Shown: positions 1 through 64,000 of the stretch, piece after piece | Numbering within the stretch: position 1 is the first letter of the stretch | Layout of the letters: each line of letters starts with the position of its first letter | Assembly: GCA_963676815.1 (NCBI GenBank) | Contig: OY781365.1 | Span: forward strand, 2,456,488-2,520,487 | DNA: 64,000 nt | From: an uncultured Draconibacterium sp. | Lineage (GTDB): Bacteria; Bacteroidota; Bacteroidia; Bacteroidales; Prolixibacteraceae | Direction of reading: 5' to 3' | The notes under the pieces: generated by a model | What the model saw: the letters and a program-made list of their open reading frames with translations, nothing else | What the model was told of the DNA's origin: nothing | Databases searched by the model: none | Program-made: the position numbers and the translations under genes

Positions 1-3000
1 CCTGCTATAAGTAATTGTCCTGCTGATATCAATCAAACAATGAGTTCTGTTGTTTGTGGAGATACAGTAGTTTTTAGTGAGCCGGTATTTACAGATAATT
101 GCGATGGTATAATTACGGCGACACGAACCGATGGAACTGGCTTAAACAGCGGCGATGTATTTCCGGAAGGAATAACAACCCTAACCTGGCATGCAGTTGA
201 TGCTGCCGGAAATGATACCACTTGTAGTTTTGATGTAACAATATTATCCGATGGCAGCGGACCGGATATTACTTGCGTTGGAAATCAGGCAGAATGTGCA
301 CCGTATAATAGTACTTACCTGAAAACCGGAACCGATTGGGATGCAATCGCAACAGATAATTGTCCGGGAGTGATAAGTTTAAATTACAATTTGAGCGGGG
401 CGAGTAGCGGAACGGGGTCTTCATTAAACAATGTTCAGTTTAGTATAGGAACAACAACAGTTGAATGGACTGCCACCGATGCACAAGGGAATAGTTCAAA
501 TTGTTCTTTTGAGGTGATTATTTCAGAAGAGCCTGGTTTCGCCCAAAATCCTGTTGATGTTTCGGCATGCTTAAACGGTTCGGCAACATTTACAGCATCT
601 GCAGCGGGTGTTCCGGCGCCAACTTATCAATGGCGATTCGAAGGAACAGATATTCCGGGAGAAACAGGCGCTACTCTGATTGTGAATAATATTCAGGCAA
701 TTGATGCCGGAAATTACGATGTGGTTGCAAGCAGTAGTTGTGGAACCGCAATTTCTACAAATGCTGTTTTAAGTGTTTCATCTCCACCTGAAATTACTAC
801 TCAGCCTGCCAGCCAAACCGACTGTTTGGGTGAAAGTGTTGAATTTACCGTTGCTGCCATCGGTGGCGAAACACCATATTCGTATGCATGGCAAATGCGC
901 CCAACTTCGTCTGATGCATGGGGTGATGCTGCAATGGTCAGTAATATTGTAACCACCGACGATGTTATGGTTGTTACGAATATTGGTGATTCAAATAATC
1001 CCGATCATGCTGAATATCGTGTTATTGTTACCGATGTATGCGGAAACAGCGACACCTCTTCAGTGGCGGCAATAACTGTTAATACAATACTAAATGCATT
1101 AGTTGATACCACTACTGTATGTCAGGATGGTGCAGCAACATTTAGTGTTCTTACTTCGGGGAGTGTTCCTGTTTTGTACGAATGGTTCTTAAACAGTAGC
1201 CCTGTTTCAAACAATGCAGTTTTCTCCGGAACGACAACACAAACACTTACTATAACAAATGCTCAGGTAAGCGAAGGCGGTACTTATTCGGTACGCGTTA
1301 CCTTTAACATCACTCAGCCAAATAATAACGGGGCAGGTGCTACAACCTGTCAAAGTTTGCTTATTGATATTGGTGAGCTGATTGTTGACGAAGGACCTGA
1401 TATAGTTGCCGGAATTTCTTCGCAAACCATTTGCCCTGGTAATGCTATCGCTCAAATCGATCTTTCAAATGCAAATGGCACTCCCGGAACCACTTATTCG
1501 TGGACAAGAGATAACACCGGAGTTTTAACCGGTATGCCCGACAGTGGTTCAGGAAATACCATCAATGGTGTTTTGAATAGTTTAACACCGGGAACGATGG
1601 TTACAACAACCTTTGAGATTACTGCTCTCGCCAACGGATGTCCATCAGCAACAACTGTTACCGTTACGGTTGGAGACACAACAAGGCCAACACCTGCTAC
1701 CTGCCCAACCGATATTATTGTGAATACCGATGCAGGTTTATGCGATGCCACTGTTTCTTATACTGTGCCTGCTTTCGATGATGATTGTGATGGATTAGCT
1801 ATTCCGGGAACCCTGGTTGAAGGTTTTGCCTCAGGTGCGCAATTCCCAATCGGAACAACAACCGTAAAATATATTTATACCGATGCAGCTGGAAATGTTT
1901 CTGATACCTGTTCTTTTGACGTCACGGTGGCCGATAATGAACAACCAACAGCAATTTGTAAGGATGTTACCGTACAGTTGGATGCAACAGGAGTGGTTTC
2001 AATCACCCCTGCAGATATTGATAACGGATCATCAGACGGATGTGGATTGGACAGTCTTCGAATAGATGTTTCAAGTTTCGACTGTTCCGATATTGGCGAT
2101 AACACGGTAAGCTTAACAGCAGTTGATTTATATGGAAATGAAGCCACCTGTGCAGTAACTGTAACCGTTCAGGATACTGTAAAACCTGTTGTCGCCTGCC
2201 GGGATATTAATGCCTATCTTGATGTTAACGGGCAAGTGAGTATAACAGCCGCTGCAATTGATAATGGAAGCACTGATAATTGTGCAATAGCCTCGCTTAA
2301 TTTGTCGGCAACCGATTTTACTTGTACTGACTTAGGATCAAATTCAGTAACACTAACAGCAACGGATGATAATGGAAATTCAAGTACCTGTAATGCAGAA
2401 GTAAATGTGCTGGATACAATCTCTCCTAACGCCATTTGTCGGGATATTACTATTCAACTCAACGGATCAGGTTCAGCATCAATTACGGCAAATGATGTAA
2501 ATAATGGTAGTTCGGATAATTGTGGAATTGATACGATGTTTATTTCGCAATACACTTTCGATTGCAGTGAAACCGGCCTCAATCTGATAACATTAACTGT
2601 TGTAGATGACAATGGAAACAGCTCCGACTGTGTGGCCACAGTCACCGTTGAGGATATTGAAAAACCTGTAGCCAGATGCAGGGATATTACCATTCAGTTA
2701 GATGCAAACGGACTGGCCGCAATTGTTGCTGCCGATATCGACAATGGAAGTACCGACAACTGCGGTGTGCCTACTTTGAGTGTGTCGCCCAATAGTTTCA
2801 ACTGCACAAATCTCGGTGCCAATACGGTTACTTTAACAGCTACCGATGGTTACGGAAACGATTCAACCTGCCAGGCTGTTGTTACTGTTTCCGACGATGA
2901 TTACCCGGTTGAAATTACTGCAAATGTTTCGCAAACAACCATTTTGTGTAATGGCGAACCTGCCGATATAACCATTTCTGTTTCAGGAGGTGTAGGTGCG

Positions 3001-6000
3001 CTAACCTACACATTCAATGGTGTTTCGCAACCTATAAACACTTTTAGTGGAATTGGTGCCGGAACATACAATTGGAGTGTTACCGATCCGTTTGGATGCG
3101 GCGACACCACAGGAACTTTTGAGGTTGTAGAACCTGAACCACTGCAGGCATTGCTCACTTCGCTTGATGCCAGTTGTTCATCAGGTAACGATGGCGAGAT
3201 AAGAATCTCGGCTTCTGGAGGTTCAAATGTTTTTGAATTTAGTATCGACGGTGGTGCTTCCTGGGAGTCGGATACCATTTTTACGGGGCTTTCTCCCGGA
3301 TTTTACGATGTGCAAATGCGCGATGCAAATGTTCCTACCTGCTCTGTTGTTCTTGATGCCGCTCTCGAAATCATTATTCTTGATGCCGATATTACATTAA
3401 CGGATATTTCTTGTTATGGTGAGACTGATGGTGAAATTACCCTTTCTAATCCTGATGGTGGTTCGGGAGCCTATCAGTTTAGCATTAACGGAGGCACTAC
3501 GTGGGAAGATTTTGTTTCGGGTAGTTATACATATATAAACCTTATGGCCGATACATTTGATGTGTGGATAAGAGATGCTAACGATTTAACGTGTGTTATT
3601 CCGCTTGATACAATGTTGATACTAACCGAGCCCGACAGTTTGTATGCATTAGTCGATTCAGCAAATATTACTTGTTTTGGTGCTAATAACGGGACCATAA
3701 GTTTGCTTTCTTCTGCCGGCGGAACTGGCGGTTATGAATACAGTATCGACGGTGGTACAAACTGGTCATCAAATTCAAACTTTGCAGGCCTTATTCCTGC
3801 AACCTACGATGTCCGAATGCGAGATGCGAACGGTTGCGAAAAAATTCTGAATGCCGCATTAATATTAACTGAGCCTTCAATATTAACTGCCAACATCGAC
3901 TCGAGTAATATTTCATGCAATGGTGGCAACGATGGCGAGATTATTCTATCGAATCCAACCGGAGGATATGGAAGCTATGAGTTTTCTGTTGATGGAGGGA
4001 CAAATTGGCAAACCGATACCGCTTTTCTGAATTTATATGCCGGAACTTATGATGTTCGTATTCGCGATATTTCTGATCCTTCCTGTTTTATCATTCTAAA
4101 TCCGACTCTTGTTCTTACCGAACCTCCTGCAATGAACATTGCTGCTCAGCCTACAGATATAACGAATTGTTTTGCCTCAACAGTTCAGTTTGGGGTTAAT
4201 ATTAACGGAGGAGCCGGAACGATAACTTATGAATGGCAACGCATGCGGCCATCGGAAAGTGTATTTACAACTATATCTGCCGGACCTAACGTGTTGAATC
4301 AGGATACAGATTCGTTACAAGTGCTGAACATTGGAAATGCTGATTCTCCTAACGGTACTCAATATCGTGTTGTTATTTCCGATAATTGTACGGTACTTAC
4401 TTCTAACTTAGTAACATTGTTAGTGAACGAAATTACTGATGTAACTCCTGATATTGAGGATACTGAAATCTGTGAGGGACAGAATTATTCGCTTCAGGTA
4501 GCTACATCCGGTGGAATTCCTGTTTCTTATCAATGGCAAATTGATTCAGCGGGTACCTGGGAAAATCTTTCTAATACCACTGTTGTTTCAGGTGTTAATT
4601 CCGATCAACTGACTATTGCCGGAGCAACACCAAATCTAACCGGACAATACCGGGTTGTTGTAACTTTTCCATCAACATCAGGAGATTGTGATTTGAGCAG
4701 CGAAAGTTTTATACGAAACCTGACGGTTTATCCACTTCCGGTTGTCGATTCTACTACTGATATTGTTGTATGCAATGGCGACATTGTTTCTGCAATTAAT
4801 TTCACCGGAACCGGAACTTCGTATGACTGGACAAATACCGATGCAAGCATTGGACTTGCTGCAAGCGGAACCGGTGATATTACTTCATTTACAGCAGTGA
4901 ATTCAGATACTGTTCCGGTTAATGCCGAGATTGTTGTAACTCCGCGGGGATTGTATTGCGACGGAATAGCGGATACCTTTTTGATAACTGTAAATCCTAC
5001 GCCCGAGGCTATAGCGCCATCAGGTTTGGTTTTTTGCGAAGCCGGACCCACCGATCCTTATCCACTCTCCGGAATTCCATCGAATGTAGTTTTTGATATT
5101 TCGGGAGGTGCATCCATCGGATTGGCAGATGCGACTGATGTGAGTGAAATCTCATCGTTTACTCCTATAGTAGGTACGGCTACTATTACAATAACTCCTA
5201 AACTTAACGGATGCACAGGAACTGCAGTTTCTTTCGATATCCTTGTTGTCGAATCACCAACCGCAACTATCTCCGGTGGTGATACTGTTTGCCAGGGAGG
5301 ACTTGCTGCCAGCCTGATTTTTGAAAGTGCAACCGGTAGAATTGTTGAAGCAACATATACCATTAACGGAGCCGATACTAATACAGTGGTAATTCCGGCC
5401 TACACACCGGTACCTCTTCCGGTTCCTACAAACAATTCGGGAGTATTTGAATATGAATTAATACAGGTAGCCTACATTTCAGAGCCATATTGCAGTAACA
5501 CTGATGTGAAAGATACCGCACAAATTGTAGTCATCGAACCACCTGTGCCAACTATTTTGGGACCCGATGAGATTTGTGCAAATATTGAGGGCAATGTTTA
5601 TACCACCGAGCCAGGCATGACAGATTATGTGTGGAATGTTTCATCGGGAGCTACAATTACTGCCGGTGGCGATTTGCTAAGTAATACCATTACTATTACA
5701 TGGGACACACCCGGAAGTAAAAATGTGAGTGTTCGATACACCGATGGTAATTTATGTTCGGCTACAATATCTACCATATATCCGGTTACTGTAAATGCAG
5801 TTCCGGTTCCAACCATTACCGGTTCGGCAAATGTTTGCGAAGGAGAGGTCATTACCTATATTACTCAATCGGGAATGACCAATTATTTATGGGATATTTC
5901 GGCAGGTGGTACAATTTCGGCAGGCGGTGCTTTAACTGATAATTCGGTTACGGTAGAATGGAATGGTGCAGGAGACCAAACCGTTAGTGTAAATTACACC

Positions 6001-9000
6001 AATGGAAACGGGTGTACTGCAGATAGTACGACCTTGAGTATTACCGAACACGATGTTTATGTAAATCCTGAACCCGTACCTTCGTTGACCGGCGTTGATA
6101 CAGCTTGTACCGGAACCGAACATATTTACACTTCAGATGCCGGAATGACAAATTATATCTGGACTGTTTCCGCAGGCGGAACTATTGTTTCAGGAGGTAC
6201 ATTTAACGATAACACAGCTACTATACGTTGGAACGCAGATGGTGCGCAATCAATAAGTGTAAATTATACCGATACTTCAGGATGTATTGCAACTGCTGAT
6301 TCTACTCTGGATGTGTGGGTGCATTTGTCGCCGGTTCCTGTAATAAATGGTCCCGGATTAATTTGTGCAGGATCTGCCAATGCAACTTACAGAACAGATC
6401 CGGGAATGACAAACTACAACTGGACAGTTTCGGCAGGAGGAACAATAACCGGTGGAGCAAACGATAGTATTGTTTATGTAACCTGGAATTCAATTGGAAA
6501 TCACACCATTAGTGTAGATTATACAAATGCGAACAACTGTAATGCAATTACGCCATCGGTTTTGGCGGTAGAAGCAGTTAATGAGGTTATACCAACAATT
6601 ACCGGTGTTCAAACGGTTTGCGAAGGTACAACCGGAAACTACACAACAGAATCAGGAATGTCGGATTACAACTGGTCGGTTATTGGGGGAACAATAACTG
6701 CCGGTGGCGATCCGTTCAGTAATTCTGTTACCATTCTATGGGATTCGGCTGGTGTTCAAACTGTAAGCGTTGACTATTTAAGTATTAATGGTTGTAATTC
6801 TATTGTTACCAATCATAGTGTAACTGTTGATCCAATGCCACATCCTTCCATAACCGGAGCCACAAGTGCATGTCTTGATACCATTGTTTATACGTACACA
6901 ACCGAGCCTGGAATGACCGATTACCAGTGGATTTATTCGGCAGGAGCGATTGTTATTGGAGGTGGAAGTTCTACCGACGACTACATTGAAATTCAGTGGG
7001 ATGCACTTGGCCCGCAAAGTGTAAATGTTAATTATACTAACCTTAACGGCTGCCGCGCAATTACTGCAAGTACACAAAATGTTGTGGTAAACGAGTTAAC
7101 GCCAGTAACCTGCCCGGGCGACACCACTTTTTGTGTGAATGCCGGTATTGTTAATTTGGTTGAGGGAACACCGGGCGGAGGGGTTTTTTCCGGGCCCGGA
7201 GTAAGCGGGAATACGTTTGACCCAATGGTGGCTGATGTTGGCTTGCATACAATAACTTACTCTTATACAAACGATAGTTCATGTGTTAGTTCATGTACTT
7301 TTCAAATACGAGTCGATCCGCAGCCGATAGTATTAGATCAATACCTTACAATTTGTAGCGAAAGCTCAGTAGATATTAATTTAAATCAATTGGTGCCCGA
7401 TGCAACATTTAGCTGGGTAGCTTATGATAATTCTTCAGGAACATCCGTTTCGGGATTCACTGACTGTGCCTCAGGATGCGATACAATGATTACTGATATA
7501 TTGGTTAATTCGAGTATTACAGAGCCCAGTTATAACATCGGAACGGCCGGAACTGTTGTATACGAAGTTACGGCATTACACAATGGTTGTGGCGGCACTT
7601 TTAATATTGTGGTTACCGTTCAGCCTTCAATTATTGAATTGGAACATTCGTGGAACTCCAATTTTGTTGAGGATTTTATTGAAGTTTGTGCCGGGGCTCA
7701 GGCCTTAAGCAGTAACGACCTTGAAATACTACATCCAACCAGAACCTGGGGATTTTTTAACAGTTACGGATTGCTAACCGATGGCGACTATTTTGATGAT
7801 GATAATTGGGGAGTACGGATTCTGTATGGTCAATCGGAAGAAGGGCCATGGGTGCAAGCTCCGCACGGAGAAGGACCTTTTGGCGATGGATGGAATGATT
7901 CGGAAGGTCCCTATCAATGGATTGTTGATCTGGCCATTAACGACCGTTTAGGTTACCACTACTTTATTGTAGAATTAACCGATCCGTATACCGGATGTAT
8001 AAAATATAGTAATCCGGCCATCTTAAATATTGTTTCATCATTACGCATTGAAGCCGGAGGACCTGACTTTGTTTGTACTTCATCATCTCCTTCTCCAATA
8101 ACTTTGGACGGTGCTTATGTTGGTGGTATAGCGTCAACTTCAACCGGTGGAACCTGGACTGCAAATGTGGCTGGAGGCAGTTTTTCGCAAAACTTCTCAA
8201 ATCCGGGGCTGGCAACTTATACTCCACCAGCCGATTTTGTTGGCGAAATAACCTTAACACTTACATCAAACGATCCTGATGGAAGCGGTGAGTGTGTTCC
8301 TTTAACAGATGAACGGATAATGAATGTGTTACCTCCCGGCAGTTTTGAAAGTTGTTTGGAACCGGCTACCTGGATAGAATCCGGCTCGCCGGGAAATAAT
8401 GGTTACCTTGATGATAACCAATCGCCATGCGCGATTAACATTGTAGGTAGCGATAATTTATCAGGTAATCCCGGATCATTTGGTATATCACATTGTGCTG
8501 GTGCCGGAACATTATCTTTCGACTGGTATTTTAAAGCACCCGTCAATAAGATTGTCTGGCACCAGGAAGATCAGCAGGTGGGGAGTAATAATGGATCGAG
8601 TAGCCGAATGTACGTGGCTCCACCGACAAATATTGAAGTTGGCGACTTAATAATTGTTACCATTCATGTTAACGATAACACAGGAACGATTAGCGATAAC
8701 GATGGTGAGTTTATTGAAATTAGGAGAGACACTTATTCTGGTGCAGTAACCCTGGCTTCATTTTATAAAATTGCAACATCTGCCGACGTAAGCAGAACCA
8801 CCGATTACAGGTTTAATCTTTCGAATGTGAGTAGTAACGATCGCATCTATTCGGTTCGAATCTCGGGTGCCGATCAAAACCAGGCAACCGTAATTGGCGA
8901 TAATGACGGAATTGCACAGTACCTTACTTATCCTGCACGAGATTACATGAATGCAACAATACCGGCAGTTTCGGTTACAAATGCCAATTCGATGCTGGTT

Positions 9001-12000
9001 TCTGCTCTTGCCATTAATATTAGTGGTAGTTCAGGCGATGTGGAATATATCAATTCTCCGTTGGGGAGTACCACAATGTTTTACGAAGATTACGAAACTA
9101 CAGCACGGGTTGCGCAAGAACTAATTTCATCGACAGGATCGGCAGGAACGCAAACGTTCTCATGGCCAAGTTATAACTCCCGCAACAGGTATAATATGTA
9201 TGTGGCGGCCCACTCTTTCATAATAAATCCGGCCATTCCCGATGTTGATGCGGCTAATTATATTATCGGAACAACTCCGGTAATGTTAGGAAATGTGAAT
9301 GGTGCATCGGGTAGTGTTTCTGTTCCGGTTTCTGGTGGAGAAAATATATCATTTGCCGTTTCAACCGATTTAAACACAGGTGGCCCGGGAGAACTGATTA
9401 TTTACAATCTTGATGTACCAAATGATCCACCTGTAGTATCCGGCGATACGCTAATTGAGTATGCTGAATGCCAGCCGGTCGGCTTTGATCCGGACACGGC
9501 ATTTACCGGCCCGACAGTATTCGATGACTGCGATACATTTAGCATACAAACCGGATACCCTACAACCACCGCTATAATTAGCAATGGGTGCGAAAACTCG
9601 CAAACCCGTACCTGGGTATATGTCGATGATTGCGGTTTGGAGTCGGAAACATTTACGCAGCGAATTATTTGGACAGTGATTGACACCATAACTTTATCGT
9701 GCCCGCCAAGCGATACGCTGGCATCCTGTTCAGACGTTGCCGATATTCAGGTTGCTTATGATGCATGGAAGGCCGGATTTTCTTATATAGGTGGATGCGA
9801 AACGGTATTTGATAACTTAAATGAGTTTCCGGTATTAACCGATTTAAGCTGTGGCGGGCAGCTTGATTTTACACTAATTGTTTACGATGCTTGCGGACAA
9901 GTTGATTCATGTACCTCGCATTTGGTTATTCAGGCTGCCGAGGATTTAGCTTTAAGCTGTCCGAACGATACGTTGTTACCAGCCTGCACCGATACCGCTG
10001 AAATACGTGTAGCCTATGAAGCCTGGATTGCGGGATTTTCATACGTGGGTGGTTGTTCAACAGTTACAACCAATATTGATTCAGTTCCTGAATTAACTGA
10101 TTTAAGTTGTGGTGGAGAAATTGAATTCAGGTATGTTGTTAACCTTGGGTCGCCAAGCTGTCCAAACAGTATTGATTGTTACCGTACTTTTACAGTGGAA
10201 GCTCCTGTGGATTTACATGTTAATGTGCCGGGTGATGCAACTCTGCCATTGTGTTCCGATACTGCGTCGATAAGGGCAGCCTATGATATCTGGGTTGCCG
10301 GGTTTACCACTACCGGAGGTTGCGATGTACAATCCAATATCGACTCGATACCCGAATTGCCCGACCTGACTTGTGGAGGCTCTGTTTCATTTGTATTCAG
10401 GGCATGGAATGGCGAGGGGAAATGTGTCGATTCAGCTGTCGACTCTTCATCTTTCACAGTAATGGACCCACCGCCACTAAGCATAACCTGTCCTCCTGAC
10501 CCGAATTTACCGGGTTGTTCAGGAGCACTGGCAATTACTGCTGCCTATAACAATTGGGTTGATGGATTCACGGCAAGTGGTGGTTGTGATTTGGTTACAA
10601 ATATTGATTCAATACCTCCACTTGGAGATCTGCTATGTAACGGACAATTGGTTTTTGAATTCATTGCCCGAAGCGGGGAAAATGTTTGTTCGACCGTCGA
10701 TACCTGTGTTGCAACTTTTACCATTGGAAATGCCGATACTCTTGCAATTACGTGTCCTGGCGATACGATTGTGGAAGGTTGTTCGGCCGCCGAAGTTCAA
10801 ACTGTTTTCGATAACTGGATCGCACAATTTGCATATACAGGCGGTTGTAACGTAAACGAATCCGACCTATCGATTTATACACCGCCGATTACCTGTGGAG
10901 GTGTGGTTGTGGTGAATTATATTGTTTCCGACGAATGTGAGCAGACGGACAGCTGTACAGCAACTTTTCAGGTTAATGCCCCGGAGTTGGTGATTTCAGT
11001 TCCGGAAGATACTTTATTAGATGCCTGCTCCGATCAGTTGGATGTTGATGCTGCCTTTGCCAGCTGGATTAGTCAGTTTGGGTATAGCGGTGGTTGTAAT
11101 GTGGTTGCTACGGCGGTTGATTCATTTACTTCGCCAAATATTTGCGGTGGAGAAATTGTTATTAATTATTCGGCAGCCGATGTTTGCGGTCAGGTGAAAA
11201 CCGGCGCAGCTTTTTTTGCCATCGATTTCCCGTTACTTGTAGAACTTAACCCTTCGTTTACTGTACCTGTAAATACCAGCGTGTATAGCGATGCATTATG
11301 TAATTACGATGCTGATCCTACAATTACAGGTTATCCAACCGATTTATATGACAACTGCACAGAAGATAGTTTGCATATTTCGTATAATGACAATGTTGTT
11401 GATGGCTCATGCGCAGGAGAATACATTATTTATCGCGATTGGACAGTTGTTGATAATTGCGGTAACGACACAACGCAACAACAGATTATAAATGTTCTTG
11501 ATACCATTCCTCCGGTAATTGTTTGTCCAAATGATACTTCGGAGTTTACCGATCCGAGTCAGTGTACCAAAACGGGCATGGACATGGGAACTGCAGCGGC
11601 CACTGATAATTGTACTCCCGAGGCATCAATAATAATAACCAACGATGCTCCGGTGCAGCTACCTGTTGGAACAACTACAGTAACCTGGACAGCTACCGAC
11701 GATTGTGGTAACGTTTCGTTCTGCACACAATTGGTAACTATTGTTGATACCATTCCACCAAATATCGATATAAACGGTTGTCAGGATGTGACGGAAACAG
11801 CTGCTCCTAATAACTGCTCGAAGGTTCCGGATACGATGCTCGATCCTGTTTATTCTGATGATTGCTGGCCAGTTGATTCGCTGGTGTTGACTTATTCAGT
11901 AAACGGAGCAACAACAGCAAGCGGAACAGGCTCTGCAGCAGTGGTCGAATACAATGTTGGCGTTTCATATGTTACTTATGTTGTCACCGATCCAGATGGT

Positions 12001-14544
12001 CTTCAGGATTCGTGTTCGTTTATAGTAACAATTGTTGATGTTACTCCTCCTGGAATTGACATTGGTGGTTGCGTTGATGTGAGCGATACAGCGGCGGCAA
12101 ACAACTGTTCAAAAGTTCCCGCTATAATTGCCGATCCAACTTATTCAGATAATTGCTGGCCTGTTGATTCGTTAACATTAACCTGGACAATGACCGGAGC
12201 CACCACAGGTACAGGCACCGGTTCTGTTGCTGGCGAAAGTTTTAATGTTGGATTAACTACCGTTCAGTATGTTGTTACCGATCCTGACGGAAACAGCGAT
12301 TCTTGTTCGTTTACTGTGCGTATTCTGGATATTACAGCTCCGGGAATTGATATTGGAGGTTGTGTTGATGTTAGCGGCACTATGGATGCAAACAATTGTT
12401 ATGCTATACCACCGGCAATTACTGATCCAACTTTTTCCGATGCTTGTTGGCCGGTGGATTCGCTGGCTTTGAGTTTCAGAATAGAAAACGGAGCATGGGA
12501 TACTACCGGAGTGGGATATGTTTCCGGACTTCAATTCCCGGTTGGAACGAATACGGTTTGGTACATAGTAACCGACCCTGATGGAAATGCTGACAGCTGT
12601 TCGTTTACCGTGGAAATGTTACGCGACGAGATTCCGTGGACAGCAATTACTTGTCCATCTGATCCAGCGCCGATAGTCCTTGGTTCAACCGAGTGTGAAA
12701 GGGCTATTTCTCTTGATCCTCCTGTTGTAAGCGACTATTGTGTTACGGCAACCTACACAATTACCAATGATTTTAACGGACTTTCTGTTATCTCGGATGA
12801 AATATTCCCTGTTGGTATTACGCAGGTTAACTGGACGATAAGCGATAATTCGGGCAACGATACCATTTGTACGGTTTATGTTGATATAAGCGGTGTTCAG
12901 TTGCCAACAATTGCCTGTCCATCTGATGTTGTTCAGCAATTAACAGCCGATCAGTGTGAAGCAATTCCTGTTAATATTCAGGAGCCAGATGTAGATGCTC
13001 CTTGCTGGCCCGACGATTCGCTGGCTATTAGTTATGTAATTACGGGTGCACTTGATTCTATCGGCGTTGGTTCTGTTTCTTCAATAGAGTTTCCGTTCGG
13101 TATTTCAACAGTAACTTATACGGTTACCGATCCTGACGGGAATACCGCTGACTGTGCATTTACAGTTTCAATGTCGCGTCCGAGTATTCCTTCGGCAGTT
13201 GTTAATTGTCCAACTACCTCAGTTACCGTTACTGTAAATCCGAACGAATGTGAGACTTTTGTCGATCTGGATCCACCAACTATTAGCGATCCTTGTTCAA
13301 CAGCAGTATATACAATAACCAACGACTATACGGGAACCAACGATGCCGATACGCTTTATCCAATTGGTATTACAACGGTTACATGGACCATTCGCGATAC
13401 TTTTGGGAACGAGGAATATTGTTTGGTGGATGTTGAAGTAATTGACTTGCTGCCAACCTTAACCTGTCCACCGGATACAGTATTACAGGCCGATTTTAAT
13501 CGGGCATATGCATCGGGTATTACCATTGATCTTCCTTATTTCGAAGACAACTGCGACTCTACGCTAACGTGGACAGTGAGCGGAGCAACCACGCTTTCAG
13601 AACTTGAAAATGATGTATTGGCAAATGGTATTAATGTGGTTCATTATCCCGATACATTTAACCTGGGAACTACTACCATCACCTACACTTTTGAAGACGG
13701 ACACGGAAATATCGTTGAGTGTAGTCATAACATTACTGTGCTTGGTGCACCTGATATTGAATGTCCGCCGGATACAACAATTTACCTCGATGGTTCGGAA
13801 GGTAACTGCGAAGCTACATTCGATCCGGGTGTGGCCGACCTGATACAGGGAACTCCGCCAATTACCTGGACTTATACCATAACTTTCCCCGATGGTTCGA
13901 CACAAACACATACGTATATAAAAGATGCGCCCGATCCGGAACCAAACCCGCTGGGCGTAATGGATTTCCCGCTTGGGGTAACTACTATTGAATGGAGGGC
14001 TGAAAATATTTCCGGATTCGATACCTGTTCGCACTGGATAGAAGTGATCGATACAATTCCTCCAACCTTTACAACAGCACCATACGAAAACTGTGTTGAC
14101 ATGTTGCACTGGGCCGTTTACGATCCTGCTAATGCGAACCCGGTATTTAACCATGTCGATCCGCTGGTAGAAAAATTCCCGGTTGATTACCGAACCATGT
14201 TTGCCGGCGATGAATACCTCGATCTGCTTACATTGGAAGATAACTGCTGCGACTCTACAGAAATGGCCATAAACTGGAGAATTGAATTTAGCGATACTCC
14301 AAATTCAGTAACAGGAGTTATGGAATCTCATCCGAATATTGAAGGAACAGGTCAACCTTCAACTTATACGCATCCGGTAACCGGATTGCCAACCGATATT
14401 TACCTGTGGGGCGATGGTGTGACCTTTACCACTGTGGTTCATCATATTTATTATTGGGTAACCGACTGTAACGGAAATACGACAGAGGAGGTAATGGAAG
14501 AAATTACCATTACACCACGACCACAAATTATTAAACAGAATTAA
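1..14544 (+). CDS. Giant secreted adhesin-like protein (HYR, Ig-like, SprB-like and PKD-like repeats), 5'-truncated by the window edge; no T9SS CTD
   Basis: The frame is open from base 1 (PAISNCPADINQT precedes the Met at 40), so the ORF is partial. It has HYR-type units (CP.D...DNC...FP.G.TT.TW...D..GN...CSF.VT), Ig units (ITTQPASQTDC), SprB-like repeats (SC.G.NDG.I.....GG.G.YE.SIDGG), 6 PKD-like repeats (P.ITG...VC.G...Y.T..GMT.Y.W), 6 CP.D..L..C...AY..W..GF...GGC repeats and 4 CWP.DSL repeats. It ends ITITPRPQIIKQN. Confidence 0.9.
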   Translation, partial: PAISNCPADINQTMSSVVCGDTVVFSEPVFTDNCDGIITATRTDGTGLNSGDVFPEGITTLTWHAVDAAGNDTTCSFDVTILSDGSGPDITCVGNQAECAPYNSTYLKTGTDWDAIATDNCPGVISLNYNLSGASSGTGSSLNNVQFSIGTTTVEWTATDAQGNSSNCSFEVIISEEPGFAQNPVDVSACLNGSATFTASAAGVPAPTYQWRFEGTDIPGETGATLIVNNIQAIDAGNYDVVASSSCGTAISTNAVLSVSSPPEITTQPASQTDCLGESVEFTVAAIGGETPYSYAWQMRPTSSDAWGDAAMVSNIVTTDDVMVVTNIGDSNNPDHAEYRVIVTDVCGNSDTSSVAAITVNTILNALVDTTTVCQDGAATFSVLTSGSVPVLYEWFLNSSPVSNNAVFSGTTTQTLTITNAQVSEGGTYSVRVTFNITQPNNNGAGATTCQSLLIDIGELIVDEGPDIVAGISSQTICPGNAIAQIDLSNANGTPGTTYSWTRDNTGVLTGMPDSGSGNTINGVLNSLTPGTMVTTTFEITALANGCPSATTVTVTVGDTTRPTPATCPTDIIVNTDAGLCDATVSYTVPAFDDDCDGLAIPGTLVEGFASGAQFPIGTTTVKYIYTDAAGNVSDTCSFDVTVADNEQPTAICKDVTVQLDATGVVSITPADIDNGSSDGCGLDSLRIDVSSFDCSDIGDNTVSLTAVDLYGNEATCAVTVTVQDTVKPVVACRDINAYLDVNGQVSITAAAIDNGSTDNCAIASLNLSATDFTCTDLGSNSVTLTATDDNGNSSTCNAEVNVLDTISPNAICRDITIQLNGSGSASITANDVNNGSSDNCGIDTMFISQYTFDCSETGLNLITLTVVDDNGNSSDCVATVTVEDIEKPVARCRDITIQLDANGLAAIVAADIDNGSTDNCGVPTLSVSPNSFNCTNLGANTVTLTATDGYGNDSTCQAVVTVSDDDYPVEITANVSQTTILCNGEPADITISVSGGVGALTYTFNGVSQPINTFSGIGAGTYNWSVTDPFGCGDTTGTFEVVEPEPLQALLTSLDASCSSGNDGEIRISASGGSNVFEFSIDGGASWESDTIFTGLSPGFYDVQMRDANVPTCSVVLDAALEIIILDADITLTDISCYGETDGEITLSNPDGGSGAYQFSINGGTTWEDFVSGSYTYINLMADTFDVWIRDANDLTCVIPLDTMLILTEPDSLYALVDSANITCFGANNGTISLLSSAGGTGGYEYSIDGGTNWSSNSNFAGLIPATYDVRMRDANGCEKILNAALILTEPSILTANIDSSNISCNGGNDGEIILSNPTGGYGSYEFSVDGGTNWQTDTAFLNLYAGTYDVRIRDISDPSCFIILNPTLVLTEPPAMNIAAQPTDITNCFASTVQFGVNINGGAGTITYEWQRMRPSESVFTTISAGPNVLNQDTDSLQVLNIGNADSPNGTQYRVVISDNCTVLTSNLVTLLVNEITDVTPDIEDTEICEGQNYSLQVATSGGIPVSYQWQIDSAGTWENLSNTTVVSGVNSDQLTIAGATPNLTGQYRVVVTFPSTSGDCDLSSESFIRNLTVYPLPVVDSTTDIVVCNGDIVSAINFTGTGTSYDWTNTDASIGLAASGTGDITSFTAVNSDTVPVNAEIVVTPRGLYCDGIADTFLITVNPTPEAIAPSGLVFCEAGPTDPYPLSGIPSNVVFDISGGASIGLADATDVSEISSFTPIVGTATITITPKLNGCTGTAVSFDILVVESPTATISGGDTVCQGGLAASLIFESATGRIVEATYTINGADTNTVVIPAYTPVPLPVPTNNSGVFEYELIQVAYISEPYCSNTDVKDTAQIVVIEPPVPTILGPDEICANIEGNVYTTEPGMTDYVWNVSSGATITAGGDLLSNTITITWDTPGSKNVSVRYTDGNLCSATISTIYPVTVNAVPVPTITGSANVCEGEVITYITQSGMTNYLWDISAGGTISAGGALTDNSVTVEWNGAGDQTVSVNYTNGNGCTADSTTLSITEHDVYVNPEPVPSLTGVDTACTGTEHIYTSDAGMTNYIWTVSAGGTIVSGGTFNDNTATIRWNADGAQSISVNYTDTSGCIATADSTLDVWVHLSPVPVINGPGLICAGSANATYRTDPGMTNYNWTVSAGGTITGGANDSIVYVTWNSIGNHTISVDYTNANNCNAITPSVLAVEAVNEVIPTITGVQTVCEGTTGNYTTESGMSDYNWSVIGGTITAGGDPFSNSVTILWDSAGVQTVSVDYLSINGCNSIVTNHSVTVDPMPHPSITGATSACLDTIVYTYTTEPGMTDYQWIYSAGAIVIGGGSSTDDYIEIQWDALGPQSVNVNYTNLNGCRAITASTQNVVVNELTPVTCPGDTTFCVNAGIVNLVEGTPGGGVFSGPGVSGNTFDPMVADVGLHTITYSYTNDSSCVSSCTFQIRVDPQPIVLDQYLTICSESSVDINLNQLVPDATFSWVAYDNSSGTSVSGFTDCASGCDTMITDILVNSSITEPSYNIGTAGTVVYEVTALHNGCGGTFNIVVTVQPSIIELEHSWNSNFVEDFIEVCAGAQALSSNDLEILHPTRTWGFFNSYGLLTDGDYFDDDNWGVRILYGQSEEGPWVQAPHGEGPFGDGWNDSEGPYQWIVDLAINDRLGYHYFIVELTDPYTGCIKYSNPAILNIVSSLRIEAGGPDFVCTSSSPSPITLDGAYVGGIASTSTGGTWTANVAGGSFSQNFSNPGLATYTPPADFVGEITLTLTSNDPDGSGECVPLTDERIMNVLPPGSFESCLEPATWIESGSPGNNGYLDDNQSPCAINIVGSDNLSGNPGSFGISHCAGAGTLSFDWYFKAPVNKIVWHQEDQQVGSNNGSSSRMYVAPPTNIEVGDLIIVTIHVNDNTGTISDNDGEFIEIRRDTYSGAVTLASFYKIATSADVSRTTDYRFNLSNVSSNDRIYSVRISGADQNQATVIGDNDGIAQYLTYPARDYMNATIPAVSVTNANSMLVSALAINISGSSGDVEYINSPLGSTTMFYEDYETTARVAQELISSTGSAGTQTFSWPSYNSRNRYNMYVAAHSFIINPAIPDVDAANYIIGTTPVMLGNVNGASGSVSVPVSGGENISFAVSTDLNTGGPGELIIYNLDVPNDPPVVSGDTLIEYAECQPVGFDPDTAFTGPTVFDDCDTFSIQTGYPTTTAIISNGCENSQTRTWVYVDDCGLESETFTQRIIWTVIDTITLSCPPSDTLASCSDVADIQVAYDAWKAGFSYIGGCETVFDNLNEFPVLTDLSCGGQLDFTLIVYDACGQVDSCTSHLVIQAAEDLALSCPNDTLLPACTDTAEIRVAYEAWIAGFSYVGGCSTVTTNIDSVPELTDLSCGGEIEFRYVVNLGSPSCPNSIDCYRTFTVEAPVDLHVNVPGDATLPLCSDTASIRAAYDIWVAGFTTTGGCDVQSNIDSIPELPDLTCGGSVSFVFRAWNGEGKCVDSAVDSSSFTVMDPPPLSITCPPDPNLPGCSGALAITAAYNNWVDGFTASGGCDLVTNIDSIPPLGDLLCNGQLVFEFIARSGENVCSTVDTCVATFTIGNADTLAITCPGDTIVEGCSAAEVQTVFDNWIAQFAYTGGCNVNESDLSIYTPPITCGGVVVVNYIVSDECEQTDSCTATFQVNAPELVISVPEDTLLDACSDQLDVDAAFASWISQFGYSGGCNVVATAVDSFTSPNICGGEIVINYSAADVCGQVKTGAAFFAIDFPLLVELNPSFTVPVNTSVYSDALCNYDADPTITGYPTDLYDNCTEDSLHISYNDNVVDGSCAGEYIIYRDWTVVDNCGNDTTQQQIINVLDTIPPVIVCPNDTSEFTDPSQCTKTGMDMGTAAATDNCTPEASIIITNDAPVQLPVGTTTVTWTATDDCGNVSFCTQLVTIVDTIPPNIDINGCQDVTETAAPNNCSKVPDTMLDPVYSDDCWPVDSLVLTYSVNGATTASGTGSAAVVEYNVGVSYVTYVVTDPDGLQDSCSFIVTIVDVTPPGIDIGGCVDVSDTAAANNCSKVPAIIADPTYSDNCWPVDSLTLTWTMTGATTGTGTGSVAGESFNVGLTTVQYVVTDPDGNSDSCSFTVRILDITAPGIDIGGCVDVSGTMDANNCYAIPPAITDPTFSDACWPVDSLALSFRIENGAWDTTGVGYVSGLQFPVGTNTVWYIVTDPDGNADSCSFTVEMLRDEIPWTAITCPSDPAPIVLGSTECERAISLDPPVVSDYCVTATYTITNDFNGLSVISDEIFPVGITQVNWTISDNSGNDTICTVYVDISGVQLPTIACPSDVVQQLTADQCEAIPVNIQEPDVDAPCWPDDSLAISYVITGALDSIGVGSVSSIEFPFGISTVTYTVTDPDGNTADCAFTVSMSRPSIPSAVVNCPTTSVTVTVNPNECETFVDLDPPTISDPCSTAVYTITNDYTGTNDADTLYPIGITTVTWTIRDTFGNEEYCLVDVEVIDLLPTLTCPPDTVLQADFNRAYASGITIDLPYFEDNCDSTLTWTVSGATTLSELENDVLANGINVVHYPDTFNLGTTTITYTFEDGHGNIVECSHNITVLGAPDIECPPDTTIYLDGSEGNCEATFDPGVADLIQGTPPITWTYTITFPDGSTQTHTYIKDAPDPEPNPLGVMDFPLGVTTIEWRAENISGFDTCSHWIEVIDTIPPTFTTAPYENCVDMLHWAVYDPANANPVFNHVDPLVEKFPVDYRTMFAGDEYLDLLTLEDNCCDSTEMAINWRIEFSDTPNSVTGVMESHPNIEGTGQPSTYTHPVTGLPTDIYLWGDGVTFTTVVHHIYYWVTDCNGNTTEEVMEEITITPRPQIIKQN

Positions 14545-14589
14545 GGGAATGAGACACGATATAGACATAGAAAGAAGTTGGAGGCAACT

Positions 14590-15054
14590 TCACCACCTCA
14601 CCGCTGTAAACGCGGTCCCCTCCGCCTGGAAGGCGGAGAAATTAGGGCCGGAGACTTCAATGCTATTGTCATCTCGACGAGGATACGAGGAGAGATCTGT
14701 AACAGTGGAGCAACAAAGTAACAGATTTCTCTCCGTCAGCCGATGGATCGAAATGACAGAGGCCATCACCGGAGCGACTTTCCCCACTTGGGGGGAAATG
14801 TCTGCAGGACAAAGGGGGTCGGTAAAAGTTAATTATAATAACTCTCACCACCTCACCGCTGTAAACGCGGTCCCCTCCTCCTGGAAGGCGGAGAAATTAG
14901 GGCCGGAGACTTCAATGCTATTGTCATCTCGACGAGGATACGAGGAGAGATCTGTAACAGTGGAGCAACAAAGTAACAGATTTCTCTCCGTCAGCCGACG
15001 GATCGAAATGAACGAGGCCATCACCGGAGCGACTTTCCCCACTTGGGGGGAAAT
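14590..15054. repeat. Direct duplication of a 210-bp composite palindromic unit (14590-14799 and 14845-15054, period 255)
   Basis: The two copies are near-identical, starting TCACCACCTCACCGCTGTAAACGCGGTCCCCTCC and ending TTTCCCCACTTGGGGGGAAAT. Each contains a TGTCATCTCGA...TCGAAATGA stem. Confidence 0.95.
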
Positions 15055-15080
15055 TTATCAGAAGATGCTAGTTGATACTT

Positions 15081-15200
15081 TACCCCCCGTATCGGCCACA
15101 CTCCGTCAAGCGGAGTTGGCGGCCTCAACTGTCCCCCTACGTGTAGGGGGACGAGTGGAGCCGGTGGCTTCGAAGAAGATCCGGTGGAAGTCGGGGGGTA
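15081..15200. repeat. Composite palindromic (REP-like) element
   Basis: Terminal inverted repeats TACCCCCCG (15081-15089) and CGGGGGGTA (15192-15200) enclose hairpins CTCCG-TCAAG-CGGAG and GTCCCCCTAC-GT-GTAGGGGGAC. Confidence 0.85.
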
Positions 15201-15370
15201 CGGAGAATTATATGAGAATGACAGAGGCCATCACCGGAGCCGGTGGAGATGGTGTTGAAGTAAAAACAAATAAAAACGCTCATTATTTCCAAAAGGAAAC
15301 CGTGAGCAAACGAGATAATAATTTAAGCCTGTTCTTCCTGATTTCACAACACGCATTGAAATGCGAAAAG

Positions 15371-15416
15371 TTCTCCCCCTTGGGGGAGATGTCCGCCAGC
15401 TGGCGGACAGAGGGGT
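15371..15416. repeat. REP-like double hairpin (CCCC/GGGG family)
   Basis: TTCTCCCCCTTGGGGGAGATGTCCGCCAGCTGGCGGACAGAGGGGT; same layout as 14779-14819, 15877-15935 and 17684-17724. Confidence 0.85.
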
Positions 15417-15517
15417 ATAGGTTAGTAGCTAACAAAAAAAAATCAAGTGCCTATGAAACATGACTAAAGCTTTAAATCTTTCTGCTGAACAGAGTAGGTG
15501 GAGAGTATGGTTCTGTA

Positions 15518-15714
15518 AGGCGACTGGTTTCCCGGTTGCCTGTGGCTACGGAGAAACGTGGTGTTTATTTTCTCTACAACAACAACATGTATTTAGGCGA
15601 TACAACCTATAAATACCACAATTCCCCGGAGCCCGGCCATCTGTATTAGGAAATCAGGGGAAGTGCCACTTGTGGCATACCCCCTTGATTAAGATCCTGA
15701 CCGCTAACTAGCGG
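15518..15714 (+). ncRNA. Candidate structured leader/ncRNA upstream of the 383-aa subunit gene
   Basis: Consecutive hairpins with G-U pairs: 15518-15541, 15558-15619, 15653-15689 and 15701-15714. Not similar to the surrounding repeat families; no known family recognised. Confidence 0.3.
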
Positions 15715-15876
15715 GTGAACAATAATGTTGATGAGCCCCTAACGATTTGACATTTTGAAACTAAGTTTAACTGAATTGAACGAAATAATAACCGATCAAT
15801 TCAAAAAAAGAAAAACACGTTCTGAAGTTTATTGAAAGGAGAATTGCCTGGAGCCTGAGAACCACCGGCCACATTT

Positions 15877-15935
15877 CTCCCCCTCGTGAGGGGGAGTACG
15901 CCGACCGAGCTATGCGAGCGTCGGTGGGAGGGGGT
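15877..15935. repeat. REP-like double hairpin (CCCC/GGGG family)
   Basis: CTCCCCCTC-GT-GAGGGGGAG followed by a CCGAC...GTCGG hairpin and GGGAGGGGGT. Confidence 0.8.
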
Positions 15936-16000
15936 AAACATGCCACACGTAATTTCACCTGATATAAACCAAGAACAGCTAAACATTAAAAATTTTAATT

Positions 16001-17152
16001 ATGAAAAAGCAAATTTTAATTCTAACACTTTTTGTAGCGGCTTTTTTAGTCGGAAACAATGCCTTTGGGCAAAGTGGTCTCGCTAGTGGACATGCAGACT
16101 ATGATTATTTAGATGGTGTACCTACTTACTGCCCAACAGCTCGACCTATTGATTGTGGGGCTGGAGGTGATGCATTAGCTCCATTGCCTGGTGTTTCGTA
16201 TCCTTATACTATTACTTCTCCTACGACAACAGGTAATGTTCATTGGTTTGTAGCAGACCTTACTGCAGATCCTACTATTATAGATGCCCAGGGGAATATT
16301 GCTGCGACTATTGAACCTGCGGATGGAAGCAGTCCTTATATCCTAACTGCCGATGGTGCCTACAATGATGTGACAACTCCTAATACTTCTAAGACTGTTA
16401 ATATTACATGGAAAGCATTTGATGGTCTCGCCAATACTGTAGTGCTGGTTGTGTACAATGTTGACGATGCAAATTGTACCGATAATATGGAAATTTACCG
16501 TATTATTCCTCAATACAACTTTACGCTTGATATTGCCAGTATAGCAGACGATGGTGTTAATGGTGCTGAAATTGATGAAGCCCCTGTTGAAGATTGTGTA
16601 AATCCAATTCAGAGTGCATCTTATGACGGTACAGATTTGACTGTAGATTACGGTACCGATTATGTTTTCTTTGCTGTAAACGCTGCAAACTGGCAACATT
16701 CATGGATGCCTGGTGATTTCTCAGTTACATCAGATTATGCAGGTAGTACTCCTGTTATTACTGGATGGGCATACCCTGCTGATGCCGCAACAACGGGTGC
16801 TTGGAATACTGTAGGAACTGATCCTGTGTTGGCAAGTGGTTATCCTGCAGGAGTTAGTGTTGATGGATTCGTTGCTGAAGCATGTATTATTGTGCGGGTT
16901 CAGGTTGACCATGGATCAACAATTGAAAATATTCTTGGCAATGAAACCATTACTTTAACTGTTAATGGTGATATGTACAATGCGGAAACTTTAACTTATG
17001 ATAATACTTATCCTGATTTAGAAGATGGTGGTGGTGCTGCTTGTCCTAGTGATCTTACATCAGACGCTACGGATTACATACTTACTCCGAGACCTGATAT
17101 TGACGAGAGTACTCCTACTCCATTTGAAACTAAAACACCTAGTGACGACTAG
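16001..17152 (+). CDS. Secreted Ig/PKD-like protein, putative major (shaft) filament subunit
   Basis: 383 aa with Sec signal MKKQILILTLFVAAFLVGNNAFG-Q, beta-rich sequence and paired Cys. It has a CTDNMEIY motif shared with the 18772 protein and a C-terminal YILTPRPDI tail. The CDS is clear; the function is inferred. Confidence 0.85.
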   Translation: MKKQILILTLFVAAFLVGNNAFGQSGLASGHADYDYLDGVPTYCPTARPIDCGAGGDALAPLPGVSYPYTITSPTTTGNVHWFVADLTADPTIIDAQGNIAATIEPADGSSPYILTADGAYNDVTTPNTSKTVNITWKAFDGLANTVVLVVYNVDDANCTDNMEIYRIIPQYNFTLDIASIADDGVNGAEIDEAPVEDCVNPIQSASYDGTDLTVDYGTDYVFFAVNAANWQHSWMPGDFSVTSDYAGSTPVITGWAYPADAATTGAWNTVGTDPVLASGYPAGVSVDGFVAEACIIVRVQVDHGSTIENILGNETITLTVNGDMYNAETLTYDNTYPDLEDGGGAACPSDLTSDATDYILTPRPDIDESTPTPFETKTPSDD

Positions 17153-17154
17153 TA

Positions 17155-17202
17155 GTTATGAATTTTGCTTTTTCATAACCTAAGATCCCGATTTTATCGG
17201 GA
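17155..17202 (+). other. Two hairpins immediately after the stop codon (possible mRNA-stabilising structures)
   Basis: GTTATGAA/TTCATAAC (17155-17179) and TCCCGAT-TTT-ATCGGGA (17186-17202); no U-tract follows. Confidence 0.55.
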
Positions 17203-17210
17203 CAAGATAT

Positions 17211-17342
17211 AGCGCAGAGCGCAAGGGGCAGAGCGCATGGAGCAGCGACTCCGTGCCCTGCTCTTCGCCCTGGGCGATGGATGAAGGACTGAGGTTATGA
17301 AGAAGAAAGCAAAGGATTAAAGATTATTGATTAACGATTAAA
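17211..17342. repeat. Degenerate 7-bp tandem arrays
   Basis: AGCGCAG AGCGCAA GGGGCAG AGCGCAT GGAGCAG with a roughly complementary arm, then GATTAAA GATTATT GATTAAC GATTAAA (17315-17342). Confidence 0.75.
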
Positions 17343-17449
17343 ATGAATGAACCTACCGCCGAATGGCGGAGCACTTTGGAGAGAAGCCCGAAAAAGGGCA
17401 TACGAAAGAAACGGCGTTTCATAAACGAGCTTGTCATTACAATCTTTCT

Positions 17450-17554
17450 TGTCATCTCGAAGGAGGTACAGCTTGTCCCGAACTTTCGGGAACTGAGAGA
17501 TCTGTAACAGCGGAGCAAAGGACTAACAGATTCCTCTCTTCGTTCGGAATGACA
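17450..17554. repeat. TGTCAT...ATGACA palindromic element (third copy of the 14667-14758 family)
   Basis: Outer stem TGTCATCTCGA/TCGGAATGACA and inner stem AGAGATCTGT/ACAGATT. It carries an extra TCCCGAA-C-TTTCGGGA hairpin absent from the other copies. Confidence 0.85.
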
Positions 17555-17683
17555 ATCAATCGGAGAAACGCAACTCATTAAAAATTTAAAATAAGATGAA
17601 ATGTGAACAATAATATACACAACATCTGTAAAGGCAAAGCACCGCCTGGAGAGTCGCGAGTACAGTCTATTGTTCAGAACGTC

Positions 17684-17757
17684 TTTCCCCTCCTGGGGGG
17701 AAATGTCCGAAGGACAAAGGGGGTAACTTGCAACTTGCAGCTTGCAACTTGCAGCTT
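17684..17757. repeat. CCCC/GGGG double hairpin followed by a 7-bp array
   Basis: TTTCCCCTCCTGGGGGGAAATGTCCGAAGGACAAAGGGGGT, then AACTTGC AACTTGC AGCTTGC AACTTGC AGCTT. Confidence 0.85.
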
Positions 17758-17862
17758 CTTCAACGGCACGCTATTGCTAAATATGCGCGACGGGCCACGT
17801 GGCCGTGCACCGGCAACTCGGTTTGCTATGGGCTACGGGCTTGTCACGCTTATTCAAAAATC

Positions 17863-17950
17863 CTCTGTGAGCCTCTGTGTGCACTCTGCGAGCTCTGCGG
17901 TTAAGAAATTTTTACCACAGAGAAAACAGAGAAGCCACAGAGAGCACAGG
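17863..17950. repeat. Inverted pair of ~9-bp arrays
   Basis: The left arm (CTCTGTG/CTCTGCG x4) is roughly complementary to the right arm (CACAGAG/AACAGAG x4). Confidence 0.8.
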
Positions 17951-18070
17951 GTGATTTATACCCATAATCCAACAACGGCATTCCGCACGAACTGCACGGA
18001 AGATGGACGCTTGCAGGAGGAAAAGTTGGAAAGGATGAAGGATGATCGATTAAGTATTAATAATGGCAAA

Positions 18071-18660
18071 AGTGCGCAGGCCTTCCCCTTTAGGGGCCAG
18101 GGGTAGCGCAGGAAAATGAAGAAAAAGTGAATGAGTAATGGTGTGAATGAGCTGACAAAAAACAAAAGACTACTGTGTCCTATGTACCTATGTGGTTCAA
18201 AATACCTGGAGAAACTTAGTGGGTACTTTGAGTCCTTTGTGGTAAAATTTTAAACACAAAGTTGCACGAAGAAGGCACAAAGTCACACAAAGACAAAAAA
18301 GGAGAGTGCGCAGGCCTTCCCCTTTAGGGGCCAGGGGTAGTGCAGGAAAATGAAGAAATGGTGTATGAGTAATGGTGTGAATGAGCTGACAAAAAACAAA
18401 AGGCTACTGTGGCCTATGTGCCTATGTGGTTCAAAATACCTGGAGAAACTTAGTGAGTCCTTTGTGGTAAAATTTTAAACACAAAGTTGCACGAAGAAGG
18501 CACAAAGTCACACAAAGACAAAAAAGGAGAGTGCGCAGGCCTTCCCCTTTAGGGGCCAGGGGTAGCGCAGGAAAATGAAGAAATGGTGTATGAGTAATGG
18601 AGTGAATGAGCTAACAAAAAACAAAAGGCTACTGTGGCCTATGTGCCTATGTGGTTCAAA
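18071..18660. repeat. Tandem repeat, ~2.6 copies of a 225-234 bp composite unit
   Basis: Units start AGTGCGCAGGCCTTCCCCTTTAGGGGCCAGGGGTAG at 18071, 18305 and 18530. The period differs (234 vs 225) because of a 9-bp indel (GGTACTTTG). Confidence 0.95.
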
Positions 18661-18771
18661 AACTTGTAGCTTGAGTCTTGCGACTTGTAGCTTATAAAAA
18701 TGAAAGACAAACAAAAGAAAAAATAAAGACTTGAAGCTTGAAGCTTGCAACTTGAGACTTGTAGCTAAAAT

Positions 18772-19485
18772 ATGGTCCAACTGAAAAAACATATCATCCA
18801 CTTTACCCTGGCAATTTTGCTGGCGGTGCTGGCTGTGGCTAATGCTGCGGCACAGACGCCTATTACCGTGCATGAGTGTGATACCATGACTTTCAGTGTA
18901 AGCAGTCGGCCGAATATTCCGGAAACGCATTTTGTTTGGGATGTTTTTCCGGCCTCTAATCAACCGGTAGAATTACTCGATGAAACATTGGCACTGGATC
19001 GGGCCACAACTTTTGTGGGAAGTCAGTATGCAGGACGAACGGTGCAGGTTACCGGGCTTGCTCCCGGCGAATACTATGTAAGTATACATGTTTGGGATGA
19101 AATAACATGTACAGATAATATAGAAATGTTTGTAATGACAGTGCTGGAATCGGAATTAGAGATGGACATTTATGCCGACGAAGTATGTATTGGCGAGCCT
19201 ACCAATGTATATATCCGCTTTACGGGCCGTGGCCCTTACGAGGTGCAATACACCATTGGCGACCAGGTAACACCAAGTGTGGTAAACGTGATGGGTGGAG
19301 TTCAGGATCCGGAGCTGGTAATTCCGGTTACCGACCCGCTGCCTGTGGGCGAAACTACCTTTTGGATAATACGTGTTGAGGACAATTGTAAAGCTTACGA
19401 GTACGATGTGGATGAACGACCGGGTACGGGAATTCTGATTTATCCAAAACCAAGCCAGTCGCAGATTTACCTAAAAGACGATTAG
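18772..19485 (+). CDS. Small secreted two-domain Ig/PKD-like protein, putative adaptor subunit
   Basis: 237 aa with a Sec signal ending ANAAA-Q, a CTDNIEMF motif, an FTGRGPYEVQY second domain and a C-terminal ILIYPKPSQSQIYLKDD tail. Confidence 0.85.
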   Translation: MVQLKKHIIHFTLAILLAVLAVANAAAQTPITVHECDTMTFSVSSRPNIPETHFVWDVFPASNQPVELLDETLALDRATTFVGSQYAGRTVQVTGLAPGEYYVSIHVWDEITCTDNIEMFVMTVLESELEMDIYADEVCIGEPTNVYIRFTGRGPYEVQYTIGDQVTPSVVNVMGGVQDPELVIPVTDPLPVGETTFWIIRVEDNCKAYEYDVDERPGTGILIYPKPSQSQIYLKDD

Positions 19486-19544
19486 CGAATGGAGAGAGAA
19501 AGGAGTACATTTATTAAGGCAAAAGTTAAAAGTAGAAAGGCAAA

Positions 19545-19587
19545 AGTGCGTAGGCCTTCCCCCTTGGGGGTTAGGGGTAGCGCGGGA
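19545..19587. repeat. Dispersed 43-bp palindromic element (diverged copy)
   Basis: AGTGCGTAGGCCTTCCCCTTGGGGGTTAGGGGTAGCGCGGGA; same family as 18071, 18305, 18530 and 20456. Confidence 0.85.
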
Positions 19588-19653
19588 AAAGGAAGAACTA
19601 GTAAATGAGTTATTGAGGAAACACTTAGCGTCTTAGCGCCTTAGCGAGAAAAT

Positions 19654-20411
19654 AGAATGATGAATGAAGATTAACGAATTGCGGTTTTAGAAGGAATGAA
19701 AAAATGCTTAAATGCATTAATGCTAAAATGATAAAAACTTAGTGTCTTTGAGTCTTCGTGTTGAAAAAGACTGAACACAAAGTCGCAAAGCCACAAAGAA
19801 GAAGAAAGAATGACGAATGTAGATTAACGAATTGCGGTTTTAGAAGGAATTAAAGAATGCTTAAATGCATTAATGTTAAAATGATAAAAACTTAGTGTCT
19901 TTGAGTCTTCGTGTTGAAAAAGACTGAACACAAAGTCGCAAAGCCACAAAGAAGAAGAAAGAATGACGAATGAAGATTAACGAATTACGGTTGTAGAAGG
20001 AATGAAAGAATGCTTAAATGCATTAATGCTAAAATGATAAAAACTTAGTGTCTTTGAGTCTTCGTGTTGAAAAAGACTGAACACAAAGTCGCAAAGCCAC
20101 AAAGAAGAAGAAAGAATGATGAATGAAGATTAACGATTTACGGTTGTAGAAGGAATTAAAGAATGCTTAAATGCATTAATGTTAAAATGCTTAAATAGAA
20201 AAAACTTAGTGTCTTTGAGTCTTCGTGTTGAAAAAGACTGAACACAAAGTCGCAAAGCCACAAAGAAGAAGAAAGAATGATGAATGAAGATTAACGATTT
20301 ACGGTTGTAGAAGGAATTAAAGAATGCTTAAATGCATTAATGTTAAAATGCTTAAATAGAAAAAACTTAGTGTCTTTGAGTCTTCGTGTTGAAAAAGACT
20401 GAACACAAAGT
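19654..20411. repeat. Tandem repeat, ~4.9 copies of a 153/161-bp unit
   Basis: Units start at 19654, 19807, 19960, 20113 and 20274. The longer variant carries one extra 8-bp ATGCTTAA-type subunit. All contain CTTAGTGTCTTTGAGTCTTCGTGTTGAAAAAGACTGAACACAAAGT. Confidence 0.95.
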
Positions 20412-20455
20412 TTCACAAAGGAAAGCACGAGGTTGCTCAAAGATTAAAAAGGAAC

Positions 20456-20498
20456 AGTGCGCAGGCCTTCCCCTTTAGGGGCCAGGGGTAGCGCAGGA
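20456..20498. repeat. Dispersed 43-bp palindromic element
   Basis: AGTGCGCAGGCCTTCCCCTTTAGGGGCCAGGGGTAGCGCAGGA, identical to the head of the 18071 unit. Confidence 0.9.
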
Positions 20499-20575
20499 GA
20501 GAATAAACTTGTAGCTGATTAAAAAAAATGCAACAAAAGCGGATACATACGAACAAGGCAGCGGTGCAAATGGCT

Positions 20576-20827
20576 TTCGCACCGGTGAAAGAGTTCTTCG
20601 CACCAGGTGAATTTGACTTCGCACGACCCAAAGAAGGCTTCGCACGAGGTGAAATGGTCTTCGCACGACCCAAAACTGACTCCGCGTCAGGTGAAATGTA
20701 TTCCGCACTACTGAAAACTGACAGCGCGTCAGGTGAAATGCGCTCCGCTAAACCTGAATTGTGTTCCGCACGACCCGCAACGGGCTTCCGGCCACCAAAA
20801 ATGGCCTCCGCGGAAACAAAAGAGAGA
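20576..20827. repeat. Degenerate 21-bp tandem array (~12 units), inside a possible 115-aa heptad-repeat ORF (20528-20875)
   Basis: TTCGCAC/TCCGC-initiated units recur every 21 bp from 20576 and translate as FAPVKEF FAPGEFD FARPKEG FARGEMV FARPKTD SASGEMY... Confidence 0.85.
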
Positions 20828-20894
20828 GATGCAAAACGATATAGATCTAAAAACAAACGTGTAGCTTGCAACTAACAGCTTGCAGCTAAAAAAC

Positions 20895-23800
20895 ATGCAA
20901 AGGCTAAAATACATACTGATGATTATAGTGCTGGCAGTTACCGCCCGGGTAGCTGAGGGGCAAACCTATGTCATCGACTCTGTATGTGTGGGAGCCGAAC
21001 GCACCTACCGCCTCGATGGTGAAGAGGGTTCGTACTACGAATGGGATATTTACAGCATGCCCGACTCCTCGGTGTTTGCCGACTCGGTTCCTTACACCGA
21101 TTTCAGAGATATTGGCCGGCCAACTGCCAACGATACCACCTGGGGAAGCCAGATTCAACAGCTGTGGGATGTGGTTGGCGAGTTTAATATTGAGGTTACC
21201 CACTGGTCGCTGCATGGTTGCGATACCCTGGAAGTAGGACAGATAAAGGTATTTCCGCCACCCGAAGCCATTGCCGGCCCTAACGATGTAATCTGCGAAT
21301 TTGCCGATATTCAGCTAACCGGCGATACCGCCTGGAACCACAGCAGCCTGTTGTGGACAACTACCGGCGACGGTACCTTTAGCGACGATATGGCCCTGCA
21401 TCCGATATACTACCTTGGCCCTGCCGACAGTGCAGCCAGTAGTGTAACACTGGTGCTCACCTCGTATGGTTTAGCCGAAAACGAAACCTGTATACCCGCA
21501 GTTGACAGTGTAAGCTTTGAGTTTAGTTCGCCGGATATTGTGCTTGCCGGAGCCGATCCGCTGTGTTACAACGAAAACACAGGTTATGTAAGCGCCAACG
21601 TTGTCGGTGGACTGGCACCGTTAATCTACAGCTGGCAGGGACCCGATGGTTTCTCGGCCGGAAACGTTGATAGTATACCCGAATTGGGAGCAGGAATGTA
21701 CGTGCTTACCGTAACCGATGCCAACGGTTGTGTGGATATCGACTCGATACAACTGTTTGATCCTCCGCAGTTGCTGGCAAACATTGATAATGTGAGTCAG
21801 GTTAGCTGTTATGGTTATGCTGATGGTTCAATTGCGGCATCGGCAAGTGGTGGAACCGGTACGCTTACCTATAACTGGACCAGCTTACTGGGTGCAACAT
21901 ATACCGGCGATTCCATCTATAATTTACCGGCCGACACGTATTACCTTACCGTTACCGACGAAAACGGATGTACCTACCTCGATACAGTGCTATTGCCCGA
22001 GCCCGAACTGCTTTTAGTGGATGTTACGGCCGACGATACCATTTTATGCGAGGGCGAAGTGGTAACGCTTCACGGAAATCCGGAGGGCGGAACAGGAGAA
22101 CTAACGCAGAGATGGACCGGAAACGGATCGGTATTCCTCAGCTCGGTTAACGACAGCGTAATAACTTTTGAAGGCGCACCTGTTGGGCGTTATGTATTTA
22201 CTTACACCATTACCGACGAGGCACTTTGCGAGGCATCCGATTCGATTGTGCTGAATGTTTACCCGCCATCTTTTAGCTTCGATAGTTTGGAAGTTTGTGC
22301 CGGAGCGGCTCCTTTCCCCTGGAATGGCCTGATGGTTACCAGCGATGCCGACCGCGATTATGTTGATACGCTGGTGGGAATGAACCAGTGGGGTTGCGAC
22401 TCCATTCTTTCGCTGGCGGTAAAAGTGCTCTTCCCCGAAGTGTACGATACTACAATCTATATCTGTGAAAACGAGGCACCTTTCCAGCCTTACGGAAACA
22501 TTACCGTTTTACCCGACCGCGACAGCATTTACCTCGACACGGTTCGTTATGCTGATTCGGGCTGCGACTCTCTGCTGATTACCATTAATGTATTCTCTAA
22601 TCCGATAACCGATACCTTGTTGTATGCCGAACTTTGTGCGGGTGCCGATCCTTATCAATGGAATAACCGCTGGATACAAACCGATTACAGTGAGATCTAT
22701 CTCGATACTTTGGTGAATCAGTTTGGTTGCGATTCCTTGCTAACCTACGATGTTACCATTATTCCACCCGATACAACTTATGTATTTGATACACTTTGTC
22801 AGGATACCGAACCCTACGTTTGGAATACCATTACAATAGAAACTGTTTTCGACAGTACCTACCAGGTTACGCTTCAAAATCAGTATTTATGCGACTCTGT
22901 TGTTGAATTAAGTGTTCATGTTCTTCCGGTAACCGATACTTTGCTTGACTTAACTTATTGTGCCGGTCCGGGATTTATTACATTGAATAACAGGGATATA
23001 ATTTTTGATGAATCGCGGATATACCTGGATACATTGTATGGAGCGAACCAGTTTGGTTGCGACTCTTTGCTGACTTATGATGTTACCATTCTTCCTCCGG
23101 ATACCACAACAATTGATACCACCATTTGTGAAGGAGAACCGGCCTTTGTATGGGGAGTAAATACCACTCATCTGGTGGATGCTTATACCGATAGTATTTA
23201 TACCGACATATTGCAAAACCAATTTGGTTGCGACTCGATTGTTTATTTAGATGTTGAGATTCTGCGCCCTGTTGTAATTACCGATACTATTGAAGTATGT
23301 GCCAACGAACCTGCTTTTACATGGCACTCGTTTACTATTGCTACTGATGTTGACAGTATTTATGCCGATACACTTTATTACGACGCCGGTTGCGACTCCC
23401 TGCGACTGGAGTTAACCTTGATTTCGAATCCGGTTACCGATACCTTGCTCGACTCAATAATTTGTGAGGGAAGTCCGGTGTTTGCATGGAATAGCGTTAA
23501 CATACAAACTGATTTTAGCCAGGTGTATTACGACACACTGGTTGGGGCAAACCAGTTTGGCTGCGACTCGTTCCTGGTATACGATGTTACTATTGTTCCT
23601 GCAATAAAAGATACCATTCCTGCTGTATTTTGTTTTGGCGAACCGATTGCCAACTGGTACGGTCAAAGCATATCATCAGAAACTGATAGCACATACATTC
23701 ATAACGTTCCCGGCCCGGGAGGCTGCGATACGCTGTTGTATTACGATGTAAGTATTTTGCCGGTAACCGATTCAACCTTATACCTGACGCTTTGTGTTGG

Positions 23801-26800
23801 AGCACCTGATGTTCCGTTAAATAACCGCACAATTACTTCAGATCAGTCGCGCATATACTTCGATACTATTCCAAACAGTTACGGTTGCGACTCGTTGATG
23901 ATTTACGATGTTACGGTTATTCCACCCGATACAACCTTGCATTACGATACGCTTTGTGTTGGCGATCCGGAATATGACTGGAATGGGTTTACGGTTTCAA
24001 CAAGCGTTGAGGATGAATATGTGGCAAGTGTTCCTACTGCAACGGGTTGCGACTCGGTAGCCATTTTATACACCACATTAATAAACGGAACCACTACTTA
24101 CGATACAGTTTATGCCTGCGAAGAATACACCTGGACAGATGGAACAGGAACAACGTATTATACTTCGGGTGACTATCAACATACTTTGGGAGGAGCAACA
24201 ACATGTGCCGATACCAGCTGGTTGCACCTGGTAATCAGCCCGCCGGTTACCATCAATACGCTAGTAACGCACGTACTTTGTTTTGGTGAAAGTAACGGAG
24301 CAATAGAACTGAGTGTATCCGGAGGTCTTCCGCCGCTTACCTTCCTATGGAGCAACGGCGCCACTACACAAAACATTAGTAACCTGTCGGCAGGAATTTA
24401 CACTGTTACGGTAAGCTCAACAGTAACCGATACGCTGGTATGTACTACAACGCTGGATGTTGAAGTGAAAGAGCCGGACGAAATACTGATTACGCTTGAT
24501 GCTGTTACCGATGTGCTGGTTGCCGGAGAATCAACAGGAAGTATTGAAGTGTCAGTGGCAGGTGGTACTCCGGGAACAGGATATGCTTACGAGTGGACCA
24601 ACGACGCCGGTATTGTTGTTGGCACCGATGAAGACTTGTTTAACCAGCCTGCCGGCGATTATACGCTTACTGTTACCGATGCCAACGGCTGTGTTGAAAC
24701 ATTTACCGAAACCATTACCGAGCCGTTGCCACCTGACAGGTTTATGGCTTCACTTGACGATGAAATTTGTTACGAATACTTACAATATTATCCTGTGGCT
24801 TACTCCATTGATGAATACCTGGCACTGGATACCAGCCTTGATGTTTATTCGATTTATGGCCTCGATTCGGCGTCGTTTACTGCTGATTCGAGTGTAGTAA
24901 GCGGCTCGGGGTATTGTTACGAAGAGGTGCGTACTTACACCGTGATGGATGGTGCCGGAAATACCTTAAGTGCCACACATACCATTATTGTTAACGATAC
25001 GGAAGATCCTACAATTACATGTCCGCCAACAACAACAGTAAACAATGGTATTGTTCCGCCACCATTTGATTCGCTTAGCTTCCTGGGCGCCGGTGGTTCG
25101 TTTGCCGATAATTGCGGAATTGTACGTTTTGATCTTGTAGATGAGTATTCGGATAACAATTCAAATCCGGAAACCATTACACGCGTTTATCAGGTTTGGG
25201 ATTATTGCGGAAACATCAATACCTGCGAACACCAGATACAGGTATTTGCCAACGTAAGTATTGCGCTCGAATGTCAGGATCTGCCTGATGTATATTACGA
25301 GTGTAGAGATTTTAGACCAAATTACCGGGATATAGATGACTTTGAAGCAGCCGGTGGTAGATATTTCAGTTCGGTACCAATCGATACCTTCTTTTATAAC
25401 GATGTAGTACAGGGAACCTTCTGCCCAACCATTACGCGTACTTATACCTTACGAAATATTGCCGGTCAGGAAGAGACTTGTACCCAGGTATTCCAGGTAT
25501 TGGATAACGAAGCTCCTGTAATAACAATGCCAGTTAAGGAAATATCGTGTAATGATCCGATACCATATTATTCAGATTGGATAGAATTTAGACGAGGTAT
25601 TCCAGGAATATCGAATACCTATTATGATAATTGTACTGATTTAAGAGATGCAAGAATATATTATCAGGGGCAGACTATTACAGGAACTTGTCCTACACTT
25701 TATGAACGTACATATCGTTTTGTAGATGAATGTGGAAATGAAACAATTGCGGTTGACAGGATTTATGTGAATGACACCATTCCGCCACAAATTGATCCGG
25801 ATTTCCCAACAGAAATTACTGCCGAGTGCGATGTGCCTGATCCTTATATCAATGTAAATGCATATGTAACAGAAAATTGTGGACCGCTGGTGATTGCTTC
25901 ACGCGATTCTTTAGGAGGAATTGATGAGCCGGGAGTTGTTTATCGAATCTATACCTTTAGTGATCCTTGTAATTCAGTAGATATAATTCAGAAAATAACT
26001 ATCGAATTAACCAATATTCCTGTATTCGACGGTCTTTCTCCATTGTGCCAGTTCACACCATCGCCTGATTTGCCCGAAACGTCGATAAACGGAATTACAG
26101 GACACTGGGAAATTGATTCCATTCCTACTGATGTTGTAGGTACATTCACCTATGTATTCTATCCTGATTCAGGTCAGTGTGCTGGTCCAGCGGATATTGT
26201 GGTGGAAATACTTCCTGCCATCCAGCTTTCTGAAACACACCTTGACCCGGCCTATAATCCTAATCCTGTAGGAAGTATTGATTTAGGTATTGACGGCGGA
26301 AGTGGCGTATACACTTATAATTGGACAGGCCCTGATGGATTCACCGCAACTACTGCAGATATTGCCAACTTATATGCCGGTGACTATTGGGTGGAAGTAA
26401 GCGATAACATTGGTTGTTACGATAGCCTCTCGGTAACTTTGCAGTATTTCGATCCTGAATTTAGCTGCCCGCCTGATACGCTGATTGAATGTCCGGATGT
26501 TACGCAGTACCCTGCTGCAGGCAACATTACTGAGTTTATTGCTTATGGCGGTCACTATTATCCTACAAATATTGTGGCAGACCTAAGAAGTTTCGATGTG
26601 GTTGATACAACAGCCTACTGTTTAACCATTGAACGAACTTACATTGTAGAAGATATTTACGGACGGGTGGATTCATGTACGCAAACCATCGATTTCTACG
26701 ACCTGGTACCTCCGGTTGTTATTGGTCCTCCGGGCGATACAGCTGAATGTTTGTCGACAATTATTCCGCCAAGCATTAACAGTTTTGCGGACTTTATGAA

Positions 26801-29288
26801 CCTGGCCGGAACGGATGCGTACGATCCGAACTGTTCAATCGATCCGTCAACATTTAGTTTTAGTTCAACCGTAAATGTATTGCAGCCGGGCCTATCGGAA
26901 GTTATCTACTATTTCAGTATTGAAGACTTCTGCGGAAATATAGGTCGAGATTCAACATATTACATGATTACCGACGACCAGGCACCTGAAGTGTTCTGTG
27001 CCGATATTACCGTATACCTCGATGAAAATGGCGAGTACCATTTAACCATTCAGGATTCAACCACAATGGTGGATAGCGTTTACGACAATTGCACAGCACC
27101 GGAAGACATGAGGGTTGAAATTGAGATTGATTTAATTACCTGCGAGGATGTTGAAACAGGAGCACAGGCCACTGTCAGGGTTTTCGACCAGTCAGGGCTG
27201 TCGGCAGAATGTATCGCCAACATAACCGTTGTGGATAATCTGCCGCCAACAGCACTTTGCCAGGATATTACGATCTATCTCGATGAAACCGGAGTGGCGT
27301 ATATTACACCGCAGGATATTGATAACGGCTCGTTTGATAATTGTAAGTTGGAGGCAATTCAGATTTCGAGAGACCGATTCGATTGTCTTGATGTTGGCGA
27401 AAATTTGGTTGAGCTCTACGCCATTGATGCATACGACCTACGCGATACCTGCGAAGCCATTGTTACTGTAATTGATCCGGTTGATCCGTTTATTGAGTGT
27501 CGTCCGATACAAACCGTTCAGTTGGATGAATATGGTAAATACGAACTGGCGTGGGATATGGTAACCGACAGTGTTTGGGACGAATGTGGTATAGATACAG
27601 TATTATTGGATGACTATGAACTGGATTGTGATAACATTGGTATTACAACAATTACTGCAACGGCATACGATGTAAACGGAAATTCAAGTAGCTGTACGGC
27701 AGAGTTTGAGGTATTTGGTAACATTCCGCCAAACGTTGTAAACGACTCGGCTGTAACATCGGTGAATATTGCTGTTGAAATTCCGGTCACAAATAATGAC
27801 TACGACCTTAAAACAAATATTAATCTTGAATCGCTTGGTATTCTTGTTGGACCTAGCAATGGTTCGGTGGTTGTTGATAAAACAACCGGTATTGTAACTT
27901 ATACTCCGAATCTGGATTACGAAGGACCGGATATCTTCCAGTATACAATTTGTGATGACGGTATACCTTGTGAGCCGGAATGTGGAAGCGCCATTGTATA
28001 TATTACAGTGCGTCCGGCAAATGAACCTCCGCTTGCGGTTGACGATTATTTTGAGGTTCCATGTGGCGATTTATTTGGTAATGTACTTCTAGACAATGGA
28101 AATGGTCGTGATTCCGATCCGGATGGCGATGAAATATTTGTTAACCCAACTCCGGTAACACCACCTGATAGCGGAGCGCTTACCTTGTTCGATAACGGGA
28201 ACTTCGAGTATATTCCGTTTGATGGTTTCTTTGGTACCGATAGCTTCCAGTATGTAATTTGCGACAACGGAGTTCCATCCTTGTGCGATACGGCATGGGT
28301 ATTTATTACACGTGTTCCGGATAACGACTGTGATGGTATTGCTGATGCTGATGATATTGATGATGATAATGATGGAATTATCGATGTTGTTGAGGGCGAC
28401 CGCGCAATTGATTCAGACCACGACGGTATCCCGGATAGTTACGATATTGATTCGGACAACGATGGTATTCCTGATAATATTGAAGGTCAGGCAGAGCACA
28501 ACTACATACCGCCAACCGGACGAGATACCGATGGCGATGGATGGGACGATGCTTACGACCCCGACAATGGCGGTTATCCGTATGTGCCTGTTGATACCGA
28601 TGGCGATACCATGCCGGATTACCTTGATATTGACTCGGATAACGACGGAGTTTGGGATATTATTGAAGGACATGATGCCGACCACAACGGTATTGCTGAT
28701 GTTATGAGATGGTACAGCGACGAAGACCGGGATGGTTTGGATGATGCCTACGATACCTACTCAGGATGGGCCGATTATGGTAACGAAACGGGTAGTAACG
28801 CACCGTTGCAAGACTTTGACGATGATGGAACACGCGACTGGCGCGATATTAACGATGAAGACGATGATTACCTGACAGTAAATGAAGACTTAAACGGTAA
28901 TGGAGATTACAGCGACGACGACCTCGACCTTGATGGTTATCCGGAATATTTGGATACTGAGTTGAACTGTGAGCTGTTTATACCTGAAGGATTCTCGCCA
29001 AACGACGATGGTGTTCACGACTTCTTCCAGATTTTGTGTATCCAGAAATATCCGAATGCCAAACTGATGATATTTAACCGAAATGGTGTTAAACTTTGGG
29101 AAAAAGAACACTATGGTAACCTCGATGTATGGGGAACATATAATGATGCCTGGTGGTGGGGAACTTCCGAAAATCGCTTAACCATTGGTCATGCTGGTGG
29201 ATTACCGGCCGGTAACTATATTTATGTGCTGATACTGAATGATGGATTGGGTACCGTTAAGAATGGTACGGTAATGTTAGCATACTAA
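20895..29288 (+). CDS. Large T9SS type B cargo protein (SprB-like repeats, CDS-motif repeats, HYR-like, Big/cadherin-like, Asp-rich TSP3-like repeats, gliding-motility CTD)
   Basis: Signal peptide from ATG 20895 (MQRLKYILMIIVLAVTARVAEG-Q). It has ~11 GCDS-type repeats, two NxxPxAVDD Ig domains and DxDxDG calcium-binding repeats. The C-terminus LFIPEGFSPNDDGVHDFF...IFNRNG...LPAGNYIYVL...GTVMLAY matches the TIGR04131-type CTD. Confidence 0.92.
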   Translation: MQRLKYILMIIVLAVTARVAEGQTYVIDSVCVGAERTYRLDGEEGSYYEWDIYSMPDSSVFADSVPYTDFRDIGRPTANDTTWGSQIQQLWDVVGEFNIEVTHWSLHGCDTLEVGQIKVFPPPEAIAGPNDVICEFADIQLTGDTAWNHSSLLWTTTGDGTFSDDMALHPIYYLGPADSAASSVTLVLTSYGLAENETCIPAVDSVSFEFSSPDIVLAGADPLCYNENTGYVSANVVGGLAPLIYSWQGPDGFSAGNVDSIPELGAGMYVLTVTDANGCVDIDSIQLFDPPQLLANIDNVSQVSCYGYADGSIAASASGGTGTLTYNWTSLLGATYTGDSIYNLPADTYYLTVTDENGCTYLDTVLLPEPELLLVDVTADDTILCEGEVVTLHGNPEGGTGELTQRWTGNGSVFLSSVNDSVITFEGAPVGRYVFTYTITDEALCEASDSIVLNVYPPSFSFDSLEVCAGAAPFPWNGLMVTSDADRDYVDTLVGMNQWGCDSILSLAVKVLFPEVYDTTIYICENEAPFQPYGNITVLPDRDSIYLDTVRYADSGCDSLLITINVFSNPITDTLLYAELCAGADPYQWNNRWIQTDYSEIYLDTLVNQFGCDSLLTYDVTIIPPDTTYVFDTLCQDTEPYVWNTITIETVFDSTYQVTLQNQYLCDSVVELSVHVLPVTDTLLDLTYCAGPGFITLNNRDIIFDESRIYLDTLYGANQFGCDSLLTYDVTILPPDTTTIDTTICEGEPAFVWGVNTTHLVDAYTDSIYTDILQNQFGCDSIVYLDVEILRPVVITDTIEVCANEPAFTWHSFTIATDVDSIYADTLYYDAGCDSLRLELTLISNPVTDTLLDSIICEGSPVFAWNSVNIQTDFSQVYYDTLVGANQFGCDSFLVYDVTIVPAIKDTIPAVFCFGEPIANWYGQSISSETDSTYIHNVPGPGGCDTLLYYDVSILPVTDSTLYLTLCVGAPDVPLNNRTITSDQSRIYFDTIPNSYGCDSLMIYDVTVIPPDTTLHYDTLCVGDPEYDWNGFTVSTSVEDEYVASVPTATGCDSVAILYTTLINGTTTYDTVYACEEYTWTDGTGTTYYTSGDYQHTLGGATTCADTSWLHLVISPPVTINTLVTHVLCFGESNGAIELSVSGGLPPLTFLWSNGATTQNISNLSAGIYTVTVSSTVTDTLVCTTTLDVEVKEPDEILITLDAVTDVLVAGESTGSIEVSVAGGTPGTGYAYEWTNDAGIVVGTDEDLFNQPAGDYTLTVTDANGCVETFTETITEPLPPDRFMASLDDEICYEYLQYYPVAYSIDEYLALDTSLDVYSIYGLDSASFTADSSVVSGSGYCYEEVRTYTVMDGAGNTLSATHTIIVNDTEDPTITCPPTTTVNNGIVPPPFDSLSFLGAGGSFADNCGIVRFDLVDEYSDNNSNPETITRVYQVWDYCGNINTCEHQIQVFANVSIALECQDLPDVYYECRDFRPNYRDIDDFEAAGGRYFSSVPIDTFFYNDVVQGTFCPTITRTYTLRNIAGQEETCTQVFQVLDNEAPVITMPVKEISCNDPIPYYSDWIEFRRGIPGISNTYYDNCTDLRDARIYYQGQTITGTCPTLYERTYRFVDECGNETIAVDRIYVNDTIPPQIDPDFPTEITAECDVPDPYINVNAYVTENCGPLVIASRDSLGGIDEPGVVYRIYTFSDPCNSVDIIQKITIELTNIPVFDGLSPLCQFTPSPDLPETSINGITGHWEIDSIPTDVVGTFTYVFYPDSGQCAGPADIVVEILPAIQLSETHLDPAYNPNPVGSIDLGIDGGSGVYTYNWTGPDGFTATTADIANLYAGDYWVEVSDNIGCYDSLSVTLQYFDPEFSCPPDTLIECPDVTQYPAAGNITEFIAYGGHYYPTNIVADLRSFDVVDTTAYCLTIERTYIVEDIYGRVDSCTQTIDFYDLVPPVVIGPPGDTAECLSTIIPPSINSFADFMNLAGTDAYDPNCSIDPSTFSFSSTVNVLQPGLSEVIYYFSIEDFCGNIGRDSTYYMITDDQAPEVFCADITVYLDENGEYHLTIQDSTTMVDSVYDNCTAPEDMRVEIEIDLITCEDVETGAQATVRVFDQSGLSAECIANITVVDNLPPTALCQDITIYLDETGVAYITPQDIDNGSFDNCKLEAIQISRDRFDCLDVGENLVELYAIDAYDLRDTCEAIVTVIDPVDPFIECRPIQTVQLDEYGKYELAWDMVTDSVWDECGIDTVLLDDYELDCDNIGITTITATAYDVNGNSSSCTAEFEVFGNIPPNVVNDSAVTSVNIAVEIPVTNNDYDLKTNINLESLGILVGPSNGSVVVDKTTGIVTYTPNLDYEGPDIFQYTICDDGIPCEPECGSAIVYITVRPANEPPLAVDDYFEVPCGDLFGNVLLDNGNGRDSDPDGDEIFVNPTPVTPPDSGALTLFDNGNFEYIPFDGFFGTDSFQYVICDNGVPSLCDTAWVFITRVPDNDCDGIADADDIDDDNDGIIDVVEGDRAIDSDHDGIPDSYDIDSDNDGIPDNIEGQAEHNYIPPTGRDTDGDGWDDAYDPDNGGYPYVPVDTDGDTMPDYLDIDSDNDGVWDIIEGHDADHNGIADVMRWYSDEDRDGLDDAYDTYSGWADYGNETGSNAPLQDFDDDGTRDWRDINDEDDDYLTVNEDLNGNGDYSDDDLDLDGYPEYLDTELNCELFIPEGFSPNDDGVHDFFQILCIQKYPNAKLMIFNRNGVKLWEKEHYGNLDVWGTYNDAWWWGTSENRLTIGHAGGLPAGNYIYVLILNDGLGTVKNGTVMLAY

Positions 29289-29348
29289 ACAATATGTTTA
29301 AAGCGGCATGGTTTTTGCTCTTCTCGCTGGAAATTAAAACCTTAGCTT

Positions 29349-31738
29349 GTGTTTAAAAACCTTACACTTATCGCTTTTGTGCTGCTTTTTGTACACTCGG
29401 CCAAAGCGCAATCTATCGAGAATTATTTTGCCGATCAAACCAATCAGCTTCAACAAAAACTTTATTTGAACACCGATCGGGAGCTTTATTTTTCAACCGA
29501 ACTTTATGGTTTTCGGCTAAATTGCTTGATGCGAAAACGCACCAACCGAAAAGCGAAGATTGTAATTTGTATCTCGAAATTATTGATGAAAAAGGAAAGT
29601 TGGTCGATAAAAAGCTATTCGCAATTATTAACGGAAAATCATTTGGCTCGGTAACTTTCACCGAAAATCTTTTTAACGAAGGCCGGTATCTGATTCGCGC
29701 TTATACCGATTACCTTAAGCCTCTTGGCGAAGAATTGTATTTTGCAAAAGGCATTTATATCAGTACCATTAAAAATGCTTCTAGCCCAAAACAAAAAAGG
29801 TTAAAATCAAAAAAACTGTTTGTCGATTTTTATCCGGAAGGAGGTTTTCTGTTGAAAGACCAAATGAACCAAATGAGTTTTATGGCTTACGATGAAAAAG
29901 GTAAACCTATTGAAATACGTGGTAGCTTGTTAAATGAAAAAGGGGAGAAAGTGGTTGATTTTAATACCGGTTATAAGGGAAGAGGGAGGTTCTACTTCGT
30001 TCCCAAAACAGAAAATTACAAAATTGAAATTCAAGGATATTACGATGTTGAGTACGATATGCCTTCGGTGCAAAATGATGGTGCGAAATTAATGCTGCAT
30101 GCCATTAATTCCAATGGCGCAAGATTAACGGTGTTAAGTAATAATCCTGGCGATAGTTATTACATTGCCATTTTTCATCGTGGAGACGGCAAACATTTTA
30201 TAAAGTTAAACCGAGCGCAAATTGAAAGAACGATTACCATCGAGCCGCAGTACCTGTATAGTGGTGTAAACAGGCTGGTGCTTTTGGATAACAATTATAT
30301 CCCTCAATCTGAGCGACTGGTTTTTGTCGACAAAGGGGAAGAGGTTGATTTACAACTGGAGCTTAACCAAGAGCAGTTTCAAACACGAAGCGAGGTTGAA
30401 CTTGATATTACTTCGGCTTTTGCAAACGAGAGCGACGAATTTGCATCAGTTTCAGTTGCTGTTGTTAGCGAAAACGCGCTGGCAGCCCGCGGCGTTCAAC
30501 AAAATATTCGTTCTTATCTGCTACTCGATTCGGAGCTTAAAGGTTATATGCCATCATCGGCTGATTATTTTGTTGATGACGATGAGATCTCAGCAAAAGA
30601 AAAGATGGATTTACTGATGCTTACTAATGGTTGGCGAAATTATTTGTGGAATTCTCCGGTTGATACATTGAGAACTGAAGATACACAGTTTGGTGTTAGG
30701 GTTCAGGGAAATGTTAAAAGATTGGGCTTTAACGTACCATTTCGGAACACCGAAGTGTTTTTGAATGTGCTGAATGATGCCGCGCCTGTTTGGTTTAGCA
30801 CACAAACCGATTCGTTGGGGAATTTTGACTTTAAAAATGTTCAGTTTGCCGATACGGCTACAGTTATGGTTCAGGGATTGAATTATAAAAGTAAAACCCG
30901 TACACGCATTGATTTAACTTCTGTTGGTTTTGAGCCCTCGTTAATAACTACAAATTACTTGACGCCTCTCGGAAATATTTCCGGCACATCGGTTAGTGCT
31001 TTGCGATTAAGGTATTTGAACGAGCTTCGCCTACAGGAATTCCGACAGGACACCAGTTCAATAGCGCTCGACGAAATAAAGATTGTGGGTAAAAGAAAAC
31101 AAATTACTGTTGAACCAACCGGAGTATACTGTACACCTGATCACTCCCTGAAAGTTACGACTGAAGATCGGGCTTACTCAACTATTACAAACTTTCTTGT
31201 TGGTAGGTTTCCTGGAGTTCATGTAGTTAACGGTAAAATTTCGATTCGCCAAGGATTAAAACAACCATTGTATTTAATTGATGGTATTCCTGTCGATTCG
31301 ACAACTTTTAGAATGCTTACTATGTATCAGATTGATAAAATTGAGGTAATTAAAGGACCATCGGCGGCAATCTACGGGTCTAGGGGAGCAAATGGTATCC
31401 TTTCAGTTCTTACGCGTAAAGGGGCAGATGATATTCCGGTATCCGACTACATTCCCGGAACAATTATTCAAAACATTATGGGTTTTTCAAAATATCGCGA
31501 GTTTTATTCTCCGGTGTACACTGCGGATAACATTGATTCAGAAAAACCCGATTACAGAACTACTTTGTATTGGAATCCCAATATTGTTATTGAAAACGAA
31601 ACTCAAAAGCTTCGGTTCTTTACTTGCGACAACCTTTCCAACTACAAGATTATTGTTGAAGGAATAACGAACACCGGAAAAACATGTATTGGCGAGACTG
31701 ATTTTGTAGTAAACGAAAGGAAGAAGGAATCACTTTAG
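29349..31738 (+). pseudogene. Frameshifted Bacteroidota MG2-like/TonB plug-domain protein (no barrel); true pseudogene or sequencing error
   Basis: The signal peptide and QQKLYLNTDRELYF are in one frame (29349). The family-typical continuation TLWFSAKLLDA is in the -1 frame from 29501, so one A appears to be missing in ACCGAA-CTTTATGG. The C-terminal part has a plug motif (PLYLIDG...IEVIKGPSAAIYGSRGANG) and DYRTTLYWNP. Confidence 0.8.
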
Positions 31739-32962
31739 TGCTTCCTCGATATCGCTAATAATATCAGCAACATTTTCAATACCAACCGAAAGACGCATCA
31801 TGCGGTCGTTAATGCAGGCTGCAATACGTTCTTCTTCGGTAAACTCGGCATAAATTGTTGAATGCGGATGAATGATCAGTGATTTGTTGTCGTTCAGGTT
31901 GGTGGCCCGGCGAATGATTTGCAGCTTGTTCATAAAGGTATAACAGGCAGCTTTCGATTCCAGCTCGAAACTCATAATCGTTCCCGGCACACCGTTAAAA
32001 TATTTCTGTGCCAAAGGGTAACGTTCATCATTTTCCAAACCCGGATAACTAACTACCCGAACCCTGGGGTGGTTGTTTAAAAACTTACCCAAAGCCAGGC
32101 AGTTTTGGTAGCACTTTTCTACTCGAAGTTCAAGAATATCGAGCCCCTGTATTTGAAAACGTGCGGTTTGTGGTGCCATACTTCCGCCGGTATTCCGATA
32201 CACGTTTTTTCTAACTTTCATCAGAAAGGCATTGTTTTTGAATTTCTGCGTATAGGTGGCAGTGTTCGGATTCAGATTCCAGTCGAAATTGCCATGATCT
32301 ACAATAGCACCTCCAAATGAAGTAGCACCTCCCGATATGTATTTAGTGGTCGACATAACTTCTATGTTTATACCAAATTTCCCGCCATTAAAAACATTAG
32401 GCGGAGTATTGGTACTGTCGGCAATTAAAACCAGGTTGTGTTTTTTTGCCAGGCCCGACAGCATTTCAATATCAGTAATATCAAGTTGAGGATTGGTTAC
32501 CGTTTCAAAATATATGGCGCGGGTATTTTTATCGATCAATTTTTCTATCTCGCTTTCAGAGCTTAAATCGCTAAAACGTGTTTCCAGTCCAAATTCCGAT
32601 AGTGTATTCTGAAATAATGCCAGAGTGTGTCCGAACAATCGGTTTCCGGAAATAATATTGTCGCCTGTTTTGGTAACAGCCATAATGGTATTTGTAATGG
32701 CTGCCATGCCCGAACTTACTGCAATAACACCGCTACTTTGAGTGAGAGCTTTTAATTTTAACTCAAAATATTCAACCGTTGGACTGGCTGTTCGCGAGTA
32801 AACATGTGCAATGTATTCGCCCCTGAAATTAGCTTCAATTTGTTCGGCCGTGTCAAATTCATAAGCTACCGACTCGTAGAGCGGCATTTGCAATGCTTTA
32901 TGCGGATCTTGTTTGGCGAACGGTACATTTAAAGCTGTTGTAGTAAATCCGGTTTTCTTCAT
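31730..32962 (-). CDS. PLP-dependent O-acetylhomoserine/O-succinylhomoserine sulfhydrylase family (Cys/Met metabolism)
   Basis: VYSRTASPT, SSGMAAI, ETVTNP, STTKYISG (PLP lysine) and MRLSVGIE motifs. Confidence 0.88.
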   Translation of the reverse strand: MKKTGFTTTALNVPFAKQDPHKALQMPLYESVAYEFDTAEQIEANFRGEYIAHVYSRTASPTVEYFELKLKALTQSSGVIAVSSGMAAITNTIMAVTKTGDNIISGNRLFGHTLALFQNTLSEFGLETRFSDLSSESEIEKLIDKNTRAIYFETVTNPQLDITDIEMLSGLAKKHNLVLIADSTNTPPNVFNGGKFGINIEVMSTTKYISGGATSFGGAIVDHGNFDWNLNPNTATYTQKFKNNAFLMKVRKNVYRNTGGSMAPQTARFQIQGLDILELRVEKCYQNCLALGKFLNNHPRVRVVSYPGLENDERYPLAQKYFNGVPGTIMSFELESKAACYTFMNKLQIIRRATNLNDNKSLIIHPHSTIYAEFTEEERIAACINDRMMRLSVGIENVADIISDIEEALK

Positions 32963-33101
32963 TTGTCAATTTTTATGGGCGTAAAAGTAATGTTTTGTAT
33001 TCCTTTTGGCCTGCTGTGTACAAAATACCAGTTGAAAAAGCCTGATATTTGACATCCACAGAACAATTATAAAACATAAAAGTTTTTTATAATTGCTGTA
33101 C

Positions 33102-33130
33102 TTTGGTACAATAATTGTTACTTAACTTTG
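33102..33130 (+). promoter_or_regulatory. Bacteroidota primary-sigma promoter
   Basis: TTTG (33102-33105), 17 nt spacer, TAACTTTG (33123-33130); matches the -33/-7 consensus. Confidence 0.65.
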
Positions 33131-33136
33131 CATTTT

Positions 33137-33201
33137 AAGTTATAATTAAACAGCATTTAATTACAAATTGTAAACCATGGCGTCCCCCGTCATGGTTTTT
33201 T
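33137..33201 (+). ncRNA. Candidate ~65-nt small RNA or attenuated leader upstream of glgB
   Basis: Follows the promoter. Hairpin AATTAAA-CAGCA-TTTAATT, then terminator AAACCATGGCG-TCCCC-CGTCATGGTTT plus a T-run. Confidence 0.45.
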
Positions 33202-33370
33202 ATTTTGTCTTTTTTGTTGCAGTCCAAAAACTTACAGCGCATTTGTTTGGTAGGTGTGTTTTTAAGCAATAAAAACATTCTAACGTGCTTCATCATTTTT
33301 TCCAAATAATCTTCATTTTCACGTCTGTTTCTCTATCTTTAAAAAACAAATTCGTAGTTGAGCGAATTAA

Positions 33371-35407
33371 ATGAAAGGAGCCGAACAAATGAAGAAATAC
33401 CTGCCTAAATTAGTACAGAATGATAAGTGGTTAGAACCTTATTCCGGAGTAATTTCGGATAGAATGATTCTTGCAGAACGTAAAGAAAAAGAATTGACGG
33501 GGGGCAAATCGTTGGCCGATTTTGCTACCGGGCATTTGTTTTTTGGTTTGCACCGAACTCATTCGGGGTGGGTAATTCGCGAGTGGGCACCCAATGCAAC
33601 GCATATCTACCTAGTTGGCACTTTTAACGATTGGCAGGAAAGTGCTGATTATTCTTTTTCACATCTCGATCATGGAGTATGGGAACTTCATCTGGCAACC
33701 GATCAATTGGCCCACGGCGATTTGTATGCCTTAAATATACATTGGGCTGTGAATCATGGAAAACGAATACCTGCCTGGGCTACACGCGTAGTGCAGGATG
33801 AAAATACACACATGTTTAATGCCCAGGTTTGGGCACCCGAAAAAGCTTACGAATGGAACAACCCGGATTTTCAGCGCACCGACGAGCAACCGCTGATTTA
33901 CGAAGGGCATGTTGGAATGGCCGGCGAAGAGGAGCGTGTGCATACCTACAATGAGTTTCGTGAGCAAATGTTGCCGCGCATAAAAGCCAACGGATATAAT
34001 GTTATTCAGTTAATGGCCATTCCCGAGCATCCGTATTACGGGAGTTTTGGCTACCATGTAAGCAGCTTTTTTGCTGCATCGTCGCGTTTTGGAACGCCCG
34101 AGGAACTGAAACAATTGATTGATGAAGCGCATGGAATGGGTATTGCAGTAATTATGGATTTGGTGCATTCGCATGCAGTAAAAAATGAAGTTGAAGGCCT
34201 CGGAAATTATGATGGCACACGCTACCAGTTTTTTCACGAAGGAGGTAAAGGCGTGCATCCTGCGTGGGATAGCTACTGTTTTAACTACGATAAAAATGAG
34301 GTGCTACACTTCCTTTTGTCAAATATAAGCTATTGGTTAAATGAATATAAATTCGATGGTTTTCGTTTTGATGGCGTAACCAGTATGTTGTATTTTAATC
34401 ATGGTTTAGAGATCGCTTTTTCCAACTACGACGACTACTTTAATGCGAATGTCGATCACGAGGCAGTTACCTATTTTAAGCTGGCAAATAAGCTGATGAA
34501 AGAGATCAATCCGGGATCTTTGTCGATTGCTGAAGACATGAGTGGAATGCCCGGACTGGCAACAGCGATTGAAGATGGCGGTTTGGGATTCGATTTCCGG
34601 ATGGCCATGGGCGTACCTGATTTTTGGATAAAAATGATAAAAGAAAAGTCGGACGACGAATGGGAAGTTGGCGACATTTTTTACCAGCTTACTTCGAAAC
34701 GGATGGACGAGCAGGTGGTGAGTTATGCCGAATCACACGACCAGGCATTGGTAGGCGATAAAACCATTGTCTTTCGCCTGATCGATAAAGAGATGTATTT
34801 CTCGATGCGCAAAGATCAGCCAAACCTGATTGTTGAACGGGGAATAGCTTTGCATAAAATGATTCGCCTGGCAACGGCAAGTTGTGCAGGTGGAGCTTAC
34901 CTTAATTTTATGGGTAACGAATTTGGACATCCTGAGTGGATTGATTTTCCGCGCGAAGGAAACAACTGGTCTTACAGTCATGCGCGCCGAATTTGGAGCA
35001 TCTCCGAAGATCAGGACCTGAAATTTCATTGGTTGTATGATTTTGATAAAGAAATGATTCAGCTGATCAATCAAAACAAAATACTCTCCATCCCTTCGGT
35101 TGACAAGGTTTTGGAAAATAAGCCGGATAAAGTGCTGGCCTATCACCGAGGACTGTTTTTGTTTGTGTTTAATTTTAATCCAACACAGTCGTTTACCGAT
35201 TATGGAATTCCGCTTGGCGCCGGAAAATATCAAATTGTACTGAACAGCGATTCGGGCCGCTTTGGTGGTCACGACCGGGTTGATGAAGAGATAAGTTACT
35301 ACACTATGCCAAGTAAAGGAATGGATAGCCAGCACTACCTGAAACTTTACCTGCCGGCAAGAACGGCGTTGGTGCTGAAAAAAGTAGATATTCCGAAAGC
35401 AAAGTAA
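33371..35407 (+). CDS. glgB: 1,4-alpha-glucan branching enzyme (GH13)
   Basis: REWAPNA, GYHVSSFFA, GFRFDGVTS, AEDMSG, YAESHDQ and FMGNEFGHPEW motifs; the start may be 33389. Confidence 0.95.
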   Translation: MKGAEQMKKYLPKLVQNDKWLEPYSGVISDRMILAERKEKELTGGKSLADFATGHLFFGLHRTHSGWVIREWAPNATHIYLVGTFNDWQESADYSFSHLDHGVWELHLATDQLAHGDLYALNIHWAVNHGKRIPAWATRVVQDENTHMFNAQVWAPEKAYEWNNPDFQRTDEQPLIYEGHVGMAGEEERVHTYNEFREQMLPRIKANGYNVIQLMAIPEHPYYGSFGYHVSSFFAASSRFGTPEELKQLIDEAHGMGIAVIMDLVHSHAVKNEVEGLGNYDGTRYQFFHEGGKGVHPAWDSYCFNYDKNEVLHFLLSNISYWLNEYKFDGFRFDGVTSMLYFNHGLEIAFSNYDDYFNANVDHEAVTYFKLANKLMKEINPGSLSIAEDMSGMPGLATAIEDGGLGFDFRMAMGVPDFWIKMIKEKSDDEWEVGDIFYQLTSKRMDEQVVSYAESHDQALVGDKTIVFRLIDKEMYFSMRKDQPNLIVERGIALHKMIRLATASCAGGAYLNFMGNEFGHPEWIDFPREGNNWSYSHARRIWSISEDQDLKFHWLYDFDKEMIQLINQNKILSIPSVDKVLENKPDKVLAYHRGLFLFVFNFNPTQSFTDYGIPLGAGKYQIVLNSDSGRFGGHDRVDEEISYYTMPSKGMDSQHYLKLYLPARTALVLKKVDIPKAK

Positions 35408-36438
35408 TGGCCGAAACAAAGTTTCAAACCATAGTAGATGTGCCGCGTTTTCCGTGGCAAACAGGTTACCAGAAGAAAAACCTGTTTATGGGGTCGTGTT
35501 TTACCGAGAATGTGGGGGCAAAAATGGAAACCCTGAAATACCCGGTAGACATTAATCCGTTTGGAATTTTGTACAATCCGCTTTCCGTTGCCAACGGCTT
35601 GCAGCTATTGCTTGATGAAAAACAGTTTTCAGCAAATGACCTTGTGGAGCACAACGGGCTTTGGCACAGCTTTAGTCATCACGGTCGCTTTTCGAATACC
35701 GAGCAAAATAAAGCGCTGGACGACATAAATGCTCGCATTAAAAGTTCGGCAACATTTTTAAAGCAGGCCGATTTTCTGTTTCTCACTTTTGGTACTGCCT
35801 GGATTTACCGCTACAAAAAAACGGGAAAACTGGTTTCTAATTGTCATAAAATACCGGCACGCGAGTTTGTACGCGAACGTTTGCCGGTGCAGCAGATTGT
35901 TGAGGTTTACTACGATTTGCTGACAAAAATATGGCAGGAAAATCCTGATCTGAAAGTGGTATTTACCGTCAGCCCGATTCGTCACTGGAAAGATGGAGCA
36001 ATTGAAAACCAGCGAAGTAAGGCGACGTTGATTTTGGCTATTGATCAGCTTATTCAGGAACTCGGTGTCGGGAAGTGTGCTTATTTTCCATCGTACGAAA
36101 TTGTAATGGATGAACTGCGCGATTACCGTTTTTATGCCGAAGATATGTTGCACATTTCAGAGATGGCTGTAAAGCATATCTGGTGGCGTTTTGAAGCGGC
36201 ACTAGTTAGCCCTGAAAGTATTGAAATTGCTAGAGAAGTTCAAAAAATTACCAATGCTGTACAGCATCGGGTAATCAACAAAAAATCGCTTGAATATTCC
36301 AAATTTCTCCTTAGTTTTCTAAAGAAATTGGAGCTACTGGAAAAACGATTCCCGTATCTTAATTTAAAGTTAGAAAAAGAATATTTTAATGTACAGATTG
36401 AGGAATTTGGAGGTAGCGATAAAACAATTGTGAGTTAA
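35407..36438 (+). CDS. GSCFA domain-containing protein
   Basis: N-terminal MGSCFT, NPFGILYNP, TVSPIRHWKDG and YFPSYEI..DELRDYRFY..D..H motifs; TAATG stop/start overlap with glgB. Confidence 0.9.
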   Translation: MAETKFQTIVDVPRFPWQTGYQKKNLFMGSCFTENVGAKMETLKYPVDINPFGILYNPLSVANGLQLLLDEKQFSANDLVEHNGLWHSFSHHGRFSNTEQNKALDDINARIKSSATFLKQADFLFLTFGTAWIYRYKKTGKLVSNCHKIPAREFVRERLPVQQIVEVYYDLLTKIWQENPDLKVVFTVSPIRHWKDGAIENQRSKATLILAIDQLIQELGVGKCAYFPSYEIVMDELRDYRFYAEDMLHISEMAVKHIWWRFEAALVSPESIEIAREVQKITNAVQHRVINKKSLEYSKFLLSFLKKLELLEKRFPYLNLKLEKEYFNVQIEEFGGSDKTIVS

Positions 36439-36511
36439 ATCCCTTAACTTAGTAGAGGCAACATCGTTGTAGCTGCTGAACCAATACTCAATTTACCAAA
36501 GTGATACTGTT

Positions 36512-38458
36512 ATGCATTACCTTCAATTTGACAAGGAACAGCTGGTAAATCTTGAATATTCGCTGTTCAAAGAAATATTACGATCAAACAGAGCCGGTTC
36601 TTATTTAAGTACTACGCTAAATGGCTGCAATACGCGAAAATACCATGGATTGCTGGTGTGCCCCATTGAAAATTTTGGAGGTGAAAAACATGTGTTGCTT
36701 TCGTCGCTCGATGAAACAGTGATACAAAACGAGGCTGAATTTAACCTCGGAATACATCGATATAAGGGCGGAACATACGAACCTAAAGGACACAAATACA
36801 TACGTAATGTAGAGTTTGATGCGATACCCAAAATTACTTACCGGGTAGGCGGTGTGGTTCTTACAAAAGAACGACTGCTGGTTGAGAAGGAAGAGCAAAT
36901 ACTGATTAAATATACGCTTGAAGAAGCTACCTCGCCAACAACACTGCGATTGAAACCATTTCTGGCTTTTCGCAATATTCACCAGTTGAGTAAGGCAAAT
37001 ATGTTTGTAAACCGCAAGTTTGGTAAAGCAAAAAACGGGATTAAAACATGTTTGTATGATGGCTATCCCAATTTGTTTATGCAATGCAGCAAAACGGTTG
37101 ATTACGTGGCAGTGCCCGATTGGTATTATGATATTGAGTATTTAAAAGAATTGAACCGGGGTTACGAATACCTGGAAGATCTTTTTGTGCCCGGCTATTT
37201 TGAGTTTCCGATGAAAAAGGGCGAATCGATTGTTTTTGCAGCCGGATTAAAAGAAGCTAACCCGGTGTCGTTAAAACAGCGTTTTACCAAAGAACAAAAA
37301 AAGCGTGGCGGCAAAGAAACGTTCAACAGTGTGTTGGAAAGAGCAGCTCACCAGTTTATTATGCATGAAGGTTATACCGCCGATATTGTTGCCGGTTTTC
37401 CCTGGTACAACAGCATAACACGGCAAACTTTTATCTCGCTTCCCGGCCTGTGTTTGTCGTTTAACGATCCGAGACTTTGTGAGAAAATTCTCGATTCGTA
37501 CCTCAAATATTTCAACGATGGCTTCTTCCCCGATCAGATTAAGGATAAAGAGTTACAGTATCATTCGGCCGACAATTCGCTGTGGTTTATTTGGGTAATT
37601 CAGCAATATCTCAAGAAAAAGAACAATCCAAAGTTGCTTTGGAAATTATATGGTGATGTGATTAAGCGGATTCTGAATGCTTATACCGATGGGAATCTCG
37701 ATTACATAAAAGTACTACCCAACGGTTTAATCTATGCCGAAAAGAAAGACACTGCCTTAACCTGGATGAATTCGAGTGTTGACGGGAAAGCCGTTTTGCC
37801 GCGCGCAGGAATGCCGGTAGAGGTTAATGCCTTGTGGTTTAATGCCATTTGTTTTGCATTGGATTTGGCTGATATGGCCGGCGATGGCGACTTTATTACA
37901 CAGTGGAAACACATGGTGAACAAAGTGGCACAGTCGTTTTTGAAAACCTTTTGGAGCGATGGGCATGGTTACCTGGCCGATGTGGTAAAAGACGATCAGC
38001 ACGAATGGGCAGTGCGGCCAAATATGGTAATTGCTGTAGCAATGGATTATACACCTTTAACTAAAGAACAACAAAAGCAGGTTTTAAGTGTGGTGAAGCG
38101 AAAATTGCTGACAAACAGGGGGCTGCGAACCTTGTCGCCCGACCATTTGCGCTATTTTGGCAATATAACAGGCGGGCCAAAAGAGCGTGAGTTGGCATTG
38201 CATCAGGGAGCAGTTTGGCCCTGGTTGCTCCAGTTTTTTGTTGAAGCTTATTTAAAAATACACAAGCGCGGTGGTTTGCCTTTTGTGAAACAAATTATGG
38301 AAAGTTTTGAAGCCGAAATGACAGAACATTGTATTGGGAATATCCCTGAAATGTACGATGGCGACCCGCCACATGTGGGGAAGGGAGCAATTTCTCAGGC
38401 ATGGAATGTGGCAGGAGTTTCGCATGCGCTCGATTTGGTGCAGAACTACGTAGAGTAA
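36512..38458 (+). CDS. Glycogen debranching enzyme (amylo-alpha-1,6-glucosidase, GDE_N + GDE_C)
   Basis: TRKYHGLL, IVAGFPW, TWMNS, PVEVNALW, HQGAVWPW and QAWNVA motifs. Confidence 0.92.
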   Translation: MHYLQFDKEQLVNLEYSLFKEILRSNRAGSYLSTTLNGCNTRKYHGLLVCPIENFGGEKHVLLSSLDETVIQNEAEFNLGIHRYKGGTYEPKGHKYIRNVEFDAIPKITYRVGGVVLTKERLLVEKEEQILIKYTLEEATSPTTLRLKPFLAFRNIHQLSKANMFVNRKFGKAKNGIKTCLYDGYPNLFMQCSKTVDYVAVPDWYYDIEYLKELNRGYEYLEDLFVPGYFEFPMKKGESIVFAAGLKEANPVSLKQRFTKEQKKRGGKETFNSVLERAAHQFIMHEGYTADIVAGFPWYNSITRQTFISLPGLCLSFNDPRLCEKILDSYLKYFNDGFFPDQIKDKELQYHSADNSLWFIWVIQQYLKKKNNPKLLWKLYGDVIKRILNAYTDGNLDYIKVLPNGLIYAEKKDTALTWMNSSVDGKAVLPRAGMPVEVNALWFNAICFALDLADMAGDGDFITQWKHMVNKVAQSFLKTFWSDGHGYLADVVKDDQHEWAVRPNMVIAVAMDYTPLTKEQQKQVLSVVKRKLLTNRGLRTLSPDHLRYFGNITGGPKERELALHQGAVWPWLLQFFVEAYLKIHKRGGLPFVKQIMESFEAEMTEHCIGNIPEMYDGDPPHVGKGAISQAWNVAGVSHALDLVQNYVE

Positions 38459-38507
38459 ATCAGCAGCAATTAAATATATAGATGTAACCGGAAAATTAGA
38501 AGATCAG

Positions 38508-39800
38508 ATGAAGGTATTAATGTTTGGATGGGAATTTCCTCCCCACATCTCCGGTGGATTGGGGACGGCGTGTTACGGACTTACAAAAGGAATGGCTGAA
38601 TTGAAAGATATTGACGTAACTTTTGTAGTTCCTAAGGCTTTTGGCGACGAAAATCCGTTGCGAATGAAGTTAGTTGGAGCCAACAATATTCCCGTTAACC
38701 GAACGACCATTAATTTTGAGGAGGGTGGAAAATCAATGGAGTACCTTGAAGTAGATTCGCCCATTCTTCCGTACGTTACCGAAGATGAATTCTGGACATT
38801 AAAAAGCAAACGCTACACGCGCCAGACAAAATTTGTTGAAACCGACGAAGATTCAAAAATAGAATTTAGCGGAGGCTATGGCCCCGATTTATTAAAAGAA
38901 ATTCGGGATTATGCTCTTGTGGCCCGTTTAATTGCCGAAGATAATCCCTGCGATATTATTCACGCACACGACTGGTTAACCTATCCCGCAGGAATAGCAG
39001 CCAGTAAAGCTACCGGAAAACCGCTGGTAATACATGTGCATGCTACCGATTTTGATCGGAGTGGAGGCGATGTAAACCCCAGGGTTTATGCCATAGAGCG
39101 CGAAGGAATGGAAGCTGCCGATAAAGTTATAACGGTAAGCAATTTAACCCGTAAAATAGTAATTGAAAAATACGGAATCTCCCCGGAAAAAGTGGTTACG
39201 GTTTACAATGCCGTTGAGTCGGTAAACAAAGAAAAAGGAACATTGCCGCCCAAAGGTGTAAACGATAAAGTAGTTACTTTTTTAGGACGAATAACCATGC
39301 AAAAAGGCCCAGGTTATTTTGTCGAAGCTGCTAATATGGTGCTGAAAAAAATGCAAAATGCCCGTTTTGTTATGGCCGGAAGTGGCGATATGATGAACGA
39401 GATGATTGCACGAACGGCTGCACTCGGAATCGCCGACAAATTTCATTTTACCGGGTTTCTGAAAGGGAACGATGTAAACGACCTGTTTAGCATGACCGAT
39501 GTGTTTGTTATGCCGTCGGTATCCGAACCTTTTGGAATTGTACCGCTTGAAGCTATGCAGCTAAATGTTCCGGTAATTATATCTAACCAGTCCGGGGTTT
39601 CCGAGATATTAAAACACGCTATAAAAATAGATTTTTGGGATACTTATGCAATGGCCGATGCTATTTATGGCGTATTGAATTATTCATCACTGGCACAGCA
39701 TTTTAAGAGCGAAGGAAAGACAGAGGTGGAAGAATTAAAGTGGACACACTCGGCCACAGAAGTGAGAAAAGTTTACCAGCGTACTTTGCAAGAAAATTAA
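38508..39800 (+). CDS. GT4 glycosyltransferase, probable glycogen synthase
   Basis: MKVLMFGWEFPPHISGGLG, HAHDWLT, LGRITMQKG and PSVSEPFGI motifs; glycogen gene context. Confidence 0.88.
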   Translation: MKVLMFGWEFPPHISGGLGTACYGLTKGMAELKDIDVTFVVPKAFGDENPLRMKLVGANNIPVNRTTINFEEGGKSMEYLEVDSPILPYVTEDEFWTLKSKRYTRQTKFVETDEDSKIEFSGGYGPDLLKEIRDYALVARLIAEDNPCDIIHAHDWLTYPAGIAASKATGKPLVIHVHATDFDRSGGDVNPRVYAIEREGMEAADKVITVSNLTRKIVIEKYGISPEKVVTVYNAVESVNKEKGTLPPKGVNDKVVTFLGRITMQKGPGYFVEAANMVLKKMQNARFVMAGSGDMMNEMIARTAALGIADKFHFTGFLKGNDVNDLFSMTDVFVMPSVSEPFGIVPLEAMQLNVPVIISNQSGVSEILKHAIKIDFWDTYAMADAIYGVLNYSSLAQHFKSEGKTEVEELKWTHSATEVRKVYQRTLQEN

Positions 39801-39810
39801 TCATTTTAGT

Positions 39811-41139
39811 ATGAAGTCAATTTGTTTGTTTTTTCAAATACATCAACCGTTTAGGCACCGGCGTTACCGTTTTTTCGATATTGGTAACGATCATTATTAT
39901 TACGACGATTATTCGAACGAAAGTATTATCAGAAACGTAGCCGATAAAAGTTATTTGCCGGCCAATAAATTATTGCTCGAACTGGCAGAAAAACTGGGAG
40001 GGAAGTTTAAAGTGGCATTTTCGATAACCGGTGTTGCATTAGAGCAGTTTGAACTTTATGCTCCTGAAGTTATCGAATCGTTTCAGGAATTAACAAAAAC
40101 TGGTTGTATCGAATTTCTGGCCGAAACATATTCTCATTCCTTAAGTTCGTTTAAAGATTTTCAGGCTTTTACCGACCAGGTAAAAAAGCACGATGAACAG
40201 ATTTTCAGATTATTCGGCCAGAAACCGTGTGTTTTCCGAAATACAGAAATGATCTACTCCGACGAAATTGGGGAGAAGGTTGCCAAATTGGGTTACTCGG
40301 CCATGTTAACCGAAGGCGCTAAACATGTTTTGGGATGGAAAAGTCCAAATTTCCTGTATGTAAACGCCATAAATCCGCGGCTAAAAGTATTAATGCGCAA
40401 CTATAAACTCAGCGACGATATCGGATTCAGATTTTCGGATAAAAACTGGGATGAATACCCGTTAACAGCCGAGAAGTATGTAAACTGGCTTGAAAATGTT
40501 GGCGAAAAAGAAGAGATTATTAACCTGTTTATGGGCTACGATTCGTTTGGTAGCCGCCAGCCAAAAGATGCCGGAATCTTCGAATTCTTAAAAGCATTTT
40601 CTGAGCAAATTGTAAAAAGCAAAACATTGAAATTTGCCACACCATCCGAAGCAGTTGATGACCTTCAGCCGGTTTCAGTGGTTAGTGTTCCTCATCCCAT
40701 TTCCTGGTCTGATGAAGAGCGCGACCTTAGTGCCTGGCTCGGAAATGAAATGCAAAAAGAGGCCTTTGAAAAATTGTATGCAATGAAAGATCAAATGGCC
40801 CGAAGCACGGATGGTGAGCTTCAGAAAGATTGGAATTACCTGCAAGCCAGCGATCACTTCTTTTACATGTCAACCAAGTATTTTGCCGGCAGAGATCCGC
40901 ATAAATCGTATAGTAATTTCGATTCGCCTTACGAGGCTTTTATAAATTACATGAATGTGTTGAGCGATTTTAAAATCCGTTTAAATGCGCATGTGCCCGA
41001 AAGTGAAGTGGAAAATGAAATTGCATCGCTTCATCGTTTGCTGGAGGAGAAAGAAGAAAAAATAAAAAGGATGGAAGCCGATTTGCGACGTTTGCAAAAG
41101 ACGAAAAAGCAAAAGACGGCTACTCGAAAAAAGAAATAG
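39811..41139 (+). CDS. GH57 family alpha-amylase-like hydrolase
   Basis: FQIHQP, ETYSHSL, FRNTE, SWSDEERDLSAWLGN and LQASDHFFYM motifs. Confidence 0.92.
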   Translation: MKSICLFFQIHQPFRHRRYRFFDIGNDHYYYDDYSNESIIRNVADKSYLPANKLLLELAEKLGGKFKVAFSITGVALEQFELYAPEVIESFQELTKTGCIEFLAETYSHSLSSFKDFQAFTDQVKKHDEQIFRLFGQKPCVFRNTEMIYSDEIGEKVAKLGYSAMLTEGAKHVLGWKSPNFLYVNAINPRLKVLMRNYKLSDDIGFRFSDKNWDEYPLTAEKYVNWLENVGEKEEIINLFMGYDSFGSRQPKDAGIFEFLKAFSEQIVKSKTLKFATPSEAVDDLQPVSVVSVPHPISWSDEERDLSAWLGNEMQKEAFEKLYAMKDQMARSTDGELQKDWNYLQASDHFFYMSTKYFAGRDPHKSYSNFDSPYEAFINYMNVLSDFKIRLNAHVPESEVENEIASLHRLLEEKEEKIKRMEADLRRLQKTKKQKTATRKKK

Positions 41140-41292
41140 GCAATTTGTTGCTAACATTAAATTCACTTAATGATAATTGTAGAAGAAACAATTTGTTGAA
41201 ATGAAAATTTATTTTTGCAGCTCGCGTTAAGAGAGTTAGCGCACTTAACATGTTCGTTGAGCATGGATCGTAATAAGTAAAATGAGAAGAAA

Positions 41293-43866
41293 ATGGAAGA
41301 GAAAAAATTTATAAAGAACCCGGTTGTGGGAGAGCCGGTATGGAAACGGATTATTGTAGAATCAAACGTTCCGGAAAGTCTTTCACCCCTGCGTGACCTG
41401 TCGAAAAACTTGTGGTGGGTTTGGAATACAGAAGCACGTGAATTGTTCGAAAAAATTGATGCCGACATTTGGGAAGAATGTGCCCATAATCCAATAGTAC
41501 TGCTCGATAGGGTAGGTTACAATCGTTTTAAAGAGCTGGAACGCGACGAAATGTTTGTGGCCAAAATGCACGAGGTAAACGCAAAATTTAACAAATATCT
41601 TGATGACCGTAAAGAGCTTGCAGGCCCCGGAATCTCGTATTTTAGTATGGAGTACGGTTTGCACGACAGCTTAAAAATATTTTCAGGAGGATTGGGAATT
41701 CTTGCCGGAGATTACCTGAAAGAAGCCAGTGATATGAAAGTTAATTTGGTGGCTGTTGGCTTGTTGTATCGTTACGGATATTTTAAGCAAAACCTGAATT
41801 TACATGGCGAGCAAATGGCTGTTTACGATGCACAGCAATTCTCAAAAATTCCTGTTCAGCCGGCATTGGATAAAAATGGAGAATGGGTTCGTGTTGAAGT
41901 GCAATACCCTGGCAGAACATTAATTGGCCGAGTTTGGCAAACCAATATTGGTTCGGTAAAACTGTATCTGCTCGATGCCGATCATCACGAAAACAGCGAT
42001 GCCGACCGATTTGTAACACACCATTTATATGGTGGCGACAACGAAAACCGATTGAAACAGGAAATGCTGCTTGGTTTAGGTGGTATACAGGCATTGAAAA
42101 AACTGGAAGTTGACTCGGATATATACCACTGTAACGAAGGCCACGCTGCCTTTATTGGTATTCAACGTATTGCCAACCTGATGGCGGAGCAGAAACTATC
42201 GTATGCCGAAGCTAAAGAAGTTGTTAATGCATCAACCGTGTTTACAACACACACACCGGTTCCGGCCGGACACGATTCTTTCCATAAAGATATGTTCCGT
42301 CATTACATGAATTTCTTTCCAGAGAAACTAGGACTTAGCTGGGAAGATTTTGAGATGCTGGGAAAAGCGAGAGCCGAAGAAGATCATTTTAATATGAGCT
42401 ACCTGGCAAGTAACCTGTCGCAGGGAATAAACGGCGTTAGTATGCTGCACGGCGATGTTAGTAAAGCTGTGCTTAAACACCTTTACCAGGGGTATCTTGA
42501 AGAGGAACTTGAAATTGGTTACGTAACCAACGGAGTTCACTATCCGACCTGGGCTGCACAGGAATGGAAAGACATTCATAAAAAATATTTTGGCGAAGAG
42601 TTTCCAACCAATCAACTGGATTTTGATGTTTGGAAGAATATATACAATGTTCCGGATTACGAAATTTGGGAACTTCGTAAAAAATTACGTCAAAAATTGA
42701 TCAACTACATCAAAGAGCGTTTTCAGGACAACTGGATTAAACGTTCTGAGAATCCGAAGCTGATCAGCGAAATTCTTGGAAAACTAAATCCGAATACACT
42801 TACAATTGGTTTTGCCCGCCGTTTTGCCACCTACAAACGTGCACACTTGTTGTTCCGCAACCTCGATCGTTTGGCAAAAATTGTCAATAACCCTGAGCGC
42901 CCGGTACAATTTATTTTTGCCGGAAAAGCTCACCCAGCTGATAAAGCCGGTCAGGATTTGATTAAGAACATTGTAGAAGTGTCAAAACGCCCTGAATTCC
43001 GTGGTAAGATTCTGTTTGTGCAGAATTACGATATGAACCTGGCAAAAATGCTGCTTCAAGGTGTTGATGTTTGGATGAACACACCAACGCGCCCATTAGA
43101 AGCATCGGGTACAAGTGGAGAAAAAGGCGTAATGAACGGTACCTTGCACTTCTCGGTGCTTGATGGCTGGTGGGTTGAAGGTTACCAAAAAGATGCCGGT
43201 TGGGCGCTGCCTGCCGAGCGCGCTTACGATGTTCAGGATTTTCAGGACGAGCTTGATGCCGAAACTATTTATAACATTTTGGAAGAGGAAGTTGTGCCTG
43301 CATACTATGGTCGCAATCAACACGATATTCCTGAAACATGGATTGGTTACGTAAAAAATACCATTGCAAATGTTTCGCCAAACTTTACCACATCGCGAAT
43401 GATGCGCGATTACCAGGATCGTTATTATAATCCACAGTTTGAACGTGCTCAGCGTGTTAAAAACGATGGATTTAAACTAGCAAAAGAAATTGCTGCATGG
43501 AAAGCGAAAGTTGCTCAAAAATGGGATGAGATTGAAGTGAAAAACATCGAAATTATTGATGGAATTGCTCATACAATGACGATGGGAGATAAATATCCGG
43601 TGAAAGTATCGATTGACTTAAAAGGCCTGAAACCTGAAGAAGTTGGTGTTGAGTTACTGATTGCCGAAAGTAAAGATGAAGGACCGGAAAAAATTGTAGA
43701 TACAGTTGAGTTCCTTCCTGAAAAATGCGAAGGCACTGCATGTTGTTACAAACATACTATTTTGCCCGATCATCCGGGGTCGTTCTCATACAGTTTCAGG
43801 TTGTATGCAAAACACCCGGAACTACCGCATCGTCAGGATTTCCGATTCATTAAATGGATTAGCTAA
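41293..43866 (+). CDS. glgP: Alpha-glucan (glycogen) phosphorylase
   Basis: YFSMEYG, SGGLGILAGD, NEGHAAF, FTTHTPVPAGHD, FARRFATYKR and EASGTSGEK motifs. Confidence 0.95.
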   Translation: MEEKKFIKNPVVGEPVWKRIIVESNVPESLSPLRDLSKNLWWVWNTEARELFEKIDADIWEECAHNPIVLLDRVGYNRFKELERDEMFVAKMHEVNAKFNKYLDDRKELAGPGISYFSMEYGLHDSLKIFSGGLGILAGDYLKEASDMKVNLVAVGLLYRYGYFKQNLNLHGEQMAVYDAQQFSKIPVQPALDKNGEWVRVEVQYPGRTLIGRVWQTNIGSVKLYLLDADHHENSDADRFVTHHLYGGDNENRLKQEMLLGLGGIQALKKLEVDSDIYHCNEGHAAFIGIQRIANLMAEQKLSYAEAKEVVNASTVFTTHTPVPAGHDSFHKDMFRHYMNFFPEKLGLSWEDFEMLGKARAEEDHFNMSYLASNLSQGINGVSMLHGDVSKAVLKHLYQGYLEEELEIGYVTNGVHYPTWAAQEWKDIHKKYFGEEFPTNQLDFDVWKNIYNVPDYEIWELRKKLRQKLINYIKERFQDNWIKRSENPKLISEILGKLNPNTLTIGFARRFATYKRAHLLFRNLDRLAKIVNNPERPVQFIFAGKAHPADKAGQDLIKNIVEVSKRPEFRGKILFVQNYDMNLAKMLLQGVDVWMNTPTRPLEASGTSGEKGVMNGTLHFSVLDGWWVEGYQKDAGWALPAERAYDVQDFQDELDAETIYNILEEEVVPAYYGRNQHDIPETWIGYVKNTIANVSPNFTTSRMMRDYQDRYYNPQFERAQRVKNDGFKLAKEIAAWKAKVAQKWDEIEVKNIEIIDGIAHTMTMGDKYPVKVSIDLKGLKPEEVGVELLIAESKDEGPEKIVDTVEFLPEKCEGTACCYKHTILPDHPGSFSYSFRLYAKHPELPHRQDFRFIKWIS

Positions 43867-43880
43867 ATTGACTTATATAG

Positions 43881-43911
43881 AAAAAAGGTGCTCACACGGG
43901 CACCTTTTTTT
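43881..43911 (+). terminator. Intrinsic terminator after glgP
   Basis: AAAAAAGGTGC-TCACACGG-GCACCTTTTTTT. Confidence 0.85.
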
Positions 43912-44123
43912 ATGTTGTTTTTTGCTGTCGGGATGCAACTTAAGTTTCAAAAAATGAACGAAAGGCAAAATTGTAATTAGCGTCATTTTTACATTTCGTT
44001 CAAACTGTTATTTTTACATCGAAATCAAATATAAAATGAAACGAGTCCTGTTAAGCCGGCACCATTTCCGTGTTTGCCAGCAGGCAGGCATCAAATACCA
44101 CATACAAAGTAAAAATACTTACG

Positions 44124-44699
44124 ATGAAAAAACGGAAAAAAGTAGGTCAGAAAATTAAAGAGTTTCGCGAGTTCAGACAATTGTCCCGCGAAGATTTGGC
44201 AATTCAGGCAAATCTTGATAGTGGACAATTGCAGCTTATTGAAGACGAGGGAAATGTTCCTTCGTTAGGCGTGCTAATTAAAATTTCACGTGCAATGGGA
44301 GTGCGCATTGGCACTTTCCTGGATGATCAGGAAAAAATTGGTCCTGCTTTGGTAAATGCGGGTAATGCCGAAGAAACTTTAAGCTTTTCTACTAAAGATG
44401 AAAGTACGCGTGAACACCTGAATTTTTTCTCGTTGGCACAGGCAAAAGCTGGAAGGCATATGGAGCCTTTTTTGGTTGATATTGAACCTTCAGAAGAGTC
44501 GGATTATAAACTGTCATCGCACGAAGGCGAAGAATTTATTTATGTACTCGAAGGAAGTATTGAAATTAATTACGGAAAAGAAGTTTATCTATTACAAAAA
44601 GGCGACACCATTTATCTCGATTCGGTTGTTGCACACAATATTCACGCAGCCGGAGAACAGGCTGCAAAAATTCTGGCGGTAGTTTATACCCCTGTCTAA
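44124..44699 (+). CDS. XRE-family HTH + cupin transcriptional regulator
   Basis: VGQKIKEFRE...PSLGVLIKIS HTH and HEGEEFIYVLEG cupin; ATG 44124 preferred over the upstream GTG. Confidence 0.9.
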   Translation: MKKRKKVGQKIKEFREFRQLSREDLAIQANLDSGQLQLIEDEGNVPSLGVLIKISRAMGVRIGTFLDDQEKIGPALVNAGNAEETLSFSTKDESTREHLNFFSLAQAKAGRHMEPFLVDIEPSEESDYKLSSHEGEEFIYVLEGSIEINYGKEVYLLQKGDTIYLDSVVAHNIHAAGEQAAKILAVVYTPV

Positions 44700-44714
44700 T
44701 TAAAAACCTTTTTC

Positions 44715-46367
44715 ATGCAACTACTTGATTATACCTTAGGAAATATTCTTGAAAAATGGGCCTTCGAAACACCAGACAAAGATTTTATTGTATACCCCGA
44801 TCGTAATTTGCGGTTTTCGTACAAGCAGTTTAACGAACGGGTTGACCGCCTGGCAAAAGGTCTGCTTTTTATTGGTATAAAACCGGAAGATAAAGTAGGT
44901 GTTTGGGCAAAAAATGTTCCCGATTGGACAACATTGATGTTTGCAACAGCAAAAATAGGTGCAATTTTGGTAACAGTTAATACCAACTATAAATTAGCCG
45001 AACTGGAATACATTTTAAAAAATGCCGACATAAATTCGCTTTTTATTGTTGACGGATACCGCGACAGCGATTACGTTAAAATGATTTTCGAACTGGTGCC
45101 TGAGTTAAAAACACAGGCACGCGGCAAACTAAAATCTGAAAAATTTCCAGAGCTAAAAAATGTTGGTTTTATTGGTCAGCAAAAACATCGCGGGATGTAC
45201 AGCACCGATGAGTTAATGCTGCTTGGAAGCCACATCGATGATTTAGAGCTTGAAAGTGTTAAGGAAGCCCTCAATTGTCACGATGTAGTTAATATGCAAT
45301 ACACCTCCGGAACTACAGGTTTCCCGAAGGGTGTAATGTTGTCGCACCACAATATTTTGAATAACGGCTTTGCCACCGGCGAGTGCATGAAATATACCGA
45401 AGACGACCGCCTTTTAGTTTGTGTTCCCTTATTTCATTGTTTTGGTTGTGTGTTGGCTGTTTGTGCTATTGTTTCGCACGGTGCAACAATGGTGTTTACC
45501 GAAGATTTTGATCCGCTATTGGTTTTGGCTTCAGTGCAAAAAGAAAAATGTACTGCGCTTTACGGCGTACCAACCATGTTTATTGCCGAACTAAATCACC
45601 CCATGTTCGATATGTTCGATCTTTCATCGTTACGCACTGGAATTATGGCGGGGGCACTTTGTCCCATCGAAACCATGCGCCAGGTGATGGATAAAATGAA
45701 CATGAAAGATATTATTATAGTGTACGGTTTAACCGAAAGTTCGCCAGGAATGACGGCTACCCGAACACATAACTCCGTTGAAGTTAGGTCTACCACCGTT
45801 GGGTTTGAATTTCCTAATGTTGAGGTTAAAATTGTTGATACTGAAACCGACGAAGAATGTAAGCAGGGCGAGCAGGGTGAAATATGTTGCAGGGGCTACA
45901 ATGTAATGAAAGGCTACTACAATAATCCTGAAGAAACAGCAAAAGTTATCGACACGGAAGGTTGGTTACACTCGGGCGATCTGGCAGTAAAAACCGAAGA
46001 TGGATTTTATAAAATTACCGGACGCATAAAAGATATGATCGTTCGTGGAGGAGAAAATATATACCCGCGCGAGATTGAAAATTACCTTTATCGTTTGCCA
46101 CAAATTGAAGCCGTTGAGGTTGCCGGGGTTCCGAGCAAAAAGTACGGCGAAGCGGTTGGTGCATTTATAAAATTGAAAAAGGGAGAGTCGCTTAGCGAGG
46201 AAGAGATTGTAGATTTTTGCCGTGGAAATATTGCCAGGTTTAAGATTCCAAAGTACATCTTTTTTGTCGACGAATTTCCGATGACTGCCAGTGGTAAAAT
46301 TCAAAAGTACAAACTTAGTGAGATGTCGCTTGAGCTTTGTAAAGAGAAAGGCATTGAAATTGTTTAA
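44715..46367 (+). CDS. AMP-binding acyl-CoA synthetase
   Basis: [45 protein letters not shown] and SGKIQK motifs. Confidence 0.93.
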
Positions 46368-46659
46368 TCAAGGCAATATCGATTAAATTTATTGGATCAG
46401 TAATTGTATCGAAAAAACTGAATGGTATTTTGGCCTTTTTAACAAGTTTCAATCTGCAAGGTAAAACCATAAAACACTATCAATTTTTACTCTGCTAAGA
46501 GTTTCTTTTAGGGTTTCGTTTATTTTGATCAGATTCACTTAAAAGCAGTAAGTCAGGCTTAAATTCTGTCCGACTGATATTGATATTTGTCATGTTTTTG
46601 GCATATAAAAAGCGCAATTTTCGCGGCTGTTCAGAAAAGCAGTTTTTTTATGAGTATTT

Positions 46660-46738
46660 AATTACCACTGCGAAGGGTAATTGATTAGACAGCACAGAGT
46701 TTTTTGAAGCCATTTGCAAAACGCAAGTGGCTTTTTTA
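46660..46738 (+). promoter_or_regulatory. Candidate attenuator/sRNA (hairpin + intrinsic terminator) upstream of pyrH
   Basis: AATTACC/GGTAATT hairpin (46660-46682); terminator AAGCCATTTGC-AAAAC-GCAAGTGGCTT plus T-run (46707-46738). Confidence 0.5.
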
Positions 46739-46902
46739 TTCCCGAAACTTAGATTTCAAAACCAGTTTTATCGATATTTCGGAGTTTAACACATCCCTAG
46801 CTTAAATCTCATCCGGTATATTTGAACCAATTAACTATCAGAGCAATTCCTGTTTTAATTATGGTTATACTATATTTGTGCATCTAAAAACAGCAAAAAA
46901 TC

Positions 46903-47613
46903 ATGGCAAAATACAAACGCATTTTATTAAAATTAAGCGGCGAGTCGCTAATGGGAGATCAACAATATGGTATCGATCAGCAACGTTTAAGTGACTACGC
47001 CGAAGAGATTGCCGAAATTGTAAAATCGGGAGTGCAGGTAGGAATTGTAATTGGAGGTGGAAATATTTTTCGCGGATTAAGCGGAGCTGCCAAAGGTTTC
47101 GATCGCGTAAAAGGCGACCAAATGGGAATGCTGGCAACAGTAATAAACAGTTTGGCATTAAATTCGGCATTGGTTAATCAGGGTATTAAATCAAAAGTGC
47201 TTACTGCAATTAGAATGGAGCCTGTTGGAGAATACTACTCGAAAGACAAAGCTGTTGAAGCCATGGAGAATGGTGAAGTTGTTATAATTTCAGGCGGAAC
47301 CGGCAATCCCTATTTTACCACCGACACAGCAAGTGCGTTACGTGGAATTGAAATTGAAGCCGAAGTAATGTTAAAAGGAACCCGTGTTGACGGCATTTAT
47401 ACGGCAGATCCTGAGAAAGATAAAACAGCAACTAAGTTTGATAAAATAAGTTTTGACGAAATCTATAATCGGAATCTCAGAATTATGGATCTCACAGCTA
47501 CAACTTTGTGTAAAGAAAACAATTTGCCTATTTATGTTTTTAATATGGATCAAAAAGGTAATTTACAGAAAGTTATGAGTGGCGAAGACCTCGGTACTTT
47601 GGTTTATATTTAA
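46903..47613 (+). CDS. pyrH: UMP kinase
   Basis: RILLKLSGE, IGGGNIFRG, GTGNPYFTTDT and DGIYTADP; -7 box TATATTTG at 46871-46878. Confidence 0.97.
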   Translation: MAKYKRILLKLSGESLMGDQQYGIDQQRLSDYAEEIAEIVKSGVQVGIVIGGGNIFRGLSGAAKGFDRVKGDQMGMLATVINSLALNSALVNQGIKSKVLTAIRMEPVGEYYSKDKAVEAMENGEVVIISGGTGNPYFTTDTASALRGIEIEAEVMLKGTRVDGIYTADPEKDKTATKFDKISFDEIYNRNLRIMDLTATTLCKENNLPIYVFNMDQKGNLQKVMSGEDLGTLVYI

Positions 47614-47654
47614 CCTTGGTTTATTTGAATTAGTAATAAATTAAATAAAAAATT

Positions 47655-47683
47655 TTTGGGAATTTATATTTTTTCTATATTTG
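47655..47683 (+). promoter_or_regulatory. Primary-sigma promoter for frr
   Basis: TTTG (47655-47658), 17 nt spacer, TATATTTG (47676-47683). Confidence 0.6.
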
Positions 47684-47719
47684 CTGACAGTCCACAGTTG
47701 GAAAGACAGTGAAATACCG

Positions 47720-48283
47720 ATGCAAGAAGAAGTAGAATTTGTTTTAGATCATTGTAAAGAGAAAATGGCAGCTGCCGTTGAACACCTTGAGAAGGAATTA
47801 GTTCACATCCGTGCAGGTAAAGCAAATCCAGCCATGTTGGATGGAGTTCATGTAGAATATTATGGTAGTCAAACGCCACTAAGTCAAGTGTCTAACATAA
47901 GTACACCTGATGCACGAACAATTGCAGTTCAACCTTGGGAGAAAAATTTGATCCCGGAAATTGAAAAAGCAATTCAAAATGCAAATTTGGGATTGAACCC
48001 GGATAATAATGGCGAGATTATTAGAATTAATATTCCTGTACTGACTGAAGAAAGACGAAGAGGTTTGGTAAAACAAGCCCATCAGGAAGGCGAAAACGCA
48101 AAAGTAAGCGTTCGCGGAGCACGAAAAGACTCGAATGATAGCCTTAAGAAACTTCAAAAAGAAGGATTGTCGGAGGATATCGAGAAAGACGCGGAAGCGG
48201 AAGTGCAAAAAATGACTGATGAATTTGGAAAGAAGATCGACGCCTTAGTGCAAGCTAAGGAAGAAGATATAATGACTATTTAA
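47720..48283 (+). CDS. frr: Ribosome recycling factor
   Basis: IRAGKANP, VEYYGS, QPWEK and P.LTEERR motifs; ATG 47720 lies downstream of the promoter. Confidence 0.96.
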   Translation: MQEEVEFVLDHCKEKMAAAVEHLEKELVHIRAGKANPAMLDGVHVEYYGSQTPLSQVSNISTPDARTIAVQPWEKNLIPEIEKAIQNANLGLNPDNNGEIIRINIPVLTEERRRGLVKQAHQEGENAKVSVRGARKDSNDSLKKLQKEGLSEDIEKDAEAEVQKMTDEFGKKIDALVQAKEEDIMTI

Positions 48284-48336
48284 TTGTTTCTAGTTTTCTG
48301 TTTTCTGAACATTGTTTAATTGTTTTCATGGCTTTG

Positions 48337-48365
48337 AGGCAGCTTGTAGAAGCTGCCTTTTTTTT
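48337..48365 (+). terminator. Intrinsic terminator after frr
   Basis: AGGCAGCTT-GTAG-AAGCTGCCT plus T-run. Confidence 0.85.
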
Positions 48366-48375
48366 GTCCTAAATT

Positions 48376-49011
48376 TTACTTCTTTCTGAAGTAATAACTT
48401 TTCCGCTCTTCTTTAATGTCAAATGTAAACACCTCTGATGGTGCAGAATGGAATACTGATAGTAGCCCGATATCGCCGGCACAGAACAAACTGTGTATAC
48501 TCATAATTAATGCGAATGCATATACTGCATCATGGCGAAAGAAAATGGCAACTCCGCAAAGCGTAATTATCTTAACCAAAACCAAAGGAGCCAGTGCTAT
48601 TAAGGTAAATTGTTTGCGATTTAAAACGTAACGATCAGCTTCTGCATAAAACATGAATTTTTTCAAATAGGCTCCAAAATTTAGGCTCGGAGCACCGGTT
48701 AATTTAATAACAATTCCATGAATAAGTTCATGAATAATGATGAGTGCAGAAAGGCAAAAAACAATTGCTCCAAGGCTGTACCAAAGTGGTTGACATTCTT
48801 CGTTAAAACAATAAATAATTGCGCGTGTCAATACAAAGAGTCCTGTAATAACCATAACAAGTTGGTAGATCATGTATGCTTTTACCAGCCAACCACCTTT
48901 TTCAAGTTGCGATAGTACGAATGATTTTATTTCAGTGTGATTTGGTGCTGCAACGAGCTCATAGTTTTCGCTGTTTTGTAACTCCTCAATTGATGGATTA
49001 ATCCTATTCAT
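48376..49011 (-). CDS. DUF3267-like membrane protein (putative HExxH metalloprotease)
   Basis: IIHELIHG motif, ALAP and GDI motifs, several hydrophobic helices; overlaps the flippase stop codon. Confidence 0.75.
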   Translation of the reverse strand: MNRINPSIEELQNSENYELVAAPNHTEIKSFVLSQLEKGGWLVKAYMIYQLVMVITGLFVLTRAIIYCFNEECQPLWYSLGAIVFCLSALIIIHELIHGIVIKLTGAPSLNFGAYLKKFMFYAEADRYVLNRKQFTLIALAPLVLVKIITLCGVAIFFRHDAVYAFALIMSIHSLFCAGDIGLLSVFHSAPSEVFTFDIKEERKSYYFRKK

Positions 49012-50446
49012 AACGAATGATCTGATAGAGATCTTTTAAGTTAAACAGCCGGATTAGTATGGCAACAATAACAGCCCCGGCTATCATTGCAATATAACCA
49101 TAAAACCATTGTCCTATTTGTTTTGATAAAAGCCCTAAAAGAACTACGCTTGCTACAAACACAGCCAGTCGGATTAGATAGGAAAGCTGAGGTTTAAGTT
49201 TGAAAATATAGAGCGCGAGTATAAGTTGAGTAAATCCGGCAAATAGCTGGGTAGACAAACTTGCAAAGGCAGAACCAAAAGCCATATAACGTGGAATTAA
49301 TAGAAGGTTCAGAAGAACATTCAGCACCATCCCGCAAAAGGCCATTATGTTTAGTTGTTTCATGCTGCCGTTTGCAGTTAGTAGAGTTCCGAATATGTAG
49401 GTGGTTGCAATGCCTATAAATCCGGTCATTAATATGCCCAATATTCCCGACGAATGCTCGATGTTGGAAGTGTATAATACTCCCATTATTTCTTTATTGT
49501 AAAATAAGCTTGAAACAGCAATTATTATTGCAGGAACAATTAATAAAGTGTACGAAAGTTTTACCATTGAACCAACCTTTTCTTTTTGCTTTATCATTTT
49601 AGCAAAAATCGGAAGTAGTAAACCTGCAAATAAAACCCCAAACATTGATACGGCGTCGAGCAAACGGAAAGCTTTGGCATAAATCCCGGCTTGTTCTTTA
49701 CCAACCGGATCAGGTAGAAGGCGCTCAAGCATTACCGAATCAATACGATTATAAAACGACATAAGTAAAATAAGCAACGCGTAAGGATACGATTTGCGGA
49801 GAAAGACCCAAAAAAATGAAAAATTGAAACGAATTTTTATACTGCCTGATTCTTTTAAAACAATGGCAAAAGTAATGAGAGTTGTTAATGCATACGAAAT
49901 GGTTTGGGCGTAAATAAACCACTCAATAGTAAACTGTATAGGAATAACATTGGTAAACAGTAAAAGGCTGCAAATAGCGATCATGAAGCTACGGTCGAGT
50001 ACTGAAATTACACTGTCGGTACGAAATAAATGTAGCGCACTTATATTCGATCTTAAATACAAGGTAAACGAAATAAGAAACTGATTGAGAATAAGGAAAA
50101 ACAATAAATGAAACTGAATTTTACTATACCCTATAATTGCCGCAACGATCAAGCTAAAAACGGCATAAACAATAGCCAGCACAAACTTAAGACCGACAAT
50201 GTTTGACAAGTGTTTGGGCAAAAGAAAGTTGTGTTGAGCAATATTGCGGTTGTTGAAATTTGTAATGCCAACATCAAGCAAAATATTCAAAAGCATCGAG
50301 AAATTAAACAAGGCAAAATACATCCCAAAACTTTCGTCGCCAACTGTATTTTGTACAGTTCGGTCGATGCCAAATAACCAAAAAGGCTTAATTAAAAGAT
50401 TAAGGAAAAGTAGTAATATAAGATTGGTTACAAATTTACGTTTCAA
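49004..50446 (-). CDS. Oligosaccharide flippase (Wzx-like polysaccharide biosynthesis protein)
   Basis: About 12-14 hydrophobic segments; YNRIDSVMLE and QAGIYAKAFRLLD motifs. Confidence 0.88.
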   Translation of the reverse strand: MKRKFVTNLILLLFLNLLIKPFWLFGIDRTVQNTVGDESFGMYFALFNFSMLLNILLDVGITNFNNRNIAQHNFLLPKHLSNIVGLKFVLAIVYAVFSLIVAAIIGYSKIQFHLLFFLILNQFLISFTLYLRSNISALHLFRTDSVISVLDRSFMIAICSLLLFTNVIPIQFTIEWFIYAQTISYALTTLITFAIVLKESGSIKIRFNFSFFWVFLRKSYPYALLILLMSFYNRIDSVMLERLLPDPVGKEQAGIYAKAFRLLDAVSMFGVLFAGLLLPIFAKMIKQKEKVGSMVKLSYTLLIVPAIIIAVSSLFYNKEIMGVLYTSNIEHSSGILGILMTGFIGIATTYIFGTLLTANGSMKQLNIMAFCGMVLNVLLNLLLIPRYMAFGSAFASLSTQLFAGFTQLILALYIFKLKPQLSYLIRLAVFVASVVLLGLLSKQIGQWFYGYIAMIAGAVIVAILIRLFNLKDLYQIIRYE

Positions 50447-50543
50447 AACACCATGCTTCTTGTATTGTACCTAGAATTTGAACGCTTAAAAGTAACAAAT
50501 ATTTGAACAGACTTTGTACATTTACGAAAAATCGACAGCACTT

Positions 50544-51668
50544 ATGGTTATTGCCGTAAATACTCGTTTGTTATTAAAAGGAAAGCTTGAAGGAATTGGT
50601 TGGTTTACGTATGAAACGTTAAAACGAATGACGATCAATCATCCGGAGCACGAGTTTATTTTTATATTCGACAGGCCTTTTAGCAAGGATTATATTTTTG
50701 CAGAAAACGTAACCCCCGTGGTGGTTGGGCCGCCAACACGTCATCCGGTTTTGTGGTATTTGTGGTTTGAGTATCAGATTCCGAAAATTCTGAAAAAATA
50801 CAAAGCAAACCTCTTTCTGTCGCCTGATGGTTACCTGTCGAGGCGTACGAAAGTGCCGCAGTTGGGCGTAATTCACGACATTAACTTTGTACACCGCCCC
50901 GATGATTTACCTTGGTTAAAAGCAAAATATTACAATTATTATTTCCCTAAGTTTGCGAGGTTGGCCAAACGTATTGCCACAGTTTCGTTTTACTCAAAAG
51001 AAGATATTACCCGCTCGTTCAAGGTTGATTACGATAAAATTGATGTGGTTTACGATGGAATCAATCAGATTTTTGAACCGATTTCCGATGAGGATAAAAA
51101 GAAGGTTCGGTCAATGTTTACAAACGGAGCAGAGTACTTTTTATTTGTGGGAGCGTTGCATCCCCGAAAAAATGTATGTGGTTTGTTAAAAGCTTTCGAT
51201 GCCTTTAAAAGTGTGGTAAACGATACAACAAAACTGGTAATTGTTGGTGGAGAGATGCATAAGACGGGGCCAATTTTCGAGACCTACGAAAACATGCGGC
51301 ATAAGGAAGATGTGGTTTTTACAGGACGGGTACCTACTGCTGATTTACACGATATTTTTGGGGCTGCAATGGCGCTTACGTTTGTTCCTTTTTTCGAAGG
51401 TTTTGGAATCCCGATTGTGGAGGCGATGAGTGCCGGAATACCTGTAATATGCTCAAATACAACATCAATACCCGAAGTTGGTGGAAATGCAGTGTTATAC
51501 GCCGATCCGGTAAAAATTGATCAGATTACCGACGCAATGCTGGAATTACACAAAAACACCGATTTGCGAAATACCCTGGTGGAAAAAGGGTTTGTTCAGA
51601 AAAATAAATTCAGCTGGGACGAAACAGCACGTTTGCTCTGGATGAGCGTTGAGAAATCGCTCCAGTGA
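50544..51668 (+). CDS. GT4 family glycosyltransferase
   Basis: IAVNTRLL..LEGIG, FVGALHPRKN and FEGFGIPIVEAM motifs; ATG 50544 preferred. Confidence 0.9.
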   Translation: MVIAVNTRLLLKGKLEGIGWFTYETLKRMTINHPEHEFIFIFDRPFSKDYIFAENVTPVVVGPPTRHPVLWYLWFEYQIPKILKKYKANLFLSPDGYLSRRTKVPQLGVIHDINFVHRPDDLPWLKAKYYNYYFPKFARLAKRIATVSFYSKEDITRSFKVDYDKIDVVYDGINQIFEPISDEDKKKVRSMFTNGAEYFLFVGALHPRKNVCGLLKAFDAFKSVVNDTTKLVIVGGEMHKTGPIFETYENMRHKEDVVFTGRVPTADLHDIFGAAMALTFVPFFEGFGIPIVEAMSAGIPVICSNTTSIPEVGGNAVLYADPVKIDQITDAMLELHKNTDLRNTLVEKGFVQKNKFSWDETARLLWMSVEKSLQ

Positions 51669-51730
51669 GCAGTTTATAGTCACAGTCCTTATTTTTACAA
51701 TTCAGCAATTTCACAATTTGGCCGTTTTAT

Positions 51731-52342
51731 ATGAATAAACAAAAACTACTTTCCTTTTATAACGAAAATACAATTGAAGCAGGTTGCGACGAGGCCGGCA
51801 GAGGTTGCCTGGCCGGACCGGTTTTTGCCGCTGCAGTAATTCTTCCGGCCAACTTTGAGAATGAACTGCTGAACGATTCGAAAAAACTGACAGAAAAACA
51901 ACGTTACCGCTTGCGTCCGCTGGTTGAGGAGCAAGCACTGGCATGGGCTGTGGTAGCTGTTGATAATAAAGAAATAGATGAGGTAAATATTCTGAATGCT
52001 TCGTTTTTAGCCATGAACCGGGCAGTTGAGAAATTGAACATTAAACCCGAACACTTGCTGATTGACGGAAACCGTTTCAGAACAAAAGGAAAAATACCGT
52101 ACACCTGCATGATTAAAGGCGACGGACGATTTTATTCCATTGCTGCGGCATCAATTTTAGCCAAAACCTATCGCGACGATTATATGGCAGCAATTCATCA
52201 GGAGTTTCCACATTACGACTGGGACAAAAACAAAGGTTATCCAACAAAAAAACACCGGGCCGCAATTAAGGAATTCGGACCAACAAAATATCATCGTATG
52301 ACGTTTCGCTTGCTGGATGAACAACTTGCGCTTGAATTTTAA
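51731..52342 (+). CDS. rnhB: Ribonuclease HII
   Basis: [22 protein letters not shown] and [10 protein letters not shown] motifs. Confidence 0.96.
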
Positions 52343-52549
52343 ATACTCGGGATAAATAGTATTACGTAACGTGTAATTGTTAACCACAGGGAGTGATGCA
52401 ATGTTCTCAGCACATTCCTTGCCCAACTCAAAAGTGAAGCTTCGTAGTCGGTACCTTCGTTAAAAAAAATGGTAAACGGGATTTTTTTCAATGGCCAGGC
52501 AACGTTTTTGGTTTATCGTGCATTTTATAGTTGAAAGCAAACAAATTAA

Positions 52550-53089
52550 GTGCAACTCGAAAAAGTAATTCATAAAGTAAAAAAGGGCGACCGGCGCGCT
52601 CAAAAGCTGCTGTTCGATAAATATGTCGATAGGCTGTTTGCAGTTGCACGGCGTTATGCAGCAAATGATGATTTGGCAGAGGAGTCACTTTTTCAGGCTT
52701 TTATGAAAATATATACCAAGTTGCCTGATTTCAAATACATTAACGAACCGGCATTGGTCGGGTGGCTGTCCCGAATTGTAATTAACCAAACGCTGATGGA
52801 CAGAAGAAAAGAATTGAGTACGCTTTACAAGGTAGAAACGCTGGATGATGAACGACATGAAACAAGTTGGATTGAGGAGACCGATGACGGAGCACTGATT
52901 GACCTGGTAAATGAATTGCCGGATGGATACCGAACCGTGTTTTTAATGAATGCTGTTGATGGATATGCACATAAAGAGATTGCCGAAGTTTTGGGAATAT
53001 CTGAAAGCACCTCGCGATCGCAGTTTTTTAAAGCACGCAAATTTTTACAAAAAAAACTCGCACAGGATTATGGACAAGCTGGAACATAA
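52550..53089 (+). CDS. ECF RNA polymerase sigma factor
   Basis: AQKLLFDKY region 2; LPDGYRTVF...GYAHKEIAEVLGISESTSRSQ region 4. Confidence 0.92.
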   Translation: MQLEKVIHKVKKGDRRAQKLLFDKYVDRLFAVARRYAANDDLAEESLFQAFMKIYTKLPDFKYINEPALVGWLSRIVINQTLMDRRKELSTLYKVETLDDERHETSWIEETDDGALIDLVNELPDGYRTVFLMNAVDGYAHKEIAEVLGISESTSRSQFFKARKFLQKKLAQDYGQAGT

Positions 53090-53744
53090 AATAAAAAAGG
53101 CATTTGACAAAAAAGACAGCGAGAGTTCTTTTTCAGGAAAAGAAGCGATGTGGAACCGGCTGGATGCCAATTTACATGAACGAAAAGGAGTGGCTGCATT
53201 TTGGCGCATAGCAGCAGTTTTTCTGGGACTCTTGCTTACGTTGGGAGTGCTTGCCTCGATAAATAACAGGGCAAAACAACGCATTGAAATAGAACGTGCA
53301 AACAATAAAATTGAGCGTTTGCAAGCTGTTGTCGATTCGATGCTTATAGTTCCTCCCGTTGTAAAAACAGAAGTGCAACTTGTGGAAAAAGAGAAGGTTG
53401 TTTACCGCGACAGAATAGTAGAAAGAAGTGCTCCGGCCAATTCTGTTCAGGCTCCATCTCAGCAAATAAAAGACTCGATACAAATGCTGCAAAATACAAA
53501 TGCTGCGTTTATGGCCGAAATTCAAGAATTAAATGAAGAATTGATTGCATTAAAAAGCCGGTTGGCATCTGAAAATACCGAGTCTTCTGAATCCGTTAAT
53601 CCGTTTGAGTTAAAAAGCGATCGGGTGGAGCTGGGTGTTCAGAAAAAGCCTTCGGTTAAAACGCCCGATTTGGAAATGAAAGTGTTCGAGAAAAATTTTA
53701 TCGAGAACAGAAACAACCTGAACAGTACAATATTCAAAAAATGA
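53070..53744 (+). CDS. Putative anti-sigma/membrane-anchored coiled-coil protein
   Basis: ATG 53070 overlaps the sigma gene's end; W..I-type N-terminus (MWNRLDA), a single TM (FWRIAAVFLGLLL) and a coiled coil. Confidence 0.65.
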   Translation: MDKLEHKIKKAFDKKDSESSFSGKEAMWNRLDANLHERKGVAAFWRIAAVFLGLLLTLGVLASINNRAKQRIEIERANNKIERLQAVVDSMLIVPPVVKTEVQLVEKEKVVYRDRIVERSAPANSVQAPSQQIKDSIQMLQNTNAAFMAEIQELNEELIALKSRLASENTESSESVNPFELKSDRVELGVQKKPSVKTPDLEMKVFEKNFIENRNNLNSTIFKK

Positions 53745-53758
53745 TAAACAGTTAAGTC

Positions 53759-54787
53759 ATGAAAACAATTATTTCAATTTTACTTTTTTTAAGCCTGGCC
53801 CTTTCAACCTCGGCCATGGATGGTTACTTTAAAGCCGACACCGTTTGGTACAAATTTGATAATATGCTGGTTGAGGTTGCCAGCACTAATGCCCTGAATA
53901 AAACACCGCATAAAATGGCGATGCAGGGCAGGATTGAGCAAATTCAAAAAGTGCTTGCGGAAATGACTATTCTTTCTCCGGCTGATGATGAACGCATTAC
54001 GATTTCGTACCGCGACCAGGGTGAAGATATGTGGGTTTGGAACTTTAAAGAAATTGAATTGTCGCGCACGAAAAGAGACAACAAAAGCCTTGTTGTTTTT
54101 GATGATGGCGCCACCTTCGAAAAAGATTTTGGCCGTTACTGCATTTATTTTTCATACCGGGCAATGGAAATGAAAATTTTTGTTGACGATTTGGAGGATC
54201 TCAACTTTTTTCTGTCGGAGGAATTTGAAACGAAAGCACAGCAAAGCGAAGTTTTTTTGAAAAAAGAATTTGGCGAAAACTACAAGAAAGGTATTCTTGC
54301 CTGGCTTGATTTGCGCGGAACCGATGTGAAGGAGTATTATCAGAATAATGTAAAAAATGGATTGGATATGCTCATTATTTCAGGAGGAATTGGTTCGGGC
54401 TGGGTTAAAAACAGGTTTGTTTCCGATATTAATTTCAGACTGGGTGTATCATTTAGCAAGAAAGGTGTATTTAGAAATTTGTATGCTATTGATTACAATA
54501 TGATGTATGATTTTACTAATTCGGATAACGATAATTTTTTCGAGTTAAATCATTTTGTTTCGCTTGCCTGGGAGCATAATTTTTCAGATGTTACCGGCAG
54601 TGATAAATGGTATGGATTTTCGGTGGGTTACCTGGTAAAACGCAATAACGACTTTTTTAAGGAGAATACTTTTAAAGTGGCGGTGAACAAAAAGATTAAC
54701 AACACATTTACGATTAAACCTGAACTTTATTTCAACGACTTTTTTAAAAATGTACATCCGGGAGTTCGTCTGTCGGTTGCATTTTAA
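53759..54787 (+). CDS. Exported protein, probable outer-membrane beta-barrel C-terminus
   Basis: Signal peptide; alternating hydrophobic strands; ends VRLSVAF. Confidence 0.7.
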   Translation: MKTIISILLFLSLALSTSAMDGYFKADTVWYKFDNMLVEVASTNALNKTPHKMAMQGRIEQIQKVLAEMTILSPADDERITISYRDQGEDMWVWNFKEIELSRTKRDNKSLVVFDDGATFEKDFGRYCIYFSYRAMEMKIFVDDLEDLNFFLSEEFETKAQQSEVFLKKEFGENYKKGILAWLDLRGTDVKEYYQNNVKNGLDMLIISGGIGSGWVKNRFVSDINFRLGVSFSKKGVFRNLYAIDYNMMYDFTNSDNDNFFELNHFVSLAWEHNFSDVTGSDKWYGFSVGYLVKRNNDFFKENTFKVAVNKKINNTFTIKPELYFNDFFKNVHPGVRLSVAF

Positions 54788-54810
54788 AAAACAAAAAACA
54801 ATTCAAGCCG

Positions 54811-54848
54811 GTGATAGTATGACTTCAGGTCATGCTATCACTTTTTTA
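54811..54848. terminator. Hairpin between convergent genes
   Basis: GTGATAGTATGAC-TTCAG-GTCATGCTATCAC plus T-run; overlaps the psd stop codon. Confidence 0.7.
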
Positions 54849-55806
54849 CCATGGAAGCAATATTCTCGCCCATGCTAATTGTGGTTTCCATGCCTTTTTT
54901 TGTGTTTTCTACCAGGTCTGTATCAAACGTAATTTTGCCTTCTTCAAACAGCAAAACCAGTGTGGAGCCTCCAAAAGCAAAGTAGCCTTTTTCTTCTCCT
55001 TTTTCCACATTTGCACCAGCCTCATAGGTTTGAATAATACTACCAACCATGGTAGCACCAACATCTACAATAATAATATCGCCATAATCTTCAGTCGCGA
55101 GAGTGCAGTGCTCACGTTTATTTTCGCAGAAGATTTGCAGACTTTTTTGCAAGGCCAGTGGCGAAACTGAATAGTAGTGCCCTTTTATTTTGGTCGATTC
55201 GGAAGCTACTCCCGATACCGGGAAATGATAACGGTGATAATCGGGCGGAGCAAGCCGAATAATAGCCATGGCTCCGTTATTATATTTAGAGGCCAGTTTT
55301 TCGTTTTGTAGAAATTCAGCAAGTGTAAATTCCGTTCCTTTTACAAAAAAACGATTAACATCTGCTAATGTTTGGAAAACCAGGATTTTTCCATCGGCAG
55401 GAGAAACTAATCGTTCTCCGATTTTCCGTGCATTGGGTTTTAATTTCCGATAAAAAAAATCGTTGAAAGATGTGAATTTTGACAGGTCTTCAATTTCAAA
55501 CTCTTTTTTATCAATCTGGTGTTCGCTAACAAATTCGTCTATTCGTCGCGATGAAACCCCGGTGTTCATATACCAACCGCCAACCGCCGAAACAATTTTG
55601 CGTTTAAACAACAAGCTAAGGGCAGCTTTGCCGGTGGTTGAGGTATACAACCATTTCAGCATTCCTTCGCTGGGAACATTCTCTGTTTTTATTTCCCCAC
55701 TTGCTCTTTCAATGTATTTTATAGTTTCCATTTTGTTATCCGGATCAGCTTCCTGCTGGCAGGAAATAATAGCCAAAAGAAACAGAGCCAAACTTATATA
55801 TTTCAT
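54838..55806 (-). CDS. psd: Phosphatidylserine decarboxylase proenzyme with an apparent lipoprotein signal
   Basis: FNDFFYRKLK, SPADG, RLAPPDYHRYHFP, VGATMVGSI and GYFAFGGST (autocleavage site) motifs. Confidence 0.92.
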   Translation of the reverse strand: MKYISLALFLLAIISCQQEADPDNKMETIKYIERASGEIKTENVPSEGMLKWLYTSTTGKAALSLLFKRKIVSAVGGWYMNTGVSSRRIDEFVSEHQIDKKEFEIEDLSKFTSFNDFFYRKLKPNARKIGERLVSPADGKILVFQTLADVNRFFVKGTEFTLAEFLQNEKLASKYNNGAMAIIRLAPPDYHRYHFPVSGVASESTKIKGHYYSVSPLALQKSLQIFCENKREHCTLATEDYGDIIIVDVGATMVGSIIQTYEAGANVEKGEEKGYFAFGGSTLVLLFEEGKITFDTDLVENTKKGMETTISMGENIASMVKK

Positions 55807-55811
55807 AAACG

Positions 55812-56273
55812 TTATTCCGGTTTATAGCCCACGTCGTCCAATAAATGTGGCTGCATCGATGCTTCAACTGCCAGCTCGTCGCAACGTTCATTAAGTGGGT
55901 TATTGGCGTGGCCTTTTACCCAAACAAACTTAACCACGTGCTTTTTATAGATTTCAAGAAAGCGCATCCAAAGATCGGCATTTTTTTTGCCTTTAAAACG
56001 TTTCTTCACCCAGTTAAAAACCCAGCCTTTTTCAACCGCATCGGCAACGTATTTCGAGTCGGTGTAAATGGTAACGTCACTGCCTTCAATCTTTAGCGAT
56101 TCCAAAGCAACAATTACCGCCAACAACTCCATCCGGTTGTTGGTAGTTAGTTTATATCCTTCCGAGAGTTCTTTGCGGTGAGGTCCGGAAAGCATCACAA
56201 TTCCGTATCCTCCGTTTCCCGGATTTCCGCGGGCTGCACCATCGGTGTATATCGTAATTTTTGGTCGAGCCAT
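55812..56273 (-). CDS. rnhA: Ribonuclease HI
   Basis: IYTDGAARGNPG, TTNNRMEL, TDSKY, WVKGH and NERCDELA; ATG 56273 preferred. Confidence 0.96.
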   Translation of the reverse strand: MARPKITIYTDGAARGNPGNGGYGIVMLSGPHRKELSEGYKLTTNNRMELLAVIVALESLKIEGSDVTIYTDSKYVADAVEKGWVFNWVKKRFKGKKNADLWMRFLEIYKKHVVKFVWVKGHANNPLNERCDELAVEASMQPHLLDDVGYKPE

Positions 56274-56377
56274 TTTTGTTTTTCTATTTATATGCAAAAT
56301 AGGGTGTATTATTCTAAATACGCAAACATTGTTGTTGATTCGGTGATGAGTTAGCACTAATATTGATTGCTGAAAAC

Positions 56378-56407
56378 AAAAAACCCCGCCAGAATTGACG
56401 AGGTTTT
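56378..56407 (-). terminator. Intrinsic terminator after dpp7
   Basis: Minus strand AAAACCTCGTCA-ATTC-TGGCGGGGTTTTTT. Confidence 0.75.
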
Positions 56408-56428
56408 CGTTGAATATCTTGAATTCGC

Positions 56429-58585
56429 TTAGCGAATAATCGTCATTTCGTCGATCAGGTTTTGCGCACCGGCATAAACATCAACTACCCAAAGTACAAA
56501 ACGGATATCAACATTGATACAGCGTTGTAGGTTTTCTTCAAAATCAAGGTCGCCACTCATCGCTTCCCAGTTTCCGTCGAAAGCAATACCAATCAATTCT
56601 CCTTTTCCGTTAATAACCGGGCTTCCCGAGTTTCCTCCGGTAATATCGTTGTCGGTAATAAAACAAGTATGAAGTTTGCCATCGGCATCGGCATACTCGC
56701 CAAAGTTTTCATCCAGCAGCAGTTCTTTCATTCGTTTCGGAACGTCAAACTCATAATCGCCAGGAATTTCTTTTTCAAGGTAACCATCTGTAGTGGTGTA
56801 ATATTTATAGGTTACTCCATCGCGCGGATCGTAAGGCATTACCGTTCCGTATGTTAAACGCATGGTTGAGTTAGCATCCGGATAGAATTTTTTGTCGGGT
56901 TGCATTTCCATCAGGCCGGCAACAAACAATCTTCTTCCCTTCAGTAGTTTTTCGTTTCCTCCTCTAAGTCCCATCGATGTAGATCGGTACATATCGAAAA
57001 TGTCAACTGCGGCCTGGAATGCCATGTCTTTTTTCAATGCTTTTAACGATGGATTAGCAAGAAATGCCGTCAGTTCTTCTTTGTTATCAAAAATGGTTTT
57101 CTGGAACATTTTTGAAGTATACTTTTTGTAATCGCCTTTGTATTTGTTCTGGATTTCAGAAAAGAACGCAGGATAGTATTTCGAAGAATTATTCTCGGCG
57201 TAGATTTTCATTAGTGCAGCTGCAATTTTTTCGTCGGTTGCTGCATCGTAATCTTTAAAATAGCCTTCAACAGTGCCTTCTAATCTTGCGGCAAAAGCTT
57301 CAATTTTCTCCTTGTTTTCATCTGGTTTTTCCAGCAAGTCAGCCAATTGATTTGCACGGTAGGCAAACATAAAAATTTCAGGCCCGCGCAACAATGCTTC
57401 GGCAGCATATTCCATCGCTTTCTCTGCTTCAACATCCTGGTACGATTCTTCAATTAAAGGAAGCGCTTCGCCGTATTTTGCTTTTCTTTCGGCATTTGCA
57501 TTTGCCCATTCCGTGAATTGTTCTTCCAACTCTTGTTTTTGAGCAATGATCCCCAGTTTTGTTAATGCTTCGTTTTGTCCAATAGCGTTTTTGTAGTAAT
57601 TGGCGCTGCGTGCATGTTTCGATGCGTACTGGATTTTTGCTTTTTGGCTGGTAGCCATGTAATCGGCAATAATGTCCAGTTTTTTCTCACGAACCACAAT
57701 GCGTGCGGTGTTGGTTACTTTCATAGTGTAATCAATTCCCCACGAAGTTTTGTAACGGTTGGTGCTACCCGGATAACCAAAAACCATTGCAAAGTCGTTT
57801 TCTTTAACGCCTTTTAACGAAATGGGCAAGTGGTATTTAGGCTGGTAAGGAACATTGTCTTCCGAATATTCTGCCGGAGTCCCGTCAGGAGCACAATAAA
57901 CGCGGAACATCGAAAAATCGTTGGTATGACGAGGCCACATCCAGTTGTCGGTGTCGCCACCAAATTTACCTAGCGCTTGTGGTGGAGCACCTACCAAACG
58001 AACATCTTTAAATGTTTCGGTAACGAAAAGAAAAAACTGGTTGGCTTTAAAAAAGTCTCTGATGTACACCTCGTAGTGTGTATCGCCTTTTGCTTCTCTT
58101 TCCAATTCACGAATTATCTGGTCGATTTTGTTATTTCTTTCACTTTCGCTCATTTCGTCGGTAACGTCGGCCAAAACTTTGTCGGTAACATCTTCAACCG
58201 AAATAAGGAAAGTAACCGTTTTGCCGGGGTTGGGTAGTTCTTCGTCTTTTGAACGTGCCCAAAAACCATCTTGCAAATAATCATGCTCAACACTCGAGTG
58301 TTGCTGAATTTCGCCAAAACCACAGTGGTGGTTGGTTAAAAGTAATCCGTCTTCTGAAATAACTTCAGCAGTACACGATCCTCGGTCAAGGGCAACAATT
58401 GCATCTTTCAGGCTCGATTGGTTGATGCTGTATATATCTTCAGCACTCAATTCGCAGCCCATATCTTGCATGGTTTTAATGTTCAGTTTGTGAATAAGTG
58501 AAGGAAGCCACATTCCTTCTTTTGCAACTGCCGAACCAACCATCAAAATGGTTATCAGCAGCATAAGATTTAATTTTCTCATCAT
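56429..58585 (-). CDS. dpp7: S46 family dipeptidyl-peptidase (DPP7-like)
   Basis: EGMWLP, LTNHHCG, TGGNSGSPV and FDGNWEAMSGD (the DPP7-type rather than DPP11-type pattern). A minus-strand TATATTTG at 58616-58623 supports a start at 58585. Confidence 0.88.
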   Translation of the reverse strand: MMRKLNLMLLITILMVGSAVAKEGMWLPSLIHKLNIKTMQDMGCELSAEDIYSINQSSLKDAIVALDRGSCTAEVISEDGLLLTNHHCGFGEIQQHSSVEHDYLQDGFWARSKDEELPNPGKTVTFLISVEDVTDKVLADVTDEMSESERNNKIDQIIRELEREAKGDTHYEVYIRDFFKANQFFLFVTETFKDVRLVGAPPQALGKFGGDTDNWMWPRHTNDFSMFRVYCAPDGTPAEYSEDNVPYQPKYHLPISLKGVKENDFAMVFGYPGSTNRYKTSWGIDYTMKVTNTARIVVREKKLDIIADYMATSQKAKIQYASKHARSANYYKNAIGQNEALTKLGIIAQKQELEEQFTEWANANAERKAKYGEALPLIEESYQDVEAEKAMEYAAEALLRGPEIFMFAYRANQLADLLEKPDENKEKIEAFAARLEGTVEGYFKDYDAATDEKIAAALMKIYAENNSSKYYPAFFSEIQNKYKGDYKKYTSKMFQKTIFDNKEELTAFLANPSLKALKKDMAFQAAVDIFDMYRSTSMGLRGGNEKLLKGRRLFVAGLMEMQPDKKFYPDANSTMRLTYGTVMPYDPRDGVTYKYYTTTDGYLEKEIPGDYEFDVPKRMKELLLDENFGEYADADGKLHTCFITDNDITGGNSGSPVINGKGELIGIAFDGNWEAMSGDLDFEENLQRCINVDIRFVLWVVDVYAGAQNLIDEMTIIR

Positions 58586-58833
58586 ATTATTACTTGTTGT
58601 ATTCAAAATGTTGTGCAAATATAGTTTTTCAAAATACTTAACAACGTGATTTATATCTCTTTTGTTCGTCCGTTTTTATCGAGCTCGAAGTAAGGAAACA
58701 ATACCCACATATAGCTTACGCTTTTGAGCTGCTCCTTAATTTGCCCGTAAATTTTGGTTCGGTTTGTAACATTTGTATTTGATTTGCTGCCCGAATTACA
58801 CGAATTGCATTATATTGAAAATAAAAACTTGTT

Positions 58834-59838
58834 ATGAGCCGATTTGCCAGAATTATTATGTGGGTTTTATTGTGGGGAGCACTATTTGTTGCCCTTGCCT
58901 ATTTTTTGCCTAAAACCGTTGAGGTTGAGAGAAGTGCCGATGTTAAAGCACCGGTAAAAACCGTGTATGCACAAATTATCGATTTACATCAATGGGATCA
59001 TTGGTCGCCCTGGAAACGGATGGGTGAAAATGTTAGCGTTGAGTACATCAATCATGGAGTTGGATTGGGCGGAGGCTATGTTTGGCGAAATGAAAATAAA
59101 GAAAACAGCGGTGCAACCATTGAAATTATAGAGGCAAATCCATGGAGCAAAGTTGCTGTTTCGCTTGATTTTATGCAGCGTGGCGAGGCTTTAAGTACTT
59201 TCTCCTTGGCCGAAAAAGGAGCCGAAACAAAGGTAACCTGGACACTTACTTATGATGTAGGCAACAATCCTTTTGCACGTTGGATTGGCTTGCTTATGAA
59301 AAAAAGTATGGGAACCGACTTCGACAATGGCCTGGTGAAATTAAAAGCGCTTTGCCAGGTAATTAAAAATGAAGGAGAGCACGTGATTTTATTGGATACA
59401 GTGGATGAAATGCAATATGCCGGTATTCGCGAAACAGTACCATTTATTGAGGTTAGCCGCGAAATGAGCGTGATGTATGGCGAAATCAGCAAGTTTCTGG
59501 CACAAAATGAAATTGAAATGGCAGGAATGCCTTTTGCCTTATATCACTTGATGGACGAAGAAAATATTGACTTGGAATGTGGTATTCCGATTGACGCCAA
59601 TGTTGAAGGGAACAGAACTGTAGAAGTGGCTACTTTCCCCACGACAACCTGTGCCTGTCTCGATTTTTATGGCGACTACAGCAATTTGCAGGAAGGACAT
59701 ACCGCTGTGCAAAAATGGCTGGAAACACACGGTTTTAACCTGATAAGTGCACCAATGGAAATTTACCTCACCGATCCGCAACAGGAACCCGACCCAGCAA
59801 ATTGGGTAACCCGTATCTGCTATCCGGTTGAAAAATAA
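58834..59838 (+). CDS. SRPBCC + GyrI-like effector-binding domain protein
   Basis: N-terminal TM, VERSADV...WSPW...GDFDNGL SRPBCC-like part, then GDYSNL..H...EIYLTDP GyrI-like part. Confidence 0.85.
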   Translation: MSRFARIIMWVLLWGALFVALAYFLPKTVEVERSADVKAPVKTVYAQIIDLHQWDHWSPWKRMGENVSVEYINHGVGLGGGYVWRNENKENSGATIEIIEANPWSKVAVSLDFMQRGEALSTFSLAEKGAETKVTWTLTYDVGNNPFARWIGLLMKKSMGTDFDNGLVKLKALCQVIKNEGEHVILLDTVDEMQYAGIRETVPFIEVSREMSVMYGEISKFLAQNEIEMAGMPFALYHLMDEENIDLECGIPIDANVEGNRTVEVATFPTTTCACLDFYGDYSNLQEGHTAVQKWLETHGFNLISAPMEIYLTDPQQEPDPANWVTRICYPVEK

Positions 59839-59916
59839 TTTGATAGGTTAAAAATCTCTAAACAACAGGGCTATGTCTCAATTCTTACTAAATTTGTAGC
59901 TCTTAAAATTTTTAGG

Positions 59917-60765
59917 GTGGAAGAGAAGAAGTTTTTTGATAAACTAAAAAATCAATACCGGTTAATTATTTACAACGATACCACGTTTCAGTCAGTGTGG
60001 AGCATGAAGCTTTCGCGATTGAAAGTGTTCACCGTAACCAGTTTAACATCGGCAATATTGGTGATACTGGTAATTCTGCTGATCGCAACAACCGGTTTGC
60101 GCGAATATATTCCCGGTTATCCGAAAGCTGAGTACCGACAAATGTTGGTGCGTAATGCTTTGGTGGTTGATTCGCTGGAACAGGAGCTGGCAAAACGCGA
60201 TCAGTTTTTTAAAGGAATTCAGGCGATTATGGCCGGCGAAGTTCCGGAAGATGAACAGCTGGCAGCTACCGATATTGAGAAGGATGAGGTGGAATTTAAA
60301 CAGTATAATCACGACTCTGTATTTCAGGACAAACTACTGGCAGAACAATTAAGCCTTTCCATTCGGAATGATAATGACGATGTTACACAACTCAGTCAGG
60401 TGCACCTTTTTGTGCCGGTTAAAGGAGTAATCTCGGAACATTTTAAAAATACACCCGATCATTTTGGCGTTGACCTGGTGAGTGAGCCCAATGCACGAAT
60501 TTCTTCGGTGCTTGACGGAACCGTAATTTTTGCCGGTTGGACACTCGAAACAGGTTACGTGGCATATATTCAGCACGAGGCCAATTTGGTTTCGGTATAC
60601 AAACACAACGCCGAGTTATTAAAGAAAACCGGCCAGACAGTAAAAGCCGGCGAGGCGATTGCCATAATCGGAAATACAGGAGAGTTATCAAGTGGGCCGC
60701 ACTTGCATTTTGAGTTGTGGCACGACGGAACCGCACTTGATCCGGAACAGTACATTGACTTTTAA
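59917..60765 (+). CDS. M23 family metallopeptidase
   Basis: HFGVD, YKH and SGPHLHFELW motifs; -7 box TAAATTTG at 59889-59896. Confidence 0.9.
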   Translation: MEEKKFFDKLKNQYRLIIYNDTTFQSVWSMKLSRLKVFTVTSLTSAILVILVILLIATTGLREYIPGYPKAEYRQMLVRNALVVDSLEQELAKRDQFFKGIQAIMAGEVPEDEQLAATDIEKDEVEFKQYNHDSVFQDKLLAEQLSLSIRNDNDDVTQLSQVHLFVPVKGVISEHFKNTPDHFGVDLVSEPNARISSVLDGTVIFAGWTLETGYVAYIQHEANLVSVYKHNAELLKKTGQTVKAGEAIAIIGNTGELSSGPHLHFELWHDGTALDPEQYIDF

Positions 60766-60766
60766 G

Positions 60767-61927
60767 ATGAAGAAAAGAATAGCAATTCTTGGATCTACCG
60801 GATCCATAGGAACCCAGGCACTCGAGGTAATTGAGCAAAATCCCGATTTATTTGAAGTTGAGGTTTTAACGGCAAATAATAGTGTCGAGTTGCTCATTCA
60901 GCAGGCCAAAAAATTTCGACCCAATGTAGTGGTTATTGCCAACAAGGGAAACTACCGACTTGTTTCTGATGCGTTAGAAGATGAAGATATAAAAGTTTAT
61001 GCCGGAGAAGAGGCATTGAACCAGGTGGTTGAAATGGATACCATTGATTTGGTGCTGACTGCAATGGTGGGCTATTCTGGATTGATTCCAACATACAACG
61101 CCGTAAAAGCTGGAAAAACAATTGCACTGGCCAATAAGGAAACGCTGGTTGTTGCCGGCGAGATCATAACAAAAGCAGCCCGCGAAAAGCAGGTTGATTT
61201 GTTGCCCGTTGATTCGGAGCACTCGGCCATTTTTCAGTGCTTGGTTGGCGAGTTTATGAATCCGATAGAGAAGATTTACCTCACTTGTTCCGGTGGTCCG
61301 TTCCGCGGGAAATCGCTTGAAGAACTAAAACATGTCACCGTAGACGATGCTTTGGCGCACCCCAACTGGGACATGGGAGCAAAAATCACGATCGATTCAG
61401 CAACACTGATGAACAAAGGCTTTGAGGTAATCGAAGCTCACTGGCTGTTTGGTTTGCCCGCTTCAAAGATTGATGTTGTCGTGCATCCCGAGTCTATTAT
61501 TCATTCCATCGTTCAGTTTGAAGACGGTTCGATGAAGGCACAAATGGGACTGCCCGATATGAAGCTGCCCATTCAGTATGCCATGGGATTTCCGAATCGA
61601 ATTGCGAATAACTTCCCGCGTTTCAACTTTTTAGATTACCCGACTTTGCATTTTGAGCAGCCAAATACAGAAATTTTTCGTAACCTTGCACTCTCTTTTA
61701 CGGCAATGGAAAAGGGCGGAAATTTGCCCTGTATTCTGAATGCTGCCAATGAGATAGTTGTAGAGGCATTTTTGAAACAAAAAATAGAGTTTTTGCAAAT
61801 GCCCGAAATGATTGAACAAGCCATGAACAAGGTTGATTTTGTTAATCAGCCAACGCTCAATGATTTAATTGAGACCAACGACGAAACAAGAAAGGTGGCA
61901 CAGTTGTTAACAGAAAACAAAATTTAG
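60767..61927 (+). CDS. dxr: 1-deoxy-D-xylulose-5-phosphate reductoisomerase
   Basis: ILGSTGSIG, ANKETLV, PVDSEHSA and HPNWDMGAKITIDSATLMNKG; ATG 60767. Confidence 0.97.
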   Translation: MKKRIAILGSTGSIGTQALEVIEQNPDLFEVEVLTANNSVELLIQQAKKFRPNVVVIANKGNYRLVSDALEDEDIKVYAGEEALNQVVEMDTIDLVLTAMVGYSGLIPTYNAVKAGKTIALANKETLVVAGEIITKAAREKQVDLLPVDSEHSAIFQCLVGEFMNPIEKIYLTCSGGPFRGKSLEELKHVTVDDALAHPNWDMGAKITIDSATLMNKGFEVIEAHWLFGLPASKIDVVVHPESIIHSIVQFEDGSMKAQMGLPDMKLPIQYAMGFPNRIANNFPRFNFLDYPTLHFEQPNTEIFRNLALSFTAMEKGGNLPCILNAANEIVVEAFLKQKIEFLQMPEMIEQAMNKVDFVNQPTLNDLIETNDETRKVAQLLTENKI

Positions 61928-61937
61928 AAAGAATTTA

Positions 61938-63275
61938 ATGGAGTCGATATTAATTAAAACCGCACAATTACTTTTAAGTCTCTCAATATTAGTGGTGCTG
62001 CACGAGGCTGGCCACTTTATGTTTGCCCGTTTATTTAAAACGCGGGTAGAAAAATTTTACCTCTTTTTTAATCCGTGGTTCTCGCTTTTTAAAATTAAAA
62101 AAGGCGAAACCGAATACGGAATTGGATGGTTGCCCCTTGGTGGTTACGTCAAAATTTCGGGGATGATCGATGAATCGATGGACAAAGAAGCAATGAAATT
62201 ACCACCACAACCCTGGGAATTCAGAGCAAAACCGGCCTGGCAACGTTTGTTGATTATGGTTGGTGGTGTGCTGATGAATTTCATTTTTGCCATGGTAATT
62301 TACATTGGTGTGCTTTATGCATGGGGCGAACAGTATCTGCCTACCGAAAATGTAAAATACGGAGTTGTAGTTAACGAAACCGGCGAGCAGCTTGGGTTTA
62401 AAACCGGCGATAAAATTCTTACCGTTGATAATCAATACATCGAGCAGTTTAGCAAAATTGTACCAACCATTGTTTTAGATGGTGCAAAAACCGTTCAGGT
62501 TGAGCGCGATGGCCGGAAAGTGGATGTGGAGATTACTGGTGAAGATTTGGCTCTGTTGCTAAAGAGCAAAGGCATTTGGGAAGAACGTATTCCTTACGAT
62601 ATTCAGATAGGACGTTTGGCGAAAGATTTGCCGGCACAAAAAGCCGGGTTTGAAGTTGGCGATGTTTTAGGAAAAGTTGATGGTAAATCATTTGATTACT
62701 ACGATCAGTTTACCAATTATTTGGAATCAAAAGCTGGGCAGGAAATAGCAATCGATCTTACCCGTGAAGGTCAGGAAATGACCAAAACACTGACAGTAAC
62801 AGAAGATGGAAAGATGGGATTTAATGCAGCGTTAAACAATCCCGATATTTTTGAATTCAAAACCATTAAATATGGTTTCCTCGAATCTATTCCTGCAGGT
62901 ATAAATCGTGGTGTTCAAACCACCGGAAATTACCTGAAACAGTTTAAATTGTTCTTCAAAAAAGAAACAAAAGCATACGAATCTTTAGGAGGATTTGCAA
63001 CCATCGGAAATATTTTCTCTTCTTCGTGGGACTGGGCACATTTCTGGAATATGACAGCATTTATTTCAATAATTTTGGCCATTATGAACCTCTTGCCAAT
63101 TCCTGCTTTGGATGGCGGACACGTAATGTTTTTATTTGGCGAAATGATTACCGGACGTAAACCCGGAGAAAAATTTCTGGAGTATGCTCAAATTGCCGGA
63201 ATGGTATTACTTTTGGCTTTGGTACTTTATGCGAATGCCAACGATATAATTAAAATGATTAACGGCACATTTTAA
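61938..63275 (+). CDS. rseP: RIP metalloprotease RseP
   Basis: HEAGH, PLGGYVKI, PDZ segments and NLLPIPALDGGH. Confidence 0.95.
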   Translation: MESILIKTAQLLLSLSILVVLHEAGHFMFARLFKTRVEKFYLFFNPWFSLFKIKKGETEYGIGWLPLGGYVKISGMIDESMDKEAMKLPPQPWEFRAKPAWQRLLIMVGGVLMNFIFAMVIYIGVLYAWGEQYLPTENVKYGVVVNETGEQLGFKTGDKILTVDNQYIEQFSKIVPTIVLDGAKTVQVERDGRKVDVEITGEDLALLLKSKGIWEERIPYDIQIGRLAKDLPAQKAGFEVGDVLGKVDGKSFDYYDQFTNYLESKAGQEIAIDLTREGQEMTKTLTVTEDGKMGFNAALNNPDIFEFKTIKYGFLESIPAGINRGVQTTGNYLKQFKLFFKKETKAYESLGGFATIGNIFSSSWDWAHFWNMTAFISIILAIMNLLPIPALDGGHVMFLFGEMITGRKPGEKFLEYAQIAGMVLLLALVLYANANDIIKMINGTF

Positions 63276-63320
63276 TGAAAAAAAACTATTTTTGTCGTGG
63301 AACCAATTAACTTATTAGAT

Positions 63321-63521
63321 ATGAATTTATTTGTAGTAGCAGGATTTATCGGACCTCAGGAAATAATAATCATCTTAATAATTGTTTTACTTCTGTTTGG
63401 TGGTCGTAAAATTCCGGAATTGATGAAAGGCCTTGGAAAAGGAATGAAGGAATTCAAAGAAGCCACAAAAGAAGATGAGGCTGACGATAAAAAACCGGAA
63501 AGCGAAAAAATCGAAAAGTAA
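63321..63521 (+). CDS. tatA: Twin-arginine translocase subunit TatA/E
   Basis: [36 protein letters not shown]; -7 box TATTTTTG at 63287-63294 favours ATG 63321. Confidence 0.93.
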
Positions 63522-63543
63522 TTAATATCGAAATAGATATTAC

Positions 63544-63578
63544 AAATCCCGTTCTGTGTAACAGTTACGGGATTTTTT
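63544..63578 (+). terminator. Intrinsic terminator after tatA
   Basis: AAATCCCGT...ACGGGATTTTTT. Confidence 0.8.
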
Positions 63579-63675
63579 GTATTTCAGCCGACTGCCTTTT
63601 TATACGCCATATTGCAGATTAACAGTATGGTAAGGTTTTTGTTATCTCTATTAGAAATCCAAAAAAGCAGATTAT

Positions 63676-64000
63676 ATGAAACGTATTAACCACCTTGTTT
63701 TTTTCTTTTTCGTTGTCGCAATATTTGCCGGCTGCGATTCCGATTCAACTGTGATGTACAAAAATATTACCGGAAAAGCCGGTGAGATGGTTGTTGTTAT
63801 TTCCAAAGAATCGTGGGATAAAGCACCCGGAAAAATAGTTCGTGAAACCCTGGCTCAACCACATGTAGGATTACCACAAGACGAACCACTTTTCGATTTG
63901 ATAAATGTGCCGCACGAAGCTTTTCAGGATATTTTCAGATCGACACGTAACATTGTGCAAACTACCATTTCTTCAAATGTTGATAAGAGTGGAATTCAAT
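63676..64000 (+). CDS. DUF4837-like lipoprotein, 3'-truncated (not in the supplied ORF track)
   Basis: My translation: MKRINHLVFFFFVVAIFAGC (lipobox) DSDSTVMYKNITGKAGEMVVV...GLPQDEPLFDL; open to the window end. Confidence 0.75.
   Translation, partial: MKRINHLVFFFFVVAIFAGCDSDSTVMYKNITGKAGEMVVVISKESWDKAPGKIVRETLAQPHVGLPQDEPLFDLINVPHEAFQDIFRSTRNIVQTTISSNVDKSGIQ

Follow-up and report, generated by a model that had tools for sequence, protein, structure and literature searches.

Three adjacent proteins of a secreted adhesin cluster in a marine member of the Bacteroidota, here named giant1, p383 and p237, carry related C-terminal tails. This raises the question of what recognises these tails: their own domains, an export apparatus or the next protein of the cluster. 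The original prediction had read the cluster as one Ig chain cut at domain junctions, with strand A supplied in trans by the tails. The sequences it quoted were all found in the window, the whole 64,000-nucleotide stretch of DNA that was analysed (Table 1).

The three proteins shared the C-terminal form φxφxP[RK]P followed by a short hydrophobic stub. The pattern [ILVFYMT]x[ILVFYMT]xP[RK]P was scanned in the last ~26 residues of the 6536 ORFs with 120 aa or more that the 6.24-Mb genome contains. It matched four times, and three of the four matches were consecutive genes of this cluster. With an expectation of ~5.7e-4 per ORF from motif density, the occurrence in three neighbours exceeds chance. 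No paralogues were found in the genome. The resemblance of the free C-termini to a repeat junction was borne out, as the tails aligned with the linker and strand A of PKD-like junctions and stopped just before the Cys position. They are set apart from ordinary junctions by the basic residue of P[RK]P, which was conserved in the tails and present as the middle R/K in just 14% of the internal φxφxPxP junctions in large proteins of the same genome. Despite the common tail, the terminal domains of giant1, p383 and p237 showed no detectable homology to one another, and none of the three C-termini was similar to a type-A or type-B CTD. Between p383 and p237, no CTD-sized domain was shared, only the tail. 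Tail conservation equalled or exceeded that of the folded domains. The tails are specific to their families, yet related to one another.

Table 1. Positions of the cluster features in the window.
Feature	Position	Strand	Description
giant1	1..14544	+	3' part of a ~6830-aa secreted adhesin; ORF start ~5.95 kb upstream of the window
Six PKD_6 repeats	5554..7095	+	Block in giant1 with the junction VTVNAVPVPTITGSANVCEG inside
Repeat junction VTVNAVPVPTITGSANVCEG	5785-5844	+	Within the six PKD_6 repeats (PF19408) of giant1
giant1 conserved C-terminal domain	14152..14541	+	~125 aa, HYR-like, GTGQPSTY...DCNGN...ITITPRPQIIKQN
giant1 tail ITITPRPQIIKQN	14503..14541, stop to 14544	+	
p383	16001..17152	+	Secreted, 383 aa; signal peptide 23 aa, mature N-terminal Gln
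p383 tail YILTPRPDIDESTPTPFETKTPSDD	17075..17149, stop to 17152	+	AF2 pLDDT 87-90
p237	18772..19485	+	Secreted, 237 aa; two Ig-like domains, D1 aa 28-125 and D2 aa 126-224
p237 last strand and tail ILIYPKPSQSQIYLKDD	19432..19482, stop to 19485	+	
giant2	20880..29288	+	2802-aa adhesin; SprB, Big_9 and cadherin-like domains
PKD-like N-domain of mature giant2 (QTYVIDSVCVGAERTY...)	20961..21272	+	Homologous to p237 D1 and PKD_6 repeats
CHU_C / type-B T9SS sorting domain	28980-29285	+	C-terminal in giant2

Repeats of giant1 belonged to HYR, PKD_6, Ig_3, I-set and SprB, and the protein held no T9SS CTD. Its last ~125 aa form a C-terminal domain family not described before; searches of this domain against Pfam, NCBIfam and PDB gave no match. 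The family comprised 311 clusters at E<1e-10. Among the best 150 of these 311 clusters, 142 ended in PRPxφφK plus 1-4 aa; in giant1, only six residues follow PRP. The domain was strictly C-terminal in all relatives. The bodies ahead of it varied from 1000 to 7800 aa with shifting domain sets, and the terminal domain stayed constant.

No Pfam family matched p383, which consists of a PKD-like N-domain (aa ~44-170) and a large beta-sandwich. R364 and P365 were invariant in 108 sequences of its family, F375 and K378 were at least 90% conserved, and most relatives had 1-5 aa between the tail Lys and the C-terminus. The tail segment PFETK reached a conservation score of 0.78, compared with 0.57-0.60 for the p383 domains. 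The tail Lys was not universal among distant orthologues. In the p237 family, I223, P225, P227, I232 and Y233 were invariant (24 sequences, down to 45% identity), and P.Px(3-5)IY plus 3-5 aa formed the C-terminal end of 75 of 79 homologues. Although conserved, this tail was not placed by AF2: residues 228-237 had a pLDDT below 50 (41), a value that may merely reflect the shallow alignment of 24 sequences.

The gene order of the locus was PorP/SprF, giant HYR/PKD adhesin, one or two p383-type genes, an optional p237-type gene and a gene for a protein with a type-B T9SS CTD. The PorP/SprF gene (PF11751, E 2e-63) lay immediately upstream of giant1 in the host genome and was present in the locus throughout. 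This is a conserved, usually single-copy surface-adhesin locus, held by Prolixibacteraceae and a few other families of their taxonomic order. Its distribution was patchy and limited to that order; profiles of p383 and the giant1 C-terminal domain, run on 300 genomes from across the phylum, matched none. A known secretion or anchoring domain, the type-B CTD, occurred only in the last protein of the locus. Each other secreted protein ended in its last beta-strand, P-[RK]-P and a hydrophobic stub 1-6 residues before the free C-terminus. This 'tail or CTD, never both' rule was true of the loci inspected, namely the window, L001, L002, L013-L018, the two G544 cassettes and G569. G544 and G569 each held one extra convergent giant, tailed and without a matching N-domain. 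The cluster ORFs examined encoded no chaperone, usher, lipoprotein signal or pro-peptide.

The downstream proteins p383, p237 and giant2 open with PKD-like N-domains, and these were linked pairwise by profile matches: p383 D1 with p237 D1 (92%), the giant2 N-domain with p237 D1 (93%) and the giant2 N-domain with PKD_6 (87%). Direct comparisons of p383 with PKD_6 and with giant2 were not significant. N-domains of the p237/p383 type were backed by profile comparison or search in the window proteins, the giant2 orthologues in A5 and the CTD proteins of L015, L017 and L018, and were assigned in the remaining loci by reading sequences. The mature N-termini had been placed near the Cys, which needs correcting where it implies a missing strand A. 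They start eight residues ahead of it (Q-TPITVHEC in p237, with the Gln at 18853; Q-TYVIDSVC in giant2), which is the point where a PKD_6 repeat starts after its PxP linker; the supposed lack of strand A was not found. The idea of one cut chain also held in part. The cluster has the look of a modular chain, with junction-like tails on its CTD-less proteins, and in L015 and L017, two orthologous loci, the p237-like protein does not end at the tail position but has an ordinary junction there, followed by more domains and a type-B CTD. The p237-type protein thus exists in both fused and split forms. The provision of strand A in trans is the part that was not supported, as set out below.

We tentatively favour, at well under an even chance, a role of the tails as tags that act in trans, for recognition or docking, when a fibre assembles on the anchored CTD protein. 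The tails would attach CTD-less subunits to the next subunit, whose PKD-like N-domain would be the likeliest acceptor, by edge-strand addition. The fibre would run from giant1 over p383 (one or two copies) and p237 to the CTD protein, which, with PorP/SprF, would hold it on the cell. Action in trans and this choice of partner are suggested by the locus-specific motif, the conservation of the tails, their narrow distance to the C-terminus and the conserved basic residue of P[RK]P. The exclusive occurrence of tail or CTD, the variable giant1 body on a constant terminal domain, the N-domains supported by profiles and the position of PorP/SprF directly upstream of giant1 point in the same direction. 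One tail idiom on three non-homologous terminal domains favours a common reader over three separate cis solutions. The conserved p237 tail that AF2 left unplaced also fits, unless its low pLDDT comes from the shallow alignment. The docking role is weakened by the behaviour of p383, whose tail AF2 docked in cis and whose tail columns showed a weak MI signal with its own second domain. Further points against it are N-domains with their own strand-A residues, hence no obvious vacant slot, the extra tailed giants in G544 and G569, and the outer-membrane crossing of CTD-less proteins, for which docking does not account.

Somewhat less probable is that each tail caps its own terminal domain as the last element, for example as an additional strand that follows strand G and forms an edge or a latch. 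The likeness to junctions would then come from the succession of G-strand, PxP and next strand that is common in Ig arrays, and assembly would use other surfaces. The p383 model (strand 377-379 in cis, pLDDT 87-90), the MI hint of coupling to strand 212-216 and the giant1 tail, which closes a well-conserved domain of 125 aa, are consistent with such capping. It sits poorly with a common tail with a conserved basic residue on non-homologous domains in this locus only, and with the p237 tail without cis placement. The six residues past PRP in giant1 are too short for an ordinary hairpin onto the domain, and in L015 and L017 the equivalent segment serves as a linker between domains and provides the first strand of a further one.

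It is unlikely that the P[RK]P…φφK tail, or in giant1 the whole 125-aa domain, is a new C-terminal export or sorting signal, read by the PorP/SprF of the locus or by the T9SS and taking CTD-less proteins to the surface. The tail-or-CTD rule, the strictly terminal position and a PorP/SprF in every locus would agree with a signal, as would the established dependence of type-A CTD secretion on the extreme C-terminal residues. Against it, the three C-termini lacked similarity to either CTD class, p383 and p237 had no CTD-sized domain in common, and a signal does not account for giant1 as the one protein without the shared N-domain.

Strict donor-strand complementation, in which N-domains without strand A have the slot filled by the tail of the preceding protein, is very improbable, and replacement of a missing strand A in the next protein is not supported. 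The alignment of the tails with linker and strand A would suit it, and DSSP assigned no strand A in p383 D1, with strand 377-379 paired somewhere in the model. AF2 is also known to self-complement donor-strand proteins. However, the strand-A segment is complete in the mature N-termini (xRPφxC in p383 orthologues), AF2 supplied strand A of p237 in cis (residues 31-34), and the cluster ORFs examined lacked the accessory functions named above. Judged from predicted secondary structure, the N-domains appear to have no obvious vacant strand position. Finally, that the tails are functionless leftovers of junctions after gene fission or fusion is the least credible reading: the p237-type protein is known both fused and split, but the invariant tail residues kept in hundreds of clusters and in different families of the order, the fixed distance to the stop codon and the conserved basic residue already disfavour it.

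Among known systems, chaperone-usher pili share the concept of an incomplete Ig fold finished by a strand of the next subunit. Their donor strand is N-terminal, the acceptor lacks strand G, and chaperone and usher are required; neither feature was seen here. Foldseek gave weak matches to CfaB and LpfD (TM 0.2-0.3) and otherwise generic Ig matches only. Type V pili (FimA/Mfa1) of Bacteroidia assemble by C-terminal donor-strand exchange, and their Mfa5 is T9SS-dependent. They resemble the locus in phylum, in Ig-like subunits, for which joining via C-terminal strands is proposed here, in one T9SS-dependent component and in the operon logic of tip, shaft and anchor. Type V pilins are lipoproteins in which an Arg-protease removes the N-terminal strand and opens the groove, whereas the proteins here have SPase-I signal peptides, a mature Gln, no lipobox and N-domains with strand A. 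In MSCRAMM 'dock, lock and latch' and split CnaB2 (SpyTag-like), a short C-terminal strand likewise completes or latches an Ig-like domain, and the modelled p383 tail appears latch-like. Those proteins are Gram-positive and sortase-anchored; here, no isopeptide triad was evident, and the Lys varied as noted. The giant1 domain resembles T9SS CTDs (type A, TIGR04183; type B, TIGR04131/CHU_C) in its size, strictly C-terminal position, T9SS locus and constancy on highly variable passenger regions. It differs in lacking sequence similarity to either class and in ending with PRPxφφK, and p383 and p237 have the tail in common, not the domain.

The gliding-adhesin operon sprC-sprD-sprB-sprF of Flavobacterium johnsoniae encodes SprB, which carries a type-B CTD and is anchored by SprF, a PorP-like protein; SprC and SprD are reportedly accessory proteins. 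In both loci, a PorP/SprF gene neighbours the gene of a giant adhesin that is built of repeats and carries a type-B (CHU_C) CTD; both also encode accessory proteins, and SprB repeats occur here in giant1 and giant2. Unlike in the spr operon, the accessory proteins here have no detectable relatives outside the order, there is a further giant, larger than the first and free of a CTD, and all CTD-less members carry the P[RK]P tail.

The genome containing the window consists of a single contig of 6.24 Mb, and its nearest protein matches were to Draconibacterium, Maribellus and other Prolixibacteraceae. Four consecutive genes, for giant1, p383, p237 and giant2, encode the secreted proteins of an adhesin cluster (table). 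HYR, PKD_6, Ig_3, I-set and SprB repeats were identified in giant1, and no T9SS sorting domain was found in it with Pfam or NCBIfam. Neither p383 nor p237 matched a Pfam or NCBIfam family. The C-terminal domain (CTD) of giant2 reached 62.2 bits against PF13585 (cut-off 27) and a borderline 34.5, just below the cut-off of 35, against TIGR04131. TIGR04183, TIGR04131, PF13585 and PF18962 were all absent from the C-termini of giant1, p383 and p237 when the C-terminal pieces were searched against Pfam and NCBIfam at E values up to 10. The PorP/SprF ORF precedes the giant1 ORF by 110 nt. The cluster is a PorP/SprF-linked type-B-CTD adhesin locus; new in it are a family of C-terminal domains not previously described and a tail signature that three proteins share. 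It can be likened to the sprCDBF operon of F. johnsoniae with its accessory proteins SprC and SprD. The signal peptides of p383, p237 and giant2 end in AFG, AAA and AEG, each followed by Q, and lack a lipobox Cys. All three mature proteins begin with Gln after the SPase-I site, the usual 'Q-rule' of Bacteroidota (pyroglutamate). The ORF following giant2 combines CarboxypepD_reg with a TonB Plug/SusC signature (residues 394-639) and is devoid of the beta-barrel part. It is missing from the corresponding position in the orthologous locus L002 and may be a truncated SusC-like gene.

Features of the adhesin cluster and its intergenic DNA. Positions are those of the window, except for the PorP/SprF gene, which is placed on contig C1.
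Feature	Position	Strand	Description
PorP/SprF gene	C1:2449449-2450426, about 6-7 kb left of window		PF11751, E 1.9e-63
giant1	past window's left edge to 14544	+	full ORF ~6830 aa; N-terminal hydrophobic signal-like segment
ORF across gap	14549-15463		looks spurious
Tandem repeat block	14590-15054		unit 255 nt x2
Conserved non-coding block	15400-15700		300-600 nt upstream of p383
p383	16001-17152	+	secreted
Mature N-terminus of p383	16070		Gln
Conserved non-coding DNA	17154-17648 and 17765-18025		after p383 stop
Tandem repeat block	17995-18661		units about 225-234 nt x3
p237	18772-19485	+	secreted
Mature N-terminus of p237	18853		Gln
Tandem repeat block	19647-20411		unit 153 nt x5
giant2	20880-29288	+	2802 aa; SprB, Big_9, cadherin-like domains; CHU_C / type-B T9SS sorting domain at C-terminus
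Mature N-terminus of giant2	20961		Gln
ORF after giant2	29522-31738		738 aa

All sequences on which the original prediction was built were found at their positions. The six PKD_6 repeats of giant1 are joined by junctions of the form φxφ…PxPxφxG…C. The C-termini of giant1, p383 and p237 (ITITPRPQIIKQN, YILTPRPDIDESTPTPFETKTPSDD and ILIYPKPSQSQIYLKDD) share a tail, φxφxP[RK]P followed by a short hydrophobic stub; the tail-peptide sequences of the cluster are a QIIKQN-containing peptide, SQSQIYLKDD and TPTPFETKTPSDD. Of the 6536 ORFs in the whole genome that are 120 aa or longer, four carried the pattern φxφxP[RK]P within about 26 residues of the stop. Three of these were the consecutive genes giant1, p383 and p237, so chance is not the cause, and the fourth was an ORF of 121 aa that is probably not a gene. 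The middle residue of PxP is always basic in the tails; R or K occurs there in 14% of the internal φxφxPxP junctions of this genome's large proteins. Conservation was assessed with 79 homologues of p237 and at least 248 of p383. In p237, I223, P225, P227, I232 and Y233 were invariant down to 45% identity, and 75 of the 79 homologues ended in P.Px(3-5)IY plus 3-5 residues. In an alignment of 108 p383 sequences, R364 and P365 were invariant, F375 and K378 were conserved to at least 90%, and the segment PFETK showed a mean column identity of 0.78 against 0.57-0.60 in the folded domains. Several explanations of the tails were rejected. Homology of the three terminal domains was discounted, their alignment being weak and limited to the last ~22 residues, resemblance to vestigial CHU_C domain starts was nil, and searches for a known T9SS CTD were negative. 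A SpyTag-like isopeptide joining the tail Lys to the CTDNxE motif that is conserved in the N-domains was discarded because the Lys is missing in distant orthologues (IYRY, GFLPI, PRPIIYDNY). PDB sequence searches with all three families returned no match.

The first domains of the mature downstream proteins (N-domains) were compared by profiles. The first domains (D1) of p383 and p237 matched each other at 92% (E 6e-7), and the N-domain of giant2 matched p237 D1 at 93% and the PKD_6 (PF19408) repeats of giant1 at 87% (E 3.7e-6). Direct comparisons of p237 with PKD_6, p383 with PKD_6 and p383 with giant2 were not significant, and the link of p383 to PKD_6 is transitive through p237 D1. These links indicate that each downstream protein begins with a related PKD-like domain. 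The three terminal domains are not detectably homologous, and all bear a tail with a conserved basic residue and a hydrophobic stub a fixed short way from the free C-terminus, a tail that is confined to this locus. Such a pattern suggests that the tails are recognised in trans by a common or cognate reader. Our tentative reading is that the tail of each CTD-less subunit docks with the subunit that follows, whose N-domain is the most plausible site. The product would be a fibre held in place by the type-B CTD protein together with PorP/SprF, and its distal adhesin would be the giant, which is polymorphic apart from its constant terminal domain.

The original prediction had gone further, proposing that the preceding protein's tail supplies strand A to an incomplete N-domain. 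The mature N-termini start eight residues ahead of the conserved Cys, at the point where a PKD_6 repeat follows its PxP linker. Aligned to a PKD_6 repeat, giant2 has QTYV at the strand-A positions, and the p383 orthologues carry an xRPφxC motif at the N-terminus. The AF2 model of p237 (24 sequences, pLDDT 75) consisted of two Ig-like domains with strand A at residues 31-34 and the last strand at 218-224; the tail at 228-237 was unplaced with a pLDDT of 41. The model of p383 (108 sequences, pLDDT 90, pTM 0.85) comprised a PKD-like D1, to which DSSP assigned no strand A, and a large second sandwich (D2). Residues 377-379 of its tail, which was ordered with a pLDDT of 87-90, formed a short strand docked on p383 itself; candidates for the strand that pairs with it are strand B of D1 (66-70) and strand 212-216 of D2. 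Foldseek returned only generic tandem-Ig matches for p237 and weak, generic Ig-like matches for p383. In the MI/APC analysis of the 108 p383 sequences, the tail columns were weakly coupled to V215 in D2, a noisy and possibly gap-driven signal. Since the N-domains possess strand-A residues of their own and the p383 tail is predicted to dock in cis, a strict strand-A-in-trans model is unsupported; by these models it is less firmly disfavoured for p383 than elsewhere. The p383 model favours a different and somewhat unlikely explanation, in which each tail is a cis capping strand of its own terminal domain; the tail of p237 took no such position in its model.

At its C-terminus, giant1 has a conserved domain of 125 aa with no counterpart in Pfam, NCBIfam or the PDB. 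Its profile matched 502 representative clusters, 311 of them at E<1e-10, in carriers of about 1000-6200 aa and almost always at the extreme C-terminus. Among the best 150 clusters, 142 ended in …[IV]T[IV]xPRPxφφK plus 1-4 residues. Where public names were given, the carriers were HYR or PKD-like domain-containing proteins, and their domain content was very variable. The family that this C-terminal domain represents is unannotated and occurs on hundreds of giant proteins that differ greatly from one another. Within the taxonomic family, 24 of 81 genomes carried the domain (1-3 copies), and within the order seven of 201. Neither the profile of this domain nor that of p383 matched any of 300 genomes sampled across the phylum, an indirect hint on any kinship with F. 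johnsoniae SprC or SprD. This genome had no paralogues.

Synteny was kept in Maribellus, a metagenomic relative and six more genomes of other families in the order. The usual gene order was giant with tail, p383-like with tail, in some loci p237-like with tail, CTD protein and PorP/SprF. The PorP/SprF gene was mostly located downstream of the CTD gene, and L013 had one at either end. A separate p237 was absent from L015, L017 and L018, where a p237-like N-domain was fused to a CHU_C CTD and more domains. An ordinary inter-domain junction occupied the tail position in L015 and L017 (VNPSPEFK… and IFPLPHLEAVPSYGPFC). Two relatives' genomes, G544 and G569, held the p383-like gene in tandem duplicate, repeated cassettes and an additional convergent tailed giant. 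The cassette unit in G544 (L020-L022, C1:2655001-2715000) and L023 consisted of giant, p383-like, p237-like-CTD and PorP/SprF, with two in tandem in some relatives. The tandem cassettes, p383-like paralogue pairs and extra tailed giant suggest modular expansion of the system. In every locus variant inspected, each protein ended in either a tail or a CTD, one per protein. A new export or sorting tag would account for this rule equally well, although we consider that function of the tail improbable. The proposal that the cluster represents one Ig chain cut at domain junctions is supported with respect to the related N-domains downstream, the tails upstream and the tail-or-CTD rule, and unsupported in the supply of strand A in trans.

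What defines T9SS cargo is the C-terminal domain. Like type-B CTD proteins, giant2 has a CHU_C CTD and a cognate PorP/SprF gene in its locus; unlike type-A and type-B cargo, giant1, p383 and p237 lack a recognisable CTD at the C-terminus. Up to three CTD-less secreted proteins, one of them an adhesin of about 6800 aa, stand beside one CTD protein and PorP/SprF, and their common feature is the short conserved C-terminal tail. Extending tail docking to a complete pilus-like, non-covalent heteromeric surface fibre, hung on the T9SS with subunits joined head-to-tail, is speculative and on balance doubtful. Of its CTD-less Ig-chain subunits, the giant would form a polymorphic tip adhesin that docks through a constant 125-aa domain, p383 would provide one or two shaft subunits and p237 would be the adaptor. 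The P[RK]P…φφ tail would insert into the PKD-like N-domain of the subunit that follows, or attach to its surface, and the type-B CTD and PorP/SprF would serve export and anchoring of the last one. If true, this would be C-terminal-strand assembly without chaperone, usher, sortase, lipidation or proteolytic priming, and the CTD-less proteins would be co-exported ('hitch-hiking') through the T9SS. A literature search on T9SS piggy-back export gave nothing relevant. In donor-strand pilins of the chaperone-usher and type V systems, the acceptor Ig domain of the mature monomer is short of one strand, whereas the N-domains of p237 and giant2 keep strand A. The donor extension of such pilins is unstructured or free in the monomer; here the two models differ, with a low-confidence tail in p237 (pLDDT 41) and a tail placed in cis in p383 (87-90). 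Strict donor-strand complementation is very improbable. Type V pilins (FimA/Mfa1) also have a lipoprotein signal and a prodomain removed by an Arg-protease, whereas the three downstream proteins are without the lipobox Cys. No genes for a periplasmic chaperone or an outer-membrane usher were detected among the cluster ORFs scanned. That the tails are neutral remnants of gene fission is the least probable explanation, as their conservation argues against it. Should the tails serve as docking or sorting tags, they would account for the arrival and retention of CTD-less giant adhesins at the surface in Bacteroidota, and would offer a simple annotation signature for such subunits and a directly testable small peptide/domain pair.

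The three intergenic gaps between the cluster genes measure 1.4-1.6 kb each and are full of tandem and hairpin repeats. They also hold short G+C hairpin units, some with dispersed copies elsewhere in the genome, which makes these units REP-like. ORFs across the gaps look spurious, and an Rfam scan of the gaps gave no match. Longer homologues of p383 and p237 (~500 aa and ~300 aa) were considered as fusions and proved to be N-terminal over-extensions into upstream DNA. Public gene calls often run 60-140 aa too far upstream into conserved non-coding DNA, and the over-extended calls P0092, P0095, P0099, P0103, P0108, P0111, P0180, P0041 and P0048 contain recurring pseudo-peptides such as ...KGKGPPG.... 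The non-coding DNA following the p383 stop was 69-74% identical at the same position in the orthologous loci L002 and L001. The block upstream of p383 exceeded the proteins in intergenus conservation, with 77% identity over 307 nt to L002 and 69% to L001; GTGCCTATGAAACATGACTAA and CTACAACAACAA are among its invariant cores. RNAalifold with three sequences predicted 76 pairs in this block, nine of them with compensatory changes, making it a candidate structured leader or ncRNA.

Follow-up and report, generated by a model that had tools for sequence, protein, structure and literature searches.

A Probable Inherited, NIME-Like Mosaic of Hairpin Modules in the Intergenic Gaps of a Surface-Adhesin Operon from a Marine Member of the Bacteroidota

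Introduction

Extragenic palindromes of the REP/BIME and REPIN-RAYT type form mosaic clusters between co-directional genes in the Proteobacteria, and the STRR sequences of the heterocystous cyanobacteria are heptamer arrays. The intervening sequences of the 23S rRNA have inverted flanks that pair into a long stem, with a small open reading frame for a four-helix-bundle protein (“S23p,” PF05635) in its loop, and such stems also occur without the gene.

The NIME arrays in Neisseria consist of dRS3 inverted repeats interleaved with RS elements and have been stated to be absent outside this genus (Bentley et al., 2007, PMC1797815). REP sequences tagged with CGTC or TGTC have been described (Di Nocera et al., 2013, PMC3733652), as have Ssn-related motifs, which occur with the Ssn GIY-YIG single-stranded DNA nucleases; the NTS of Neisseria has the sequence CGTCATTCCCGCGMAVGCGGGAATCYRG (Chenal et al., 2025, PMC11893778). 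The Whalefall-1 RNA motif (Rfam RF01762) was described as a stand-alone non-coding RNA from a single metagenome (Weinberg et al., 2010, PMC2864571).

Here we describe three intergenic gaps at positions 14545–20894 of a window of 64,000 nucleotides, the whole stretch of DNA analyzed, from the 6.24 Mb genome (a single closed contig) of a Draconibacterium-like member of the Prolixibacteraceae, a marine lineage of the Bacteroidota. The gaps resemble the NIME arrays in being long intergenic arrays of several short repeat families at syntenic positions with variable content in related genomes, in adjoining variable surface-protein genes and in having a CGTC/TGTC-tagged hairpin as one component. However, the dRS3 consensus (ATTCCCN8GGGAAT) is absent, there are at least three unrelated hairpin classes rather than one, and the arrays are located inside an operon between co-directional genes, in another phylum.

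The first class, the TGTCAT palindromes, shares with the tagged REPs and the Ssn motifs a TGTC tag followed by AT, a hairpin and ATCTG, as well as the arrangement in inverted dimers, although the stem is only about 5 bp with a loop of 9–17 nt, as compared to stems of 8–9 bp and loops of 4–5 nt. As for the Ssn motifs, small GIY-YIG genes of relatives are found between hairpins that are nearly identical to these, but the published SRM pattern gave matches at chance level only in our genome, in which no GIY-YIG gene is framed by TGTCAT hairpins. The second class, the C-rich double hairpins, is similar to Whalefall-1 in its two adjacent hairpins, of which the first has a C/U-rich 5′ arm and the second is variable with compensatory changes, and in the purine GGG tail that follows. 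It scores below the gathering score of 37 bits (18 bits at the double hairpin and 13–18 bits in the window; 25–33 bits for a 170-bp tandem array at another place in the genome), and occurs here as a repeat that is associated with DUF559 genes. The third class, the word arrays, recalls the 23S rRNA intervening sequences in that a small four-helix-bundle gene is placed between inverted flanks and in the existence of gene-less forms. Unlike these, the forms described here are situated between protein-coding genes and have arms made of short-word arrays with a conserved GGTTAAAAA terminus, and the window holds gene-less forms only, some of which are inside-out (R arm-loop-L arm). In REP/BIME and REPIN-RAYT, too, a dispersed, non-autonomous repeat is paired with a gene that it frames and that is present in a single copy, and STRR likewise has tandem arrays of 7-nt units, but there is no RAYT or IS200-type transposase here, the copy number is low (1–30 per family) and there are many word classes instead of one consensus.

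Results

The ORF map and Pfam searches identified a four-gene operon in the order of a giant HYR-domain adhesin gene that ends at 14544, genes for proteins of 383 and 237 aa, and a gene for a SprB-repeat/CHU_C protein of 2802 aa. This is a conserved T9SS-type surface-adhesin operon in which the gaps, all on the plus strand, are non-coding spacers: gap 1 (14545–16000, 1456 bp) precedes the 383-aa gene, gap 2 (17153–18771, 1619 bp) the 237-aa gene and gap 3 (19486–20895, about 1400 bp) the 2802-aa gene. The operon and its long gaps (200–2400 bp) are conserved across the genus. In agreement with the original prediction, which stated that there was no cognate enzyme gene, we found no DUF559, GIY-YIG, four-helix-bundle or GxxExxY gene in the 64-kb window, and no homolog of these small genes in the orthologous operon of six relatives.

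Each gap consists of a unique, conserved and strongly structured backbone and a variable filling of gene-less hairpin modules of three classes. The modules listed in the prediction were all recovered at their positions, but the gaps are not simply mosaics of unrelated families, as it had proposed: about one third of the sequence is unique, conserved and structured (roughly 15250–15870, 17154–17440 and 17560–18060, with 75–89% identity to a congener), and the 43-bp element and the double hairpins follow one design. The identity of the backbone in gap 1 (15250–15870, plus strand) to the G018 genome is 80–89% per 100 nt, which exceeds that of the adjoining coding sequence. Directly downstream of the stop codon of the 383-aa gene is a structured element (17160–17309, plus strand; fold z −5.6) that is conserved in six species and has in its 5′ part an inverted copy of the start-codon region of the same gene (15999–16016 and 17161–17178, 94% complementary). 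A plus-strand hairpin at 17785–17850 (fold z −4.4), which contains GGCCACGTGGCC (17794–17805), is likewise unique and conserved and belongs to no repeat family, with 79.5% identity to G018 over 17785–18025.

The TGTCAT palindromes number about 24 full copies in the genome, and three are in the gaps, with given fold z-scores of −4.2, for the first of them, and −2.6. They are inverted pairs of TGTC-tagged, NTS-like hairpins and lie at 14667–14758, at 14922–15013, with a 3′ arm mutated to ATGAAC, and at 17450–17554, with an additional internal hairpin. They are of the hairpin kind that flanks small GIY-YIG (Ssn-type) nuclease genes in relatives, in which TGTCAT-type, NTS-like flanks such as TGTCATTCCGAACGAAGTGAGGAATCTC and TGTCATTCCCGCGTATGCGGGAATCTC were identified. 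The anticipated link to GIY-YIG genes thus holds for the relatives but not for the genome under study, whose own small GIY-YIG genes are located among tRNA genes and have no TGTCAT hairpin flanks.

Of the C-rich modules, the double hairpin at 14779–14819 (plus strand) is composed of a C-rich hairpin, an adjacent second hairpin and a GGGGT tail, and additional double hairpins are located at 15372–15416, 15876–15935 and 17684–17724. A regular-expression census gave 16 genome-wide, 6 of them in the region, and 2 in the control. A palindromic composite at 15085–15200 (fold z −2.9) contains two double hairpins with a common central hairpin, GTCCCCCTACGTGTAGGGGGAC, and has related copies at C1:2806927 and C1:1997993. 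The 43-bp element (18071–18113, plus strand), present in five copies that start at 18071, 18305, 18530, 19545 and 20456, consists of a C-rich hairpin and a GGGGTA tail within a GCGC stem, and shares the design of the double hairpins, in which a C-rich hairpin is followed by a variable one and then by a GGGGT tail. The proposed link to DUF559 genes was confirmed: all three such genes in the genome lie among C-rich double hairpins, and in 27 DUF559 loci of family relatives, 17 of the 25 motif matches were no more than 150 nt away from the ends of the domain (p = 4e-11); the GIY-YIG control loci gave no match. Furthermore, TRF identified a 21/42-bp periodic TTCGCAC array at 20560–20820 (plus strand), and a related array at C1:4709327–4709469 adjoins a DUF559 gene. 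The 43-bp family was also found, reversed with respect to the direction of transcription, in a polysaccharide operon, which likewise relates to a surface structure and holds a second mosaic.

The word arrays in the region have periods of 7, 8, 10, 14, 21 and 42. In the genome under study, inverted word arrays enclose all three GxxExxY genes and all three four-helix-bundle genes, as had been expected, and the 7–10-nt word arms ending in GGTTAAAAA or TTTTTAACC are of the kind that brackets these genes. A heptamer array of CTTGCAA/CTTGCAG (17725–17757, plus strand), a solo “R-type” arm, is 92% identical over 25 nt to the arm of the four-helix-bundle cassette at C1:3595083; another such cassette, at C1:2931019, has a left arm that matches the GGCAAAAG array at 19516–19545 (plus strand) with 94% identity over 32 nt (E 6e-7). 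A closed hairpin at 17862–17950, (CTCTGTG)n-GGTTAAGAAATTTTTACC-(CACAGAG)n, has a fold z of −7.0, and its center recurs at the two outer ends of the C1:45911 GxxExxY cassette, with 16 of 17 nt in agreement at each end. Other heptamer arrays are located at 18660–18696, at 18727–18771, abutting the ATG at 18772, and at 20855–20891, reaching the ATG at 20896. For the CAGAG and CAAAG arrays, the correspondence with gene-bearing cassettes consists of short words and 17-nt termini and does not amount to homology that can be aligned with genome-wide significance.

Most copies stem from composite units (255, 225, 153 and 42 bp) that were duplicated locally in tandem. The tandem units contain several module types each and are 94–98% identical. 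All on the plus strand, they include 1.8 copies of 255 bp at 14586–15054 (CTCCGCC hairpin, TGTCAT palindrome and CCCC double hairpin; 97% by TRF and 98% by repeat search), 2.6 copies of 225 bp at 18071–18661 (43-bp element, GTGAATGAG and CCTATGTG arrays and a closed CTTTGTG/CACAAAG hairpin) and 4.9 copies of 153 bp at 19647–20411 (GAATGAN heptamers, AATGCTTA octamers and a closed CTTnGTG/CACAAAG hairpin). The AATGCTTA octamers are also the arms of the four-helix-bundle gene at C1:25713, and a 124-bp array homologous to the 153-bp tandem is present in gap 2 of G018.

The modules are not evenly scattered over the genome. TRF arrays cover 36% of positions 14545–20894 as compared to 1.7% genome-wide, and every bin with a higher coverage consists of coding repeats in giant proteins. 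A scan for hairpins without gaps (19 or more of 24 positions paired) identified 186 loci genome-wide versus 30 in a mirror-repeat null. Five of the 186 are in the region, which is the top 10-kb bin of the genome, and the remaining 57.6 kb of the window contain none; the right half of the window had been noted as almost free of such repeats. The region holds 32 of the 140 matches and 10 of the 11 families in a motif census, which is biased because the families were defined from the region itself, but the unbiased measures (TRF and hairpin scan) still rank it first among non-coding DNA. In a word-class census, between a fifth and two-thirds of most classes were in the region, and one class was unique to it.

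Discussion

Our data show the identity of the modules, their link to small genes, their enrichment and their local tandem duplication. We think it probable that the gaps represent an inherited, locally amplified, NIME-like mosaic that flanks variable surface-protein genes. The entry of the modules, as decayed cassettes or as empty hairpins mobilised in trans, would predate the divergence of the congeners. Slippage or unequal recombination may later have multiplied and rearranged the modules where they were, and they could persist because a transcribed, untranslated spacer tolerates them. Mosaics of this type have previously been described only in Neisseria, and the present case is from the Bacteroidota.

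It is most improbable that the arrays are assembly errors or that the gaps encode repetitive proteins. A 304-aa ORF does cover the 255-bp repeat, and the large periods (255, 225, 153 and 42) are all divisible by 3, but there are stops in every frame of the 153-bp array, and the gap ORFs (304, 167 and 115 aa) have no Pfam match and are not conserved at the protein level, with about 80% DNA identity and just 40–46% amino acid identity. Moreover, the units differ by 2–6%, homologous arrays are present in independent assemblies of relatives and the genome is one closed contig. The prediction had also suggested a landing or accumulation hotspot. The enrichment is real, some 20 independent instances of modules that represent 10 or more families are found within 4.5 kb, and the GGTTAAAAA terminus shared by the word arms, which abuts start codons both in gene-bearing cassettes and in solo arms, hints at a preferred site. 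An active hotspot, in which miniature elements that are still mobile would land again and again in independent events because their target sequence is present at these sites, is nevertheless unlikely. Most of the multiplicity is tandem, the dispersed copies are not near-identical and gave only partial blastn matches against the genome, and an operon-specific TGTCAT variant (CTCGA...GAGAGATCTGTAAC) is common to the orthologous operon of relatives, which indicates vertical descent. The gaps of the congeners contain the same families in different copy numbers and positions, and the set was therefore inherited and reshuffled in place rather than landing repeatedly. No insertion event, empty site or target-site duplication was seen, which is why the mode of entry is something that we infer.

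Two other explanations attribute a function to the modules. One, which we regard as possible but not the likelier case, is that they are RNA elements of the polycistronic mRNA, serving as RNase III-like processing sites, stabilizers or start-codon masks that would set the ratio of the major subunit (383 aa) to the giant adhesins; as a form of co-option, which the prediction had also raised, this is compatible with the inherited mosaic. Consistent with such a role, the Bacteroidota −7 consensus (TAnnTTTG) is absent from both strands at 13406–20960, no excess of plus-strand terminators was found in the gaps, and the three gaps are purine-rich on the sense strand, ranking at the 87th, 97th and 99th percentiles of 695 co-directional gaps. 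A double hairpin is located 60–125 nt upstream of the ATG of the 383-aa gene in five of seven relatives, with a second hairpin that differs in sequence from one to the next while its pairing is kept; the conserved hairpin after the stop codon of this gene holds the inverted copy of the start region, and two start codons are directly abutted by word arrays. However, most modules differ in copy number and position among the congeners, the 43-bp element is inverted relative to transcription in the polysaccharide operon, and palindromic modules are identical on both strands. The other explanation, about which we are more doubtful, is that the arrays work as DNA, serving as recombination zones similar to NIME or as targets of the small nucleases of the genome, and promote the replacement of adhesin-subunit alleles by incoming DNA through homologous recombination. 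The G000 and G018 genomes are 80–89% identical in the non-coding flanks and about 60% identical inside the 383-aa gene (40% at the amino acid level), and the pattern is reversed between G000 and G007, with 55–73% in the flanks and 68–84% in the gene. Syntenic arrays with variable content are seen next to surface-protein genes for NIME also (PMC1797815), Ssn nucleases cut single-stranded DNA at NTS hairpins and modulate transformation (PMC11893778), and the mosaic in the polysaccharide operon again concerns a surface structure. Yet this identity mosaic is drawn from two pairwise comparisons with no breakpoint mapped within the arrays, and diversifying selection on the 383-aa protein next to a constrained non-coding backbone could yield the same pattern.

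Returning to the inherited, locally amplified mosaic, the co-occurrence of arrays and genes was compared for two word classes in three genomes. The TCAGTG heptamer arrays gave 16 matches in G007, among them matches in its operon gap and in both arms that enclose one four-helix-bundle gene, and none in G000 or G018. The AATGC octamer arrays gave no match in G007, 29 in G000 and 94 in G018, and the latter two genomes each have a four-helix-bundle gene that these arrays frame. Both word classes are thus confined to genomes in which such words also frame a four-helix-bundle gene.

The adhesin operon and its repeat-rich spacers

The region at 14545-20894 contains three long spacers (gaps 1-3) between four co-directional genes of an adhesin operon, located in a closed genome (G000) of 6.24 Mb with a G+C content of 39.9%, in which the window occupies positions 2456488-2520487. 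The first of these genes ends at 14544 and encodes a giant HYR-domain protein (6831 aa in the genome). It is followed by genes for proteins of 383 aa (16001-17152) and 237 aa (18772-19485), and the last product, of 2802 aa, combines SprB repeats with Ig and cadherin-like domains and carries a CHU_C signal for type IX secretion. Among named relatives, Draconibacterium aestuarii and Maribellus mangrovi are the closest at this locus, which places the host organism in the Prolixibacteraceae. The gene order is kept across the genus, with spacers of about 200-2400 bp.

All repeats listed in the original prediction were recovered at their positions. Tandem arrays make up 36% of the region compared to 1.7% of the genome, and the only bins with a higher density represent coding repeats of giant proteins. 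An ungapped hairpin scan, which mostly picks up ordinary terminators and IS ends and was used only as an unbiased measure of density, identified 186 loci in the genome versus 30 in the null; five of these are located in the region, whose 10-kb bin thereby ranks first in the genome, and none in the other 57.6 kb of the window. Many modules fold much better than shuffled sequences (z -7.0 to -2.6). The gaps are repeat mosaics, as predicted, except that about one third of their sequence is unique and conserved. Nor are all repeat families unrelated, since a single design underlies both the 43-bp element and the CCCC double hairpins. The predicted lack of a cognate enzyme gene was borne out, in that none of the small genes discussed below was found in the window, nor did the operon contain any of them in six relatives.

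We also considered the possibility that the gaps consist of coding repeats, given periods divisible by three and an ORF of 304 aa. This was rejected, as Pfam gave no match for the ORFs in the gaps, and they are about 80% identical in DNA but only 40-46% in protein, which indicates that they are non-coding. Gene calls were made from ORF length and codon score; these are crude and miss genes, and the list of long gaps derived from them was kept out of the evidence. At gathering thresholds, there were no Rfam matches in the window, and E-value thresholds added only a weak match to Whalefall-1.

Hairpin classes and associated small genes

The TGTCAT palindromes, of which there are about 24 full copies in the genome, are inverted hairpin pairs of the form TGTCAT-TTC...GAA-ATCTGT. 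Every copy reads TGTCAT(T/C)TC...GA(A/G)AT with a stem beginning with AT, and CGTC/TGTC-tagged REPs are defined by a terminal CGTC or TGTC followed by a stem that starts with AT (PMC3733652). In their tag and dimer organization, the palindromes agree with the superfamily of TGTC-tagged REPs described by Di Nocera et al., but their stems are about 5 bp and their loops 9-17 nt, whereas tagged REPs and Ssn-related motifs (SRMs) have stems of 8-9 bp and loops of 4-5 nt. The published SRM search pattern yielded nine matches in the genome and none in the window, the same as in shuffled controls, and strict SRM membership was dropped because this is only chance level.

In relatives, TGTCAT-type hairpins flank small GIY-YIG genes (loci L059, L061, L062, L070, L075 and L076), with 18 motif matches in GIY-YIG loci versus two in DUF559 loci. 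Examples include TGTCATTCCGAACGAAGTGAGGAATCTC and, in one case, TGTCATTCCCGCGTATGCGGGAATCTC, which comes close to the Neisseria hairpin target NTS (PMC11893778). The GIY-YIG genes of G000 itself have no flanking TGTCAT hairpins and are located among tRNA genes. At positions 3549300-3550700 and 2991700-2993000 of its contig OY781365.1 (hereafter C1), small GIY-YIG genes (ca. 80-96 aa) form tandem units, alternating with tRNA genes or with 3' fragments of tRNAs, a layout that differs from that of the hairpin-flanked genes in the relatives.

The C-rich double hairpins fold into a C-rich hairpin that abuts a variable one, followed by a GGGGT tail. Alignments with MAFFT and RNAalifold were poor and uninformative, and single-sequence folds were used instead. 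In these minimum free energy folds, the 16 copies and the Rfam consensus of Whalefall-1 (RF01762), previously described from a metagenome only (PMC2864571), alike display two adjacent hairpins and a 3' purine GGG tail. The covariance scores are below the gathering score of 37 bits, both in the window (18 and 13 bits) and for the top match in the genome (32.7 bits at C1:960471-960532). A strict double-hairpin pattern matched 16 times in the genome (control, 2), and six of the matches are in the region.

All three DUF559 genes in the genome are embedded in C-rich hairpin motifs, and the hairpins that flank one of them are almost identical to the copies at 14779 and 17684. On the minus strand at C1:960471-962607 (locus L020) is a 170-bp tandem array of about 13 Whalefall-1-like units (25-33 bits; gathering score 37), which is interrupted at 961518-961856 and at 962743-963081 by two identical DUF559 genes that lie on the plus strand. 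Among the genomes of the family, 13 of 27 DUF559 loci carry the motif, and 17 of the 25 motif matches in these 27 loci are located within 150 nt of the ends of the DUF559 domain (p = 4e-11); there were no matches in 28 GIY-YIG control loci. The copies in the window are gene-less. In relatives (loci L024-L033 and L038), DUF559 domains often form the C terminus of larger proteins (1030-1330 aa), and the C-rich motif then occurs on both sides, in the coding linker immediately preceding the domain and directly behind it.

Likewise, the three GxxExxY and three four-helix-bundle genes (PF05635) of G000 are all located between two host genes and have inverted arrays of 7-10-nt words on both flanks. 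The left arm of such a cassette typically starts with an A/T-rich sequence, such as TTTTTACC, and the right arm typically ends with an A-rich sequence, such as GGTTAAAAA, at most about 25 nt from the ATG of the next host gene. Partners in the same genome were identified by alignment or exact pattern for the CTTG heptamers (cassette C1:3595083; 92% over 25 nt), the GGCAAAAG array at 19516 (cassette C1:2931019; 94% over 32 nt, E 6e-7) and the AATGCTTA octamers of the AATGC class, which recur in the arms flanking the gene at C1:25713. The CAGAG and CAAAG classes were matched to partners by 16/17-nt termini and whole-word indels: the center of the hairpin at 17862-17950, CTCTGCGGTTAAGAAATTTTTACCACAGAG, recurs at either outer end of the cassette with the GxxExxY gene at C1:45911 (16/17 nt each), and the right arm of the C1:1617432 cassette, extended by one additional word, is identical to the core of the 153-bp unit. 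Since blastn searches of the cassette arms against the region were significant for three arm classes only, these two links are presented solely as word-and-terminus matches. No cassette partner was found for CTTAGCG and several minor arrays in the window.

The inverted word arrays form long imperfect stems at 17862-17950 (z -7.0) and in the core of the 153-bp unit (z -2.6). The copies in the window are either closed hairpins, with the order right arm, loop, left arm, or solo right arms, two of which lead straight into the start codons at 18772 and 20896; no small gene separates the arms, neither here nor in the orthologous operon of the six relatives. In D. aestuarii, a GxxExxY gene adjoins a closed hairpin of this type. 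It is placed between this hairpin and a right-arm-type array ending with GGTTAAAAAAGG (L085, 1400-1950), from which it follows that gene-bearing cassettes have at least two topologies. The four-helix-bundle gene framed by AATGC octamers in G000 (C1:25713-26018) has an in-frame TAG, and its same-site orthologue in the congener genome G018 (C33:321927-322264; L107) is intact.

The pairing of word classes with genes was compared across three genomes. Arrays of the TCAGTG heptamer have 16 matches in D. aestuarii, some of them in its operon gap and in the arms that frame one four-helix-bundle gene, and none in G000 or G018. Conversely, AATGC octamer arrays are present in G000 (29) and G018 (94), each of which has a four-helix-bundle gene framed by them, and absent from D. 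aestuarii. Word class and framed gene are thus consistent in six of six cells, for three genomes and two classes only, a pattern that resembles those of REPIN-RAYT and SRM-Ssn. Taken together, the tests in G000 and its relatives support the originally proposed link to four small-gene families.

Transcription and RNA-level features

The promoter-like motif TAnnTTTG is absent from both strands of the 7.5-kb segment at 13406-20960, where about eight copies are expected from the window average, although the purine-rich plus strand may explain part of this absence. No internal promoters or terminators were found in the gaps beyond chance, and there was no excess of terminators on the plus strand. 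These findings suggest that the spacers are probably transcribed together with the genes of the operon.

The purine content of the sense strand places the gaps in the 87th, 97th and 99th percentile of co-directional gaps. A double hairpin 60-125 nt upstream of the 383-aa gene is kept in position in five of seven relatives, with compensatory replacement in its second hairpin, and another conserved hairpin directly follows the stop codon of this gene. As judged from the sequences, these features are consistent with a role at the RNA level. An 18-nt inverted repeat encloses the 383-aa gene, with one arm in the start-codon region (TTATGAAAAAGCAAATTT; 15999-16016) and the other just after the stop codon (17161-17178). 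The downstream arm has an alternative local partner, the start-like decoy GGTTATGAAGAAGAAAGCAA at about 17292-17313, with which it can form a hairpin with z -5.6 (17160-17309). The sequence TTGCTTTTTCATAACC after the stop codon is invariant in six species.

Origin of the mosaic

The gaps were originally proposed to be a landing or accumulation hotspot for non-autonomous elements. Accumulation is supported, and most of the module multiplicity is local: composite blocks with several module types each are tandemly duplicated (255 bp x1.8, 225 bp x2.6, 153 bp x4.9 and 42 bp x3.3), with 94-98% identity among the units. The congeners contain the same module families in the same operon at other sites and in other numbers, as exemplified by at least nine TGTCAT palindromes of the operon-specific variant in D. 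aestuarii, and by a 124-bp array in G018 that is homologous to the 153-bp unit but located in gap 2 rather than gap 3. Dispersed copies elsewhere in G000 display only partial similarity. We therefore favor the hypothesis that an inherited set of modules expands, contracts and is shuffled in place, chiefly by local amplification, rather than that an active element has landed repeatedly.

High-copy dispersed repeats or IS-derived MITEs were rejected as an explanation, as blastn searches of 17 modules against the genome gave only partial matches elsewhere. With regard to MITEs in general, the modules do have inverted termini; neither a target duplication nor an empty site was identified, and the partners of the module classes are nuclease-like or four-helix-bundle genes, not transposases.

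Relationship to neisserial arrays and possible functions

Among known systems, the neisserial intergenic mosaic element (NIME) array, together with CGTC-tagged hairpins and the GIY-YIG ssDNA nuclease Ssn, comes closest. As in NIME, the adhesin operon contains syntenic mosaic arrays of variable content next to variable surface-protein genes. It differs in phylum, in the intra-operon position of the arrays and in combining three hairpin classes. The dRS3 consensus (ATTCCCN8GGGAAT), which separates the RS elements in NIME, was not found in the region, and a dRS3/NTS-like hairpin was identified only in the GIY-YIG locus of one relative (L059). In a comparison of window positions 15300-17400 with G018, the non-coding flanks of the 383-aa gene are 80-89% identical and the gene about 60% (40% aa), whereas the comparison with D. 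aestuarii shows the reverse pattern, with 68-84% for the gene and 55-73% for the flanks. Such a mosaic pattern has been reported for NIME-flanked surface genes (PMC1797815), and the apparent mosaic ancestry of the 383-aa gene would be consistent with a role for the arrays at the DNA level.

One speculative hypothesis, to which we assign a low probability, is that each hairpin class is recognized by a dedicated small protein whose gene lies elsewhere in the genome, so that the arrays in the operon serve as target fields in trans. TGTCAT hairpins would then pair with Ssn-type GIY-YIG proteins, C-rich double hairpins with DUF559 proteins, and word arrays with GxxExxY and four-helix-bundle proteins, each paralog reading its own 7-8-nt word. 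The proteins would bind or cut single-stranded DNA at the arrays, and this might lead to array turnover and to the swapping of adhesin-subunit alleles. If so, Bacteroidota would have an equivalent of NIME plus Ssn that uses four protein families, and the Whalefall-1 "RNA" would have to be reinterpreted as such a repeat.

Mosaic arrays beside surface-protein genes have hitherto been treated as a speciality of Neisseria. Here, the same architecture is found inside a gliding/T9SS-type adhesin operon of a marine member of the Bacteroidota and is conserved across the genus, with three hairpin classes that are linked to different families of small genes. A published biochemical basis exists only for the tie between GIY-YIG and Ssn; two of the hairpin classes have no published partner-protein function, and the ties to DUF559, GxxExxY and four-helix-bundle genes represent testable predictions on families of unknown function. 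The two word classes that are paired with four-helix-bundle genes in three congeners provide a handle for a simple test of protein and array, and the adhesin locus is a natural system for questions about operon mRNA processing and the replacement of adhesin-subunit alleles.

A second mosaic was observed at 4.72 Mb in G000 (C1:4708500-4728400; L018), in the 1.3-1.7 kb spacers of a polysaccharide-biosynthesis operon. It consists of composite tandem units of about 470 bp and contains half of a TGTCAT-like arm, a 21/42-bp array of the TTCGCAC type and a DUF559 gene, while the 43-bp element is present in the opposite orientation.
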